A DNA stretch of 64,000 bases from contig JBFLYH010000001.1 of assembly GCA_040756875.1 (NCBI GenBank), positions 384,001 to 448,000 on the forward strand, in the 5' to 3' direction. Of this stretch, positions 1 to 64,000 are shown piece after piece. The stretch comes from a candidate division FCPU426 bacterium (GTDB lineage: Bacteria > Oederibacteriota > JAAXVQ01 > JAUVAV01). A program made the translations under genes and the position numbers. The notes below the pieces were generated by a model. That model did no database searches and was not told where the DNA came from. It saw only the letters and a program-made list of their open reading frames with translations. The first letter of the stretch is position 1. Each line of letters opens with the position of its first letter.

Positions 1-2
1 TT

Positions 3-3000
3 CTGCCGCCGGCCGAGCTGCTTCCGGCTGTGCAAAATTTCGCTTCCTTGCTCGAAGCCGCGCGGGAGAAAACCGCGTGGGTTGAAGAGGGGGCCAACAT
101 CATCCGCTGGTCCGCTGCGGTCGCGGGGCTCGTGCACCCCGCGCAAGCCGGAGCGGCGCTGGGAGTGCTCCTGGGGGCCATCAGGGACGCCAGCCGGGTG
201 CAAGGGCCGGATGCGGCCGATATCCTGGAGCGGATCCCGGATTTTCTGCACCCCCTGGCGCCGGAATTCAGGCTGATAGGATTGCGCCTCTTGAACGCCA
301 GCCGTCCGGCGTTCCGCAAGCTGGGACCGGCCGGGGAGAAACAGTCTATCTCCGATTTGCAGAACAGGATCATGGCCATTACCCAGGCCAGCCGGGAACC
401 CTTGACCGGATTGACGGCCTTGGTGGTTTTGCTGGACCGGTTGAACACCAGCCGGGTGGACGGGGAACTGACGCGCGAGCCCTTGGCCGTGGCGGATGAA
501 GTGCTGGCGGTCTGCCGGCAGCACGGCGCCCAGGCCTATCTGCAATTCATGCGGGAAGAACCGGATTATGCCTCGGTCCCCATCCACGACGGCGGCCGGG
601 TCACGTTGAACAAGGGGCGCTGGCTGCGACTGCTCTATCAGAACCTGCCGCCCGTGGCTATGGACATGCCGGCCGGCTTTCCCGGCCTGCCGGCAGACGA
701 GGATGTGGAGAAACTGCCTGCCCTGGATTTGGACCAGCTGGCAGGCAAAGCCGGCAGCAACGGGCCGCTGGTTTTCACCGGCCAGGCGCTGGGCCGCGGA
801 TTGATTTTCAGCGCGCCCGACGGCCGGCGCCTGGTGGTCAAGCTGGCCAAAATCGACGAACCCAACAGCCTCCTGCAGCGCGAAAGCCTCGGGTTCGCGT
901 GGGCGCGGCGCCAGGCCGGAAGCACGGCCGCGCCCAGGCCCGTGGCCGCGAGGGAGGGCGAATACCGGTTCCGTTTCGCGCTGGACGCGGCCGCGGACCC
1001 GGCCCTGGTCCGCAGCCTGCGGGATGCGCTGCGGCGTTCGCAAGCCGAAGCGGAAAGCGTGGGCAAACCCTTTGCGCTCCTGCCTGAGTACGTGGCCACG
1101 GCTTATGTGCTGCCCGCGGCCTCGACGTATGACCAGAACCTCAAGGCGGACACCGTGCCGACCTGGCAGGGTTTGAAAACCGCCCTGCTGCGCAGCGGCC
1201 GGACGCTGGGCGCCTGGGCCCGGCAGGGCGTGGTCCACACCTCGCTGGGCGACCTGTTCCATAATTTAAGCACGGATGAACGCGAATACGTGGTCACTAA
1301 AGGCCTGGATTTCATGCTCGATTACTCGGTCGGCCGCCTGACCGCCTGGCAGGCCGCGGTGTTCGCCCTGAACCTGTCGCCCGAAGGGGACGTGCGCGAT
1401 TACAAATTCGTGCGGCACCTGGCGGAACTGGAAGGCGAGCAAAAATACCAGGAAGACGACTGGTGGTTCAGCGGCCGGCAATTCGATGCGCGGCCGCGCA
1501 ATGTGCTGCTGCTGGAATTTTTCAGCCGCTATGCGCTGATCGCCACGCTGGCCACGGGCGAATGGCTGGACCAACACGGCTGGCAGGGCCTGGACTGGCA
1601 AAAACCGGAGACCCTGGCGGATCTGGCGGGCTTCCTCCGCGAATTCTACGTGACGACCGCCGCGGCCGCCGTTGGCCGCGGGCAGCTGGGCCGCATTCAG
1701 CGGCAGGCGGACCTGGTGGACTGGGACCGCTACGCCGCGCAGATGGCGTTCTTCATGAACCCCAAGGCCTCCAATGAATACCTGCGGCCGCCGGAAAGCG
1801 GCGCCGAGGCGGACACGCGCCAGTCCCGGTTCCCGTCCGAGCGCCTGTTCGGGCTGGCGAAGGGTTCCATCGGCTTCGGAGACCTGCGCGACCAATCCTG
1901 GGACGACACAGAGGGCATGGTCGGCAGCCCGACCGAACCGGAACACGTGCGCGGCAGGCGCGCCATCGGCAATGTGAACGGATCGACCTTTTTGCTGGAA
2001 AACCTGAAAGCCAGTTACATGATTTTCGGGCTGCTGGTGGCAGGCCAGGCCCTGGACGCCTACCGGAGCGATGCCTGGCACCGGCGCGCGTTGCGCCGGG
2101 CCGCAGAGGCGTTCCAGGCCCTGCGCGTCAGGCTGCTGAGTCTGCCCGCCGCCCTGGCGGCCTGGTACGAGCAGCGCCTGACGACGCGCGCCCTGGACGG
2201 CTTGCCCGCTGAAACCGGCCGCCTGGCGGCCGCGCTTTTCGAACGGTTCGCGGTTGCCGACAGCCGGGAGCGGCGGGGGATCGCCAACCGCCTGCGGCAC
2301 TGGCGCCTGACCGACGGAGAAATCGAATCCCTGCGCATGCTGCTCTTCGCGCCCGCGGTCACCCGGGAGGACGTGGCGGACATCCTGGCCCTGGTTGACC
2401 TGTCGTTGCGCGAGGCTTCGCCCCAGGAGCGCAGGCAGCTTCTTAACCAGCTCAGGCTGCTTTCCGTCCTGCCGGACTTCGCCCTGTTCGGGTGGCCGGA
2501 AATCAGGCGGGCCCTGGCCGGCCGGCTGGCCGGGCAAGCGCCTGCGGCCCGGAGCCGGACCCTGGCGGCCTACCGCAGCAGCCTGAGCGTCATCGGCAAT
2601 TTATATTACACCCGCGTGCGCTTCCGGGAAACCCAGGCGACGGAAAAACTGCCGGGTGATCCGCTTGTGCGCTTCTACCACGGCTTGATCATGGACCTGG
2701 GGCCCGCGGCCGGCGGGGCGGCCCTGCGCCTGATCCGGCAATCCATCGGCCTGCCGTTGACCCGGGAAACCACGGGTGATTTGCTCCGCCTGTTGGGCAA
2801 GTACCGGGACGGATTGCTTCGGATTCACGGGGCTGTGGGCCAGGAGTTCGGCGTAGTGGCGGCCTTGTCGTTCGTGCAGGCCGAGTTCGAAAGGACGCGC
2901 AAGAAAAAAGCCGAGGACAGCCTGGCAATCCTGAGGTCCGTGGCCGAAACCTGCGAGCAGCAGGGCAGCCGGGCCTATTTGGAACTGCTGAAGCAGGCGC

Positions 3001-6000
3001 CGACCCTGGAGACTCTTTCCATCAGCACCGAAGGCGAAGCTACCAACCACGCGGCGCGCTTCATCAAATACCTCCTGAATAATACGGTGCCGTTCCGGCT
3101 CGGACCGGCAGGCCCGCGGACCGAGTTCCGGAACAACCTCGCCCCGCAGGAACTGCCGCAAGAGACCCTGGCCACCCTGGCTGAAAAAGCGGGGTTGCAG
3201 GGGCCGCTGGTCTTCAAGGGAAACACCCTGGGCCGGAAAGTGATGTTTGAGGACCCCAGCGGACGGCAGCTGGTGGTCAAACTGAAAAAACGCGGGGAAG
3301 CCAACAACTGGCTGCAGCTGGAAGCCGAGAACATGCTCCGTTATGCCGGAGACTTCAAAGGCCAAGTCGTTCCCAAACCCGTGCTGATCGGCAAGGTTGA
3401 AGGCCGGCAAGAATACCGGTTCACCCTCCGTTTGCCGGCTGCCGAGGGAGCGGCGGACGTTCAGGCCAGCCTGCGCCGGAACGCCGAGGTCTCGGTGCGG
3501 GAGACCGGACGCGGGTTCGAGGCCGACGAGCCGCTGCAGGGCATTGCGTATGTGCTGGAACCCGGGGCCACCTATGACACCAATTTAGACCGCGAAACCG
3601 TGCCCGACTGGGCCGCGTATAAAACCGCGCTGGTGCGGTCGGCGCGCGAGCTGGGCCGCCTGGCACGGGCCGGGGTATTGCATATTTCGCTGGCGACCCT
3701 GTTCCACAATCTCAGCACGGACCGGGAATATATCGTCACCCGGCTGCTGGAGGATTCCACCTTCCCATATACCCTGGGCCGGATCACGGACTGGCTGGGC
3801 ACGGTTTTCGCCGTGAACCTGAGCCGCGACGGCCAGGTGCGGGATTTGAAATACCTGCGTTCCCTCACGGACGTAGCCAGTGATCCGAATTACAAGGTCG
3901 AAGACTGGCAATTCCTGCCCGCGGCTTTCGGCGATCAGGCGGACAGCGTCTATTTGCTCGAGTTCCTCGGCCGCTACGCTCTGGTGGAAACGCTGCTGGC
4001 CGGCGCCTGGCAGCGGGCCGACGGCTGGCAGCGGATTGACTGGCAGAAGGACGAGACCCTGTCCGACCTGGCTGGGTTGCTGCGGGACGTGTTCACGGCC
4101 CTGGCCGGGGAATTGCTGGGCGAAGACGAGTCAAGGACCGTGGCCGAATACGCGGGGCTGGTGGATTGGACCCAATACGCCCGGCAAATGGCTTTCTACA
4201 TGAGCAACGCCAACCTGGACTACCTGCGGCCCCGCCGGCGAAACCAGCTCGACAACCGGCACGACCGGTTTCCCATGGAGCAGCTGTACGGGGTCCCCCG
4301 GAGCCGCCTGGACATCGACGAATACCGCGACCACTGGAACGACGAGGTCGGCTTTACCGGCGACCTGTCGGAGGGCAGCCATGCGGCCGAACGCCCCTCG
4401 ATCGGCCCCTTCAACGGCCCCATGCTGATCACCGAGTTCGGCACGGCCATGAGTTATGTCCTGGGGTTGGCCGTGGCGCAAAAAGCCATGGGACCCGAGG
4501 CGCAAGCCGCGGAGCCCTCCGTTCCGGCCGGGGCCACGCTGACCGAACGCTGGCGGCGAAGCCTGGCCTGGCTGCGCGTTACCGCCCCGGAGGCCGTAGC
4601 CCTGGTCCGCGCCTGGTCGAATTCCAGCAGCCTGCGCAATACCTTTGTGATGGTGCCTTTCTTATATCTGATGCCCCTGGGACTCAGCCTGCGCGATCTC
4701 CTGTTTATCTATCCGGTCGTGGCCATGGCTTCCCTGGCTTATTTTGCCCTGCGCGGCGGCGAAAAGAACTACATGCTGACGTACCCCGGCCGGCTCCAGC
4801 CGGTATACGCCCTGATGGCCAGGCTGCCCGGAATCAGGGCGCTGCTCGAACGCGGGGTGACGATCAATGACATCGGCCCCGGCTGGCCGATGCTCACCAC
4901 CGGCGAGCTGGCGTCCTTTGCCCGGTCGCTCAATCCGGCGAACCGGGTTATTGCCAGCGAGCGGCCCGGACGCGTTCCGGCTTTCGTGTTGTGGAGCGAA
5001 GCCGGCGGCAACTACGCGCTCTTCAACCGGGAGGGAAGGCTGCTGGAAGTATTCGCGGAAGAAGGAGCGGTGATCAGGAAAGGCCCGCTGGCGCGCTGGA
5101 ACGCAGCCAGGATCTTCCGCAGCCTGCGGCGCCAGCCGGACAGCAGGCCGGGATATATTTTGGAAGCCGTGCGGACCGAGGAAGAACTGGAACGGGGCGG
5201 GTTCGAACTGAACGAGGCGGATTTCGGCGGCGGAGTCAAAGCCGGCATCAAGCTCTGTTTCAACATGCTTTATATGTATCCGAACCAGGCACTGGCGAAG
5301 CTGCAGGAGATGGGCAAGGACTTGGAAGAGGGCGGGTATCTTCTGGCGGGCCAGAGCGTCAGCTGGGCCGGCAGCGGAACGTACATCCAGGTCTACCGCA
5401 AACAAGGCGGCGAGCTTCGGCCCCTGCAAGGCGACTTGAATCTGAACGGCGGCTGGTATTCGTTCTCCATGCAGGCGTTCACGCTCGCCCAGAGCGCGCG
5501 CATGCTGGAAGTTTACTACGAATTCACTTCCAGGCGGCAGGGATATGAGACCGACGAAATGATCCTGGACCTCAGGGCCGCGGCCCTGCCGCATGATTTG
5601 GACATCACCGGGTTCAAAGCAAGCCAGACAACCGCCGGCGAAAAACGCGGCCAGCCCGCCAAGCAGGGTCGGGGAACGTTCCTCGGCCTGGACTCGCTCT
5701 CTTTCCGCCTGGCGCGCTGGTTCGCGCCCCCGGCGCCGGCCCTGACCGGCATCCAGGAAATGTTGGCCGAGGAGTTGGGGGAAAAATATCCCGGGCTGTC
5801 CGCCCTGGAACGGAACCGGATCCGCGGGGCTTTGGCCGCCATGGCCCTGGACATTGACAACGCCAAGCAGCTCACGCAGCTGCTGAGGGCCTATTTCATC
5901 ACCTCCGCAAACGTGGTGCCGGCCCTGGAAGGGATCGCCGGAATTGCAGCCGGAACGGAGCCCGCGCAAACCGCCGCAAGCTTGAAGAACCTGGCCCGGC

Positions 6001-9000
6001 TTTTTCAACTGCCGGTCATGCGGCGCGCCAATGCCGTGGGCGTGCTGGGTGAGGCGGCCCAGGCCTGCCGGCAGGCCCCCCGGGAAGCCGCGCCGCGCCT
6101 GCTGGCCTCCCTCGTCCGTTTGCTGGAACTGACGCCCGCGCTGGAAAACGAGACGCCGGGCAAATCGGTCCGGGTGCTCGCGAGCCTGCGCCTCGCGGCC
6201 GAGTCCCTGGGCCGCGACGATTTCGAGGATTATCTGAACGAACTGTACGACCTCTACGCCTTCCATCAGGACGACCTGTTCGTTCTGTTGGACGGCATGC
6301 TGGCCGCGGCCCGGGCCGCCGGACCCCTGGCCGGCCTGGCGGCCTTCAAGAGCCTGCGCACCATGGTGGTTTATTACCGCGATTACCAAAAACAACTCTC
6401 GGTCGCGGAAGCCCTGGACAGGATCCGTCAGGCCTACGCCGATATCCGCAGGACCACGGACGATCCCCTGACGCTCGTGGCGGCGCTGACCGCGATCCGC
6501 GTCCGCAGCCAGTGGAACCGGGATTTGCGCACCCGGACCCCGCTGGAAATCATCGGGGAAGTGGCCGGTGTTTGCAGGGAAGAAGGGAAGAACGCCCTGC
6601 GGGTTATCCTGCGGGCCGAATCCGGGGTGGACAACCTGGTCATCGGCGATTTCGGCGATGCTCCCTCCAAAATGGGCTTGTTCATCCAATATCTGCTACA
6701 AAGCCTGCCCGCGTTGCACCGGCCGGTTCCGGCCGGGTTTCCCCTGACCGTCAAACCGATGTCAGGGCCGATCGCGCGCCTGACGCCGGACGCGCTGGCC
6801 GTGCGGGCCGGACTGCAAGGCCCGCTCCGGTTCGAGCGCGCCCTGGGGAGGAGCCTGGTATTCCGCGACCAACGGGGCGCCCAGCTGGTGATCAAGCTGC
6901 GAAAGCTGCGGGAGAGCGAGGACAGCCTGCAGCAGGAATGCGAGCGGTTTGCCTGGGTTCGCCAGCAGGGCCTCCTGCCCGGGACACCGCAGCCGGTTTC
7001 CGCAGGCGAAGGCGGGGAATACCGGTTTGAATTGGACCTGCCGGGGCTGGACGAATCCCTGCGCCGGGCCGTGGCCGGGGCCCTGGCAGAAGAACAGCGG
7101 CAGGCGTCCCAACACAAAGGTGCCGGGTTTCAAGTGCATTCCGGACGGCAGGCGATCGCTTATGTCCTGGAACCGGACAGCCGCTACATGTCCTATCTGA
7201 ATCCCGACGCGGTTGCGGATTGGGGCGTGCTCAACCGCGGCTTGCGCCGGGTGATGCGCACCTTGGGCCGTCTGGCGGGCCGGGGCTGGCTCCACACCAC
7301 GCCGGCGGATCTGTTCCACAACGTGGAGGAAAACCGCCCCTACGTCACCACCGTGGGTCTGGGCCAGATCTTCGCGCGCGTCTCGGCGCGCACCATGGGA
7401 CGCATTGCGGCCTGGCTGGAATCGGGCTGGACCATGAACTGGGACCAGGACGGCGGACTGCGGGATTATAAATACTTCAAGCACATCTCCGAAACGGCGT
7501 CCCTGCCGGAACTGCGGTCCGAGGATTGGACTTTCCTGGAGGCGTTTCGCGGCAAGATCGAAATGGTCTATCTGTTGGAGACGCTGACCCGCGCGGCGCT
7601 CGCGGGCCTGCTGGTCCAGGGCGAATGGCTGGACCGGAAGCAGTGGGCCGGATTGGACTGGCGAAACGACGGGCAACTGCAGCCGCTGGCCCGGGACCTG
7701 CGCGCCCTGTTTGCCAGCGCCGCGGAAGGGCTCCTGACAGAGGGACCCCGTGCGCCGAACCTTGAACAGGTCCTGGATGCGGTGGACTGGACCGCTTTCG
7801 CCCGGCAGATGGTCTTTTGGATGAATCCGGCGAATTATGCCGAAGCCATGGCCGAGCCGGCTTCCGGCCAGGCGGACCAACGAACCCGTTTCCTGCTGGA
7901 AAACCGGCTGATTGACCTGCCGGAGCACATGGTTCACTTCAATCATTATTTGCCGGGTACGTACCGACCGGGCATCGGTTTTGTCGGGACCCCGGCCGAG
8001 GACAGCCTGGGCCGGTTGCGTTCACTGGGCCCGGTCAACGGGCCGCTGCCCATCACCGAGTTCGCCACGGCCGCCTATTCGGTTTTCGGCCTGGCGCTGG
8101 CGCAACTGGCCCTGGAGGAACGGCAGGCTGAGCAGGCGCGCGCGGCAAAAAAGACCCTGTGGGCCAGAACCGGCCTCGACCGCCTCGTGGACCTGGATGC
8201 GCTCTTCCTCCGCCAGGCCCCCTGGCAGACAGGGCCGCTGAAGAATTCCGCGGCGCTGCTTCGCTTCGCCGCCAACTGGGTGGCGCCCAAGGTGGAAACC
8301 GGCCGGGTCGTGCTGGGGACCGCCGGGTTTTATCTGGGGTTCATGCTGCTGGGAATGAGCCCCTTCTGGGCCGGGCCGCTGGCTGTGCTGCTGACCAACG
8401 CCATCTTCGCGGTCTCGCACTTTTCCGGCGTGTTCGCCTCGGCCGGAGCGGATGAAACCGGCGTTCCATATATATACTTCAAGCGCTTCGAAACCTTTTC
8501 CCAGCGCCTGGCGGCCTGGGGCAGACTCTTTGTGCTGGGCTTGGGGTTCCATTTCGTTTTTTACGCGGCCGTGGTGCTGGCGCCCTGGAGCCAGAATGCC
8601 CAGGCCGAGCTGTCTGTCCAGATGCTGGGGTTGTTCGGGATTTATGCTTCGCATTACCTGCACCGGGCCTTCAACCGCCTGATCCTGGATCAGCCCGGCC
8701 GCGTCCCGGCTGCTTTGCGTTTCCTGGCCATGACCGGCTGGCACGAGCCGCTGGATCCCCGGCAGGTGGCTGACTGCGAGCAGGCCATCCAAAATCTGGC
8801 CGGCCCGGGCCTGGCCGTGCAGCCCAGGGACGAGAATCGCTTTTACCGTACCCTGAGCCGGCAATTCCCGGCGGCTGTGATCGAACAGGCTTTGCGCAAT
8901 TTGTACGCCCGCCAGCCGCTCGCCCTGCCCACACTGGCCACCGAAATCCGGGCGGTCCTGGCGCGGACCGGCTGGCTCGATACGGCGGCCGCCGACCGCG

Positions 9001-12000
9001 AGCTGCAGGCCCTGCCGTTCATCGCCCGGACCGAGCAGGCCTGCCTTGAAATCCTGCTGGCCCGGATCCGCAATCTGCATCCCACGCCGACCAAAACCGG
9101 CCAGCCTTATTTGTTCAGCGAATACGAGCAGGCCGAAATCCGGCGCAAAGGCCCCGAGGCTTTTGCCGGGCACATCGGGCTGTGGCCGTATCTCAACCAA
9201 GAAGCCAAGGCAGGTTATACCCTCGACCCCCGCGCCCTCATGCTCGTGCACGTGAACGACATCGGCCTGGAGGAATTGCAGGCCCTGGTGAACCTGTTCA
9301 AAGGCGCGGAGAGCCCCCGGGAAAATCCGGAGATCATCAGCGGGCGAGCCGCGGTCAAGATTCTGGGACGCCACCGCCCCTTGGACGAGACCCGCCGTCT
9401 GGTCGAATTCCTGCGCGGAGTCCCCATGCCGGACGGCAACCGGCTGGCGGTTTCACAAACCGTCATAAGCGTGTGGCTGGAAAGCCGGTTGTCAGAAGGT
9501 GAGATCACGGACCTGCTGACCGCCCAGCCTGGTTTGGCGCATTTGAGCAAGGAAAAGGCCGAAAAATATCTTGCCCAGCGCTATATGGACCAGCGGGTGA
9601 AGCAAAACCAGAACCTGCGGCAGCGGGCCGTCAAGCTGATCAAGCGGATGGCCGAAAGGGACTTGTTGGATGAAGCCGGTGCCTTGGCCGGCCTGGCGAC
9701 CGTGACCACCCGCCAGGCCGCCCTGGCCAAGAAAATCGACCGCGGCAAGGGCCTCGAGGCCGATGCCATCGGGCTGATTTTGGACGCCCTGCAGGAACGC
9801 TTTGGCCGGCGCCTGACCCCGGGGCAGGTGCAGTTCGTGGCTGAACGCCTGTCTTGGGACAGGCTCGAGGCCAAACTCGACCTGATCGAGCGGCTCTTTA
9901 CCGTGAAAGAGCTGGAAGGAGTCGGCGGCGAACCGCTGGCTGCCGCGCTGGTTTCGGGCAAGCCGGATCAGGAAGTGCTCGGGCTGATCGTCTCCTACCA
10001 TGGCGAGTCGGCCATCGAGCTGCGCAATGTCATCTACAGCCCCCATCCGCTGGCGAAAATCAAGCAATTGCACGACGACATGGAACTGTACGGCATGCCG
10101 TCCAACACCCGCGCCCGCGGGTACAGCGCGGCCCGTTCCCGGATCATCGACGAAATCCTGGAGCGCATCGACCGCAGCGGTATGGAGGATGCGCTGGCCG
10201 GACAGTTTTTCCGCGAAGTCACGAACAAGCAGCGGCTGTTGTTGAGCACGCTGCTCGCCCTCTTAAGCGAGGAGTCTGTGACGCCCGAGGAACTGCCGGA
10301 CTTCCTGCGCGTTTTCGTGTCCGCTGAAAACCAGGCCGAACTGGCCGGAGAACTGCTGTGGCACTACCAGGACGGCTCGCCCCTGAACCGGAGCGCGCAG
10401 GAGCGGGGCGACGCCAAGGCGGCGCGCGAACTGCTGCTGCGCTTGCACGGCACGGAAAGCCTGACCCTGCTGACGTCCCTGCTCTTGGACGGCCAGGCCG
10501 GGCCGGCCGAGACCGCGCGGCTCAAGCTGCTGCAAATGCAGGACTCGGGCGAGCTGCGGCTCAACCGCGTGCGCGAGTACCTGCGCCGCTACGGCCCGTC
10601 GCGCCTGCGCATTATGGTGGAAAAACTCATGCCCGAGCTGGGGACGCTGGTGCGCAGGATCCAGATCCTGGGGCAGATGCAGCGGCACGGCATGGACCCC
10701 TCCGGAATCGTTGCACTGGAGGCGGCCTGGCAGACCGGCTGGCTGCCGCGCGAGGATCTGCGGGACGCCGCGGAAATCACGCCCCTGCAGTTTTTCCTTT
10801 TGCTGCCGGGCATGGCCGAGACCCTGGACGACCTGCCGGAAGACGCCTACCAGGCGGTGTTGGAGCTGGCGGTCCGGCTGTACGCGGACCAGCAGCGCCA
10901 GGGGGACCCGCAGGCCCTGGCGCGGGTGGACAACCTGCTCGCCGGCATGGAACCCTGCCGGTTCGCGGATGACTGGCTCGGCATCATGGAAGCCAGCCGG
11001 CTGGCTTCCGCCCATCCCCGGTTCGGCGGCAGGCCGTTCAGCGACGCCTTCTTCTTCCACGTCCTGCAATCCCGCTGGCTGGATGATTCCCTGGTCGGCT
11101 ACGGCTTGATGCTGGCCCATGGGCGGGATTTCAGGCCGGCCGAAGAAAAGATTTGGGACGCCAGCCGCCGCATCGGCACAGTCGACCCCTTGCTCCAGTG
11201 GGTGCGGGCCCTGCGGGCCGGGTTGCCACAGGCGGACCGGCAAACCGCGCTGGAGTGGATGAACGGGCAGCAGGCGGAACTGGAGCGGATCGGGCCGGAT
11301 TGGATCCGCTGGCTGCTGGATTGGCTGCCTGAACACCGCCTGATGCCCGAGGAATTCAAACAGGACTACGAGGAATGGCCCAAGCTGTTCCAGTTGCGCC
11401 AGGAATTCCTGGCCCTGCCCATTGACGTGCAAATGGCGGCCGTGGATGTCTGGGCCGGCCGCCAGCTGTCCTACGGCCTGGCCGCGCAAATCAAGCACGC
11501 CCTGGCCAGGGAGAATGCGGCCCAATCCGGGTTCGTCGCAGCCATACAAACCGTCAGGCGCCTGACGGCCGAACAAGGATGGAATGAATCCAGCCAAGTG
11601 GATTGGCAAGCCCTGGTGCAATCTGCGCCCGGACAAGTCGTGAGCTTGAATGCCGAACGGGCGGTGGCCAGACTGGTGCGCGCCCCGCTGGCGGACCGGC
11701 GCTTGCGCCAGGTCATTCGCAGCAACCAAAGCCGCCTTGCCGGCGGGGAGGAAGCCCTGCTCAACCAATTCGACCGCATGCCCGCCGCCAGCCGGGACGA
11801 GGCGACGGTCATCCGGGCCGTGCTGCAGGCCTTGCAGATTGACGGGCAGTCCTGGCTGGAGAACACGGACATCGAACGCATTGCGGCGCTGGGGCTGGAC
11901 GCCTTCCTGCGCAAGCGCCGTCTGTGGGGCGCGCTCAACGCCTACCCGCGCCCGCCCAGCGGGACGCTGGTCGCGGCCTGCCTGCTGTCGGAAAAATCCG

Positions 12001-15000
12001 CGGCCCGGCTCCTCCGCGACCTGGATGTCTATTACCTGCTGGACCTGATAGCGCGGAACGGCTCGTCGCTCCTCGAACCGGCGGAGTTGCGCCGCAAAGT
12101 CCAGGCCGCCGAGCCGATGGGGTCCAGGACTGCGCTGCAGACGCTGGTCGGAACCATCGGCGCCCTGCCTGAAAACAACTGGCCCGAGGAAAACGTCCGG
12201 GCCGCTTTTCTGGCTGAGCCGGTCCGGGAGTTTCCAGCCGGCCAAATCATCCGCGACCTGGAAACCAACCGCGAAGTCCTTCAGCGCCGCATCAGCCCGG
12301 CCCGTTTCGTGATAAAAACCGTGAAAAAACTCTACGCCCGCCGGCTGCCGAAGGCGGCGCCGGTCGCGCCGCCGGAGATTTCCGGATTCCTGACCCTGCT
12401 GCAGAACGAAGGCCTGGCGGACGAAAGCCTGGTTGATGACCTGCTTTCCGATTACCGCCAGCAGCGCGACGATCCCGTGGTGATCGTTAAAATCCTGGAA
12501 AGCATGGTGGAAGACGAGGAGTTCTCCCTGGCGTCCGGGAAAATCCTGTCCCTCGCGGCCAAACTGAAGCTGGCCGACCTGCGGGACCTCTTTGTCCGTG
12601 CCAGGGAAACGGCCGGGAGAAAATCGGACTATGAGGTCATGGTGGCCGCGGTCATGGAAGCCGCGGGCCTGAAACGCAAAATCTCCGAGGAAGAACTCGA
12701 TGCGCGCATCCGGGCGGACGTCATGAGCCGGAGGCAGGAAAAGGAAGAATCGGTCTTCGGCGAGCTGCGCTCGGATTTGGGCGGCGAACGGCCGGAAGAC
12801 AGGGCGAATAAAATCCTCAACGGCGGGGACCTGAAAATCCGTTTGGGCCGGATGCTGCTGAATCTTCTGGCTTCCGGCCTGGCCGCCGGGCTGTCTGCGG
12901 CCCTGAGCCCGGCGGGCGTGCACTGGCCGGTTTTCGTGCTCCTGGGCGTGTTCGCCGGCCTGGTCTTCAGCGGCGTGCGCCTGCTGTACTGGGCGTGGTT
13001 GTGGCGCGTGCCGCCTCCCGGCCTGTTGACCCGGCCGCTGCTGGCGCGCGGCCAGGAAAAGCTGGCGCTGCAATTCGAAGGCCTCAGGCAGGAACTCGGG
13101 CGCCGCGGGGTGGACACTGACCGGCTGCAGCTGGGCTGGATCGCGGACGAACAGCCGCTCGGCTGGGATGAAATCCTGCCAAGGCCAGAAGCGTGGGGGA
13201 CCTGGTTCCGGCTCCCGGCCGGCTGGCGCGGAAAACTGGGCGCCATCCGCCTGGGAAGAGGCGAGGGCGACCGGGTGCTGGTCCATCCCCTGGTCATGTT
13301 CCTGCCGGCCTGGGCGCAGCGCGCTATTTTGACGCATGAAATATATGAAGCGCAGGGCGCGGGACACTGGCGCGCCACCTGGGCGGAATTCGGGGGCGTG
13401 TTGCGTTTCCTGGCTGCGGCCGCGGTTCTGAGAATGCGCGGGGAAGCGCCGGTCTCGGATCAGCCCCGCCCCGCGGCCGCGCCGCTCGGCATGTATCCGG
13501 CCATGATTGAACTCACCTCGCGGGTCATGCCGCGGCTCCTGGGACGGATCATGCCGCAGAACGAAATATATATGTACAGCGCCCTGGTGACCGCGCCCTT
13601 GCTGGAATCCCTGTCCGTGGTGTTTATCATCGCCGCCAACCTGCTCCATGCCTTCAACGCCTTGCCGTTTGATCCGCGTTTGACCTGGCCGGCGGCGGTC
13701 ATCTTCACCAATTTAGTCTACGCCCTGGGCCACGGCTTCGGCGCCTATGAAGTGCGGCGGAAACCCGAATCCAAGCTGGTCGAGATCGTGCCCGTGACGG
13801 TCAGGACCTGGCAGGGCCGCATTAAAAACTGGGGTCGCTTCTACCTGCTGGGCCTGTCCTTCCACGGGTTGTTTTACCTGGGCCTCCTGCTGGCCCCGTT
13901 TGCCCACGAACCGCTCGCCCACGCAGCCGCGCTGGTCTTCATGGTGCTGGGCGCCATTGCCGCGCCCTTCCTGCACCGCTCGTACCATCAATCCGTGCTG
14001 CGCAAACCGGAGGATTATCCAGCCTGGCTGCGCGTGCTGGGCATGGTCGGCGCGAGCGGGGAAATCGCCGGAACCATTCCAGCGGGGATCGGAAGTCAGG
14101 CCGCGGAAACGGCTCCCGAAACCTCGCCCCTGACCCTGGAAACCCAAGCGCCGTTCCTGCGCTCCCAGCTCCTGCAAGACCGCGTGCTCGATGCGCTGGA
14201 GGCCCTGGGCGGCCGGGCCACGCTCGAGGAACTGGCCAGGGTCCTGCGCCGCACCCAGGCTCCGGTGCGCAAGGCGGTGCGGCGGCTGGATTTCGAAGAA
14301 ATCAACCGGGTGCGCGAGGCCAAGGGAAAAATGCCGCTGTATCCCGTGCTGCCGGCCCGGACCAAGCTGGTCCAGGACGAGATCATCGCCGCGCTGGAGG
14401 CTTTGGCCGGAATCGCCGAACCCGCGGAGATCGCGGCCTTTAGCGGCCAATATGTGACGGTCACGCGCCAGGCCCTGCGGGAAATGGATTTCAATCTGCT
14501 GAACCGCATGCGCGCGGCGCGGGGCCTGGCGCCCCTGACCGTCATCCTGCGGCGGGGAACGCCGGAACAGGTCGGCATCAACCGCAGCAGTTTGTCCGTG
14601 GATATCGGCGATTTGAACGGCCTGGTTGCGGAACTGGCAGCCCGAATTCCCAACCCTGCCCCGGCTCCGTACGCGGACCTCTATGCGCGGATTGCATTGC
14701 CTCTCCTGGTTTCCGCGTCCTTCCGGCTGGCGCCGCAGACCGGCGATCCCGAGGCCGACGCCCGCAACCGCGAGGATTTCCTGCGCGCCCTGAGCCAGTC
14801 GCTGGCAGACCTGGTTGCCAAACCCGAAGGCCCCTTTGCCGTGCTGGCTGCGGACCCGATCCTGGCCCGGATCTTTTGGGCCTTGTTGGTTCCTCGGGCG
14901 CTCATGATGACCGCCGGCGGGGAAGCGGCCGCCGGATTTTCCCTGGCGGCGTTTGAGCGGAATTTGGAAACCGTCCTGGCTCATTATCAAAGCCGGAGCA

Positions 15001-18000
15001 AACAACCGCTTCAGCCCATGTCCGTGGAGTTCGGCGGTTTGGGCCGGATCATCCGAGCCGGCGAACGTTTCCGGTCGCTGCGCCGGCAGGCCGGGGACGG
15101 GCAGCCCTATGCGTTTGCGGGCAAGGCTGATCTGCAGTCTATGTACGCCGAAAGGGTCCGCCAGGCTCCGGCTGGGCCCGCAGCGCAAACGGCGGCGCTG
15201 TCCGGCGACCATTCGGAAATCGTCAAGTCGCGGTTTGTGACGTGGCGGCAGACCGGGACCGGTCTCTTGCCCGGGGATTACCTCGAATTCGAGTTGACGC
15301 CGGGCCGGAACAAAACCCTGACCTACCAGAATGCGAGCGCAGTCTTCTCGTTCAAAACCCTGGCCGCGGCCGCGTCCTTCCAGGCGGTATTGGTGGCCGA
15401 GGAGGATCCGAACCACGGGTTGGTGGTCAATGCCTACCGCCGCGAAGCCTTCCTGTCCGGCGACTGGACCCAGCCCGTCAAAACCTTCAGGCATGCGTTC
15501 GGGGAGAACCCGTTCAATCTGGCTGCGGCGGATGTGGCCAAGGCCTTCTATTCTCCGGAGGAACTGGCCCTGCAGGGCAGGCCCTATGCGACCCGGCTGA
15601 CCGAAAAAGGCCTGGTGGATTACCACCTCCCCCTGGAACCCGGCGCCGCCGCGCTGCCGGTGAAGATGATCGTGCCGGAAAAACGGTTCAGCCAGGGGGG
15701 CCTGGCCAAGGCCGAGGTGGTTTGCCGGGTGGAAAACGATCCGAACCAGGGCCAGATCATCAACACCTATCTGGCCGAGGATTTCAAGGCCGGCCGCGTG
15801 GACGCACCCCTCATGACGTACGCCATCCTGCGCGCAGGCCGCCACGCCGAACTGGTTGACAACCTGGCCCGGCTGGACATTTTAGCTGCCAGGGAAGGCA
15901 AGCCGCTGGCGCTGTTAGGGCGGGAGTTTGAAACCAGCCTGAAAATACAGACCGTTACCGGGAATCCCTACGCCTGGTTCTCGGTCGAATGGCGGGGCCG
16001 GTTCGCGCGCTTCAGCATCCCGGCCAGAACGCTCGCGCCCGAGGTGCTGGCTGCGCCGGTCAAGGTCCGCGTGGAAACGGATGAGGTTTTGGGCCAAGTG
16101 GTCCGCGTTTATTCCACGCACACCCTCCAGGGGCAGCCGCTGCTGCTGCGGACCTTCCAGTATCCGGTCGCAGCGGAAGCGCCGGCAACCGGCGGAGCCG
16201 AAGAAACCGTCCCGGCCCAAGCTCAAGCCGGGGAACAACCGGAGGCCGGCCTGGTTGAATGGGTTCGTCTGCTGGAACAGGAAAACCTGATCGGGAAAGA
16301 GACGGCCGTTGCCGTGGTGCAGGGACAAGACCGCGAGGCCGAAAAAACCGCGCTGCGGGAATTGCTCGAAACGCTGAATGATGAAGAAGTCCTGCAGCTG
16401 GGCATCGGGACGATCCGCGAAAAATCGTCCCAGGTCCCGTTGCGCGAGGTGCTGCGGGCGTTCCTGGCCCTGCGCGCCGGGGAAGCGGAAGCCGACGACT
16501 TCGAACTCATCACCGCGGCGGTCAAGCAGGCCATCGGCTACAAGGAACCCAAGTACAGCCGGGAGGAAGTGGCGGCGCGGATTACGGCCAGCATCAGGGA
16601 AAAATCTCTGCAGGAAAGGCCGGAAAGCGCCAGCGCGTTTTTCGATATGCAGCCGCAGGGCGACGCCCGCCGCAACCGGGCGGAATTCGAGCAAATCAAC
16701 AACGGCTCAACCAAGTTGGGCGACCTCGGCGGCCTGATGCCCTGGCTGCGGCAGCTGCTGGTGGAACGCCTGGGCTGGATGCAGGACGCCACGTACGTAA
16801 AATGGGCCTGGGCCATCGAGGCCGTGCCCATGGGCATCGCCGGCCTGGCCGCGGCCGCGATCGCGGCCTGGACCGGGTTCTTCGACCCCGCAGCCGGACT
16901 CGAAGCCTTCGCGCTCCTGGCGGTCCGCCTGGCCTGGGGCCTGTTCCCAATCCTGCACTTGATCGTGAACGGCCGGCTGACCTGGCAGGGCCTGACCGGC
17001 ACCGAAAAAACCAATGCCGTCCTCGCGCTCGCCCTGGCAGCCGTGAACCTGGCCGCTTCGCTCGCGCCGGTTCCGCTCTGGAACCTCCTGGTGTTCGGCC
17101 TGGCTTCCCACGCCGGGCTTAATGCATGGCTCAGGCTGTCACCCTGGCAGTTCAGGCTCCGGAGCCCTGTGCGTGTGCTGCAGCTGGGCACGCCGGACGG
17201 CGTTTTCAGCCTGCCCTGGCCTGTGCTCCAATCCCCAATTGTGATGATGAATTCCCTCCGGAACAACGGGGGCAACGGCCCGCAACTGCTGCGCTCCCAA
17301 CTGCTGCAGGACCGGATCCTCGACGCGCTCGAAGCCCTGGGCGGCAGGGCCACGATCGAAGACATCGCGGCCGTTGTCCGCCGGGGGCATTCGCGGGTGA
17401 ATGAAACCGTTAAAAAACTGGATTTCAAGGCGATCAACCGCCAGCGCCTGCTGGACGGCCGGATGCCCTTGTTCCCGCCGGTCAACGCCAAAACCATGCT
17501 GGTCCAGGACGAAATCATCGCGGCCATGGAGATGCTCGGCGGCATCGCGGCGCAGCGGGAAATCATCCGGTACAGCGGGCTGGACCGGCAAACCGTTTCC
17601 CGGACCTTGAAGGCCATGGATTTCGGATTGATCAACGGGATCCGCGAAGCCCGGGGGCTGTTCCCGCTGCTGGTGATCCATGCGGACGCCCCGGCCTACC
17701 GCTTTGACGACGCCAAAGCCAGCCGGGATACGACCCTGCAGGAGGACGTGCTCGCCGGCCTGACCGAAGACTTTGGAACCGCCCAGGCCGGACTGTTCGG
17801 GCGGACGATCCTGCCCTGGCTGCTGCACGTTTCGCAGGCCACGGTTCCGGCCGTTGAAGACGATGTGATGATGCAGATCAACCGCGAGGATCTGGTCTAT
17901 ATCATCATGCGCGCTTGCCGGACCCGGTTTGAGACGATGATGGCTGATTGGAGGGCGAAAAATCCCGCGGCGACCCGGCGGCAGGAGGCGGGGCTTTTCC

Positions 18001-21000
18001 GCGCCTATTGGGGCGTGCTGGTGCCGCGCGCCTTGAACGCCGCCTGGCCGCAGTTCCTCGCCTTGCGGCTGGATGACGAACAATACTTGGATTTTGAGAA
18101 CACCCGGGTCGAGGAAGCATTTGCCGCCAGTCTGGATAAAACGGTAAGGCAGTTCGAGGGCAAAAGCGTGGTCGCGGTCGCGCGCGTGTCCGTGGACTTC
18201 AACGCGGAGCATAGGCTCGCCGAGGCGGCCGCCCATTACCAGGCCCTGCGCCGGCAAGCCGGAGACACGGAACCGTACGCCCAATTGGATGCGCGGGCCT
18301 TGGAAGCCTATTACGCCGGCCGCCAGGCGGCCGAACAGGCCGAAACCCCCGCGGGCGCCGGCCAACTGAAACCCGGCCATCCGCTGGCAGCGCACCTACT
18401 GAAGGTGCATCCGGAGCTGCTGCGGTCGCATTTGGTTGCCTGGTACCAAGCGGGCAGGGAACCGCAACCCGGCGAATACTTGCTGACCACGATCTACCCC
18501 GGAAAAACCAAGCATGTCTATCATCAGGACCAGCAGGCGTTTTTCTCCTTTATCACCCTCGCGGACAACCGCAAAGCCATCAAAACGGTTTTCCTGGTTG
18601 AACGCGACCCCAACCACGGGGTGGTGGTGAATGTCTATGAGGAGGACAAGTTCTTCCGCGGCAACTGGTCCCAGCCGCTCGGCACCTTTAAATTCGGGCC
18701 CCACGGCAGCCTCTTCGAGCCCGCGGCAGCCGACATCATCAAGGCGTTCCACCACCTGCAGGCCCTGCAGGTTTACGGGCGGCCGCTCGCGGCCCGGATC
18801 CGCGCGAACGGAGCCGTAGGGTTCACGTTCAGCCCGGATAACGCCTCGCCCAACTTGCCGGTTCGAATGACCGTTCCCGCGGACCTCATGCGGGAGCGGG
18901 ATCTGGCGGGCCGGGAAGCGGTTTGCTCGGCCGAAGAAGACCCCAACCACGGGCCGATCGTCCAGATCCGGCTGGCCGGCGCCTCGGATGAATTGCTGGT
19001 CAGTTATGTCTGGCACGAAGGCAAGCAAGCCTCGCTCCCGGTGGATTCGCTCAGCCGCCTGGACATCCTTGCGGCCAAGGAAGGCAGGCGGCTGTCCGAA
19101 TACAACCGAGAGTTCAGGACCCGCTTTTCGCAGCATGTGATCGGCGGCCTGCCGTACGGCATCTGCGAGGTCAAATGGCAGGGCAAGTCCTTCCGGACTT
19201 CGTTCCCGTGCAAGGACCTGCCGCCCGAGGTTCTGCAAGCCGGCCTGGTTTTGCGCGTGGCGCCGGACGCTTCGCCTGAAAACCAGGTGGTCGAAATTTA
19301 TTCGGCCCTTGGATACGGCCAGCCGCAAACCAGAAGGTTGCTGAAAGAAGTCTCGCTCCCCGTCGCCGCCGAGGCGCGGGCGTTGCCGAAGGCGCCGGAA
19401 ATCCCCGCCGCCTGGGTGGATGCCTCGCAAGTTTTCGCCGGCCTGGCGGAGCAACTGCAAGCCGCGGATCTTCCCGAGCCCCAGGCTGTCCTGGCCCGGA
19501 CCCGCTTGGCCCGGGTGCTGGCCAGGATGCATTCGAACATGACCAGTTTGCTGGCCGGCGGACTGGACTGGAACGACAGGGCAGCGGTTCAGCAGGCGCA
19601 AAACCTTCGGTGGTACGCCCGGCAGCTGACCAACGCCCTGGAAACCGCGCTGGGCCGGGAAACTGATGCCGCTGCATTCAGCCTGTATGAACAGCTCGGC
19701 CAGCTGCTTTCAACCTACCGCGCGCAAATGACGGAAGCTGCGGCGGTGTATTCCGGCGACACCGTGGCTGATGTGAAAGACGCCCTGGCAGGCGGCCTGG
19801 ATCATCTGGCCGTGGCCCTGCGCCGCCTGGATATGCGGCGCGCCGCCCTCCGGAAACAGCAACAAAAATCAGCGGCCGCGCAGCCGGTCCGACTGACCCT
19901 GCCCTCGACCGAAGTCCTGGCCGGCCCAGAGGCCAAAGGCCTGGCCGCAGTCCTGGTGCGGCGGCTGGGCGAATGGGGCATCGCGCTGGTCGAGGAGCTC
20001 GGGCTCGGCACGTCGGGGAAGAACATCGCCGCCTTCGCGGCGGTGAGGACCGACGTGCGGCTGCGCACGGTCTGGGAGGCGCTCCGGCAGGGCAGGCTCC
20101 TGCCGGCCGCGGGTGCGGCCGGTTGGCTGGCCCTGGCTTTCATGACCGCCGTGAACCCAGTCCTGCTGGCTGCCCTGGCGCCCTTGCTGCTGATCGGCCT
20201 GGGCTGGACGCAGATCGAGTATGCCGCCGGGCACCTGAATACAGACCGCGCCGAGTGGGTCGGCCGCCTGCGGGCCACCTTGCTGTTCAACGCGGTGGCC
20301 GTGGGAACCGCGCTGCTCCTGGCCGGAGCGGCCGTGGCTTTCCTCAGCGGGCCGGCCCTGGCCGGCGCCCTGCTGGCCGCGCCCCTGGCCGGCGTCCTCG
20401 CGAGCACCGCGGTCCACCGGCTTTGGAACCTGCGCGCGCCGCCCAACCTGCGGATGACGCAAGGCAAGGTCGGGATCCAGACCCTGACCGCCTGGCGGCC
20501 GGATGCAACCCTGCTGGCCGGCGATCCGACGGCCTATTATTCGCGGTTGGTGGAGACCGCGCCCACGTCCGGCCTCCGCAATTTCCTGCTTTACGATTCC
20601 GAATCCGGAAACCTGCGGGCTTTCTTCCTCAAACTGAAACCCGGCTGGCTGGTGGCCCATGACCCGGACCTGCTGGCCGCCATGTTCATTAGCGGCATCT
20701 TCGGCCCGGAGTGCCGGCTGGCGCATCGGCCGGGCGTGGGCGTGTTTCTGTACTGGCAGGACGAGGCCCGGCGGGTGATCCGGGAGAATGCCGACCTTTT
20801 TTCCGAATTATTGGGCCAGCCGCCGCAGAGCCTGTCCGATCAGGCGCTCGACGCGGCGCTGCCCGGCCTGCTGAGGCGCCTCATGAGCATGGACGCCCTG
20901 AGCGGGGACTGGCAGTACCCGGCCCAGGTGGGCCTGCTGCTGGGCTTCCCGCGGGCCGAGGCCCTCAACTACGCGCGCTACGACCAGCAGATTGACGAGG

Positions 21001-24000
21001 TTTACAGCCTGCTTCTGAAGCAGCCGCTGACCGCCGAGGAACAGCGCGTGGTGGCGATTTATCATCAGCCGCGCCTCGATTACCGCAACGTGCATCTGCG
21101 CGGCGCCTTGAACCAGGCCCACGTGGCCCGGCGTTCGTACCTGCGCGCGGCCATGGCCGGGATTCTGGAACGCTATCTGCCGGATCTGCCGCCCGGGCTC
21201 CGCAATTCAGTCCTGGACGAGCGCCTGGTCAGCGTGCAGGGCAGCTTCTACATGCTGGCGCATACGCCGGCGGGCCCGGCGTTCTGGGCCGCGGTGGCGC
21301 GCCGGTTCCGCGATACGGGCATGGAGTCGGCCGTGGAGCGGCTGCGGGCCCGTTATCCGTACGCGTCGGCGCTGGATCCGAGGGAAGTCCTGCGCGATCT
21401 GCTGGGCGAATTGGCTCGGGCCGGGATCCCGGGCGAAGAGCAGCGCATGATCCGCCTCTACCTCCGCTACCTGAGGCAGGGCAGCGAATTCGGCCTGCGC
21501 ATCCTCGCGCCCAAACTGACCCAATTGTTCCAGAAATACAATGTGTGGCTGGCCCAGGGCAGTTTCGATCCTGCGGCCAACGCCGCGGCCATCAACAACC
21601 TGTTGCAGGCGCGGCCAGGGCCGGTCCGGCGCTGGTTCAATCCTGGGGGGACCGGTGGGATGTTGGCCTTACTGCTTCTCCTGGGCGGCGGCTTCCTGCT
21701 GGCCAACCTGGATTGGGCCTGGGCCAGAGACCTCTCGCATACTTTAGCCGGCATGGGCTGGGGGCCGGAGCACAATCTGCTGCTGGGTTTTGTCACCTTC
21801 AACGGCCTGTCAAATCCCGACAGCCCGCAAGCGAACCGCAACATTATATATACGCGCCAGGGCAACCGCCTGGTGCCGGTGCCCGGGCCGTTCGGGAAAT
21901 ACCGCCTCGAAAGCATCAGCGACCATCCGGACGCAATCGTCAAAAACGCGGACCTGGACCAGCGGGGCGGTTTCCCGCGCGAACTCAGGGCCTGGTGGTC
22001 CAACCACCCGCTTGCCAACCGCACTGACCTGACCGCTGAATACAGCCAAGGCCGGCTGGTCCGGGTCTGGGCCGGGGACCCATATCCGGAGAACGACCTG
22101 GCCCGGCGGGATGCGGCCGTGCCGGTCGTTTGGTTCGCGGAACCACGGTGGGCGGAAGGCTGGGACGTGGTCGGCGAGAACCGGGTTTATGTGGCCGACG
22201 AAGCCGGCCGCCTGGCCATCCAGGCCGTGGCCGGCCGGGCATACACTCAGGAAATGGTGGAGCAGTACCCCGACGCCGTGGTCAAGGGCGACAGCCTCAA
22301 CCACAAGGGCGGGCTGAAGCACGGCGGCGGCCTGGTGTGGGACGCGCGGCCTGAGTTTGCTTTCCAGGATGTCACGATTGAATACCGCGGAAAACGCGTG
22401 GTGCGGGTGTGGCTCGGCGATCCCTATCCTGACCATGACCGCAACCGGCCGGACCTGGACGCGCCCCTGATCTGGTTCGATCCCGCGGTCGGGGCGGGTG
22501 AATTCACGCCCCTGGGCCGGAACGTGGTGTATGTGGCCGAAGGCAACCGCCTGGTTGCCCAACGGATCGCGGGCGGCACTTACACCGAAGCCGACGTGGC
22601 GCTGCAACCCGACGCCATCGTCAAACTGGCGGCGTTCGACTCCAAGGGCGGTTTCAAGCACGGTGGCGTCAGGCGCTGGTGGAACCTGGTCGGATACGGG
22701 GACCGGCCGGACATCACCGCGGAATACCGGCAGGGTAAGCTGGTGCGGGTGTGGGACGGCGACCCGTATCCTGAAAACGACCTGTCCCGGCCCAGCCAGG
22801 ACGTTTCTCTGCTCTGGTTTGACAGCCCAGCCGACGCTGACGGCTGGTCCCTGGCCGGCCGCAACGTGGTCTATGTGCCGTCCGAGGGGCGCCTGGTGCC
22901 GCAGGAAATCGCGGGCGCGCATTACGGGATAGACCGGGTGCAGCGGTATCCCGAGGCTGTGGTGAAGAACGTCCACACGGACAAAAAGGGCGGCCTGAAG
23001 CACGGCGGGGCCAGGTTGTGGTGGAACAAGACCGGGTTCGAGAACCGCACGGACCTGACCGTAGTGTACCGGAACGGGCGCCTGGTTGAAGTGTGGGCCG
23101 GAGATCCCTACCCGGACAATACGCTCGACGTTTCGGCGCAGAAAGCCGAGCTGATCTGGCAGCCGGCCATGCCCGGGCCCCTGCAGGCGTTCAACCTGTT
23201 CCAGGCCGCGGCCGCCGCGTTCCTGCTGGCCGGCGCTTCGGCTGTCGGGCTGGCCCTGCTGGCCGCGCTGAGCTGGCCGGTCTGGGCCCTGGTCGCGGTT
23301 GGCGCGCTGCCCGGCGCAGGCGCGGCTTTCGCGCTGGTCCTGGCCGCGCAGGCCGGCCTGGCCTGGTTCGGACGCCTGGCTGCGCCGGCCACGGCGCCGG
23401 CTGACCCCGCGCTCCAAGCGCGCTATCGGGAGGCGTTCGCCGCCTGGCCGGATACGCACGTGTTCTTTACGGACAAGCTGCCGTGGCACCAACTGGCCAG
23501 GACGCGGCGCGAAGCGGACGACACCTGGACCGTCGAACTGGCCTCGTGGCTCGCCGGCCAGGCCAAGGCCAACACGCTGTTCGCCAAGCTGCAGCAAATG
23601 CTGCTGCCCATCATCACCACGCACGAGAACCTGCGGCGCGCGGGCTGGAACGGCTGGCGCGTGTATCTGGCCAAGCTGGGGCAGGCACCCACCTACGGCC
23701 GGGCCCGGCGGGCGGGCGAAACCGCGCCCGTGCCGGAAAAATCCGCGGCCGAGGAGATCGCCGGGCAACTGCTGGATCCGTCCGGCTCCAGAGAAGTGGT
23801 CATCACCGCGGATGACGGACAACGGTTCACTTTCAAGCTGGCCACTTCCTTGGCTGAACTGGACAGCTGGTTCTACATCGAGGCGCACCGGGATGGGGAA
23901 CTGATCGGTGAAGCGCATGTCACCGGCGGCAATCAAATGTTCCGCATCACCGGCCGGCCGGATGATGCGGCGATTTGGACGGACAAAACAGGGTACCGGG

Positions 24001-27000
24001 GGCTGGGCACCGGACTACTGGCTGTGGCACTGGCCATCTGCGCCACAAGAGGGCGCCGGGAATTCTTCGTTAAAAGCGGTCAAGCGGCGGCCTATTTTTA
24101 TGAACAGGCAGGCCTGCAGCCCACGGGCAAGGCCGGAGAATTCCGCTATGATCTGACCACGGGCAAGTATCCGCCGGTCGAAATTACGCGCAAGCCTGAA
24201 CCAGTCCAACAACAGGCGTTCGTTCAAACTGCCATCAACGGCCGCAACCTCGGGGAACAATGGAAGGTGCTGAGGCCCGCTGATTTCCCCCGCGACCCTG
24301 GCGGCGCGTTCCGCGCCTTTACCCGCCAGGAAATGGCCGAACGCCTCCGGGCGCGGGCCGGAGAGCTGGCCGGCCGGATCACGGATCCAGTGGAACGGAG
24401 CCGGTTCGAGGAATTCGCGCGCAGAGTGCTGGAAGCTGTGTGGCCGGGCGACGACCTTCTGGCCGGCATGACCGGCGACTGGCCACTCCTGCCCGTGGAA
24501 TCCGGGAGCGGGGCCTTGCACCGTTCGTTCAACCAGCTGGAACAGGCCGGCCGCAGCCTGCCGTATTTCAACTTTGCCAGCGCCTTCATTCTCGCGCGGG
24601 AAGCGGGCCGCCTGCTGGGCAGCAGGCGGGCGCCGGGCGCGCGGCGGATCTACCTGGCCCGGGCCAGCGGCAGCCACTTTGAATCCGCGTTCTACCAGCA
24701 CCTGCTCGCCGGCCTGCCGGCGGACGCTTTTACCGCCCGCGTCTTCACCATTTCCAGGGACTCCCTGGGGCAGGACATGTTCGCCTTTCTGCAGCAGCTC
24801 CTGCCCGGGATCGCGCGCGGGGTTTCCAATTACGCCGAATACGAAGCCGCGGCCCTGGCCAGGCTGGACCAGGAATACCGCTCCAACCCGGCCGTGCGGC
24901 AGGCCGTGGACCAGATCTTCGACCAGGCCCGGGCAGCCGGGATCCTGGAAGGCACGGCCGACTTCCTGGTGATCGACGAAGTCGACATCGGCCCGTACCA
25001 GCTGCTGTTCAAGTACGCGGTCGAGAAAAACCTGCCGGGCGCCCGGGTGTCCCTGTTCGTGGGCAACAGCTGGGCCGAGGGCGATCCGGCCAAGGATGAA
25101 TTTTTCTGGAGCCGGCAGGTATTCTCCTATTCGCGCACCCGCATCCCCGATTATCCGGAGATGAAGCTGGAAGCCTTGGAGGAAGCCTTCGGCCTCAATC
25201 CCGAGCAGGCCTGGCGCCTGGTGGAAGGCGCCGGCGACATCAGCGCGGACCTGCCCCACCCGGTGCGCGTGGACCCGGCGCGGGCCCGCGAACCGCTCGC
25301 CGGCTTCCTGGCCGAGGCTCCGGAAGTGCAGTTGGGTTCCTATCTGCGCAGCCTCGTGCTCTACAACGGCGCCGTGGAATTCGCCCGGCGCGCGCCCGGC
25401 CGCCTGGCCCGGGCGGAGATCCAATGGACAGAGCAGCCGGCGCGCGCCGACGAGCTGGCGGAAATGGCCGCCGCGGCCCTGGAACGATCGGCTGCGGATT
25501 TCGAGGCCGGCCTGGACCAGGTCCGCCGGCTGCTGGAGGCGCGGCAGACGGAATGGCACGCGGTCCGCATGGTATGGCGGCTGCTGCAGCCGTACCGCCT
25601 CGGCCAAGGCCTGGACCTGGAAGCCTGGAAACGGGACCGCAGCCGCGTGCTGGCGCTCGTGGACGACACTCTGCGTGAGGAAAAACTTCTGGCCGCCTAC
25701 CTGTTCCGGACCCTGGGCGGCGCGGGCCTCGACGTTCCGCTGGCGCTCCTGGCCCGGGACTGCGGCCCGGGCATGAGCCTGCCCGAGTGCCAGGCCACGG
25801 CCAAACGCCTGGCCTCCGCAGGCCTGGTCCGCCTGAACAGCCGCGGCGAACTGACCGCGGATTTGGACGCGCTGAGCCGCCGGGCCCTGGCGCGCATCGG
25901 CCTGGACCGGATCAAATACGGCCGCCGGGAGCAAAGCCCGCCCACGTCGTGGCAGGTGTTTAGAAGCGAAATGAACAGCAGCCTGTTCCTGGGTTCCATG
26001 TACACCCTCTTCGGCCGCTCCTATTTCTACCGGACCAACGAGGAGCGGAAGGACTTCACCTACCGCAGCGTCAAGGCGCACCTGCTGGAACTCGGGCGCC
26101 GAAACGCCCTGCCGGCCGAAGTGCGCGTGCTGGTGGTCGGGTCGTCCCTGGGCATCCAGGGCTACGACGCGGCCATGGCCTGCGCGGACGCGCGCCGGGA
26201 GCTGGGCGCGGATTTCAAGATCACGCTGGTCAACAGCGACGCGCAGCACCTCAGCCTGGACCATGCCAAACGCGGCGAGTACGCGCCTGACTTTTTCGAG
26301 GAGGGATTCTGGGATGCCCCTCGGGCCGGCCGGTATTTCCAACGCCTGGCCGACGGCGGCGCCAGGATTCTGTCGCGCGCCGGGTGGCTGGCCCTGGGCG
26401 TGGACGTGCAGTTCGAGAAGCTGGACCTGCTCTCCGATCAGGACGTCCGCCGGGTTTTAACCGGAGGCGCGTTCGACCTGGTGGTGGCGGTCAATGTCCA
26501 CCATGCCGCGGATCCGGACAGCGAACGCCTGGCCCTGGAAAACCAGGAACGCCTGGTGGCGCCGTCCGGCGCCTGCCTGCACAGCCACAGCGAAGGCCAG
26601 GACCTGCTGCAGCCGGAATACTTCCGGGAAGCCTCCAGCCTGCTGCGCCGGGCCGTCCGGTCCGGCGCGCCGCAATTCCCGTACACCCGCATGGCCTTGG
26701 AGGGGAAGGCAAACGTGTTGTGGGGGCTGAGAAACGTCCGGCTGGCCGATTTGCCGGAACGGTTCAAACAATTGCCCGGCGGAGCGTTGCGCTGGCCCAG
26801 CGGCCAGGAAGGCGCCATGGCTTTGCTGATCCTTTCAGACTGGTTCGATGCGCCCCGGCGCGACCTGTTGTTCCACTTGCTCTTCGAACGCTGGGCAGGC
26901 ACGGTCTTGAAACCCAAAGGCAACCTTGGACGGATCTTTGATCCCGCCCGGCCGGAAACCCTGATCGCGGGATGGGATGTGTTCGACGAGTCCGCGCAAG

Positions 27001-28943
27001 CCCGGATCCGCGGCTATCTCGCCGGCCAGCGGGAGTGGCTGGAACAAACCTACGCGAAGATGCTGGCCGAAGCCCGGGCCCGCAGGCAGGAAGTGCCGCA
27101 TTTCGAGCGCAACCGGCAGCTGGCGGACCAGATCTGGCTGGGGCGCGTTTACCGCGTGGATGAAAGCGGCGCGCTGAGCTGGGTGCAGTACCGCCGGGCC
27201 GCGCCCGCCTCCCGCTGGGCGCAGGCCTTGTGGATCGCTTTCCGGCTGCCAGGGTGGGTTTTCGGGCTGATGCGCGCCACTGTCGTCATCCGCCAACTCA
27301 ACCGGCTGCGGGGCGCGGACAGCCTGGGCCGGGTGCTGGCAGCGGAAAATCCCGCGGCTGAACTGGCCCGCTTGCTGGGGCAGTCCGAAGCTGCGGTGCG
27401 CTACCATTACCAGACCCTGGCCTTCAACTTGGGCAGGCCGGCGGAGGAAGTGATCCAGGAGGCAATCCGCATCGCAGCCGCGTCGCCTGTGCTGGTGGTG
27501 CGGGGCCGGCTGACCCTGCATCCCGCCGGGCCGGTGGCCCACGCCCGCCGGGGCGTGTCCGAGGCAGGAGAGACAGCCATCTGGGTGGGCGAAAAACTCT
27601 TCAGCCGGGCCGTGACGGATGCAGACCGCCTCGAAGTGCTGCTGGCCGAGGCCGAGCACATTCTGGCCCCGGATTTCGGCCATGATGTCATCCGGCACTC
27701 GCAAAACCTGCAGGACCGGCTGACCGCCGCCGTGGTGGCTGCCGGGGAACCGGCGGCCGGCGGCATCTGCCAGCTGGACCTGGGTTCCAGGCCGGAAGCG
27801 GTTAAAGAACCGGCCGGGCTATCCAAACCGATCCAACTGGATCCGCGGGTCCTCAACCGCCCGTTGTCCGAATTGCGGCCGGGCTATATCCGGGTGCTCG
27901 AATTTTTATTTACGCCGCGCCTGAATCCCCGGCCCTGGGTCAAACCCGCGGGTTGGATGGTTTCCTCGCTGGGCTGGCTGCTGCGCCTGGCCGGGCTGGC
28001 CTATCTGGCCTGGTTGAAACCCGCGCCAGCCGCGGCTGCGGAGACAACGGCCTTTGACCGCTGGCAGGACTTCTCCCTGCTCATGCCCGACAGCCTGACC
28101 GGCCGGCAGTTCCGGGCGGACCAGGTAGAATTCCGCGACCTGGCCCTGCGCGGCAGCTGGCCGCAGCGCCTGCTGGCAGGGGAGAGTTTTGGCGCGCGCG
28201 CCGTGGAAAACGGGCGGCTGGTGATCTACCTGCCTGCCTCGGTCCTCGCCCAACAGCAGGCCGGCGGGCTGGCGCGGTTCATGCGCGACCTGTGCCTGTG
28301 GTCCCAGGCCCGCCAGTTCCACGGTGAATTGTTCGCGCCGGTGGAGGAAAGCGCCGGCCAACCCACTCTGGCCGCGCGCGTGCTGGCCCTGGTGCTCCGG
28401 CTGGCGCAAATGCTGCCCGCCTTCGCGGCCAAACCGGTCTTCAATTCGAGCCTGCGCCGCGCGCCCTTCCTATATATTAATGCCAGGCTCGGCGCCCGGG
28501 CGGGGCGTTCGGCCCTGGCCGCGGCGATAAAACAAGCCGGTCATCCCTTGCGCCAGGCCTGGATCGCCCTGAGCCGCAACCCGGGCGAGGATTCGGCCCA
28601 GGCCTTCCTGCAGGCGGCGTTGGATTACCTGGCAGGAGAATGGCAGGATGTGGAACGTCTGCGGCAAACCGGCAACCAGGAAGCAGCCGAGGCGCGGCTG
28701 GCCGGTTTGCGCCAATCCGCCGCGTCGTTCAACGCTCTGGTGGCCGGCCATCCGCTGCTGTCTTCCGCTTCCCATAAAACCTCCACGCCCTGGCTGGGCC
28801 AGTTGTGGCAGCCGGCTTTCCTCTCGCCCCGCCGGCAGGGCAGGTATTTGGACCTGCTCGAGGACCTGGGCGCGGTCTTCGACCGGCGCCGGCTCTCGCC
28901 CCAGCACCGCCGGCCTGACCGCCGCCCCTCCACTGCCGCGTAA
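3..28943 (+). CDS. Giant (>9,640 aa) multidomain, multi-pass membrane protein; 5'-truncated by the window
   Basis: The ORF track gives 30..28943, but the frame has no stop back to nt 3 (LPPAELLPAV...), and the first repeated module starts mid-unit, so the true start is upstream. Recognisable domains and internal repeats occur along its whole length, which argues it is a real gene. Ends at TAA 28941-28943. Confidence 0.93.
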   Translation: MPPAELLPAVQNFASLLEAAREKTAWVEEGANIIRWSAAVAGLVHPAQAGAALGVLLGAIRDASRVQGPDAADILERIPDFLHPLAPEFRLIGLRLLNASRPAFRKLGPAGEKQSISDLQNRIMAITQASREPLTGLTALVVLLDRLNTSRVDGELTREPLAVADEVLAVCRQHGAQAYLQFMREEPDYASVPIHDGGRVTLNKGRWLRLLYQNLPPVAMDMPAGFPGLPADEDVEKLPALDLDQLAGKAGSNGPLVFTGQALGRGLIFSAPDGRRLVVKLAKIDEPNSLLQRESLGFAWARRQAGSTAAPRPVAAREGEYRFRFALDAAADPALVRSLRDALRRSQAEAESVGKPFALLPEYVATAYVLPAASTYDQNLKADTVPTWQGLKTALLRSGRTLGAWARQGVVHTSLGDLFHNLSTDEREYVVTKGLDFMLDYSVGRLTAWQAAVFALNLSPEGDVRDYKFVRHLAELEGEQKYQEDDWWFSGRQFDARPRNVLLLEFFSRYALIATLATGEWLDQHGWQGLDWQKPETLADLAGFLREFYVTTAAAAVGRGQLGRIQRQADLVDWDRYAAQMAFFMNPKASNEYLRPPESGAEADTRQSRFPSERLFGLAKGSIGFGDLRDQSWDDTEGMVGSPTEPEHVRGRRAIGNVNGSTFLLENLKASYMIFGLLVAGQALDAYRSDAWHRRALRRAAEAFQALRVRLLSLPAALAAWYEQRLTTRALDGLPAETGRLAAALFERFAVADSRERRGIANRLRHWRLTDGEIESLRMLLFAPAVTREDVADILALVDLSLREASPQERRQLLNQLRLLSVLPDFALFGWPEIRRALAGRLAGQAPAARSRTLAAYRSSLSVIGNLYYTRVRFRETQATEKLPGDPLVRFYHGLIMDLGPAAGGAALRLIRQSIGLPLTRETTGDLLRLLGKYRDGLLRIHGAVGQEFGVVAALSFVQAEFERTRKKKAEDSLAILRSVAETCEQQGSRAYLELLKQAPTLETLSISTEGEATNHAARFIKYLLNNTVPFRLGPAGPRTEFRNNLAPQELPQETLATLAEKAGLQGPLVFKGNTLGRKVMFEDPSGRQLVVKLKKRGEANNWLQLEAENMLRYAGDFKGQVVPKPVLIGKVEGRQEYRFTLRLPAAEGAADVQASLRRNAEVSVRETGRGFEADEPLQGIAYVLEPGATYDTNLDRETVPDWAAYKTALVRSARELGRLARAGVLHISLATLFHNLSTDREYIVTRLLEDSTFPYTLGRITDWLGTVFAVNLSRDGQVRDLKYLRSLTDVASDPNYKVEDWQFLPAAFGDQADSVYLLEFLGRYALVETLLAGAWQRADGWQRIDWQKDETLSDLAGLLRDVFTALAGELLGEDESRTVAEYAGLVDWTQYARQMAFYMSNANLDYLRPRRRNQLDNRHDRFPMEQLYGVPRSRLDIDEYRDHWNDEVGFTGDLSEGSHAAERPSIGPFNGPMLITEFGTAMSYVLGLAVAQKAMGPEAQAAEPSVPAGATLTERWRRSLAWLRVTAPEAVALVRAWSNSSSLRNTFVMVPFLYLMPLGLSLRDLLFIYPVVAMASLAYFALRGGEKNYMLTYPGRLQPVYALMARLPGIRALLERGVTINDIGPGWPMLTTGELASFARSLNPANRVIASERPGRVPAFVLWSEAGGNYALFNREGRLLEVFAEEGAVIRKGPLARWNAARIFRSLRRQPDSRPGYILEAVRTEEELERGGFELNEADFGGGVKAGIKLCFNMLYMYPNQALAKLQEMGKDLEEGGYLLAGQSVSWAGSGTYIQVYRKQGGELRPLQGDLNLNGGWYSFSMQAFTLAQSARMLEVYYEFTSRRQGYETDEMILDLRAAALPHDLDITGFKASQTTAGEKRGQPAKQGRGTFLGLDSLSFRLARWFAPPAPALTGIQEMLAEELGEKYPGLSALERNRIRGALAAMALDIDNAKQLTQLLRAYFITSANVVPALEGIAGIAAGTEPAQTAASLKNLARLFQLPVMRRANAVGVLGEAAQACRQAPREAAPRLLASLVRLLELTPALENETPGKSVRVLASLRLAAESLGRDDFEDYLNELYDLYAFHQDDLFVLLDGMLAAARAAGPLAGLAAFKSLRTMVVYYRDYQKQLSVAEALDRIRQAYADIRRTTDDPLTLVAALTAIRVRSQWNRDLRTRTPLEIIGEVAGVCREEGKNALRVILRAESGVDNLVIGDFGDAPSKMGLFIQYLLQSLPALHRPVPAGFPLTVKPMSGPIARLTPDALAVRAGLQGPLRFERALGRSLVFRDQRGAQLVIKLRKLRESEDSLQQECERFAWVRQQGLLPGTPQPVSAGEGGEYRFELDLPGLDESLRRAVAGALAEEQRQASQHKGAGFQVHSGRQAIAYVLEPDSRYMSYLNPDAVADWGVLNRGLRRVMRTLGRLAGRGWLHTTPADLFHNVEENRPYVTTVGLGQIFARVSARTMGRIAAWLESGWTMNWDQDGGLRDYKYFKHISETASLPELRSEDWTFLEAFRGKIEMVYLLETLTRAALAGLLVQGEWLDRKQWAGLDWRNDGQLQPLARDLRALFASAAEGLLTEGPRAPNLEQVLDAVDWTAFARQMVFWMNPANYAEAMAEPASGQADQRTRFLLENRLIDLPEHMVHFNHYLPGTYRPGIGFVGTPAEDSLGRLRSLGPVNGPLPITEFATAAYSVFGLALAQLALEERQAEQARAAKKTLWARTGLDRLVDLDALFLRQAPWQTGPLKNSAALLRFAANWVAPKVETGRVVLGTAGFYLGFMLLGMSPFWAGPLAVLLTNAIFAVSHFSGVFASAGADETGVPYIYFKRFETFSQRLAAWGRLFVLGLGFHFVFYAAVVLAPWSQNAQAELSVQMLGLFGIYASHYLHRAFNRLILDQPGRVPAALRFLAMTGWHEPLDPRQVADCEQAIQNLAGPGLAVQPRDENRFYRTLSRQFPAAVIEQALRNLYARQPLALPTLATEIRAVLARTGWLDTAAADRELQALPFIARTEQACLEILLARIRNLHPTPTKTGQPYLFSEYEQAEIRRKGPEAFAGHIGLWPYLNQEAKAGYTLDPRALMLVHVNDIGLEELQALVNLFKGAESPRENPEIISGRAAVKILGRHRPLDETRRLVEFLRGVPMPDGNRLAVSQTVISVWLESRLSEGEITDLLTAQPGLAHLSKEKAEKYLAQRYMDQRVKQNQNLRQRAVKLIKRMAERDLLDEAGALAGLATVTTRQAALAKKIDRGKGLEADAIGLILDALQERFGRRLTPGQVQFVAERLSWDRLEAKLDLIERLFTVKELEGVGGEPLAAALVSGKPDQEVLGLIVSYHGESAIELRNVIYSPHPLAKIKQLHDDMELYGMPSNTRARGYSAARSRIIDEILERIDRSGMEDALAGQFFREVTNKQRLLLSTLLALLSEESVTPEELPDFLRVFVSAENQAELAGELLWHYQDGSPLNRSAQERGDAKAARELLLRLHGTESLTLLTSLLLDGQAGPAETARLKLLQMQDSGELRLNRVREYLRRYGPSRLRIMVEKLMPELGTLVRRIQILGQMQRHGMDPSGIVALEAAWQTGWLPREDLRDAAEITPLQFFLLLPGMAETLDDLPEDAYQAVLELAVRLYADQQRQGDPQALARVDNLLAGMEPCRFADDWLGIMEASRLASAHPRFGGRPFSDAFFFHVLQSRWLDDSLVGYGLMLAHGRDFRPAEEKIWDASRRIGTVDPLLQWVRALRAGLPQADRQTALEWMNGQQAELERIGPDWIRWLLDWLPEHRLMPEEFKQDYEEWPKLFQLRQEFLALPIDVQMAAVDVWAGRQLSYGLAAQIKHALARENAAQSGFVAAIQTVRRLTAEQGWNESSQVDWQALVQSAPGQVVSLNAERAVARLVRAPLADRRLRQVIRSNQSRLAGGEEALLNQFDRMPAASRDEATVIRAVLQALQIDGQSWLENTDIERIAALGLDAFLRKRRLWGALNAYPRPPSGTLVAACLLSEKSAARLLRDLDVYYLLDLIARNGSSLLEPAELRRKVQAAEPMGSRTALQTLVGTIGALPENNWPEENVRAAFLAEPVREFPAGQIIRDLETNREVLQRRISPARFVIKTVKKLYARRLPKAAPVAPPEISGFLTLLQNEGLADESLVDDLLSDYRQQRDDPVVIVKILESMVEDEEFSLASGKILSLAAKLKLADLRDLFVRARETAGRKSDYEVMVAAVMEAAGLKRKISEEELDARIRADVMSRRQEKEESVFGELRSDLGGERPEDRANKILNGGDLKIRLGRMLLNLLASGLAAGLSAALSPAGVHWPVFVLLGVFAGLVFSGVRLLYWAWLWRVPPPGLLTRPLLARGQEKLALQFEGLRQELGRRGVDTDRLQLGWIADEQPLGWDEILPRPEAWGTWFRLPAGWRGKLGAIRLGRGEGDRVLVHPLVMFLPAWAQRAILTHEIYEAQGAGHWRATWAEFGGVLRFLAAAAVLRMRGEAPVSDQPRPAAAPLGMYPAMIELTSRVMPRLLGRIMPQNEIYMYSALVTAPLLESLSVVFIIAANLLHAFNALPFDPRLTWPAAVIFTNLVYALGHGFGAYEVRRKPESKLVEIVPVTVRTWQGRIKNWGRFYLLGLSFHGLFYLGLLLAPFAHEPLAHAAALVFMVLGAIAAPFLHRSYHQSVLRKPEDYPAWLRVLGMVGASGEIAGTIPAGIGSQAAETAPETSPLTLETQAPFLRSQLLQDRVLDALEALGGRATLEELARVLRRTQAPVRKAVRRLDFEEINRVREAKGKMPLYPVLPARTKLVQDEIIAALEALAGIAEPAEIAAFSGQYVTVTRQALREMDFNLLNRMRAARGLAPLTVILRRGTPEQVGINRSSLSVDIGDLNGLVAELAARIPNPAPAPYADLYARIALPLLVSASFRLAPQTGDPEADARNREDFLRALSQSLADLVAKPEGPFAVLAADPILARIFWALLVPRALMMTAGGEAAAGFSLAAFERNLETVLAHYQSRSKQPLQPMSVEFGGLGRIIRAGERFRSLRRQAGDGQPYAFAGKADLQSMYAERVRQAPAGPAAQTAALSGDHSEIVKSRFVTWRQTGTGLLPGDYLEFELTPGRNKTLTYQNASAVFSFKTLAAAASFQAVLVAEEDPNHGLVVNAYRREAFLSGDWTQPVKTFRHAFGENPFNLAAADVAKAFYSPEELALQGRPYATRLTEKGLVDYHLPLEPGAAALPVKMIVPEKRFSQGGLAKAEVVCRVENDPNQGQIINTYLAEDFKAGRVDAPLMTYAILRAGRHAELVDNLARLDILAAREGKPLALLGREFETSLKIQTVTGNPYAWFSVEWRGRFARFSIPARTLAPEVLAAPVKVRVETDEVLGQVVRVYSTHTLQGQPLLLRTFQYPVAAEAPATGGAEETVPAQAQAGEQPEAGLVEWVRLLEQENLIGKETAVAVVQGQDREAEKTALRELLETLNDEEVLQLGIGTIREKSSQVPLREVLRAFLALRAGEAEADDFELITAAVKQAIGYKEPKYSREEVAARITASIREKSLQERPESASAFFDMQPQGDARRNRAEFEQINNGSTKLGDLGGLMPWLRQLLVERLGWMQDATYVKWAWAIEAVPMGIAGLAAAAIAAWTGFFDPAAGLEAFALLAVRLAWGLFPILHLIVNGRLTWQGLTGTEKTNAVLALALAAVNLAASLAPVPLWNLLVFGLASHAGLNAWLRLSPWQFRLRSPVRVLQLGTPDGVFSLPWPVLQSPIVMMNSLRNNGGNGPQLLRSQLLQDRILDALEALGGRATIEDIAAVVRRGHSRVNETVKKLDFKAINRQRLLDGRMPLFPPVNAKTMLVQDEIIAAMEMLGGIAAQREIIRYSGLDRQTVSRTLKAMDFGLINGIREARGLFPLLVIHADAPAYRFDDAKASRDTTLQEDVLAGLTEDFGTAQAGLFGRTILPWLLHVSQATVPAVEDDVMMQINREDLVYIIMRACRTRFETMMADWRAKNPAATRRQEAGLFRAYWGVLVPRALNAAWPQFLALRLDDEQYLDFENTRVEEAFAASLDKTVRQFEGKSVVAVARVSVDFNAEHRLAEAAAHYQALRRQAGDTEPYAQLDARALEAYYAGRQAAEQAETPAGAGQLKPGHPLAAHLLKVHPELLRSHLVAWYQAGREPQPGEYLLTTIYPGKTKHVYHQDQQAFFSFITLADNRKAIKTVFLVERDPNHGVVVNVYEEDKFFRGNWSQPLGTFKFGPHGSLFEPAAADIIKAFHHLQALQVYGRPLAARIRANGAVGFTFSPDNASPNLPVRMTVPADLMRERDLAGREAVCSAEEDPNHGPIVQIRLAGASDELLVSYVWHEGKQASLPVDSLSRLDILAAKEGRRLSEYNREFRTRFSQHVIGGLPYGICEVKWQGKSFRTSFPCKDLPPEVLQAGLVLRVAPDASPENQVVEIYSALGYGQPQTRRLLKEVSLPVAAEARALPKAPEIPAAWVDASQVFAGLAEQLQAADLPEPQAVLARTRLARVLARMHSNMTSLLAGGLDWNDRAAVQQAQNLRWYARQLTNALETALGRETDAAAFSLYEQLGQLLSTYRAQMTEAAAVYSGDTVADVKDALAGGLDHLAVALRRLDMRRAALRKQQQKSAAAQPVRLTLPSTEVLAGPEAKGLAAVLVRRLGEWGIALVEELGLGTSGKNIAAFAAVRTDVRLRTVWEALRQGRLLPAAGAAGWLALAFMTAVNPVLLAALAPLLLIGLGWTQIEYAAGHLNTDRAEWVGRLRATLLFNAVAVGTALLLAGAAVAFLSGPALAGALLAAPLAGVLASTAVHRLWNLRAPPNLRMTQGKVGIQTLTAWRPDATLLAGDPTAYYSRLVETAPTSGLRNFLLYDSESGNLRAFFLKLKPGWLVAHDPDLLAAMFISGIFGPECRLAHRPGVGVFLYWQDEARRVIRENADLFSELLGQPPQSLSDQALDAALPGLLRRLMSMDALSGDWQYPAQVGLLLGFPRAEALNYARYDQQIDEVYSLLLKQPLTAEEQRVVAIYHQPRLDYRNVHLRGALNQAHVARRSYLRAAMAGILERYLPDLPPGLRNSVLDERLVSVQGSFYMLAHTPAGPAFWAAVARRFRDTGMESAVERLRARYPYASALDPREVLRDLLGELARAGIPGEEQRMIRLYLRYLRQGSEFGLRILAPKLTQLFQKYNVWLAQGSFDPAANAAAINNLLQARPGPVRRWFNPGGTGGMLALLLLLGGGFLLANLDWAWARDLSHTLAGMGWGPEHNLLLGFVTFNGLSNPDSPQANRNIIYTRQGNRLVPVPGPFGKYRLESISDHPDAIVKNADLDQRGGFPRELRAWWSNHPLANRTDLTAEYSQGRLVRVWAGDPYPENDLARRDAAVPVVWFAEPRWAEGWDVVGENRVYVADEAGRLAIQAVAGRAYTQEMVEQYPDAVVKGDSLNHKGGLKHGGGLVWDARPEFAFQDVTIEYRGKRVVRVWLGDPYPDHDRNRPDLDAPLIWFDPAVGAGEFTPLGRNVVYVAEGNRLVAQRIAGGTYTEADVALQPDAIVKLAAFDSKGGFKHGGVRRWWNLVGYGDRPDITAEYRQGKLVRVWDGDPYPENDLSRPSQDVSLLWFDSPADADGWSLAGRNVVYVPSEGRLVPQEIAGAHYGIDRVQRYPEAVVKNVHTDKKGGLKHGGARLWWNKTGFENRTDLTVVYRNGRLVEVWAGDPYPDNTLDVSAQKAELIWQPAMPGPLQAFNLFQAAAAAFLLAGASAVGLALLAALSWPVWALVAVGALPGAGAAFALVLAAQAGLAWFGRLAAPATAPADPALQARYREAFAAWPDTHVFFTDKLPWHQLARTRREADDTWTVELASWLAGQAKANTLFAKLQQMLLPIITTHENLRRAGWNGWRVYLAKLGQAPTYGRARRAGETAPVPEKSAAEEIAGQLLDPSGSREVVITADDGQRFTFKLATSLAELDSWFYIEAHRDGELIGEAHVTGGNQMFRITGRPDDAAIWTDKTGYRGLGTGLLAVALAICATRGRREFFVKSGQAAAYFYEQAGLQPTGKAGEFRYDLTTGKYPPVEITRKPEPVQQQAFVQTAINGRNLGEQWKVLRPADFPRDPGGAFRAFTRQEMAERLRARAGELAGRITDPVERSRFEEFARRVLEAVWPGDDLLAGMTGDWPLLPVESGSGALHRSFNQLEQAGRSLPYFNFASAFILAREAGRLLGSRRAPGARRIYLARASGSHFESAFYQHLLAGLPADAFTARVFTISRDSLGQDMFAFLQQLLPGIARGVSNYAEYEAAALARLDQEYRSNPAVRQAVDQIFDQARAAGILEGTADFLVIDEVDIGPYQLLFKYAVEKNLPGARVSLFVGNSWAEGDPAKDEFFWSRQVFSYSRTRIPDYPEMKLEALEEAFGLNPEQAWRLVEGAGDISADLPHPVRVDPARAREPLAGFLAEAPEVQLGSYLRSLVLYNGAVEFARRAPGRLARAEIQWTEQPARADELAEMAAAALERSAADFEAGLDQVRRLLEARQTEWHAVRMVWRLLQPYRLGQGLDLEAWKRDRSRVLALVDDTLREEKLLAAYLFRTLGGAGLDVPLALLARDCGPGMSLPECQATAKRLASAGLVRLNSRGELTADLDALSRRALARIGLDRIKYGRREQSPPTSWQVFRSEMNSSLFLGSMYTLFGRSYFYRTNEERKDFTYRSVKAHLLELGRRNALPAEVRVLVVGSSLGIQGYDAAMACADARRELGADFKITLVNSDAQHLSLDHAKRGEYAPDFFEEGFWDAPRAGRYFQRLADGGARILSRAGWLALGVDVQFEKLDLLSDQDVRRVLTGGAFDLVVAVNVHHAADPDSERLALENQERLVAPSGACLHSHSEGQDLLQPEYFREASSLLRRAVRSGAPQFPYTRMALEGKANVLWGLRNVRLADLPERFKQLPGGALRWPSGQEGAMALLILSDWFDAPRRDLLFHLLFERWAGTVLKPKGNLGRIFDPARPETLIAGWDVFDESAQARIRGYLAGQREWLEQTYAKMLAEARARRQEVPHFERNRQLADQIWLGRVYRVDESGALSWVQYRRAAPASRWAQALWIAFRLPGWVFGLMRATVVIRQLNRLRGADSLGRVLAAENPAAELARLLGQSEAAVRYHYQTLAFNLGRPAEEVIQEAIRIAAASPVLVVRGRLTLHPAGPVAHARRGVSEAGETAIWVGEKLFSRAVTDADRLEVLLAEAEHILAPDFGHDVIRHSQNLQDRLTAAVVAAGEPAAGGICQLDLGSRPEAVKEPAGLSKPIQLDPRVLNRPLSELRPGYIRVLEFLFTPRLNPRPWVKPAGWMVSSLGWLLRLAGLAYLAWLKPAPAAAAETTAFDRWQDFSLLMPDSLTGRQFRADQVEFRDLALRGSWPQRLLAGESFGARAVENGRLVIYLPASVLAQQQAGGLARFMRDLCLWSQARQFHGELFAPVEESAGQPTLAARVLALVLRLAQMLPAFAAKPVFNSSLRRAPFLYINARLGARAGRSALAAAIKQAGHPLRQAWIALSRNPGEDSAQAFLQAALDYLAGEWQDVERLRQTGNQEAAEARLAGLRQSAASFNALVAGHPLLSSASHKTSTPWLGQLWQPAFLSPRRQGRYLDLLEDLGAVFDRRRLSPQHRRPDRRPSTAA
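600..2060 (+). other. SidJ-like pseudokinase domain, copy 1 (within giant CDS)
   Basis: Motifs in order: LGRGLIF, LVVKLAKIDE..LLQRE, HTSLGDLFHN..DEREY, GRLTAWQAAVFALNL..GDVRD, IGNVNG. These match the order and spacing of Legionella SidJ motifs as I recall them. Confidence 0.78.
3050..4490 (+). other. SidJ-like pseudokinase domain, copy 2
   Basis: LGRKVMF, LVVKLKKRGE..LQLE, HISLATLFHN..DREY, GRITDWLGTVFAVNL..GQVRD, IGPFNGP..TE. Confidence 0.78.
4770..5440 (+). other. Class I SAM-methyltransferase-like domain within giant CDS
   Basis: TINDIGPG (motif I-like), RVIASE, CFNMLYMY and LEEGGYLLAG (LxxGGxL); preceded by a hydrophobic hairpin at about 4640-4750. Confidence 0.55.
6670..8120 (+). other. 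SidJ-like pseudokinase domain, copy 3
   Basis: LGRSLVF, LVIKLRKLRE..LQQE, HTTPADLFHN..NRPY, GRIAAWLESGWTMN..GGLRD, LGPVNGPLPITE. Confidence 0.78.
14157..19370 (+). repeat. Two diverged copies (14157-16170 and 17289-19370) of a tandem-HTH plus DPNHG block of about 680 aa
   Basis: LRSQLLQDR(V/I)LDALEALGGRAT occurs at 14157 and 17289 (offset 3132 nt). Shared downstream motifs include LVQDEIIAA, RRQAGD..PYA, DPNHG.VVN.Y and RLDILAA.EG. Confidence 0.9.
21834..23165 (+). repeat. Four tandem 114-aa (342-nt) protein repeats
   Basis: GDPYP begins at 22074, 22416, 22758 and 23100, an exact 342-nt period. Approximate consensus: RNVVY..EG.RLV.....Y......PDA.VK...D.KGG.KHGG...WW......D.T.EYR.G.LVRVW.GDPYP.ND. 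Confidence 0.95.
23800..24195 (+). other. GNAT acetyltransferase-like domain within giant CDS
   Basis: GYRGLGTGLL (acetyl-CoA-binding motif A) followed by AAYFYEQAGLQ (motif B). Confidence 0.7.
25990..26600 (+). other. CheR-like methyltransferase domain within giant CDS
   Basis: SYFYR, VLVVGSSLGIQGYDAAM, ITLVNSD...LDHAKRGEY, RYF, VQFEKLDLL and FDLVVAVNV parallel the CheR series TxFFR / WSAGCSxGEExYS / ATDI...A..G.Y / V.F..NL / FD.I.CRNV. Confidence 0.7.
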
Positions 28944-28958
28944 CCCTGCGGAAAGATT

Positions 28959-29081
28959 ATCCCCTTCGCAGAACACCCCGCGCATGCGCGGGGATGAATG
29001 CGGGATATTCTGCTTCGGGGATGTCGTCCTGCCATTACAATACCGGCGAGGTCAGAGGTGGTACCCCGGGCATGCCCGGGG
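28959..29081. repeat. Pair of related REP-like perfect palindromes
   Basis: CCCCGCGCATGCGCGGGG at 28976-28993 and CCCCGGGCATGCCCGGGG at 29064-29081. The first is enclosed by an outer stem, 28959-28973 pairing with 29008-29022. Confidence 0.8.
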
Positions 29082-29089
29082 GGCTCCAT

Positions 29090-29180
29090 CACCACCAAGG
29101 CATGAAGAAGTATCAAGCGATTTCGGGTTAAAGGTCCAATACCTGCATTTTCCTTCGCTTTTCTTCGTGGCTTCGTGGTG
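29090..29180. repeat. Imperfect 20-bp inverted repeat pair
   Basis: CACCACCAAGGCATGAAGAA (29090-29109) versus TTCTTCGTGGCTTCGTGGTG (29161-29180); 17 of 20 positions are complementary. Confidence 0.7.
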
Positions 29181-29218
29181 AAAGTTGTTGGTGGTTCTAT
29201 TTTTTTTAGGCTATGGGC

Positions 29219-29246
29219 TTGATTTTGAAAGCACCTGTGTTATAGT
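29219..29246 (+). promoter_or_regulatory. Putative sigma70 promoter for carA
   Basis: TTGATT, 16 nt spacer, then TATAGT with an extended -10 TG; ends about 32 nt before the carA ATG. Confidence 0.5.
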
Positions 29247-29278
29247 ATCAGGAATTTTGGACTGAATGGGCCTGGTGC

Positions 29279-30364
29279 ATGAAACCTACACGCGAAGCAT
29301 TGCTGGTTTTGGAGGATGGACGCGCTTTCCGGGGCCGCGCTTTCGGGGCGGAGGGGGAAATCGCGGCAGAAGTCGTTTTCAATACCGCCATGGCGGGTTA
29401 CCAGGAAGTGCTGACCGATCCTTCCTACCGCGGCCAGATCGTCTGCATGACTTATCCCCACATCGGGAACTACGGGACCAATGCCGAGGACATGGAGTCC
29501 GACCGCATCCAGGTGGCCGGGTTCGTAGTGCGGGACTTGTGCCGCTGGCCCTCCAATTTCCGCAGCCAGAAGGCGCTGGAACCCTGGCTTGCCAGCCAGG
29601 GCATTTTGGGCATCGAGGGCATCGATACCCGCGCGCTCACCCGGCACATCCGCGAAGCCGGCAGCATGAACGGCGTGCTCTCCACCCGCGGCGAGTCCGT
29701 GGCAAGCCTGAAGCAAAAAGCTCAGGCCGCGCCGCACATGGCCGGCCTGGACCTGGTTTCCGGCGTCACCTGCAGCGAACCCTATTGGTTTAACAACGAA
29801 GCCGGAACCCGCTTTCGGGTGACGGTCATGGATTGCGGCGCCAAGGCGAACATCTGCCGCGAACTGGCCCGGCGCGGGTGCGCGGTGCGGGTGGTGCCTT
29901 CGACCGCCTCGGCCGCGGAAGTGCTCGCGGACCGGCCGGACGGCATCATGCTCTCCAACGGCCCGGGCGATCCGGCGGCCCTGCCCGGCGTGGTGGCGAC
30001 CGTGCGCGAATTGATCGGCAAGCTGCCGGTCTTCGGCATCTGCCTGGGGCACCAGCTCCTGGGGCTGGCGTTCGGCGGCCGGACCACCAAGCTCAAGTTC
30101 GGCCACCGCGGGGTCAACCATCCGGTGAAGGAATTGGCCACGGGTAAAATCAGCATCACCTCCCAAAACCACGGCTTCTGCGTGGTGGCGGACAGCCTGC
30201 CGGCCGAGGTGGAAGTGACGCATGTCAATATGAACGACCAAACCGTGGAAGGCCTGCAGCATAAAACCCTGCCCGTGTTCTGCGTGCAGTACCACCCCGA
30301 GGCCGCGCCCGGACCGCACGACGCGCACGACCTGTTTGATAAGTTTATTGGATTGTTGAAGTAG
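29279..30364 (+). CDS. carA: Carbamoyl-phosphate synthase small subunit
   Basis: [49 protein letters not shown]. Confidence 0.98.
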
Positions 30365-30368
30365 ACTC

Positions 30369-30407
30369 GTCAGACCTGTCCGACTGGTCTGACAAGTCCG
30401 ACCTGTC
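30369..30407. repeat. 9-bp-period intergenic repeat (GTCnGACnn x4)
   Basis: GTCAGACCT GTCCGACTG GTCTGACAA GTCCGACCT GTC, just after the carA stop. Confidence 0.8.
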
Positions 30408-30423
30408 AAAAGAAAGGCTTTTA

Positions 30424-33400
30424 ATGCCCAAGCGTACGGACATCAAGAAAATCCTGATCATCGGCTCCGGCCCGATCGTCATCGGGCAGGCGTGCGAGTT
30501 CGACTACTCCGGCACCCAGGCCTGCAAGGCGCTCAAGGCCGAAGGGTACCAGATCGTGCTCATCAACTCCAACCCCGCCACCATCATGACCGATCCGGAG
30601 ATGGCGGACCGCACCTACGTCGAACCCATCAACCCCGACGTGCTGGAACGCATCATCGCCCGGGAGCGGCCGGACGCGGTGCTGCCCACGCTGGGCGGCC
30701 AGACCGGGCTTAACACCGCGGTCGAGGCCTACAACCGCGGCGTGTTCCAAAAATACGACGTGCAGATGATCGGCCTGAACGTCGAGGCCATCCACCGCGG
30801 CGAGGACCGCGAAAAGTTCAAGCAGGTGATCCTGGGCCTGGGCCTGGACCTGCCCCGCAGCGGACTGGCGCGCAGCCTGGACGAGGCGCTGGCCGTGGCC
30901 CGCTCCATCGGCTACCCGGTGATCGTGCGGCCGGCGTTCACGCTCGGCGGCACGGGCGGGGGCGTGGCCGCGACCGAGGAGGAGTTCCGCCGGATCGCGG
31001 ACCTGGGCCTGCACAACAGCCTGATCCACGAGATCCTGATCGAGGAATCGGTGGTGGGCTGGAAGGAATTCGAGCTTGAGGTCATGCGCGACCGTAAGGA
31101 CAACGTGGTCATCATCTGTTCCATCGAAAACCTCGACCCCATGGGCGTGCACACCGGCGACAGCGTCACCGTGGCGCCGATCCAGACGCTCACGGACCCG
31201 GAATACCAGCGCATGCGCAACGCGGCCATCGCCATCATCCGCGCCATCGGCGTGGAGACCGGCGGGTCCAACATCCAGTTCGCCGTGAACCCCAAGGACG
31301 GCCGCCTGGTCGTGATTGAAATGAACCCCCGCGTGTCCCGCTCCTCGGCCCTGGCCAGCAAAGCCACGGGGTTCCCGATCGCCAAGATCGCGGCCCTGCT
31401 CGCTGTGGGCTACACCCTGGACGAAATCCCCAACGACATCACCAAAAAGACCATGGCCTGCTTCGAGCCCACCATCGATTACTGCGTGGTCAAGATCCCG
31501 CGCTTTGCCTTCGAAAAGTTCCCGGGCGCAGACCCCAAGCTGGGCGTGTCCATGAAATCCGTGGGCGAGACCATGGCCATCGGCCGCACCTTCCGCGAAG
31601 CCCTGCAAAAAGGCCTGCGCAGCCTGGAAATCAGCCGCGCGGGCTACGAGGACTACCCCAAAATCGGCACCAACCTCTCGCGCGAAACCCTGCGCGAACG
31701 CCTGGTTTCGCCGCACGCGGAGCGCCTGTTTACCCTGCGCGAGGCGTTCAAGCAGGGCATGGAAATTCCCGAGCTGTACGCCCTGACCGGCATTGATCCC
31801 TGGTTCCTGGAGCATTTGCGCGAGATCGTGGCCCTGGACCTGGCCGAAGCCGGGGCCGGGCACACCCTGGAGGCGCTCGACGCGTCCTGGTTCCGCCGGA
31901 TCAAGCAGGAGGGCTTCAGCGACGCCCAGATCGCCCGCTGGTGCGGAAGCACCGAGCTGGAGGTGCGCCGGCGGCGCAAGGCCCTGGGCGTGATCCCGGT
32001 GTACAAGCGGGTGGACACCTGCGCGGCCGAGTTCGAGTCCTACACGCCGTACTGCTATTCAACGTACGAAGAAGAGAACGAAATGGGGCAGCCGTCGGCC
32101 AAGCCCAAGATCGTGATCCTGGGCAGCGGGCCGAACCGCATCGGCCAGGGCATCGAATTCGACTACTGCTGCTGCCACGCCTCGTTTTCGCTCCGCGACC
32201 TCGGGTTCGAGACCATCATGGTCAATTCCAACCCTGAGACCGTGTCCACGGACTACGATACCTCGGACAAGCTCTACTTCGAGCCGCTTACACTCGAGGA
32301 CATCCTGAACATCCTGGACCTGGAGCAGCCGCTGGGCGTGATCGTCCAGTTCGGCGGGCAGACGCCGCTGAACCTCGCGCGCCGGCTCGCGGACGCGGGC
32401 GCGCCCATTCTCGGCACGCCGGTGGCCGCCATCGAACGCGCCGAGGACCGCGACCTGTTCGCCCAGCTGCTGCGGGAACTGCGCCTCAACCAGCCCGACA
32501 ACGCCATCGCCCGCTCGGCGGGCGAGGTGCGCGACAAGGCCGCGGCCATCGGCTACCCGGTGCTGGTGCGCCCCTCGTTCGTGCTGGGCGGCCGGGCCAT
32601 GCGCATCGTCTACGACGCCGAATCCCTGATGGAGTTCGTGCAGGAGGCGTTCGACGCCGCGCAGGGCCAGCCGGTCCTGATCGACAAATTCCTCGAGGAC
32701 GCCATCGAGGTGGACGTGGACGCGGTCTGCGACGGCCGCCGGACCGTGGTCGCGGGCATTATGGAGCACATCGAGGAAGCGGGCATCCATTCCGGCGATT
32801 CGGCCTGCGTGCTGCCGCCGCACACCCTGTCCGAAAACCAGATCGCCCGCATCAAGGCGGACACGGACCGCATCGCCCTGGCCTTGGGCGTGCGCGGGCT
32901 CCTGAACATCCAGTTCGCCATCCGCCACGGCCAGCTGTTCGTGCTGGAAGTCAATCCCCGCGCCTCGCGCACCGTGCCCTTCGTCTCCAAGGCCACGGGC
33001 AAACCCTGGGCCAAGATCGCCTCGGCGATCATGGCCGGAAAGACCCTCGACGACCTGGGCGTGCAGGAGCCGGCCCTGGGCGCCTACTTTGCGGTCAAGG
33101 AATCCGTGCTGCCTTTCTCGCGCTTTTCGGGCGTGGACATCCACTTGGGCCCGGAAATGAAATCCACGGGCGAGGTCATGGGCCTGGACGCCTCCTTCGG
33201 CATGGCGTTCGCCAAGTCCCAGGCCGCAGCCGGCCAGACCCTGCCCACCTCGGGCCGGGTGTTCCTGACCGTGCGCGACGACGACAAGCGCAGCGTGGTC
33301 TTTCTCGCCAAGAAGCTGGTGGACCTGGGGTTCTCCCTGGTCTCCACGCCCGGGACGTACAAGGCGCTGCGCAGCAACAACATCGCCGCCGAGCGCATGG

Positions 33401-33681
33401 ACAAGATCGGGCAGGGAGCGCGCAGCGTGCTGGACGAGATCCGCGAAGGGAAGATCCAATTGATCATCAACACGCCTTTCGGGCCCGTGGGCCGCGACCA
33501 CGTGAAACCCATCGGCACCGCGGCCGTGGCCAGGGGCATTCCCTGCATCACCACCCTGCAGGGCGCCGAAGCGGCGGTCAACGGCATCGAAACGCTGAAA
33601 GCCATGACGCTCACGGTCACGCCGCTGCAAGAGTGGCATGCAGAGGCGCGCGCCGCCTCTGCGGAGCAGCAGAGCAGGTGA
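30424..33681 (+). CDS. carB: Carbamoyl-phosphate synthase large subunit
   Basis: [48 protein letters not shown], a second ATP-grasp domain and a C-terminal MGS domain. Confidence 0.99.
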
Positions 33682-33782
33682 GCAGGCAGACCTTAAAATA
33701 ACCGGAAATTTTGCGCAGGACAGGGACGCATGGGGGGGCCAGGCAACCCTGGTCTTATGGGAAAGCAGAGGCATTTATAATA

Positions 33783-36700
33783 ATGAAGAAAAAGCTCTCG
33801 GATTTTACGGATTTCAAGGGTTTAAATGCCGCGGGGTTCGCGCCGAAACAGGGGCTGTATGACCCTCAATACGAACGCGACAGCTGCGGCATCGGCCTGA
33901 TTGCGCACCTGGACAACCAGCCGCGCCACGAACTGGTCGAGAACGCGGTCAAAATCCTCGTGAACCTCGAACACCGCGGGGCCGTGGGCGGAGACAAAGC
34001 CACGGGAGACGGCGCGGGACTGCTGCTGCAGATGCCGGACGCCTTTTTCCGCCAGGAGTCGGCGAAACTCAAAATCAATCTGCCGCCGGCCGGCCGGTAC
34101 GGAGTGGCCATGTGCTTTCTGCCCACGGAGCCGGCCTTGAACCGCCGCTGCCGCGAAGCCCTGGAGCGGACCGCACAGGACGAGGGCCTGGCCGTGCTGG
34201 GCTGGCGTTCGGTGCCCGTGGCCGCGGACCATCTGGGCGAATTTTCCCGCGCCACCCGGCCGGACATCGCCCAACTCTTTGTGGCCTGGAACGGCGGCGC
34301 CAAAGACGCCCAGCCCGACGCCCTGGAACGCAAGCTCTACATCGTCCGCCGGCTGGCGGAGAAGGAAGTGGCCGGCTGGTCGGACGCCGATTTTTCGCAG
34401 TTCTACCTGCCCAGCTTTTCCTGCCGCACCATCGTCTACAAGGGCATGCTGACCGGCACGCAACTCCTTACCTTCTATCTGGATCTGCATGAACCCGTCT
34501 TCCAGGCTGCCTTTGCGCTGGTGCACCAGCGCTACAGCACTAACACCCTGCCGACCTGGAGCCTGGCCCAGCCGTTCCGCTACCTGGCGCACAACGGCGA
34601 GATCAACACCCTGCGCGGCAACGTCAACCGCATGCGCGCCCGCGAAGCGCAGATGGTTTCGGAGCTGTTCGGCGCGGACCTTGACAAGCTCAAGCCCGTG
34701 ATCGTGGAAGGCGGCTCGGACTCGGCCATGCTGGACAACGCCCTGGAACTGGTGGTGGCCGGGGGCCGCTCGCTGCCGCACGCGCTCATGATGATGATCC
34801 CCGAGGCCTGGGGCGCCAAGTACCACATGAGCGAGGACAAGCGCGCCTTTTACGAGTTCCACTCCGCGTTCATGGAGCCCTGGGACGGCCCGGCCGCGGT
34901 GGTGGTCACCGACGGACGCTACATCGGCGGCGTACTCGACCGCAACGGCCTGCGCCCCTGCCGCTACTCCGTGACCAAGGACGGCCTGATCGTAATGGCC
35001 TCGGAGACCGGGGTGCTCGAGTTCCCGCCGGACCAGATCCGCCAGAAAGGGCGCCTGCAGCCCGGAAAAATGTTCCTGGTGGACCTGGCCGAGCACCGCA
35101 TCGTGCCGGACCCTGAAATCAAGGCCCGGATTGCGCGCCAGCAGCCGTACCGCAAATGGGTGAAAGAGAACCGCCTCCAGCTGCGCGGGCTCTTCGAGCC
35201 GGCCGAAAATCCGGCGCTCGATCCGGACCGGCTGTTGCGCTACCAGCACGCCTTCGGTTACAACGAAGAGGAACTGAAGATGGTCCTCGCGCCCATGGCC
35301 GGCAACAGCCAGGAAGCCGTGGGCTCCATGGGCAACGACGCGGCCCTGGCCGTGCTCTCCAGCCGGCCGCAGCTCCTGTTCCATTATTTCAAACAGCTCT
35401 TCGCCCAGGTGACCAATCCGCCGATCGACCCCCTGCGCGAGGAACTGGTCATGTCGCTCATGAGTTTCGTGGGCCGGCAGCAGAACCTCCTGGCCGAAAC
35501 GCCCCAGCACTGCCGCCAGTTGAAACTGCACCAGCCCGTGCTCACGCCCGAGGACTTGGAACGGATCCGCCGCAATCCGCGCTCCGAACTCAAGACCGTG
35601 GATTTGGACATCCTGTTTTCGCCCGGCGGGGGCGGGAAGGGGTTGGAACGGGCGCTGGACGAGTTGTTTGCGCGGGCCGAAGCCGCGATCGCGGACGGCG
35701 CCTCGCTGCTGGTCCTGACCGACCGCAACCTGGACGCCCAGCGCGCGCCGATCCCGTCGCTGCTCGCGGTTTCGGGCCTGCACCATCACCTCATCCGGCG
35801 CGGCCTGCGCACCCTGGCCGGCATCCTGGTGGAGACCGGCGAGGCCCGCGAAGTGATCCATTTCGCGCTGCTTTCGGCCTTCGGCGCCAACGCGGTCTGC
35901 CCGTACGCGGCGTTCGCCACGGTGCACGACCTGGCGGAGCGCAGGCTGCTGGACCGCAGCCTCACGCCCGAGGAGGCGATGGACGCCTACGTTACCGCGG
36001 TGAAGAAGGGCCTGCTCAAGACCTTCAGCCGCATGGGCATTTCCACCATCCGCAGCTTTTTCGGCTCGCAGATTTTCGAGGCGGTCGGGCTCTCTTCGCA
36101 GCTGGTCGAACGCTATTTCACCAACACCGCCTCGCGCGTGGAGGGCATCGGCCTGGAGGAAATCGCGGCCGAGACCGCGGCGCGCCACGCGGCCGCTTTC
36201 CCGCCGGCCGGAGCCCCGTCGTCCGTGCTGGACGTGGGCGGCCAGTACCACCTGCGCGAGGGCGGGGAAAAGCACCTGTGGACGCCCGAGTCCATCTGCC
36301 AGTTCCAGACGGCCGTGCGCAACGACGATTACCAGGCGTTCAAAGCCTACAGCCGGCTGATCGACGACCAGTCGCGCGAGCGGGCCACCCTGCGCAGCCT
36401 GATCGGCTTGAAGCCCGGGCAACCGGTGCCGCTGGCCGAGGTCGAACCCGTGGAGGCCATCACCCGGCGCTTCGTGACCGCGGCCATGTCGTTCGGCTCC
36501 ATTTCCAAGGAAGCGCACGAGGACATCGCCGTGGCCTTGAACCGCGTGGGCGGCCGCAGCAATTCCGGCGAGGGCGGGGAGGACCCGGCGCGCTTCAAAC
36601 CCCTGCCCAACGGCGATTCCAAGCGTTCGGCCACCAAACAGGTGGCCTCGGGCCGGTTCGGCGTCACCACGCAGTACCTGGTCAACGCCGACGAACTGCA

Positions 36701-38390
36701 GATCAAGATGGCCCAGGGCGCCAAGCCGGGCGAAGGCGGGCAGCTGCCCGGCCACAAAGTGTCCGAGGAGATCGCCCGCGTGCGCCATACGACGCCGGGC
36801 GTCACCCTGATTTCGCCGCCGCCGCACCACGACATTTATTCCATCGAGGACCTGGCCCAGCTGATCTACGACCTCAAGATCGTGAATCCCGAAGCCCGGG
36901 TTTCGGTCAAACTGGTGTCCGAAGTCGGCGTGGGCACGATCGCAGCCGGCGTGGCCAAGGCCAAGGCCGACATGGTCCTGATTTCGGGCTACGACGGCGG
37001 CACCGGCGCCTCGCCCCTCACGGCCATCAAGCACACCGGATTGCCGTGGGAGCTGGGCCTGTCGGAAACCCAGCAGGCCCTGGTGGGGAACCAGTTGCGC
37101 GACCGCATCCGCGTGCAGGTGGACGGCCAGCTCAAGACCGGCCGCGACCTGGCCATCGCCGCGCTCATGGGCGCCGAGGAGTTTGGTTTCGGCACGACGG
37201 CTTTAGTGGCCGTCGGCTGCATCATGATGCGCAAATGCCACCTGAACAACTGCCCGGTGGGCGTGGCCACCCAGGATCCGGTGCTGCGCGCGCGCTACGC
37301 CGGCAAGCCGGAATACGTGGTCCGCTTCCTGCGTTTTATCGCCCAGGAGCTGCGCGAATACATGGCCCAGCTGGGTTTCCGCACGCTGGAGGAAATGATC
37401 GGGCGTTCGGACTTGCTGGAATTCAAGCCCGCGGTCGACCACTACAAGGCCAAAGGCCTGGATTATACGTCCCTGCTCGCCCCGGCCAAGGGTGAAAACC
37501 GCCGCTGCACCCGGACCCAGGACCATGCCCTGGACCGCGCCTTTGACCGCGAACTGATCAAACATGCCCAGCCGGCTTTGGAACGGCGCGAAAAGGTCGA
37601 GGTCTCCCTGCCCATCCGCAACGTACACCGCACGGCCGGCGCCATGCTTTCCGGCGAAATCGTGAAGCGCCACGGCGTCCAGGGCCTGCCGGAAGGCACG
37701 CTCCGCTTCCGTTTCACGGGTTCGGCCGGGCAAAGCTTCGGGGCCTTTCTGGCTCCGGGCGTGGAATTCCTGGTCGAAGGCGACGCCAACGATTACCTGG
37801 GCAAGGGCATGTCCGGCGGACGGATCGTGATCAAACCCCGGGCGGGCTCGGCCTTCGTGCCCGAGGAAAACATCATCGCAGGCAACGTGATCCTCTACGG
37901 CGCCACGGGCGGGGAAGTCTTTCTCCGCGGCCTGGCCGGCGAACGGTTCTGCGTGCGCAATTCCGGGGCCGTGGCCGTGGTCGAGGGCGTGGGCGATCAT
38001 GGCTGCGAATACATGACCGGCGGCTGCGTGGTGGTCATCGGCCCCACGGGCGTGAATTTCGCGGCCGGCATGAGCGGCGGCGTGGCCTACGTGTACGACG
38101 AATCCGAACTGTTCGACACGCGCTGCAACCTGGACATGGTGGACCTGGAGAGCGTGAAAAGCGCCAAGGACCAGCAGCGCCTGCGCGCCCTGCTGGAAGC
38201 GCATGTGCGCCACACGGACAGCGCCCGGGCCAAGGCGATCCTGGACAACTGGGAAACCCGCCTGCCGCTGTTCGTCAAGGTCATGCCCATTGATTACAAG
38301 CGCGTGCTGGAGCGCATGGGGCAGCGGGAGTTCGCGGACACGGAGACCGTTTCCGCCACGGAGGAAGTGTACGCGGAAGTGAAAAAATAA
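33783..38390 (+). CDS. gltB: Glutamate synthase large subunit
   Basis: GLYDP..ERDSCGIG (Ntn cysteine after the propeptide), HQRYSTNT, AHNGEINT, QGAKPGEGGQLPG, CIMMRKCHLNNCPVG. ATG 33783 is preferred to the track's TTG start at 33711. Confidence 0.98.
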   Translation: MKKKLSDFTDFKGLNAAGFAPKQGLYDPQYERDSCGIGLIAHLDNQPRHELVENAVKILVNLEHRGAVGGDKATGDGAGLLLQMPDAFFRQESAKLKINLPPAGRYGVAMCFLPTEPALNRRCREALERTAQDEGLAVLGWRSVPVAADHLGEFSRATRPDIAQLFVAWNGGAKDAQPDALERKLYIVRRLAEKEVAGWSDADFSQFYLPSFSCRTIVYKGMLTGTQLLTFYLDLHEPVFQAAFALVHQRYSTNTLPTWSLAQPFRYLAHNGEINTLRGNVNRMRAREAQMVSELFGADLDKLKPVIVEGGSDSAMLDNALELVVAGGRSLPHALMMMIPEAWGAKYHMSEDKRAFYEFHSAFMEPWDGPAAVVVTDGRYIGGVLDRNGLRPCRYSVTKDGLIVMASETGVLEFPPDQIRQKGRLQPGKMFLVDLAEHRIVPDPEIKARIARQQPYRKWVKENRLQLRGLFEPAENPALDPDRLLRYQHAFGYNEEELKMVLAPMAGNSQEAVGSMGNDAALAVLSSRPQLLFHYFKQLFAQVTNPPIDPLREELVMSLMSFVGRQQNLLAETPQHCRQLKLHQPVLTPEDLERIRRNPRSELKTVDLDILFSPGGGGKGLERALDELFARAEAAIADGASLLVLTDRNLDAQRAPIPSLLAVSGLHHHLIRRGLRTLAGILVETGEAREVIHFALLSAFGANAVCPYAAFATVHDLAERRLLDRSLTPEEAMDAYVTAVKKGLLKTFSRMGISTIRSFFGSQIFEAVGLSSQLVERYFTNTASRVEGIGLEEIAAETAARHAAAFPPAGAPSSVLDVGGQYHLREGGEKHLWTPESICQFQTAVRNDDYQAFKAYSRLIDDQSRERATLRSLIGLKPGQPVPLAEVEPVEAITRRFVTAAMSFGSISKEAHEDIAVALNRVGGRSNSGEGGEDPARFKPLPNGDSKRSATKQVASGRFGVTTQYLVNADELQIKMAQGAKPGEGGQLPGHKVSEEIARVRHTTPGVTLISPPPHHDIYSIEDLAQLIYDLKIVNPEARVSVKLVSEVGVGTIAAGVAKAKADMVLISGYDGGTGASPLTAIKHTGLPWELGLSETQQALVGNQLRDRIRVQVDGQLKTGRDLAIAALMGAEEFGFGTTALVAVGCIMMRKCHLNNCPVGVATQDPVLRARYAGKPEYVVRFLRFIAQELREYMAQLGFRTLEEMIGRSDLLEFKPAVDHYKAKGLDYTSLLAPAKGENRRCTRTQDHALDRAFDRELIKHAQPALERREKVEVSLPIRNVHRTAGAMLSGEIVKRHGVQGLPEGTLRFRFTGSAGQSFGAFLAPGVEFLVEGDANDYLGKGMSGGRIVIKPRAGSAFVPEENIIAGNVILYGATGGEVFLRGLAGERFCVRNSGAVAVVEGVGDHGCEYMTGGCVVVIGPTGVNFAAGMSGGVAYVYDESELFDTRCNLDMVDLESVKSAKDQQRLRALLEAHVRHTDSARAKAILDNWETRLPLFVKVMPIDYKRVLERMGQREFADTETVSATEEVYAEVKK

Positions 38391-38441
38391 TGCTGGCTTT
38401 TCGGACCCGTCCGACACGGCTGAACCATCAAACCGAATGAT

Positions 38442-38469
38442 GTAGGGGCGTTCAATTGAACGCCCCTAC
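38442..38469. repeat. GTAG-type REP palindrome
   Basis: Perfect 28-bp palindrome GTAGGGGCGTTCAATTGAACGCCCCTAC between gltB and gltD. Confidence 0.85.
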
Positions 38470-38483
38470 CGGAAGGAATCAAA

Positions 38484-39902
38484 ATGGCCAAACCAACCGG
38501 ATTTTTGGAATACGCCCGCCAGGACCCGCCCAAGCGGCCGGTGGACGAGCGCGTTCATGACTACCGCGAAGTCGAACAGACGCTCAGCCCCGCGGACCTG
38601 GAACGGCAGGCCGCGCGCTGCATGGACTGCGGCGTGCCCAGCTGCCACGCCTTCGGATGCCCGGTGAAGAACCTGATCCCGGACTGGAACGACATGATCT
38701 ACCGCGGGCATTGGCGGCGCGCGCTCGAGCTTTTGCACCACACCAACAATTTGCCTGAAGTCACGGGACGCATCTGTCCCGCGCCCTGCGAGGCGGCCTG
38801 CACCCTGTCCATCAACCAGAAGCCGGTCACCATCCGCCACATCGAGCTCCAGATCGTGGAACGCGGCTGGCGCGAGGGCTGGATCAAGCCCCTGCATCCT
38901 GCCCGCAAAACCGGCAAGAAAGTGGCGGTCATCGGTTCGGGCCCGGCCGGCCTGGCCGCGGCCCAGCAGCTGGCCCGGGCCGGGCACGACGTCACCCTCT
39001 TCGAAAAAACCGACCGCATCGGCGGCCTGCTCCGGTACGGAATTCCGGATTTCAAGCTGGAAAAGGGCATTTTGGACCGCCGCGTGGACCAGATGCGCTC
39101 CGAAGGCGTGTGGTTCGAAACCAAGGTCAACGCGGGCGTGGACATCACCGCAGCCGAACTCCGGGAACGGTTTCACGCAATCCTGATCGCCGCGGGCGCA
39201 GGCGTGCCCCGCGACCTGAAGGTGCCGGGCCGCGAATTGTCCGGCGTGCACTTTGCCCTGGAACTGCTCGGCCAGCAGAACCGCCTGGTGGCCGGCGACC
39301 AGATCTCTCCGGAGCAGCTGATTTCGGCCAAAGGCAAGCACGTGGTCGTGATCGGCGGCGGCGACACGGGCGCGGATTGCATCGGCACCAGCCGCCGGCA
39401 CGGCGCGGCTTCGATCACCCAGATCGAGCTGCTGTGCGCGCCGCCCTCGGAACGCGCGGCGACCAATCCCTGGCCCACCTGGCCGCAGATCATGCGCACC
39501 AGCACGTCGCATGAAGAGGGCTGCGAGCGCCTGTGGAGCGTCGGCACCAAGGAAATGGCGGGGCGCAACGGCAAGGTCACCGGCTTGAAATGCGTCAAAC
39601 TCGACTGGACGGACGCCAAGGCGTGCAAAGAAATCGACGGCTCCGAGTTCGAGCTCAAGGCCGATTTGGTGCTCCTGGCCATGGGCTTCGTGCACGTGGA
39701 GCACGGCCCGCTGGTGCAGGACCTGAAGCTGGAAACAGACCCGCGCGGCAACCTCAAGGTGAACATGGACTTCATGACCAGCACGCCCGGCGTCTTTGCG
39801 GCAGGCGACGCGGAAATGGGAGCCTCCCTGGTCGTGCGCGCGATATACCGGGGAAGGCAAGCGGCCGAAAAAATAAATCAATACTTGGCAAAACGCAGCT
39901 AG
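38484..39902 (+). CDS. gltD: Glutamate synthase small subunit
   Basis: MAKPTGFLEY, RCMDCGVPSC...CP, GRICPAPCE, GSGPAGL, GGGDTGADC; follows gltB. Confidence 0.97.
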   Translation: MAKPTGFLEYARQDPPKRPVDERVHDYREVEQTLSPADLERQAARCMDCGVPSCHAFGCPVKNLIPDWNDMIYRGHWRRALELLHHTNNLPEVTGRICPAPCEAACTLSINQKPVTIRHIELQIVERGWREGWIKPLHPARKTGKKVAVIGSGPAGLAAAQQLARAGHDVTLFEKTDRIGGLLRYGIPDFKLEKGILDRRVDQMRSEGVWFETKVNAGVDITAAELRERFHAILIAAGAGVPRDLKVPGRELSGVHFALELLGQQNRLVAGDQISPEQLISAKGKHVVVIGGGDTGADCIGTSRRHGAASITQIELLCAPPSERAATNPWPTWPQIMRTSTSHEEGCERLWSVGTKEMAGRNGKVTGLKCVKLDWTDAKACKEIDGSEFELKADLVLLAMGFVHVEHGPLVQDLKLETDPRGNLKVNMDFMTSTPGVFAAGDAEMGASLVVRAIYRGRQAAEKINQYLAKRS

Positions 39903-39942
39903 TCCCTCGGCGCCGGAGGCGCAAATATATCAAACCGGTCGG

Positions 39943-40038
39943 GGCGACGCGGAAATGGGCGCTTCGCTGGTGGTGCGAGCGATATATAGGGGAAGGCAAG
40001 CGGCTGAAAGGGTCAACCGTTACCTGGCTGCCCGGTAG
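39943..40038 (+). pseudogene. Orphan duplicate of the gltD 3' end (31 codons plus stop)
   Basis: Translates to GDAEMGASLVVRAIYRGRQAAERVNRYLAAR*, versus gltD 39804-39902 GDAEMGASLVVRAIYRGRQAAEKINQYLAKRS*. Confidence 0.88.
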
Positions 40039-40087
40039 TCTTCTCTCGTTCAGAATCGCTTGGGAATGCATGGGAGGGCGCAGTCCG

Positions 40088-40570
40088 GTGCCGATTTCCA
40101 GCCGGCAAGATGAAAATTTCATGCGCCTGGCCATTGCCAAGGCCCGCCAAGGCGTGGCCAAAGGCCAGACGCCCTTTGGAGCGGTCATCGTATACCGGGG
40201 AAAACCCGTGGCCGCGGCGCACAACCAGGTCTGGCGGCGCACGGACATCACCGCCCACGCGGAAATGACGGCCCTGCGCCAGGCTTGCCGCCGGTTAAAG
40301 ACCCTCCATCTGTCCGGGGCAACCGTTTATTCCACCTGCGAACCCTGCCCCATGTGCCTCAGCGCCTGCCATTGGGCCCGCATCGGCCGGATCGTTTACG
40401 GCGCATCCATCTCCGATGCGGCGGGATTCGGCTTCAACGAACTGCGGATTTCCAACCAAACCATGCTGCGCCTGGGAAAGTCGCGCATCCGCCTGGCGCC
40501 GGGAGTGCTGCGCGGCGACTGCTTGCAGGTGTTCGGCGAATGGAAGCGAAAACACCCGAAAGCATATTGA
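40088..40570 (+). CDS. Nucleoside/guanine deaminase (cytidine-deaminase superfamily)
   Basis: PFGAVIV, TAHAE and CEPCPMC zinc motifs. GTG 40088 follows GGAGG; the track ORF from 39533 is over-extended into gltD. Confidence 0.9.
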   Translation: MPISSRQDENFMRLAIAKARQGVAKGQTPFGAVIVYRGKPVAAAHNQVWRRTDITAHAEMTALRQACRRLKTLHLSGATVYSTCEPCPMCLSACHWARIGRIVYGASISDAAGFGFNELRISNQTMLRLGKSRIRLAPGVLRGDCLQVFGEWKRKHPKAY

Positions 40571-40684
40571 TTCCGCCGGTCGGGAACGGGAAGCGTACCT
40601 CCTCGAATTGACTGGAAAAACCGAGGGCAGTTGCGCTATAAAGGTGGCACTGCCCATACGCCGGAACGGCCCTGGAGACAACTC

Positions 40685-41409
<725 letters not shown>

Positions 41410-41413
<4 letters not shown>

Positions 41414-42939
41414 GGCTGATCCTGAAAATCGCCTGGCGCAACCTGCTGCGCCACAAGGGCAAAAGCCTGGTGATCGGCGGCATTCTGTTCCTGGGCGCGC
41501 TGCTGATGACCGTGGGCAACGGCGTGATTTCAGGCATGGACCGCGGCATCGAACAAAACGTCGTCAACGGTTTTGTGGGCGATATTCTGGTCATATCGGA
41601 CAAACAGAAGTCCGACAATGTGCTCATCGACATGATGGGCTCGCTCATCGAACCCATCGCCAATTACCCCCAGATCAAACCGGTGCTGGCCGGCCTGCCC
41701 AACGTGGAATCGTTTCTGCCCGTGGGCAAAAACATGGGCATGGCGCTTTCCGACGACCCCAACGCCCAGCCCGGTTACATTTTTCTGCTCGGCGTGGATT
41801 TTGGCGTGTACCGGCGGATGTTTCCCGACAACATGTCCGCGCAGGAAGGGCGCCTGCTCGAACCCGGAGAGCCCGGGATCCTGGTTCCCAAGCACGCCCG
41901 GGAGCAGTTTTACAATTTTACCAACCGCTGGATCGTTCCCGAGGGCTGCAGCCTGGTGGAGGACAACCTGTCCAAGGACGCCAAGGAGAACCGGGCCGAC
42001 CTCCTGACCATGGACAGCGTGGTCATGATGGGGATGAATGTTGAAAACAGCTCCACCGACGTCCGTTTCCCGGTCAAAGGCATCATCAAGTACCGTGCCC
42101 TGGACACCATTCTCGGCCATTTCTGCATCACGGACATCGAATCCTACCGCGAATGCATGGGCTACTTTTCGGCTTCGGCGCAGAAGATACCGGTCGCCAA
42201 GGACAATCAGAACATCCTGGCCATGCAGGATTCCAACCTGGACGCGCTTTTCGCCTCCGACAACCTGATGGTCGACAACAACCGGCCAATGGTTCCGACT
42301 CCGGGCGCCGCGGCGGCGGCTTCCGCTCCCTTGACCGGCCAGGACATCGAGAGCGGCGTTTACAATCTCGTGTTCGTGAAGCTGAAAAACCACGGCCTCC
42401 AGGCGCAGACGCTGCAGGACCTCAACCGGGCCCTGGCCGAAGCGAAGACCGGCGCGCGCGCCATTTCCTGGAAAAAGGCCTTCGGGGTGATCGGCAGCAT
42501 GACCACGCTGATCAAAGGCGCGCTGACCCTCTTCGTCGGCTTTCTGTTCGTGGTGGCGATCATCATTATCATCAATACCCTGACCATGGCCGCCATGGAA
42601 CGGGTGCCTGAAATCGGAATGATGCGCGCCGTCGGCGCGCAAAAGCGGTTTATCCGCGCCATGTTTTTCGGCGAGACCGGCATGCTGGCCGCGGTTTTTG
42701 GCGGCGCCGGACTGCTCCTGGGCGCACTGACGGTCAATGTCATCACCCTGATGCACATCACCACCACCAATGATTTTGTGCAATTGCTCTATGGCGGGGA
42801 CACGTTCCGCCCCTTGCTCCGGTGGGGGGATCTCCTGGTCATCGTTGTGGAGATCGGGCTGGTGACGCTGATCGCGGCCCTGTATCCCGTGCGGGTGGCG
42901 AGCCAGATCAAACCCTTGGACGCGATTGCCCGTGACTGA
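41410..42939 (+). CDS. ABC permease, FtsX/LolC-E family
   Basis: N-terminal IAWRNLLRHK plus a TM helix, a large periplasmic region, then MERVPEIGMMRAVGA and C-terminal TMs; 4-nt overlap with the ATPase gene. Confidence 0.92.
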
Positions 42940-43014
42940 CGGGCGTGCACCCGCTTTAACGAAAACGGTTTCTCCCCTCACGGGGGAGGGGCTTCATGAA
43001 AGGATTTTATCGTT

Positions 43015-44793
43015 ATGTTTCTTCTCCTTCGCCTGAGCCTGCGCAACCTTTTCCGGCAAAAGCGGCGCAACCTGCTGCTGGGGTCGGCCATGGCCATCGG
43101 CGTGGCCCTGCTGGTGCTGGCCAACGCGTTTTCCAACGGCTTGACCGACATCATGATGAACAAGGTGTTGCGCTGGGTCACCGGCCACGTGACCATCGGC
43201 GTTTATGAACGCGGGCGCATGATGTCGCAGGTTTTTCGCGATAAGACGGTGTTCGATTTCGTCCGCAAGGACTTCAAGGATGTGCTCCTGGAGAGCGAAG
43301 AGGCCATCGGGGTCATGGTGCGGGGCATCGGCAATGGCAAGGCCGATAACCTGATCCTCGTAGGCGTTGACATTGATCCGAATGAGGTTTTAGACGAGAA
43401 AGCGCTCAAGGAGATGGAGGAATCCTTCCACCTGGTCCAGGGACGGTGGGAGGACCTCAACGACGCCCGGTATGAAAACCCTGTCATTCTTTCCGAAGAC
43501 CGCTGCCGCTACCTCAACCTCAAACTGCACGACGTGGTGCGTTTGCGGCTGCGGAACATCTTCGGCCAGGACCAGGCCGCGCGCGCGACCGTGGTCGGCA
43601 TCATGACCACCGGCAATATTTTCATGGGCCCGGTGGTGTTCGGCAACGTGGAACAGGTCAAAACCCTGCTGGGCTACGACGAGCATTCCTGCGGCTCCAT
43701 CAACCTGACCCTGAAGGAGCCGCAGAAAAACGCCCGCTGGGTGGCGGACGCCATTCACGACCGGCTCCAGGCGCCGGGGCTGGCGGCCATTGCCGGCACC
43801 GCCGAAGCGGAGGACGGGCGCCGCGCCCGCGCACTGGTCATGGGATTCAACGGCAATTCGACCGAGGCCCAGGCCCTGGCGGCGCACCTGGAGATCCTGG
43901 CCGGGAGCATGGAAAAAACGCGGCTGGACAAAGCCGCCTGGGTGGCGCAGCCTTTGGCGCGGGAACTGGGCGTGGGCGTGGGAAGCGCCCTTTCGGTGCG
44001 CTACACGGACAAGTGGGGCGCCCCCACGGGCAATTTTACCCTGCGTGTGGGGGGGATTTTTCGGCCGGGCAAGCAGTGGGATCCGCGCGCGATTCTGCTT
44101 ACGGATCATCGCTTTTACGAGGCGTTTTACGCCCACTGGCCGAGGCCCATCACGACGGCCGACGGGTTCGTGCTGCCGGGCAAGGACCATCCGGACTACG
44201 ACTTTCTCTCGCCAGAATGGATCATGCTGCCGCGTACGTACACCACCGAAGATATGATGAAAAAAGCGCGGGAACTCGGAAAAGGCAAATGGCATGCGAC
44301 GGTCATTGACATCGGCACCATGTATGAAACAGCCGAAGAAATCCTGAAAATGCAGGGCGTCCTGAATCTGATCACCATTGCGGCCGTGCTGGTCTTATTC
44401 GCCATCATTTTGATCGGCGTGGTCAATACGCTGCGCATGACCATCCGCGAAAGGACGCGGGAAATCGGCACGATCAGGGCCATCGGCATGCAGCGCTCGG
44501 ACGTGCGCAACGCGTTCATCTACGAGACCATGCTGCTGGCGTTCTTTTCGTCGATCATGGGCGTGCTGCTGGCGCTCCTGGCCATGTGGGGCCTGTCTTC
44601 CATCACGCTGAATATGTCGGACAACCCCATGGGTATGTTCCTGGTCAAAGGCCATTTGTATTTCCTGCCGACACTGGGCAGCGTGGCCGGCTACACGCTG
44701 CTGATCATGGTTCTGGCCGGCGCGACAGCCTGGTTTCCGGCCCGCCGGGCCGCGCGGCTTGCTCCCGGCGCGGCATTAAGGCATTCGGAATGA
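43015..44793 (+). CDS. ABC permease, FtsX/LolC-E family (enlarged periplasmic region)
   Basis: LSLRNLFRQKRR, RERTREIGTIRAIG, PARRAARL. Confidence 0.92.
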   Translation: MFLLLRLSLRNLFRQKRRNLLLGSAMAIGVALLVLANAFSNGLTDIMMNKVLRWVTGHVTIGVYERGRMMSQVFRDKTVFDFVRKDFKDVLLESEEAIGVMVRGIGNGKADNLILVGVDIDPNEVLDEKALKEMEESFHLVQGRWEDLNDARYENPVILSEDRCRYLNLKLHDVVRLRLRNIFGQDQAARATVVGIMTTGNIFMGPVVFGNVEQVKTLLGYDEHSCGSINLTLKEPQKNARWVADAIHDRLQAPGLAAIAGTAEAEDGRRARALVMGFNGNSTEAQALAAHLEILAGSMEKTRLDKAAWVAQPLARELGVGVGSALSVRYTDKWGAPTGNFTLRVGGIFRPGKQWDPRAILLTDHRFYEAFYAHWPRPITTADGFVLPGKDHPDYDFLSPEWIMLPRTYTTEDMMKKARELGKGKWHATVIDIGTMYETAEEILKMQGVLNLITIAAVLVLFAIILIGVVNTLRMTIRERTREIGTIRAIGMQRSDVRNAFIYETMLLAFFSSIMGVLLALLAMWGLSSITLNMSDNPMGMFLVKGHLYFLPTLGSVAGYTLLIMVLAGATAWFPARRAARLAPGAALRHSE

Positions 44794-44796
44794 AAC

Positions 44797-44835
44797 ATCC
44801 GACCTGTCAGGCGGGTCCGACAGGTCAGACCCGTC
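44797..44835. repeat. 9-bp-period intergenic repeat, same family as 30369-30407
   Basis: ATCCGACCT GTCAGGCGG GTCCGACAG GTCAGACCC GTC, just after the permease stop. Confidence 0.75.
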
Positions 44836-44854
44836 GAAAAGAAGGAGAAAAACG

Positions 44855-45622
44855 GTGAGAACAATCGGAATTGCGCTGCTCTTTGCATTGCTCGCGCCGC
44901 TTCCGGCCTTGGCGGCCGAGGGGCCGGTAACCGGCATCCTGCGCGCGATCGACCACAACTATGAAATGCGGACCGACGGCCGGGCCGACGTAACGGTGAC
45001 CCAGCAGAAGGTGGACCAAGGCACGAAGGTGTTCGGCATGCAGTACTTTCGCCGGGACGCGGACGATTCCTTCCTGATCGTCATGACCGCCCCGGAAAAC
45101 GAGAAGGGCAACGGTTACCTGCGCGTGGGCGACAATTTCTGGATGTATCGCCGCAACACCCGCACCTTCCAGCACATCAACCGCGACGAGAGCATCGGCG
45201 GCACGGACGCCCGCGGCGATGACTTCGAGGAACGGAAAATGATGGAAATGTACGCGCCTGTCCTCGACCCGCAGGGGGGGGAAGCCATCGCCGAGGACCG
45301 GCTGGGCCAGGTGCCGGTCTATCGCTTCGAAGTGCGCGCCAAAATCGAGGATGTGGATTATCCGAAGAAAATTTACTGGGTTAGGCGGGATAACAGCCTG
45401 ATTTTAAAGGAAGAAGCCTATTCGCTCTCCGGTACGCTTATGCAAACGGCCTATTACCTGAAATACACCCAGGTTCAGGGCGCCTTCGTGGCGGTCAAAT
45501 TCCTGGTGATCGATGAATTCGAAAAAGGGAACAAGACCGTGGTGGACATAGCGAATATTTCCACCCGAAAACTGGATGACGCCATTTTTACCAAGCCTTA
45601 TCTGGAGAACTTGAGCAAATGA
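44855..45622 (+). CDS. Outer-membrane lipoprotein-sorting (LolA-like) periplasmic protein
   Basis: Signal peptide; APENEKGNGYLRVGDNFWMY and SIGGTD..DD; lies next to the LolCDE-like ABC genes; GGAG RBS. Confidence 0.85.
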   Translation: MRTIGIALLFALLAPLPALAAEGPVTGILRAIDHNYEMRTDGRADVTVTQQKVDQGTKVFGMQYFRRDADDSFLIVMTAPENEKGNGYLRVGDNFWMYRRNTRTFQHINRDESIGGTDARGDDFEERKMMEMYAPVLDPQGGEAIAEDRLGQVPVYRFEVRAKIEDVDYPKKIYWVRRDNSLILKEEAYSLSGTLMQTAYYLKYTQVQGAFVAVKFLVIDEFEKGNKTVVDIANISTRKLDDAIFTKPYLENLSK

Positions 45623-46959
45623 AACGGGGCCTGATCCGTTTTTTTGCCGCCGTCCTGTTCATAGCCCTGGCGCTGCCGGTTGGAACCCGGGCTGATGACC
45701 GGCAGGCGCTGGAAGATTCGCTCTTCGACAACCCGGATGCCATGGTGCAGGCCCAGCCTGAACCCGACTCTTCGGCCATGCCCATGCCGGAGGAAAAAAC
45801 CGGGGTGGGATTCTCGGGCGAGATCACCAGCGTCATCGCGGATGCGCTCGGCCGCACCCAGGCTGCTGACACGCTGTATACCTATACGGTCGGCGACGTC
45901 TTTCTGGATGCCCGTCTGGCCCAGGGCGCCAAGGTTTTCGCCGACCTGGAAGCGATGTACTACGCCCAAACCCAGCTCACGCAGGTGTCGCTGCAGGAAT
46001 TCTTTTGCGACTTCAATTTCGACCGGGCCGTTTATTTTCGCGCCGGCAAGCAGGTGCTGCAGTGGGGGCGATGCACGCTCTGGAACCCCACGGACCTGGT
46101 CAACATCGACCGGCCGGTGTTCATCCGGCGGATCGGGACCCGCGAGGGCGCCTATGGCCTGAAGTTTCACGTGCCTTACGGGACCGTGTTCAATTTGTAC
46201 GGGTTTGTGGATACGGCGGCAGCCGTGTCCGCGGAAAAAACCGCCGTGGCCCTGAAAGCCGAATATCTGCTGGGCAATTTCGAAATGGCCTTTTCAGGCT
46301 GGGCGAAAAAAGGCTCGGTTCCCGTTTGGGGGGCTGATTTTTCCACGCGCGTTTTCGGCTTGGATCTCGTCGGTGAAGCCAGTGTTTCCCGGGGCGATTT
46401 GAAACCCAGGCTCGAAGTGAACGGCGGCGAGTTGCTGCTGCGCGAGGACCCGGAGGCTTGGCGTCCCCGCGTCAGCGCGAACCTTTCCCGGGGGTTCCGG
46501 GTGGGTGATTTCGACGACCGGCTGCTGGTGGCAGTCGAGGCTTATTACAACGGCGCCGGGCTGCCGGCTGACGTTCTATCCGATCAAACCGCCTACCCAT
46601 TGGCTGCCCCCTGGGTTGCAAGCGATGAAAGCGGGCAATTGCTGCCGGTCACTTCCGCCACCAGGAAAATGGCGCTCGAGTATTACCGGCTCCGCGAGCC
46701 CAACAATCTCTCGCCCTGGTATACCGCGGTGTTTGTGACGTTCAGCCGTTTTCTTTTGACGGATATGACGGCCACAGGAAATTACTTGCGCAATCTGCTC
46801 GATCAGTCCAGCGTGGCCAGCGTGGGCCTCACCTACAGCCGCCTGAACGGATTCAGCATCGGTGCCCTGGTCAACGCCTACTTCGGCGAACCGGAGCGGG
46901 AATACACTGTGGACGGCGGGAAACTGGAAGGCCAGCTGACTTTTTCCCTGGTGTTTTAA
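45619..46959 (+). CDS. Putative outer-membrane beta-barrel protein
   Basis: Signal peptide, RAGKQVLQWG...WNPTD, alternating aromatic strands and a terminal Phe. Confidence 0.8.
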   Translation: MKRGLIRFFAAVLFIALALPVGTRADDRQALEDSLFDNPDAMVQAQPEPDSSAMPMPEEKTGVGFSGEITSVIADALGRTQAADTLYTYTVGDVFLDARLAQGAKVFADLEAMYYAQTQLTQVSLQEFFCDFNFDRAVYFRAGKQVLQWGRCTLWNPTDLVNIDRPVFIRRIGTREGAYGLKFHVPYGTVFNLYGFVDTAAAVSAEKTAVALKAEYLLGNFEMAFSGWAKKGSVPVWGADFSTRVFGLDLVGEASVSRGDLKPRLEVNGGELLLREDPEAWRPRVSANLSRGFRVGDFDDRLLVAVEAYYNGAGLPADVLSDQTAYPLAAPWVASDESGQLLPVTSATRKMALEYYRLREPNNLSPWYTAVFVTFSRFLLTDMTATGNYLRNLLDQSSVASVGLTYSRLNGFSIGALVNAYFGEPEREYTVDGGKLEGQLTFSLVF

Positions 46960-46998
46960 GCCTCGCAGAGAAATCATACGAGAAACAGGAGAAGCTGG

Positions 46999-47904
46999 AT
47001 GTCCAAACTGAAGGCTTATTTATTGGAATTAAGGGCGCCCTTTCTGACTGTGAGCATATTGCCGGTGGCCGTGGGTACGGCCGCGGCTTTTTACCGGAAT
47101 CGCAACGTGGAATGGCTGGATTTCATCCTGGTGCTGGCGACGTTTGTTTTTCTTCACCTGGGGGCTAATGTCTGGAACGATTATTGGGATGACCGCAACG
47201 GGACTGACCGCGTGAACGGGGAGTTTGTTTTTCCCTTTACCGGAGGCAGCCGTTTGCTCCAGCAAGGTCTGTTGCGACCGGGCGAAGTCTGGGGCTTGGG
47301 CGCAGTCATGTATGCGGCCGCCCTGATTACGGGCGGTATGCTGGCAGCCAGGCACGGTTACGGATTGTGGGCCGTATGGCTGGCGGGGATGCTTTCCGGC
47401 GCGTTTTACACGGCGCCGCCGTTCAAGTGGGTGCATAAGGGCTGGGGGGAATTCCTGGTGGGTTTCAGTTTCGGCCCCTTGCCGGTCGCCACGGCTTATT
47501 TCATCCAAACCGGCCGCCTGGACCCATGGCTGCTTTTGCTTTCGCTGCCCCTGGGGTTCCTGGCTGCCGCCATTTTGTTCATCAACCAGTTTCCTGATTA
47601 CCGTGCGGACAAGGCCAGCGGGAAGCACCATTGGGTGGTTCGCCTCGGACGGGCGAACGCCCGTTGGCTGTTTTTTGGATTGCTCGCCGCCGCCTACGCA
47701 GCCCTGGCCTTCCTGCCGGCAACGGGCGCGGGCTTGCGCCTGCTCTGGATGGCGTTCATCGGCCTTCCGCTCGCCGTTCTGGCCTTGAAGGTTTTATGGG
47801 CAAACCACTCCGACTCCTCCAAACTCGCGCCAGCCTGCATTTCCACCATCGCCCTGCATCTGGTCACCACTCTGGCATTGTGCGGAGTTCTGATTTTCAG
47901 CTGA
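46999..47904 (+). CDS. menA: UbiA-family prenyltransferase, MenA-like
   Basis: ELRAPFL, NVWNDYWD..GTD, YTAPP, NQFPDYRAD...GK; multi-TM. Confidence 0.75.
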   Translation: MSKLKAYLLELRAPFLTVSILPVAVGTAAAFYRNRNVEWLDFILVLATFVFLHLGANVWNDYWDDRNGTDRVNGEFVFPFTGGSRLLQQGLLRPGEVWGLGAVMYAAALITGGMLAARHGYGLWAVWLAGMLSGAFYTAPPFKWVHKGWGEFLVGFSFGPLPVATAYFIQTGRLDPWLLLLSLPLGFLAAAILFINQFPDYRADKASGKHHWVVRLGRANARWLFFGLLAAAYAALAFLPATGAGLRLLWMAFIGLPLAVLALKVLWANHSDSSKLAPACISTIALHLVTTLALCGVLIFS

Positions 47905-47918
47905 ACCGTCCGGAACCA

Positions 47919-48329
47919 TTATTCCAGGGAATGAACCTGGAATAAAGACGCGTACTGCTTGTCCTGTCCCTGAATATGTCCGAACCACCACTTTTTCAGG
48001 AAATCCAGCACATCCAAAGACAGCGATTTGGCTCCGTTTTGCGCCAGGGCCGCCCGGATGGCGGAGGTTTTAAAGGACATCCAACGGTGGAGAGCGCGGT
48101 GACTTTGCAGGTGCGGGTAGGCAAGGCTTTCCAGCAGGGATTCTTCGGCCTCGAAATGGGTTTGCGTATATTCGGCAAGCTGGTCGAGCAGCTTGGGTAG
48201 CAGATGGGTCGGCTGGTCGCCGTGCAGGATATCGTAGAGGCTGTTGATCAATGAAATGATCGTTTGGTGCTGCTGATCGAGCACCGGATGGTTGACACTG
48301 AAGGTTTGATTCCAAATGAGCAATTTCAT
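47919..48329 (-). CDS. Bacteriohemerythrin
   Basis: W...FSV...LDQQH, HFEAEE, YP....H...H, WWFGHIQGQD. Confidence 0.92.
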   Translation of the reverse strand: MKLLIWNQTFSVNHPVLDQQHQTIISLINSLYDILHGDQPTHLLPKLLDQLAEYTQTHFEAEESLLESLAYPHLQSHRALHRWMSFKTSAIRAALAQNGAKSLSLDVLDFLKKWWFGHIQGQDKQYASLFQVHSLE

Positions 48330-48490
48330 GGGGCCGCACCCGTCAATACGAAGGTCAGTATAAGTATCGTGACATTCCCAGGGCGGATAAGCGGATTATT
48401 TGTTGCAATTCGTGCCGGAAGCGCTAATTGGAGGCCGGGAAGTGACGTTAATGACAAAGAGAAGGAACCCGGAGCTTGGCAAACCAAAGG

Positions 48491-49252
48491 ATGTCAAACG
48501 TGAACAACCTGCGGGAGTTTGCGTCGCCGGAAAGCCTGTATTTGATGTTTGTCGACGGCAGCCAGCTTTATCTGACGCGCGAACATATTGACAAGGCGGC
48601 TGCCCGCTTTTGGGAGGATCCGGCCGCCCTGTCCGATTCTGTTAAAGCGGCGGCGGAATTCAAGCGTTGCGAGGGCTGCACCCTGGAAGCGGGGGAGGGG
48701 ATTTGCGACGCCCTGCGGCCGGTGCTGCCGTTGCTGGAGCATATCGACAAGTTCACCTCCGTTGACCCGGTGCAAGTGGTGTATACAGGGCACGATCCCG
48801 ACATCCTGCATTTTTCCCATACCGATGCCCAGACGGCGTTGGCCTATGTCTCCCTGCTCAGCCTGATTCATTATTGCCGGGCCGGTCGCAAGTTCAGAAA
48901 ATACTTTTACGACATCACTCCGCTGATATCGGCCTCGGACCTGGCCCGCCGTCTCTATCTCAATATTTACTGGCTCTACCAGGGCAATGCCGGGGAGATC
49001 AAAGCGGTCATTACACACTTCAGCGAAAGCATTCGGCAGCTCAGCCAAAACCAAGTCAGGCGGTTGAGTTTGATTTCGAAAAATGATGTTTTCAACAATG
49101 CCTTGGTTAAAACGCATACAGCCACGGCCCTGCTCATGCTGGGAATTGAAAAACAAACGGCGCAGGCGTTCGCACGGTATGAGGAAACCGGTTTTTCTGC
49201 CTCTCCGCCGCGCAAGGATAACCCGCCCAGTCCGGACATGCTCGCCTCCTGA
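48491..49252 (+). CDS. Hypothetical Cys-containing protein (DUF6901-like)
   Basis: CEGCTL..GIC cluster plus a later YC; 253-aa ORF between the hemerythrin and nitroreductase genes. The family name is tentative. Confidence 0.65.
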   Translation: MSNVNNLREFASPESLYLMFVDGSQLYLTREHIDKAAARFWEDPAALSDSVKAAAEFKRCEGCTLEAGEGICDALRPVLPLLEHIDKFTSVDPVQVVYTGHDPDILHFSHTDAQTALAYVSLLSLIHYCRAGRKFRKYFYDITPLISASDLARRLYLNIYWLYQGNAGEIKAVITHFSESIRQLSQNQVRRLSLISKNDVFNNALVKTHTATALLMLGIEKQTAQAFARYEETGFSASPPRKDNPPSPDMLAS

Positions 49253-49346
49253 ATGAACAAGCAGGGCCATCGGCCTGCTTGCATCCTCGCTTAAAAGCGG
49301 CGATAATAGCCTCCAGCCTGTACTCCCTGGATTTGGAGGATAAAAA

Positions 49347-49910
49347 ATGAATCCTGTGCTGGATGCCATTCATCAACGCCGGTCAGTCCGCTGGTACGAA
49401 AACAAGCCTATCCCATTGCCGATTTTGGAAACCATTGTCCAGGCCGGCAATGCCGCGCCTTCCGGAAACAACGGGCAACCCTGGCGGTTCGTCGTGGTCA
49501 CGGACCAGGCTTTCAGGCAGAAGCTCGCCCACCTGGCTTTGCCGAGATACAAACACTGGATCTCGCGGGCTTCGGAAGACCTGCAGGCGCGGCGCCGGGA
49601 GATCGACGCCAAAGTGATGGATCCGGTGTATTATGAAGCGCCGGCGATCATCTTTGTCCTGGGCGGGGGTATGTCCAGCGATCTGGATTGTCCCATGGCT
49701 TGCCTCAATATGATGCTGGCGGCCCGTTCGCTGGGTATTGGCAGCTGTTGGGTGTATTTCGGCCAGCTTGTGACCGATGACCCGGAGATTCGCCAGGCGC
49801 TCGAAGTGAAGGAAGGGGAGAAGGTTTTCGGCCCGATTGTGCTGGGCTATCCCCGGGGTGAATTTCCGGAAGCTCCCGCCAAGAAGGCCCCGGCGATAAA
49901 ATGGATATAA
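49347..49910 (+). CDS. Nitroreductase family protein
   Basis: RRSVRWY, APSGNNGQPWRF, NMMLAARSLGIGSCW; GGAGG RBS. Confidence 0.95.
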   Translation: MNPVLDAIHQRRSVRWYENKPIPLPILETIVQAGNAAPSGNNGQPWRFVVVTDQAFRQKLAHLALPRYKHWISRASEDLQARRREIDAKVMDPVYYEAPAIIFVLGGGMSSDLDCPMACLNMMLAARSLGIGSCWVYFGQLVTDDPEIRQALEVKEGEKVFGPIVLGYPRGEFPEAPAKKAPAIKWI

Positions 49911-50008
49911 CTCCTACGCAGAAAATACACGGTTGAAATCCGGAGGTTTTTCCGGAATCTGTTTTTAACTGCGGGAACCCCCGGCCGAAGTCTTCCTCGC
50001 GGAGAGTT

Positions 50009-50224
50009 TCACGCGCCTGTCAAAGGTCCCACTCTTTCCAGTTCGCCTGGCAGCAAATCCGTCGGGACTTGGTTGAAACCGATTTTGGATCCGACCTGAT
50101 AACGGGCGCAACTCTGAAAATCGTGCATGCAATAGCGAATCTTGTAAAGGGAAGCAAAACGCGGCGGATTAATGGTTTGATCGGAAAAAAATGGGCAGGT
50201 TTTAAACCGCGGGCACTCCTCCAT
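50009..50224 (-). CDS. Small 4-Cys hypothetical protein (paralog A)
   Basis: CPRFKTCPFF..P....LYKIRYC....CARY.V...VPTDLLP; homologous to its neighbour; GAGGTG RBS before ATG 50224. Confidence 0.8.
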   Translation of the reverse strand: MEECPRFKTCPFFSDQTINPPRFASLYKIRYCMHDFQSCARYQVGSKIGFNQVPTDLLPGELERVGPLTGA

Positions 50225-50439
50225 GGCGCTCACCTCGGTTTCCCGGTAATCACCGAGCAGCCGCTTTTTCTACAACCGTTTCATACCTTCATTATATCCT
50301 ACCTGAAATATGAAACAAGGTCCTTTTACACGCGGATCTGCGTAATGTCGAAACCACCAGTCGAAACCCGCTGCGGCAACCACAGGAAGTCCCTGAAGGA
50401 CAAGCCGCGAGGTTTTGGCGAGAGGCGACGAAAACAGGG

Positions 50440-50658
50440 TCAGTTGTTAGCGATGAATTCGTGAGCTTTCTGCATTTGGTTGGGCAAGAGGTCCTCGGGA
50501 ACCGCTTTGACGCCCAATACTTGAGCTACCAGATACCGGGCACAGGTATCAAATTGGTTCATGCAGAAACTGATTTTATATAGTAGGGTTAACGAAGGCA
50601 TGTTTTTCATCTTCTCATTGTAGAAAGGGCATTCTCTGGCGCGGGGGCAGTCACTCAT
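50440..50658 (-). CDS. Small 4-Cys hypothetical protein (paralog B)
   Basis: CPRARECPFY..P....LYKISFC....CARY.V...VPEDLLP; GGAGA RBS. Confidence 0.82.
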   Translation of the reverse strand: MSDCPRARECPFYNEKMKNMPSLTLLYKISFCMNQFDTCARYLVAQVLGVKAVPEDLLPNQMQKAHEFIANN

Positions 50659-50893
50659 ATATTCTCCACCACTTGTCAATATTGTTAACTATACAATAAA
50701 AAGGGCGGTCACACAATCCAAAAAATGAATAATGACATTATATTAAAAAGATAAAAATAAATTTATTAAAAATGACCAATTAATTACGATGCTGCCATGT
50801 ATAAAAAAATGGTTATATCTACGGCAATATGCACGTGTATATGTCATGCTCAATAAACCAGGCGATGTTCAAGGGAGTATTTTCTGACAGGTC

Positions 50894-52273
50894 CTATTTA
50901 TGCAGTTTTACGATGACTGCTTTCTTGGAAGGGAAAGAACGGATTTCTCCATTGGCCAATTCCAGACGTAATTGGTAGATATAAACGCCTGGTGCCGCAT
51001 TCCTGAGGGACCATAGGCTGCGGCCCAATCCCGCCTGAGCGTGTTCCTGCCTTATGGTTTTTACCTTTTCGCCGGCTACGTTGAAAATGTCGATGATCGA
51101 AGTTCCGGCCGAAGGCAAAAGATAATGAAAATACAAGGTGTCGCCCGTGGCAGGCTGGGGGAAAGCGATCACGTCTTTCTCGCTTGATACCAGGGCCTGG
51201 GAGGTGGAAGAAGGCGTGGCCGATACAAACAGGGTCGGAGTGGGTGTGGCGGTCGTTGAAGGGCTTATCGTGCTGGTGGGTGAAATGCTGGCTGTGGGAG
51301 AGTGAGTGAGCGTCGGCGGTTGGGTGAAGGTCGCGGAAGGCACGGGGGTGAGGGTGACCGTGGCCGTGGGCGTTGCCGTAAACGTGCCGGGTGGAGTCGC
51401 GGAAGCTGTCGGCGTGGGACTGCTGGTGCGCGTGGGCGTGACCGTACGCGTGGGCGTGGCGGTGGCGGTTGGCGTATGCGTATCCGTGACGGTCACGGTG
51501 GGCGTGGGCGGGTCAGCGCCGGCCAGGAAATTTTGCATGATTTCGGAGGCGGACAACGCCCGGTTGTATACCGCAGCCAGGTAAATGTCGCCCAGCCAGG
51601 AGCGGTCGTCCCAGGAAAGCTCGTTGGCCAGGGCGAACTGGTAGCTGGAGTCCCAAGTGGAGAGATCGCCGGTTTTGCTCATGTGCGTATTCGAAATGCC
51701 GTCGACGTAAATGTCCAATTGCCCCGCGTTGTCGAAGGTCGCGGCCACATGGTGCAGGTCGACGGAAAGCGCGTTGCTGGTGCTGTACAAATAGGGGCTG
51801 CCATTCAGCGTGGAGGTCGAGGTCCGAAGCCGCCACACGAGGGTGTCCTGGCTTTGGCCGAGCGTGAAATTCCGGTAACTGCCGTCCAAGGACAGAGTGA
51901 GAATGCGCGCCGGCCCGCCCTGAGTGATGTTCGCCGGGATAACCCAGGCTTCGACCGTGATCTGGTTGGTGCTCATGCAGGCATTGATGATTTTGGTTCC
52001 GGCCCCGACCGAGGCGAAGACCGTGGTGGTGTTCACGCGCACGCCGCCCGTGATCCAGGTCGTGGCGGTCGGAGTGTTGTTGTAGATTTCCAGCGGCGGC
52101 GCCACGCCGGATACGTCGTGGACGGTCGTGCCGCTGCCTTCCTCCAGCGTATACAAGGCGACCAAGCCGCTGGTCACCCGGTCCGCATTCGCCGGCAGCC
52201 CGAAGCTGAAAACTCCGCCGCCTGCCAGGATCAGGACGGCGGCTATATGTCCGAAGCGGTTGTGCCTCATCAT
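50894..52273 (-). CDS. Secreted LamG/concanavalin-like domain protein with Thr/Pro linker and T9SS type-A-like C-terminal domain
   Basis: Signal peptide; GLVALY.LEEGSG, ITVEAW, HHVAATFD, AVYNRALS; long PT-rich linker; C-terminal AFPQP...IDIFNVAGEKV...APGVYIY...K.VIVK. Confidence 0.88.
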   Translation of the reverse strand: MMRHNRFGHIAAVLILAGGGVFSFGLPANADRVTSGLVALYTLEEGSGTTVHDVSGVAPPLEIYNNTPTATTWITGGVRVNTTTVFASVGAGTKIINACMSTNQITVEAWVIPANITQGGPARILTLSLDGSYRNFTLGQSQDTLVWRLRTSTSTLNGSPYLYSTSNALSVDLHHVAATFDNAGQLDIYVDGISNTHMSKTGDLSTWDSSYQFALANELSWDDRSWLGDIYLAAVYNRALSASEIMQNFLAGADPPTPTVTVTDTHTPTATATPTRTVTPTRTSSPTPTASATPPGTFTATPTATVTLTPVPSATFTQPPTLTHSPTASISPTSTISPSTTATPTPTLFVSATPSSTSQALVSSEKDVIAFPQPATGDTLYFHYLLPSAGTSIIDIFNVAGEKVKTIRQEHAQAGLGRSLWSLRNAAPGVYIYQLRLELANGEIRSFPSKKAVIVKLHK

Positions 52274-52405
52274 TCGAGTATAGCAGAAAATGATTTCTTG
52301 GCTACCCCTTAAATAATAATGCCCCCGGGGGCGGCGAACCCAGTTGCCTGGACCATGTCTTTAAGCTAAAATACCGCAATTGCTCTAAAGGACAGGGAGG
52401 CTGAC

Positions 52406-53215
52406 ATGGGATCATGGCTGAAATGGGCGGGGGCGGGATTGCTGATCCTGTCAGGAGGGTGCGCGCACCTGGGCGGCTTGTTGGAGCCGCCGCGCGTCTC
52501 CGTGCAATCCTTGCGGCCCGTGTCCATCACCGCCTCGCACCTGGAATTCGTGGCCAAACTGGCGGTCGCAAACCAACTTCCCTTGTCCCTGCCACTCGAG
52601 CAACTGGCGTTTGCAGTGCAAATCAACGGCCATGCTTTTGCCAACGGCGTGCTGGCCAATCTTCCGGCTCTGGGCGCCGGCGAGGAAAAGACGCTGGACG
52701 TGCCTTTTGCAGTGGGCATGAAGGAATTGCTGGCCGTTGTGGGTGAAATTACCTCGCGTTCCCCAATGCGCGTGGATTTCCAGGGACGCCTGAACCTGGG
52801 CGGCCAGGTGCCCCTGCCTGCAGTTCCGTTCGCGCTGGGCGTGGATTTGCCCGTGCCGCGCCTGCCGCGTGTCTCGTTTGCGGGATTCTCGCTGCTCAAG
52901 GGCAATAAAGCCGTGGGTGTGTCTTTCAAATTCGAAAACCTTAATTCCTTTCCCCTGACGTTGAATGCCCTGCAAGCCCAGGTTAAACTCGATCAATCCG
53001 CGTATTCGCTGGTTTCCTTGGCCGAACCCGTGCCCATGAAAGCCGGCCAGACCTCGCTGGTGCAGCTGCAATTGGGTGACAGTTGGCAAAAAGTCGCCGG
53101 CCTGGCCGCTCAACTGATGATGGGTAAAAAACTCACGCCCCGTTTCGCCGGCGAGGCCGCGGCTGACAGCGAATACGGGCAACTCAAGATTCCGCTGGAT
53201 CTCTTGGGCAAGTAG
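52406..53215 (+). CDS. LEA type 2 (WHy) domain lipoprotein, two tandem domains
   Basis: Lipobox-like LSGGC; two PxV...V/xN.N..(S/P)L.L units. Confidence 0.8.
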   Translation: MGSWLKWAGAGLLILSGGCAHLGGLLEPPRVSVQSLRPVSITASHLEFVAKLAVANQLPLSLPLEQLAFAVQINGHAFANGVLANLPALGAGEEKTLDVPFAVGMKELLAVVGEITSRSPMRVDFQGRLNLGGQVPLPAVPFALGVDLPVPRLPRVSFAGFSLLKGNKAVGVSFKFENLNSFPLTLNALQAQVKLDQSAYSLVSLAEPVPMKAGQTSLVQLQLGDSWQKVAGLAAQLMMGKKLTPRFAGEAAADSEYGQLKIPLDLLGK

Positions 53216-53235
53216 GAACAACCGGTGGAACCCAG

Positions 53236-53871
53236 GTGACGCAAATGTGGAAAATCGCGACAGGTATAATTGCTCTTCTGGCGGTTGGCGCTGGCATCGC
53301 TTTCTGGCTCGCCGGCTGGTTCGAACAGCCGAATGTTATGGAAAAACCCGCGGGGCCCTACCTGATGGTGTATGAGAAGTTCGAGGGCGAATACCAGCAG
53401 GCCGGTGAAAAGCTGCTGGATATGACCCACGTTCTCAAAGCACAGGGTTTGCACCCGGTAAAACAATTCTACATGTATTTCGACAATCCCCTGGAGAGCG
53501 AGCGCGGCCGTCTGCGCTACATCGCTGGAATCATCCTGGATGAGGCGGATGCCAGCCGGTTCCCGGAGATCGCCCAAACTTACGTAGTCAGGACTTTCCC
53601 GCTCCAAGACTGCCTCAAAGCCGTCACCTCCTACCGGACGCGCCTGTCGACTCTCTTCGGGATCATGAAAGTGTATCCGGCGCTGGAAAAACTCCGCGAA
53701 CAACGCGGATATGCTAAAAATCCGTTCGTGGAAATATATGACGAGACCAACCAGCTGATTGTCTACTTGCTGCCCGTGGAGTCCAGGACCAAGTGGACGG
53801 AGGATTATTATCTCCGTGCTGAAGTGGCCGGGCAGGCGGCGCCCGTGACCCCGTCTGCTAAAACACCATAA
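53236..53871 (+). CDS. Membrane-anchored GyrI-like small-molecule-binding protein
   Basis: N-terminal TM helix; GEY, YFDNP....LRY..G, KVYP.L, EIYD. Confidence 0.72.
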   Translation: MTQMWKIATGIIALLAVGAGIAFWLAGWFEQPNVMEKPAGPYLMVYEKFEGEYQQAGEKLLDMTHVLKAQGLHPVKQFYMYFDNPLESERGRLRYIAGIILDEADASRFPEIAQTYVVRTFPLQDCLKAVTSYRTRLSTLFGIMKVYPALEKLREQRGYAKNPFVEIYDETNQLIVYLLPVESRTKWTEDYYLRAEVAGQAAPVTPSAKTP

Positions 53872-53897
53872 TCCATTCCCTTTGAACGGAGCGTGCC

Positions 53898-54527
53898 ATG
53901 AGACTGAACAATTTCCCCAAAGCAATGCCTGGATGGGCGGCGGTCGCGCTTCTCCTGATCCTGGGGCCGGCGATGGTTCTGGCCGCCGGCAATCCTCCGC
54001 AAAACCAGGAGGCGGAAGTCCTGGCTGTAGAGGACGCGAACCTACTGCGCGTGCGGATAGGCCAAGCCGCCAGCCTGGTGCAGTTGGCTGGTTTGCAGCG
54101 GACCGGGTACGAGCTTGCGCCCGAACGATGCCAACGGGAGTCCAAAGAGCATCCCAAGGTTTGCCAGTTGGGCGATACTGTCTGCGCCGCGGGACTTGCG
54201 GAGGACGATCCATGTCATCCGCGGGTGCAGTCCTATCGGAACTTGAGGGCCCAGGCGTTTTTACAGGGATTGATTGAGGGGCAGAAAGTTCGGCTTCAAT
54301 ATCTTGCTTTTCAGACGGATTCCGGCCCGCGGCCGGCGCTGGTTTATCGGAGCCTGGATGGTATTTTCGTCAACCTGGCCATGGTGAGGAAGGGCTACGC
54401 CTTAGTGGCGGAAAAACCCGACTTCGAGCAGTTGGAAAGCCTGCGCCAGGCCCAAACCCAGGCCCGCGGAGAAAAGGCGGGGTTGTGGGGCGCGCCGCTG
54501 CCGGTGGAACAACCTCCCGCGCCTTAA
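53898..54527 (+). CDS. Thermonuclease (SNase)-family protein with degenerate active site
   Basis: Signal peptide; VNLAMVRKGYA and AQTQARGEKAGLW are typical of SNase C-termini; the usual DGDT reads DANL. Confidence 0.75.
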   Translation: MRLNNFPKAMPGWAAVALLLILGPAMVLAAGNPPQNQEAEVLAVEDANLLRVRIGQAASLVQLAGLQRTGYELAPERCQRESKEHPKVCQLGDTVCAAGLAEDDPCHPRVQSYRNLRAQAFLQGLIEGQKVRLQYLAFQTDSGPRPALVYRSLDGIFVNLAMVRKGYALVAEKPDFEQLESLRQAQTQARGEKAGLWGAPLPVEQPPAP

Positions 54528-54535
54528 ACGAACGG

Positions 54536-54564
54536 CCGCTTCGCGCCAAGCCCGGCGCAAGCGG
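54536..54564. terminator. GC-rich hairpin between convergent genes (possible terminator)
   Basis: CCGCTT-c-GCGCC / GGCGC-AAGCGG stem; no clear U tract. Confidence 0.35.
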
Positions 54565-54576
54565 TTGGGAGTCCTC

Positions 54577-55356
54577 TCACAAGGTGGGCAATTCCGGTTC
54601 GGGTTTTTCCCATTCATAGGAGTCAATCACCCGATAAACCGCCATTTTCTTGTCGGTCGTCTGGCCCTGATGCTGCAGCAGGCGCTGACGTTTGGCGTCG
54701 TACCAGAAATAGTATTTATACGGCCAAAAAGACGCCAAACGGCCTTCGGCAATAGCCAGTTCGAAGCATAATGCGGACACTTCGGAGGATTGCCAGGCGA
54801 GATTCTCGGTCTTCACGTGCTTGAGATACATCGGCACCGGCCCGACCAACTGTGCGATAAGAAAGCGCAGGAACGGATCGGGAATGCGGCTGAGATTGCT
54901 TTGCACCAGTTTGAAGTTCAGCCGGCCGTTCACAGGCGGTTGAAACACTGAAAAAAGGTAAAACAGGGAACCGCTGTTGTCGAAAATATCCCCCTCCAGT
55001 GGATAACGGACGTTCAGGTCGCCTTTCATTTCCAAATATTTTTCCCGGTAATGATAAACGGTCTGGGAGGTCAACCGCCGCTCCGGATTGTAGTACATTG
55101 CCCGCATGAGGCGGTGCGGCGGTTCGAAAAAGGCGACCTCTTTGTCGCCGAATTCATTGTAATAGGTGACTACGGTCAGGCCGGGCTGGAATTCCACGAC
55201 CATGGTGTTTTGCTGGTGCGTGTCCTCGATCTGCAGATCCAGGATGAATGTTTCCATGCGGACCGCGGCCGCCGGGACCGGCTGCCAGGCCGCTGCCGAG
55301 GCGGCAATGACAAGCGGCAGCATCTTTACTAGAGGAAGTAGCTTCCTTCGGGTCAT
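54577..55356 (-). CDS. Hypothetical exported protein
   Basis: Signal-peptide-like N-terminus and beta-rich body; 4-nt overlap with the upstream hydrolase gene. Confidence 0.75.
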   Translation of the reverse strand: MTRRKLLPLVKMLPLVIAASAAAWQPVPAAAVRMETFILDLQIEDTHQQNTMVVEFQPGLTVVTYYNEFGDKEVAFFEPPHRLMRAMYYNPERRLTSQTVYHYREKYLEMKGDLNVRYPLEGDIFDNSGSLFYLFSVFQPPVNGRLNFKLVQSNLSRIPDPFLRFLIAQLVGPVPMYLKHVKTENLAWQSSEVSALCFELAIAEGRLASFWPYKYYFWYDAKRQRLLQHQGQTTDKKMAVYRVIDSYEWEKPEPELPTL

Positions 55357-57092
55357 GCGTTCCTGCCTTCTTCCAGCCTGTAGAGGCGCAGTTCGAGGCT
55401 CGCCGCCTGCAGGTGTTCCGGGCCCCCTTCTTCAGAAGCCTGCACACGGATCTCCAAGAACGGGTTCTTTGTATCATCCCAAAAGAGCGGATGAATGTCC
55501 AGTTCCACGGTGCGCCAGGTTTGCGTGCCGGTTTTGCGGAAACGGGCCAATTCCACTCCCGCCGGCTCCCCGGGGTTGACTTGCACAATGCGCAGGAACA
55601 ACCGGTTGTCGTCAAGGAAGGTGATCTGCAGCCGGCCGGTCAACCCGCGCACCTGTTGCCAGGGCAGCGCAGCCGGCTTGAGGTTGAGCACCACCGCAGG
55701 GGGCGTTTCGGATTGCTCACGGGAGGCAACTTCCAGGCCGGCGGGCGTTTCTTCGGCCGCCCACGCCAGGCGCACATCCCGTTGGGAGAGAAGGGAACGC
55801 GCGCGGATTGTTTCGCCCTCGAGCGAAGTCAGCAGGGATTCGGCGTGTTGGTCGGGTGCATGGCTTAACGCCAAAGCCGTCTGCTCCGCGAGTTTGGACA
55901 GCCGGGAACGGATGTCAGCGGGTCCGCCCATTCGCTCCAGGAACCGTAGGAACCGGCGGCATTCGTACAGACGCAGTGGCCAGCGCAGGCTCTCGGCGGA
56001 CAGGCGGAGCTTTTTCCACTCACTGATCCGGCGCTGCGTGGCTTCGAGCTCCGCATAGCCCAGCTCCCGGCTGGGTTCGATGATCGTCGATTCCACCCAG
56101 TCATTCCAGGTTTCCTGCAAAATTGTCGAGGCGCCGGAGCGGACAGCCAGGTCCCAAGTTCGTTGCAGCATGCGGCCATCTTCCCGCGGAACGTAACGCG
56201 CCAAGTCCTCGCCCCAGGCCCGGCCGCGGTGGTCGTCAAACCCGGGCCAGACGCCGGCCAGAAACAGAGCCAGGCGGCGTTCCCGCACGGCAGCCTGGGC
56301 GTGCGCATAAAAATGACCGAGATGATTGGTCTGGGCGGCCAGGTCGCCGATGCGGTCATAGGGGCTGTTGGCCGGAACCGGTGAACCGTACGGCAAGACC
56401 CAGGGATAGAACCCGTCCAGCTGATCCAGAAGCTCGGTCTGATAATGGGGGGACAGCAGCAGGGGTTCGAAATCCCGGACCGCTGCCCGCAGGGCCTGGA
56501 TTTCATTGGCGGAGAAATGCGTGTCCCGTACCACGGTCGGAAGATAATCGCCGGCGCGCACGCCGAAGATCAAAATCAGCGGCCGTCCGTTGACCCGGAC
56601 GCCGGCCCGGCTGTATACCTCTCCCAGAACCTGCCGCAGCGTTGCTTTGGCTGCTTCCAGCATTTCCACGCGGTTTTCAGCGCCTACCTGGTTGGTGAAA
56701 TTAACCGGGATCCAGTGGATGCCAACCTTGAAGCTGTATTTCTCCGCCAGACGCGCCATGCGGATGGGCACTTGCCCGTCATGGCCCTGGCTGGTGGAAA
56801 ATTCGCACAAGAACCCGTCCAGACCGGCCAGTTTGGCCAGCAGAATATGGTACTCAAGCACGTCCGGATCCAGGGTATCGTACGGGCCAATCAGGGGATA
56901 AAACGGGGTGGAGGTTTCCTTGCGGTCTGCGCCGGGCGAAAGATACAAATCGCCGCTCCATTGGACTTTTTCGCCGTGATAATAGCGCCACTGATCCGAT
57001 TGGCCGGACACGTCGCGGGTTTGGAAGCTCGTGAAATAATCGGCGAAAATTTGCCGGGGTGTGGAACCGGGAACAGGGGAAGGGGCTGACAT
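55353..57092 (-). CDS. GH99/GH71-like glycoside hydrolase with C-terminal accessory domain
   Basis: YPLIGPYD..DP.VLEYH.LLAK.AG.DGF, WPGFDD, TWNDWVESTIIEP. ATG 57092 lies just after the stop of the upstream barrel gene; the track start at 57314 overlaps that gene. Confidence 0.8.
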   Translation of the reverse strand: MSAPSPVPGSTPRQIFADYFTSFQTRDVSGQSDQWRYYHGEKVQWSGDLYLSPGADRKETSTPFYPLIGPYDTLDPDVLEYHILLAKLAGLDGFLCEFSTSQGHDGQVPIRMARLAEKYSFKVGIHWIPVNFTNQVGAENRVEMLEAAKATLRQVLGEVYSRAGVRVNGRPLILIFGVRAGDYLPTVVRDTHFSANEIQALRAAVRDFEPLLLSPHYQTELLDQLDGFYPWVLPYGSPVPANSPYDRIGDLAAQTNHLGHFYAHAQAAVRERRLALFLAGVWPGFDDHRGRAWGEDLARYVPREDGRMLQRTWDLAVRSGASTILQETWNDWVESTIIEPSRELGYAELEATQRRISEWKKLRLSAESLRWPLRLYECRRFLRFLERMGGPADIRSRLSKLAEQTALALSHAPDQHAESLLTSLEGETIRARSLLSQRDVRLAWAAEETPAGLEVASREQSETPPAVVLNLKPAALPWQQVRGLTGRLQITFLDDNRLFLRIVQVNPGEPAGVELARFRKTGTQTWRTVELDIHPLFWDDTKNPFLEIRVQASEEGGPEHLQAASLELRLYRLEEGRNA

Positions 57093-57100
57093 GCGCTGAG

Positions 57101-57859
57101 TTAAAAATAGAAATTGAATTGATAACGCACGAACGGCCCGCTGTAGTCGATGGACAAATCGCTTCCACCGGGCGTTTGCGGGGTAATTTCCGCGCCTTGG
57201 AGGTCTTTGGCCAGGATCGATTCGATCTTCGCCCACCGGTAACCGGCTTCCAATCCCAGAGAAAACCACTCCCACACCCAGAATTCCACGCCTGCCATGG
57301 CTTTCATCCCCCAACCCTGTCCACGGAAGGGAATGCCTTGGGAGGAGTATACGGTGCCGGTGAGCGTGCCCCGCGATTCCATCGCTTCGGAAGCGTTGGT
57401 CAGGGAGATGAAGGACCAGCCTGCCCCGGCCGAGAGGACCAGCAGATGATTAACCGGCCAGGCGGCCCGCACCACTCCGCTCAATTCCAGGGCCGGAACG
57501 CGCAGAATATAATATTGATCCTGCGGCGGGAAAGGCGCGCCGGCGCCCAGTTTGACCGAGGTGTCGGTGGTCAGGTAGGAAAGATCCAGGCCGGCCAGCA
57601 GATAATCGCAGATGCCGTATTGCAGGCCTGTGCCCAGGTCCAATCCCCAGGACATGGACGGAACCGAGGGGGTCGTGGGCAGGGGCAGGAGCACGGAATG
57701 CCGGACAGCCAACGCGCGGTTGAGGTCGTCCATGGAAAAGAAGCCCAGCCCCGGATGCAGCGACAGCATGAACCGCCCGCCCAGCGGCGCCGCGGGCAGG
57801 AAGGCCGGAAGCAAACCGGATAAAAGCAATACGATGAAAGACCACAGTGGCTTTTTCAT
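57101..57859 (-). CDS. Outer-membrane beta-barrel protein
   Basis: MKKPLW signal peptide, amphipathic strands, GLEAGYRWAK and terminal YQFNFYF. Confidence 0.85.
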   Translation of the reverse strand: MKKPLWSFIVLLLSGLLPAFLPAAPLGGRFMLSLHPGLGFFSMDDLNRALAVRHSVLLPLPTTPSVPSMSWGLDLGTGLQYGICDYLLAGLDLSYLTTDTSVKLGAGAPFPPQDQYYILRVPALELSGVVRAAWPVNHLLVLSAGAGWSFISLTNASEAMESRGTLTGTVYSSQGIPFRGQGWGMKAMAGVEFWVWEWFSLGLEAGYRWAKIESILAKDLQGAEITPQTPGGSDLSIDYSGPFVRYQFNFYF

Positions 57860-58117
57860 TGGTGCAAATCGCCTCGGACGGGCTTTGGATAGGCCTAGTA
57901 TAGGAAACAGGCAATTAAATTTAAAGAGATATTTTAAATTTGGCGTTAAGATGCCGTTAACTATCATTTGAAACGCACTTCGGCCAGAAGTCGGTAAAGG
58001 ATTCAGGGGAATGGGGCCAATCAATGTTATTCCGACTTATTTGCAGGCCCCATTTTCCTTGTTATTTAGAAGGGTTTATACTATTATTACACACACGGTT
58101 TTCATTTTCCGGTTGAG

Positions 58118-59845
58118 GTGATTCCCTTGAGAAAGCTACTTCTGTTTTTCGCGGCTTGTTCATTGTCGATCTCAACCGCACATGCGGCTTCGGTCGAAGC
58201 GTTCACGTTTGATCCCAGCACGACCATAACGGCGGTTGCGGGTTTTTCTTTCCTGACGAACTTGGTGAAAACTACGGATGGCGGCCAGGATGGCACGTAC
58301 AACGGAACTGCCAACGTGGTTGCGGTCCATCAAACCCGCGGCCCAGTGACCATCACGCCTTCCCAGGTCACTTTCACGGGCGGCCGGATCAACGGTACGA
58401 GTTTTCAAATTGATATCGCCGGCCCTATCGATGTGACGTTGACGGATACTGTCACTCCCGCGCTCACCAGCTGGGCCGGCCATGTGGATGTCGGCCCCGG
58501 GGCGGTGCATCACTTTACCACGCTGTATCAGCAAGGGCCTGTAATGCGCATAACCCAACCTGGCACCTCCACACCCGGATACACCCCCTACTGGGTTACC
58601 ATTACTGCTGGCGCGCCCTGCGCGGTTTCGATCGTGGCGTTGGATATGCTGAATAACACCATTCCCATTGGCGCCACGATCACGGTGTCTGATAACTATT
58701 CAGTGCCGATCTGGTCAGATGTACAAAGCCAAATTCTTGGCATTGCCAGTTACAATTGGACGCCCAATCCGCCAACCACGGCGCCTAATTTCACTTTCTT
58801 AATCAATCCAGCCTCGCCGTATGAAAATCCTTCATTGTATCCGATTCTCGGCAACGGCGTTTCACTGGTCATTCCCACCACCTATTACATCTGGATTTCC
58901 GCACCAGCGACGGTTTATGCCGGCGTTCCTTTCTCGGTCCAATTTTCCGCCTCGGACAGCAATCTCTATAACAGCCCTCAATCCAGCGCCAGCAGTTACG
59001 TATTGCAAGTCAACGCCCTGTTGTTGGATGCGAGCCCGGGGAACGGCACGCTGACGCCGCAGACCGTGCAGATCGGCACGGATGGCACCAAGACGCAGAA
59101 TTTTACCTACACCCGGGCCGAAACGATTTACCTGGACGTGTCGAAGATCTCGCCCACGGGCAGCGGCACGCGCACCATCGAGCGCGCCTTCTCGCCGCAG
59201 ATCCAGGTGATGGCCAGTTCGCCGACGCAGATTTCGGCTTCGGCCGCGCCGACGGCCATCCAGGCCGGCAAAACCTCGGTCATTTCCGCGACCGTGCTGG
59301 ACGCCTACCAGAACCCCGTGCCCAATGTCCCGGTCAGCTTCACCAAGACCCAGGGCTCGGCTGAATCGGTCATTTCGCCGGCCACGGCCCAGACCAATGA
59401 CAGCGGCGTGGCGCAGGCAACGCTGACCGGCGGCATCACGAACGAGACCGTGGCCATTGAATGCCGCGCCAACACCCTGGTGGCAAGCACGAGCGTCCGG
59501 GTGTCCGTGGCCTCGCCGGACGGCGATGCCATGATCAATTATCCGAATCCCTTCGACCCCAACGAGACGAAAACTTCCATCAATTATTTCCTCAATTACG
59601 AATCGGAAATGGAAATCCGAATCTATGACGCCTTTGGCCGCGTGGTGCTGGCCAAGGATCTGAAACCCGGCCAGGGCAGTGGCGATTTCGCCAATGCCAC
59701 ACTGTCCGGAGGCGCCAATTTCCTCTGGGACGGCCGGAACGGGGAAGGCCGTGTGGTCGCCAACGGCATTTACCTGGTCAAAGTCAAAGCCAAGAGCCGA
59801 AACGGCACACAAGAATTTAAACGACGCGTGGGGGTGATTAAATGA
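58118..59845 (+). CDS. Secreted Ig-like (Big_1) repeat protein with FlgD-Ig/T9SS-like C-terminal domain
   Basis: Signal peptide; Thr/Ser-rich beta domains; DAYQNPVPNVPVSF...TNDSGVA; NYPNPF...IRIYDAFGRVV...WDGRN..G..VANGIYL. Confidence 0.88.
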   Translation: MIPLRKLLLFFAACSLSISTAHAASVEAFTFDPSTTITAVAGFSFLTNLVKTTDGGQDGTYNGTANVVAVHQTRGPVTITPSQVTFTGGRINGTSFQIDIAGPIDVTLTDTVTPALTSWAGHVDVGPGAVHHFTTLYQQGPVMRITQPGTSTPGYTPYWVTITAGAPCAVSIVALDMLNNTIPIGATITVSDNYSVPIWSDVQSQILGIASYNWTPNPPTTAPNFTFLINPASPYENPSLYPILGNGVSLVIPTTYYIWISAPATVYAGVPFSVQFSASDSNLYNSPQSSASSYVLQVNALLLDASPGNGTLTPQTVQIGTDGTKTQNFTYTRAETIYLDVSKISPTGSGTRTIERAFSPQIQVMASSPTQISASAAPTAIQAGKTSVISATVLDAYQNPVPNVPVSFTKTQGSAESVISPATAQTNDSGVAQATLTGGITNETVAIECRANTLVASTSVRVSVASPDGDAMINYPNPFDPNETKTSINYFLNYESEMEIRIYDAFGRVVLAKDLKPGQGSGDFANATLSGGANFLWDGRNGEGRVVANGIYLVKVKAKSRNGTQEFKRRVGVIK

Positions 59846-61110
59846 AGCGCCTGATCCGCACCCTGGGAACGATGCTGCTGTCCGCGGCCCTGGCTTTTTC
59901 GGCTGAGGGTGTGTGCCTGGCCGGCTCGAACGGAGACGCCGGCCAAGCCGGAGCGTTTCTCACTTATGGAGCCGGCGCGCGCGCCATCGGCATGGGCCGT
60001 GCCTTTGTCGGCTTGGCCGACGACGCCACGGCTGTTTATTGGAATCCGGGCGGCCTTTCCGGCTTGCGGCAAAATCAAGTGTTGCTGCAGCACGCTTTAT
60101 TGGTGGATGGCAGCACGTACCAGTATCTCGGATACGGGCATATCCTGCCTTATATCGGATCAGTTGGATTCGGATTGCTCATGTTGAACCAGGGCGATGC
60201 CGAAGGCCGCACGATCGACAACCAGGTGACCTCGAGTTTCAACAACCGTCAATTGGGTGTGTTGCTCGGGTTTGGCTCGGATCTTACCCCCCAGCTGGCC
60301 GTGGGCGGCAGCCTTAAATTAATCAACCAGACTTTCTACAATCTGAGCGGAACGGGTTTTGGCCTGGACCTGGGGCTGATGTACCGGGTTTTACCTATGC
60401 TTAATCTCGGCCTGGCGTTCCAGAATTTGCTGGCGCCGTCGATCACCCTGAAATCCGCGGCTGAAACCTATCCAATGAACATGGCTTTCGGCGTGGGCGC
60501 CCTGTTGTTTGAGGAACGCCTGAAGCTTGATTTGGATCTTGCTAAAAATATGGAACAGGATTCTCTCAAACCCCGGTTCGGCTTCGAGCTGGCGCCGGTG
60601 CCCGACCTGCGCGATTTATGCGTGCGCGCCGGCATTGATGACACTGAAATAGGCGTGGGCGCGGGATATGCATATCAGGGTTTTCAATTGGATTATGCCC
60701 TGGGCTTCCAGACAGTCGAAATGATGCATAAAGTGACCCTGTCTTACGGTTTCGGCGGTTTCGTGCTGGAAGTGAATCCGGAACCGGCCTCCTTTTCGCC
60801 CGTGGGCATCAATAAAGTCTCCGTCCTTAGAATCAAGTCCCATACCAAATTCCAAATTCGCGTCTGGACCATGGAAATCACCAACGAAGCCGGCGCCTTG
60901 GTGCGGAAGTACACCGGCGAAGGCATGCCGCCTTCCCATATCGTTTGGGATGGGCTGCAGGATAACCTCACTCCCATGCCAGATGGGAGATACCAGGTGG
61001 TTCTGACCGTGGAAGACGCCTCCGGTGCAACCAGAAAATCCTCGGAAGCCTGGGTAAGCATCCAGAGTGTCTTGCCTTTGGGTGTATCGCCGGTAGAAGT
61101 GGTCGAGTAA
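59842..61110 (+). CDS. PorV/PorQ (UPF0164)-like outer-membrane barrel with C-terminal FlgD-Ig-like domain
   Basis: AFL..GAGARAIGMG.AF.GLADDATAVYWNPGGL, GFGLDLGLMY; C-terminal FSP...WDG......PDG.Y. Confidence 0.88.
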   Translation: MKRLIRTLGTMLLSAALAFSAEGVCLAGSNGDAGQAGAFLTYGAGARAIGMGRAFVGLADDATAVYWNPGGLSGLRQNQVLLQHALLVDGSTYQYLGYGHILPYIGSVGFGLLMLNQGDAEGRTIDNQVTSSFNNRQLGVLLGFGSDLTPQLAVGGSLKLINQTFYNLSGTGFGLDLGLMYRVLPMLNLGLAFQNLLAPSITLKSAAETYPMNMAFGVGALLFEERLKLDLDLAKNMEQDSLKPRFGFELAPVPDLRDLCVRAGIDDTEIGVGAGYAYQGFQLDYALGFQTVEMMHKVTLSYGFGGFVLEVNPEPASFSPVGINKVSVLRIKSHTKFQIRVWTMEITNEAGALVRKYTGEGMPPSHIVWDGLQDNLTPMPDGRYQVVLTVEDASGATRKSSEAWVSIQSVLPLGVSPVEVVE

Positions 61111-61248
61111 ACCCTGGCAACGGTAGCTCGCTAGCGCGTGGGTCCGGAAAGGTCTCTGGACAACCGAATCCTATAAACGCCTTTTTGACATTTCTTAAAA
61201 CCTAGATTCCTGCCAGGGGATTGAAAAACAATAATTTTTCAGTACTCC

Positions 61249-61277
61249 TTGACTTCCGGAAGATAAATTGTTAATAT
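61249..61277 (+). promoter_or_regulatory. Putative sigma70 promoter
   Basis: TTGACT, 17 nt spacer, then TAATAT with TG extension, in an AT-rich intergenic region. Confidence 0.45.
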
Positions 61278-61371
61278 TTGTCTAGTTTTTGGGGTACCTG
61301 TATTTTATTGTGTTTTTCCACCAGGCTCGCATTACAGAGCCAACCATTCCATCACAAAGGGGAGACCCACA

Positions 61372-61935
61372 GTGGCCCAGCAGGCACAGCCTCAGCAGCC
61401 GACATTTAAACGCAAGCAGATTTACATCAATATGGATCTGCAGTTTAAATACTCCCTGATTCTTATTTTCACCATGTTCGTAGAGATGGTGATCGTTGGA
61501 TTGGCCCTGCTGTATGTTTTTTCCCAGCCTAAGCCCGACATTCCGGGGGCCAATATCTATTTCATCTATAAAGTGGTTTTGGCCATCATTATTTTCCTGA
61601 CCTTGTGCAACATTACCGTGGGTGTTTGCCTTTCCCATAAAGTGGCCGGCCCCTTGTTCCGTTTTGTCATGGTTTCGCGTGAATTAGCCAACGGGAATTT
61701 AAAAATCCAGGCCAATCTGCGCAAAGGCGACGAGCTTCGCGAACTGGAGGCCGCATTCAATGATATGACCGAGCGGCTGCGCTCTGTCATTCGGGATGAC
61801 CGCAAACGGCTTGAGGATATCAAGGACGCAGTCAAGGTAATCGAGGAGAATGCCCCGAAATCTGGAAAAATTCAGGAAGAAATACAATTTATCCGGGAGG
61901 CCGTTGACAAGGTAACCAGATATTTTACGATTTAG
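61372..61935 (+). CDS. Small 2-TM HAMP-domain protein (no signalling output domain)
   Basis: KRKQIYI...QFKY, two TMs, SHKVAGPLFR...GNL....LRKGDEL.EL..AFN.M; GGGAG RBS. Confidence 0.85.
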   Translation: MAQQAQPQQPTFKRKQIYINMDLQFKYSLILIFTMFVEMVIVGLALLYVFSQPKPDIPGANIYFIYKVVLAIIIFLTLCNITVGVCLSHKVAGPLFRFVMVSRELANGNLKIQANLRKGDELRELEAAFNDMTERLRSVIRDDRKRLEDIKDAVKVIEENAPKSGKIQEEIQFIREAVDKVTRYFTI

Positions 61936-61980
61936 TATCACCGGTTGCAGTCGCGGTTGTGTATGCTGATGAGGGGTCAT

Positions 61981-64000
61981 GTGAAAAAAATAGCCTCGGC
62001 AGGCTGGCTATTCAGCCTGCCGTTTCTCTTTTGCGGATCTCCCGCCCAAAGTGCAACCTTTTCCGAGGATTTCGACACCACGGTATACGAGGATTCGGCC
62101 AACACCACGGCTGACTGGAACACCGGCGCCAGCCGGGTGCAATTACTACCCACCTATTCCTTCACACAGCCAACCGGCATCGCCAACTGGGGCGGGCAGA
62201 TCAATACCGTTGCTACGAACGGCGCCAATTTCCTCATCGGCGGCGACGGCGCCAAACTCAACCTGTACGACGGCTCCTCCAGCACCGCGCTTTCCAACAC
62301 CCTGGTGGGATACGCCGGCAACAATATCCGCGCCATTGCCTGGGGTGTCAATTCACAATGGTTTATCGCGGGTAACAACGCCAAGCTCAACGCCTATAAC
62401 GGGAATTTTGCGGTGGACCTGTCCAACAGCCTGACCGGCTGGGGCACCAACAACATCTTAACAATAGGTTACGGCGGCGGTAGCACGGAAAATTTCTGGC
62501 TTTTTGGCGGCGGCAGCTCCAATGTCGGCAAGCTGACTAAATATAACGGCACGAGTTTTTCCAATTTGGAAAGCACTTCCGGCTTTTTTGGCAATACCTA
62601 TACGGTGTACAGTTTGGCTTTCAATGGCAGCGGCTGGCTGATCGGCGGTAACAGCGGGCGGTTGTCCTATTACAGCGGAGGCGCGTTTACCGACCTGTCA
62701 TTCCGCCTTTCGGGCTCCGGAGCGGGCGAAGGCAATTTTGGGAATAACATTGTCTACAGCATCGGTTGGGACAGTGTCAACAGCCGCTGGCTGATCGGCG
62801 GCTCGGGCGGCAAGCTGGCTGCCTACAACGGCACCTCCTTCTCTGATCTATCAAGTTCGGTCTCCACCTTTAATAATATCTATTCCCTCAGTCACAATGG
62901 AAGTTACTGGCTGCTGGTGGGCAATGACACCAGCGGCGCCACGGAATGCTATTCGTACGACAATTCCACATTTCGCGATCTGTCGGCGAACTTGATCGGT
63001 ATGGGCAGCAGCCTTCCTTTGTATACCGTGGCCGGCCATTCCACGCTGTGGTTGCTGGGCGGGGCCCAAGCCAAGCTCAACGATCATACCGGCGGCGCAA
63101 CATCCACGGTTTTCAACGATCGTTCCAACCGGCTCGCGGATTTCGGCACCAAGCATATCCTGGCTTGTGCCTACAACAGCACATTCGGCTACTGGCTGGT
63201 GGGCGGTGCGGACAAACGCCTGAACCGCTACAACGGCGTGTTCTTTACCGATATCTCCAGCGACCTGGCTGGCTACAGTTCGACTGACGACGTGTTGTCC
63301 ATCGATTGCAACGGCACTTATTGGCTGATTGGTGGAACCGGAGGCCGGCTCACCCGTTATAACGGTACGGGTACGGATTTGTCATCTTCGCTTGGATTCG
63401 GAAGCAATGCGGTCTATGCCATCAAATGGGATGCCGCGGACAGCTTGTGGATGATCGGCGGGGAAGGGCCGAGTTTGAAAACATACAATGGCGCCAGTTT
63501 TTCCGCCAGTCTAACGGGTTCCATGGTGAATTTTACGGGCACGGTCCGGGGCATCAGCTATTCGGGCGGCTGGTGGATCATCGGCGGCACGAATGCCTCG
63601 ATCAACCGCTACAATGGGTCGAGTTTCAGCGATCTCTCTTCGGGCTGGGGAACCGGCGACATTTACACTATCGGAACAAATGACAGCTACTTCCTGATCG
63701 GCGGCGCTTCGGCCAAGGTGAGGCAGTTGTATCCCGTCGTATGGAGTTTCGTCGGTGTTTCGCTCACGAGTTTCACCGGGGCCGACGTGCGCAGCCTGGC
63801 CTACAGTCCGGCCTTTGGATATTGGATGATCGGCGGGACTTCGGCCCGGTTGAACCGTTATAACGGCACTTCCACTTCCGATGAATCCGGCAATCTGATT
63901 GAATTCGGCAATTCGAACATCAACACCCTGGGCTGGGGCAGCGATCATTGGCTGTTCGGCGGGGACGACGCGCGCATCAACAAATACGGTCCTACCTATA
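61981..64000 (+). CDS. Secreted beta-propeller repeat protein; 3'-truncated, absent from the ORF track
   Basis: GAGGGG RBS, then GTG start and MKKIASAGWLFSLPFLFCGSPAQS signal peptide. The frame is open to the window end and has 14 repeats of about 45 aa (I..I...W(L/M)IGG...L..YNG..F.DLS). Confidence 0.9.
   Translation, partial: MKKIASAGWLFSLPFLFCGSPAQSATFSEDFDTTVYEDSANTTADWNTGASRVQLLPTYSFTQPTGIANWGGQINTVATNGANFLIGGDGAKLNLYDGSSSTALSNTLVGYAGNNIRAIAWGVNSQWFIAGNNAKLNAYNGNFAVDLSNSLTGWGTNNILTIGYGGGSTENFWLFGGGSSNVGKLTKYNGTSFSNLESTSGFFGNTYTVYSLAFNGSGWLIGGNSGRLSYYSGGAFTDLSFRLSGSGAGEGNFGNNIVYSIGWDSVNSRWLIGGSGGKLAAYNGTSFSDLSSSVSTFNNIYSLSHNGSYWLLVGNDTSGATECYSYDNSTFRDLSANLIGMGSSLPLYTVAGHSTLWLLGGAQAKLNDHTGGATSTVFNDRSNRLADFGTKHILACAYNSTFGYWLVGGADKRLNRYNGVFFTDISSDLAGYSSTDDVLSIDCNGTYWLIGGTGGRLTRYNGTGTDLSSSLGFGSNAVYAIKWDAADSLWMIGGEGPSLKTYNGASFSASLTGSMVNFTGTVRGISYSGGWWIIGGTNASINRYNGSSFSDLSSGWGTGDIYTIGTNDSYFLIGGASAKVRQLYPVVWSFVGVSLTSFTGADVRSLAYSPAFGYWMIGGTSARLNRYNGTSTSDESGNLIEFGNSNINTLGWGSDHWLFGGDDARINKYGPTY

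Follow-up and report, generated by a model that had tools for sequence, protein, structure and literature searches.

A giant protein encoded in the analyzed window, a 64,000-nucleotide stretch of DNA from a candidate division FCPU426 bacterium, carries four membrane modules of new types with a polar site like that of CPBP intramembrane proteases; a protease function of these modules is plausible but unproven. The window part of the open reading frame (3..28943, forward strand, 9646 aa) is a single frame that is open at the window's 5' end. In the genome this frame starts at C1:375288 and spans 12,551 residues. The likely start codon, an ATG at C1:375462 with GGAG just ahead, lies upstream of the window, and the whole gene encodes a multi-pass membrane protein of about 12,490 aa.

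In the hydropathy scan, each block shows up as a cluster of hydrophobic helices, and all four are on the forward strand. Block 1, a type A four-helix module (aa 2737-2912, 8211..8738), includes APKVE (Glu 2765), FAVSH (His 2806), an FH histidine in helix 3 and HRAFN (His 2887, Asn 2891), followed by LAMTG. Block 2, also of type A (aa 4507-4683, 13521..14051), has Glu 4535, YALGH (His 4577), an SFH histidine at 4621 and HRSYH (His 4658, His 4662), followed by LGMVG. The type B module of block 3 (aa 5580-5736, 16740..17210) contains WAIEA (Glu 5606), FPILH (His 5652), an Asn in helix 3 and SHAGLN (His 5703, Asn 5707). The type C module of block 4 (aa 6630-6836, 19890..20510) has LVEE (Glu 6664 and 6665) in the segment preceding helix 1, YAAGH (His 6744), the Asn of LLFN in helix 3 and HRLWN (His 6805, Asn 6809), followed by LRMTQG. 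Blocks 3 and 4 possess two histidines each, both of them motif residues.

All 15 short motifs listed in the original prediction are found at their nucleotide positions in one reading frame of one ORF, and the three-motif pattern that it proposed is present in all four hydrophobic blocks. Written as the regular expression E.{25,90}[FY]...H.{40,100}H...[NH], the pattern can start at 12 positions of the 12,551-residue frame, every one of them inside the four blocks; its frequency in 5000 residue shuffles per block was 0.004, 0.022, 0.0002 and 0 for blocks 1-4, respectively. Being confined to the four blocks and rare in shuffled sequences, the pattern exceeds chance.

Judged by sequence comparison, the blocks represent three unrelated-looking families rather than one. 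The expected homology of blocks 1 and 2 (family A) holds, with 31% identity over 177 columns and a BLASTP E-value of 3e-23; block 3 and block 4 constitute families B and C. Blocks 3 and 4 gave no BLAST match to blocks 1 and 2 at E<=10, and they were matched neither by a two-sequence HMM of blocks 1 and 2 (--max, E<=10) nor by a seven-sequence type A profile (E<=0.001). Family-versus-family profile scores were reached by locally shuffled alignments in 6, 4 and 3 of 60 trials; the hhalign alignment of A and B, which is not significant, spans the full length and lines up all three motifs. Along the lines of the HMM search suggested in the original prediction, searches family by family found strong matches of each family in large ORFs; blocks 3 and 4 were not joined to blocks 1 and 2.

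These strong matches occur only within large ORFs. Among 99 genomes of the phylum they are limited to two families of one bacterial order, and all matches at E<=1e-3 fall in open frames of 447 to 12,551 aa. In these genomes, none of the three module families was seen as a stand-alone gene; the shortest well-matching open frame, of 447 aa, resembles a fragment split off a longer gene by a frameshift. Searches outside the phylum gave one 116-aa fragment and nothing else.

In each family, the Glu, [FY]xxxH and HxxxN residues are among the best-conserved polar positions, as assessed in 29 copies (7 of type A, 13 of type B and 9 of type C) with identity to the window's blocks down to 22-36%. In type A, Glu is present in 6/6 copies covering that position, and the histidines of helices 2, 3 and 4 in 7/7, 6/7 and 7/7 copies; four residues after the helix-4 His there are four Asn, two His and one Gln. 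In type B, Glu is retained in 12/12 copies, Phe in 13/13, and the helix-2 His, the helix-3 Asn and the helix-4 His in 12/13 each, with nine Asn, one Asp, two His and one Lys at the +4 position; no polar positions other than Glu, both His and the helix-3 Asn are kept at >=90% in this family. In type C, the EE, His, Asn, His, Trp and Asn are each found in 9/9 copies. In the sole degenerate type B copy (G005:C40), both His and the HxxxN Asn have been lost jointly while Glu and the helix-3 Asn remain, which is the way a joint active site decays. Since diverged copies in all three families retain the triad residues with few or no exceptions, the triad is, on this sequence evidence, no cherry-picked coincidence.

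The module sequences have Lys/Arg-rich flanks and helix 2-3 loops. According to the positive-inside rule, Lys/Arg-rich segments are located on the cytoplasmic side, so both ends of each module and its polar residues would be cytoplasmic. In our reading, all modules are probably four-helix, N-in/C-in units with polar residues towards the cytoplasmic side and triad residues on helices 1, 2 and 4. Each family's polar set would consist of a Glu at helix 1 or shortly ahead of it, the [FY]xxxH histidine where helix 2 reaches the cytoplasmic side, a helix-3 Asn or His, and HxxxN in the portion of helix 4 that lies towards the cytoplasm. The families differ in placement of the Glu, which is in the middle of helix 1 in A, at its start in B and in a segment about 30 residues before it in C. 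HxxxN probably lies at the end of helix 4 in A and C and in its middle in B.

By analogy, we read this layout as matching the four-helix core of CPBP or type II CAAX prenyl proteases (Rce1, PDB 4CAD; the Rce1-like family PF02517; myxosortase MrtX), in which the first helix is described as bearing the acidic residue, the second FxxxH and the fourth HxxxN. CPBP motifs are assigned to 'four core transmembrane segments' (PMC6588880); in MrtX and MmRce1, EExxxR is placed on TM4 and HxxxN on TM7, with TM4-7 forming the CPBP domain (PMC11980579). The Glu-to-His spacing of 42 residues in block 2 equals that between E146 and H188 of MrtX. Unlike the modules with their four helices, Rce1 and APH-1 have six core TM segments in common according to ECOD, as cited in PMC6588880. 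The EExxxR motif, already noted as incomplete in the original prediction, lacks Arg in all three families; A and B have one Glu, and the EE of C lies outside the helices. According to a preprint (10.64898/2026.10.04.756536), the Glu-Arg pair of this motif forms a buried salt bridge in CPBPs whether or not they are catalytic.

A signal of CPBP membership was absent in Pfam, NCBIfam and PDB sequence searches, and the modules differ from CPBPs in having no detectable sequence homology to them. PF02517 or any family of its clan matched 0/4 blocks and 0/29 family copies at E<=10. A six-frame PF02517 search of the genome found four ordinary CPBP genes elsewhere and nothing in the giant gene. Profiles of A, B and C had no match among PDB sequences at E<=10, hhalign probabilities for the module profiles were <=1.8%, and locally shuffled alignments reached the observed scores against CPBP in 5, 10 and 10 of 60 trials, respectively.

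The AlphaFold2 model of block 2 (pLDDT 85, pTM 0.78) has four long helices and a beta-hairpin between helices 2 and 3, a predicted insert that sets type A apart from CPBPs. When the model was aligned without Foldseek against 48,161 chains, the top five included 6u0o_A at rank 2 (Z 6.2, rmsd 5.1, 117 aligned), the gamma-secretase APH-1B chain 8oqz_C at rank 3 (Z 6.0, rmsd 4.2, 137 aligned) and the Rce1 chain 4cad_C at rank 5 (Z 5.6, rmsd 3.9, 114 aligned), Z scores of 5.6-6.2 being within the range that the aligner itself calls common for helical bundles; rank 1 was SpoIIIAB, an unrelated soluble protein (Z 6.3). In a second comparison, 6u0o_A was rank 1 of 996 chains; this chain is assigned by its SagB-SpdC entry only and may not be SpdC. 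An overlay of 6U0O_A on a CAAX-protease homologue is described in PMC10811503. Residues 13-177 of the model align to residues 125-251 of Rce1, which contain the CPBP core and include 132-237, the stretch matched by a profile of 16 true CPBPs from the phylum. For the block-3 model (pLDDT 81.6, pTM 0.69), no CPBP-group entry was among the 50 best listed in either VIA list, nor in Foldseek. Some likeness to Rce1 was seen with block 2, at a Z score common for helical bundles, and none with block 3; of the CPBP-type assignment as a whole the polar site, the helix layout as we read it and the block-2 fold ranks stand, while family membership is left without a sequence signal.

The four blocks were proposed to punctuate the giant protein. 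All four do so, but at least five further TM clusters in the hydropathy scan also separate its soluble parts, and the blocks are therefore a subset of this punctuation. A Pfam scan of the giant ORF at E<=0.1 gave no family except sub-threshold YrhC and MarR_2. In the N-terminal part of the window ORF, a module of about 600 aa is present in three copies (aa 126-700, 930-1553 and 2138-2755; 378..8267, +) with 33-50% identity in self-BLAST. The copies resemble SidJ-related pseudokinases (NCBIfam NF033874, E 1.2e-28 in three stretches, 100 bits, below the cut-off of 300 bits). The second repeat is directly followed by a further TM cluster (aa 1551-1584, 4653..4754, +), and the third ends where block 1 starts. 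A '2TM + HE' module (12852..13529, +), formed by TM helices at aa 4284-4331 and a soluble ILTHE...GAGHW stretch, sits directly upstream of block 2, and this order recurs in the G005 homologue. The giant protein contains three '2TM + HE' modules; the third (TM cluster aa 7732-7784 and soluble LLPIITTHE...GWNGW; 23196..23759, +) matches the copy located upstream of the window (BLAST E 1.4e-9). A soluble module of about 700 aa occurs twice (14154..19451, +), after block 2 (aa 4718-5419) and after block 3 (aa 5762-6483); the copies are 57% identical over the first ~130 residues and show a weak MarR_2 match (16.8 bits, below the cut-off). A single TM helix is found at aa 7215-7239 (21645..21719, +).

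The Met-containing motif proposed to mark release of downstream domains does follow blocks 1, 2 and 4 (LAMTG, LGMVG and LRMTQG), but it is kept only among close relatives: LRxLGMxG is present in 3/6 type A copies covering that stretch, and LRMTQG in 4/9 type C copies, with LQMKVG in a fifth. In the A, B and C alignments, the stretch beyond helix 4 holds no position conserved throughout any one family.

The best explanation overall, which we hold tentatively, is that the modules are stripped-down, very remote relatives or mimics of the CPBP core (Rce1-type glutamic intramembrane protease) without full EExxxR. They would be compact four-helix membrane units with both ends cytoplasmic, serially embedded in one protein of ~12,490 residues rather than forming a stand-alone enzyme. 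Their polar residues may form a cytoplasm-facing hydrolytic pocket. Given that the modules were observed in giant proteins only, where they join soluble cassettes, a juxtamembrane linker within the same giant protein would be the likeliest substrate.

The same polar site could instead belong to non-catalytic modules that tether successive cytoplasmic cassettes to the membrane, with the Glu/His/Asn cluster binding a metal ion or lipid head group or docking a segment or partner protein, as modelled on roles proposed for the CPBP-fold proteins SpdC, APH-1, LnsB, Abx1 and CflP. We consider this possible, though doubtful. A His/His/Glu/Asn cluster at the membrane interface also looks like a metal site, full EExxxR and a conserved cleavage motif after helix 4 are missing, and structurally block 2 comes closest to the SagB-SpdC entry. 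Non-proteolytic roles have been reported or proposed for several CPBP-fold proteins, the fold is described as a frequent membrane scaffold (SpdC/LyrA, APH-1, LnsB, Abx1, CflP), also in many CPBPs with intact motifs (PMC7387801; 10.64898/2026.10.04.756536), and SpdC is called almost certainly not a protease (PMC7387801). In the same sources, however, known non-catalytic members (SpdC, LnsB, APH-1) have typically lost catalytic residues, and CflP has Val in place of the catalytic Glu (PMC7387801; 10.64898/2026.10.04.756536). The modules, in contrast, keep Glu/His/His/Asn: all three diverged families have these residues nearly unchanged, and the one degenerate copy has lost its two His and the HxxxN Asn jointly.

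It is unlikely that these are three unrelated four-helix anchors whose polar residues stabilize helix packing and show the E...H...H...N order by chance. Such a coincidence would agree with the lack of significant profile-profile similarity between the families or to CPBP, the generic helical-bundle matches of the block-3 model, the block-2 Z scores within the aligner's noise range and the different Glu positions in A, B and C. Yet three independent families agree in helix assignment, probable leaflet and the i/i+4 spacings of [FY]xxxH and HxxxN, the non-significant A-B alignment still brings the motifs into register, and chance would hardly place three entries of the CPBP group among the best five of 48,161 chains, even among membrane bundles. 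Least probable, in our view, are trans-acting intramembrane proteases or immunity-type CPBP proteins fused into the giant gene and acting on other proteins or peptides. Action in trans is known from Rce1, whose substrates are prenylated CAAX proteins, and from MrtX, which acts on MYXO-CTERM proteins (PMC11980579), but the absence of stand-alone genes in the 99 genomes and the single fragment outside the phylum argue against it.

The preferred reading, cleavage in cis by CPBP-core-like modules, has a counterpart in the Omnitrophota, where self-cleavage of giant multi-pass membrane proteins into several products was proposed, as an open question, from embedded C39 and S8 peptidase domains (bioRxiv 10.1101/2023.11.21.568195). 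Those proteins belong to another phylum and are described with SecA-like and carbohydrate-binding domains and soluble peptidase folds, TM regions having been omitted from structure prediction in that study; in the present case, it is the membrane module that is the candidate peptidase. The layout of Glu, His and Asn hints, without proof, at a possible self-cleavage of such giant proteins into pieces.

The four hydrophobic segments that the original prediction read as CPBP/Abi-like modules (blocks 1–4; CPBP is the Rce1-type CAAX intramembrane protease family) are all located within a single ORF on the plus strand (window 3–28943), open at the window's left end. Upstream of the window (contig C1:384001–448000) the frame is open from C1:375288 on the genome contig. 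The likely start codon of the giant gene is an ATG at 375462, preceded by a GGAG; a hydrophobic segment resembling a signal sequence comes next, and the resulting protein has about 12,490 residues. The G+C content of the giant gene is 0.65–0.68; the rest of the window goes down to 0.51–0.61 (window 1–28943 compared with 40000–64000), and the contigs of the genome, at 0.58–0.62, are also below the giant gene. Homologs of carA, carB, gltB and gltD come after it. A hydropathy scan identified each of the four blocks as a membrane-helix cluster, as had been claimed, and detected five more such clusters in the giant protein, one upstream of the window and the others at window amino acids 1551–1584, 4284–4331, 7215–7239 and 7732–7784. 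No Pfam family scored above threshold in either half of the window's protein. A YrhC match on block 2 (20.7 bits, with a cut-off of 27) and weak PAP2/Cap15 matches on another transmembrane cluster were set aside as sub-threshold. An NCBIfam search yielded a SidJ-like match only, located outside blocks 1–4.

All 15 motifs named in the original prediction were found in frame and correctly placed. A regular expression combining Glu, [FY]xxxH and HxxxN or HxxxH, with generous spacing between them, can start at 12 positions in the frame of 12,551 residues, all of them in blocks 1–4. When the residues of each block were shuffled 5000 times, the pattern was recreated with frequencies of 0.004, 0.022, 0.0002 and 0 for blocks 1–4, respectively. 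The proposed homology of blocks 1 and 2 is well supported (31% identity, E 3e-23). The notion of one module type shared by all four blocks did not hold, and sequence comparison instead yields three families: type A (blocks 1 and 2), type B (block 3) and type C (block 4). Blocks 3 and 4 have no BLAST match at E<=10 to blocks 1 and 2 or to each other, and they are matched neither by a two-sequence HMM without filters at E<=10 nor by a seven-sequence profile at E<=0.001. Shuffled alignments reach the observed between-family scores in 6/60, 4/60 and 3/60 trials. The Met-containing motif suggested to mark a cleavage site downstream of the blocks is present as described; it is conserved only among close relatives and is therefore a weak candidate for such a site.

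The alignments of the three families contain 7 type-A, 13 type-B and 9 type-C copies, the most divergent of which are 22–36% identical to the one in the window, and in each family the motif residues are among the most conserved positions. The Glu is present in 6/6 type-A copies covering it and in 12/12 type-B copies, and appears as EE in 9/9 type-C copies. The His of [FY]xxxH is found in 7/7, 12/13 and 9/9 copies of A, B and C, and the residue four positions before it is Phe or Tyr in 6/7, 13/13 and 9/9. Helix 3 carries a His in type A (6/7) and an Asn in types B (12/13) and C (9/9). The His of HxxxN is retained in 7/7, 12/13 and 9/9 copies; position +4 is Asn in all nine type-C copies, Asn (four), His (two) or Gln (one) in type A, and Asn (nine), His (two), Asp (one) or Lys (one) in type B. 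In family B, the Glu, the two His and the helix-3 Asn are the only polar positions with at least 90% conservation. A degenerate type-B copy (G005:C40:7650–8250, locus L061 of another genome of the phylum) keeps the Glu and the helix-3 Asn, and has both His and the Asn of HxxxN replaced by Arg, Tyr and Lys. Such a joint loss is the pattern expected when a putative joint functional site decays. As to the three CPBP motifs, FxxxH and HxxxN/D occur in A, B and C as the original prediction proposed, and EExxxR occurs in none of them: types A and B have a single conserved Glu without a conserved Arg at +4/+5, and in type C the EE is invariant, lies ahead of the hydrophobic helices and precedes [LF]G[LI]GT, with no Arg.

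The distribution of the families was studied in 99 genomes of the phylum. Type A matches were found in four genomes, this one included, type C in six and type B in ten (the latter two at E<=0.01). Two of the ten type-B genome matches are weak and fall in short or stop-containing frames, and were not counted as real. Good matches to A, B and C are confined to two families of one order among these genomes. The frames holding matches at E<=1e-3 are all open and encode 447 to 12,551 amino acids; the 447-aa frame overlaps its upstream neighbors and appears to be part of a longer gene interrupted by a frameshift. A 12,061-aa ORF from the same genus (G001:C3:28206–64388, loci L066–L068) contains four type-C copies with 70–75% identity and one type-B module, and zero type-A modules. 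This differing module set suggests that the modules are shuffled between giant genes. An HMM search with blocks 1 and 2 in 1.84 billion representative proteins gave two matches at E<=1e-3, of which a tandem-repeat artefact was discounted and a true 116-aa fragment was taken into the family-A alignment. A type-C pattern scan of the genomes of 185,579 species returned five loci in four genomes, all already known. A search for block 3 homologs among longer proteins (276–2000 aa) found none, which the tool rates as weak evidence. For block 4, the best ESM Atlas score (0.82, an archaeal DUF1673 protein) was below the level of more than a lead, and the candidate was dropped. Neither Pfam nor NCBIfam has a model for the three module families, which are confined, as far as searched, to one order of this candidate phylum.

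The giant protein also contains several kinds of repeated modules. SidJ-like modules of ~600 aa each occupy window 378–2102, 2790–4661 and 6414–8267, and two more copies were seen in the translation upstream of the window, making five in total, which is unusual in itself for one giant protein. The copies are mutually 33–50% identical, and block 1 comes after one of them. The SidJ-related pseudokinase model NF033874 matches three stretches (E 1.2e-28, 100 bits); its curated cut-off of 300 bits is not reached, so the similarity of these flanking repeats is a resemblance to SidJ-related pseudokinases and not membership. A module of ~700 aa is present in two copies (window 14154–16259 and 17286–19451), one after block 2 and the other after block 3, though these blocks differ in family; its first ~130 residues are 57% identical between the copies and weakly match MarR_2 (winged-helix). 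A further kind of membrane module, termed 2TM + HE, combines two transmembrane helices with ~100 soluble residues, at the end of which is a conserved LLPIIxxHE....GW-like motif. Its three copies are at window 12852–13529, window 23196–23759 and about C1:377385–378000 (locus L065, 2098–2880); the copy upstream of the window and the one at window 23196–23759 match each other with E 1.4e-9, and the module has zero Pfam matches at E<=10. Similar stretches were seen in another giant protein of the phylum (three, G011) and in an ORF of G005 (two), and one copy lies directly upstream of a type-A module in both this genome and G005. Four tandem repeats of ~114 aa, 40–52% identical (window 21837–23159), are located between a single transmembrane helix and the next transmembrane cluster; as just one helix precedes them, they may be the sole portion of the window's protein across the membrane. 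The N-terminal 'head' domain of the giant protein is also present in a relative (G007:C3:89001–97000, minus strand, locus L072). Behind it in this relative come a membrane stretch that resembles Peptidase_M50 and contains HEYSH (E 5.4e-5; its 23.1 bits fall short of the 27.2-bit cut-off), a PPDK_N domain (E 3.9e-29) and then overlapping frames; a type-B module is located in the final one. The 'head' domain thus seems to have been combined with more than one kind of membrane-embedded peptidase-like unit.

In its AlphaFold2 model (7-row alignment; pLDDT 85, pTM 0.78), block 2 is predicted to form four long helices and to end with a short one; a beta-hairpin separates helices 2 and 3. The block 3 model (13 rows; pLDDT 81.6, pTM 0.69) has four membrane helices. 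In all three types Arg and Lys are abundant in the N- and C-terminal flanks and in the loop joining helices 2 and 3. By the positive-inside rule of membrane protein topology, both module ends would be cytoplasmic. On that reading, the Glu, the helix-2 His and the HxxxN motif would lie in the cytoplasmic half of the bilayer. HxxxN would differ in depth between families, falling where helix 4 ends in A and C and in the middle of this helix in B; its helix was assigned from the models for A and B and from hydropathy for C. Compared with 48,161 representative chains, the block 2 model has three entries of the CPBP/APH-1 group among its top five: 6u0o_A (a SagB-SpdC entry, Z 6.2), 8oqz_C (APH-1B, Z 6.0) and 4cad_C (Rce1, Z 5.6, rmsd 3.9 over 114 residues). 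All these Z scores are within the tool's ordinary range for helical bundles, and the top row is an unrelated protein. In a second look, 6u0o_A ranks first of 996 chains. Two probes for the identity of 6U0O chain A returned nothing: a glucosaminidase was sought in this genome, and a single CPBP gave zero matches. The Rce1 range matched by block 2 (125–251) includes 132–237, the part recognized by a profile of 16 CPBPs of the same phylum. Residues 13–177 of the model are aligned on 4cad_C 125–251 as ranges only; if both ends are ungapped, range arithmetic, which is not a residue alignment, places Glu29 at Rce1 position 141 and His152/His156 at 226/230. The catalytic residues of Rce1 are E140/E141 and H227/N231 (PMC10811503). 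Neither VIA list for the block 3 model includes an Rce1, SpdC or APH-1 entry in its 50 listed rows. The Foldseek comparison proposed in the original prediction gave zero matches at E<=1e-3 for the block 2 or block 3 model.

The CPBP domain is described as a set of four helices, TM4–7 in MrtX; EExxxR lies on the first (TM4) and HxxxN on the last (TM7). In MrtX, E146 and H188 hold a water molecule and H223/N227 form the oxyanion hole (PMC11980579). The modules share with CPBP the motif order, the helix assignment and the i/i+4 spacings, and the distance of 42 residues from Glu to His in block 2 equals that in MrtX. Unlike CPBP, all three families lack the Arg of EExxxR, and A and B also lack the second Glu. 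A preprint describes the Glu–Arg pair as a buried salt bridge that non-catalytic CPBPs retain as well (10.64898/2026.10.04.756536). PF02517 or related families match none of the four blocks and none of 29 family copies at E<=10, and a six-frame PF02517 search of the genome found four normal CPBP genes elsewhere and zero in the giant ORF. The A, B and C profiles have no match among PDB sequences. Alignment by hhalign to 16 same-phylum CPBPs gave probabilities of 1.8%, 0.3% and 0.3% (1.0% in the tool's own run), and alignments shuffled in blocks of 10 columns reach the observed scores in 5/60, 10/60 and 10/60 trials for A, B and C. In hhalign's own alignment of type A to CPBP, the helix-3 His of type A is paired with the CPBP HxxxN; we rejected this pairing because the beta-hairpin would then replace a membrane helix and flip the topology. 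CPBP membership of the modules is unproven. These comparisons would fit a coincidental resemblance to CPBP, an explanation that seems unlikely to us in view of the common motif order, helix assignment and spacings.

The near-invariant Glu, two His and Asn within the bilayer in three diverged families argue for a functional polar pocket rather than mere anchors, and the modules would hold this pocket at the cytoplasmic face. A hydrolytic, CPBP-like mechanism is, tentatively, the single most likely reading. Its main rival is a non-catalytic scaffold or a metal site, which we regard as possible and somewhat doubtful: such roles have been reported or proposed for SpdC, APH-1, LnsB, Abx1 and CflP (PMC7387801; 10.64898/2026.10.04.756536), and the incomplete EExxxR is compatible with it, as the likeness in Glu-to-His distance to MrtX is with hydrolysis. 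A haem-binding bis-His bundle was also considered and set aside; by our reading, the conserved His of family B lie at different depths. If the modules are hydrolytic, the chain's own juxtamembrane linker would be the most economical substrate, since all the modules seen are part of very large proteins, where they lie at the joints of soluble cassettes. A trans-acting role is very improbable in our estimate. Taken to its full extent, the hydrolytic reading would make the giant gene a membrane-threaded polyprotein whose built-in glutamic peptidase modules, minimal and CPBP-like with four helices each, cleave it at the cytoplasmic side of the membrane and thereby release or re-anchor successive cassettes (SidJ-like pseudokinases, winged-helix modules and others), the families being new self-processing elements shuffled between the giant genes of the lineage. 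As a whole, this scenario is distinctly unlikely.

Whether bacterial giant proteins act as one chain or as cut parts is, according to the main study of such genes, an open question (bioRxiv 10.1101/2023.11.21.568195). The same study, on giant genes of Omnitrophota, proposes self-cleavage by soluble C39 and S8 domains, and its structure predictions excluded membrane regions. In the limited literature searched, no paper linking CPBP-type modules with giant proteins was found. The present analysis defines three unannotated families of membrane modules. All three are located at joints of a 12,500-residue protein and retain a protease-like set of Glu/His/His/Asn. The modules can be cloned as pieces of ~180 residues, which turns the question of giant-protein cleavage into a simple bench test. 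Active modules would be the smallest known cores of the CPBP type, and the first without a full EExxxR; inactive ones would still be a further example of a scaffold-type membrane fold with a conserved polar site.
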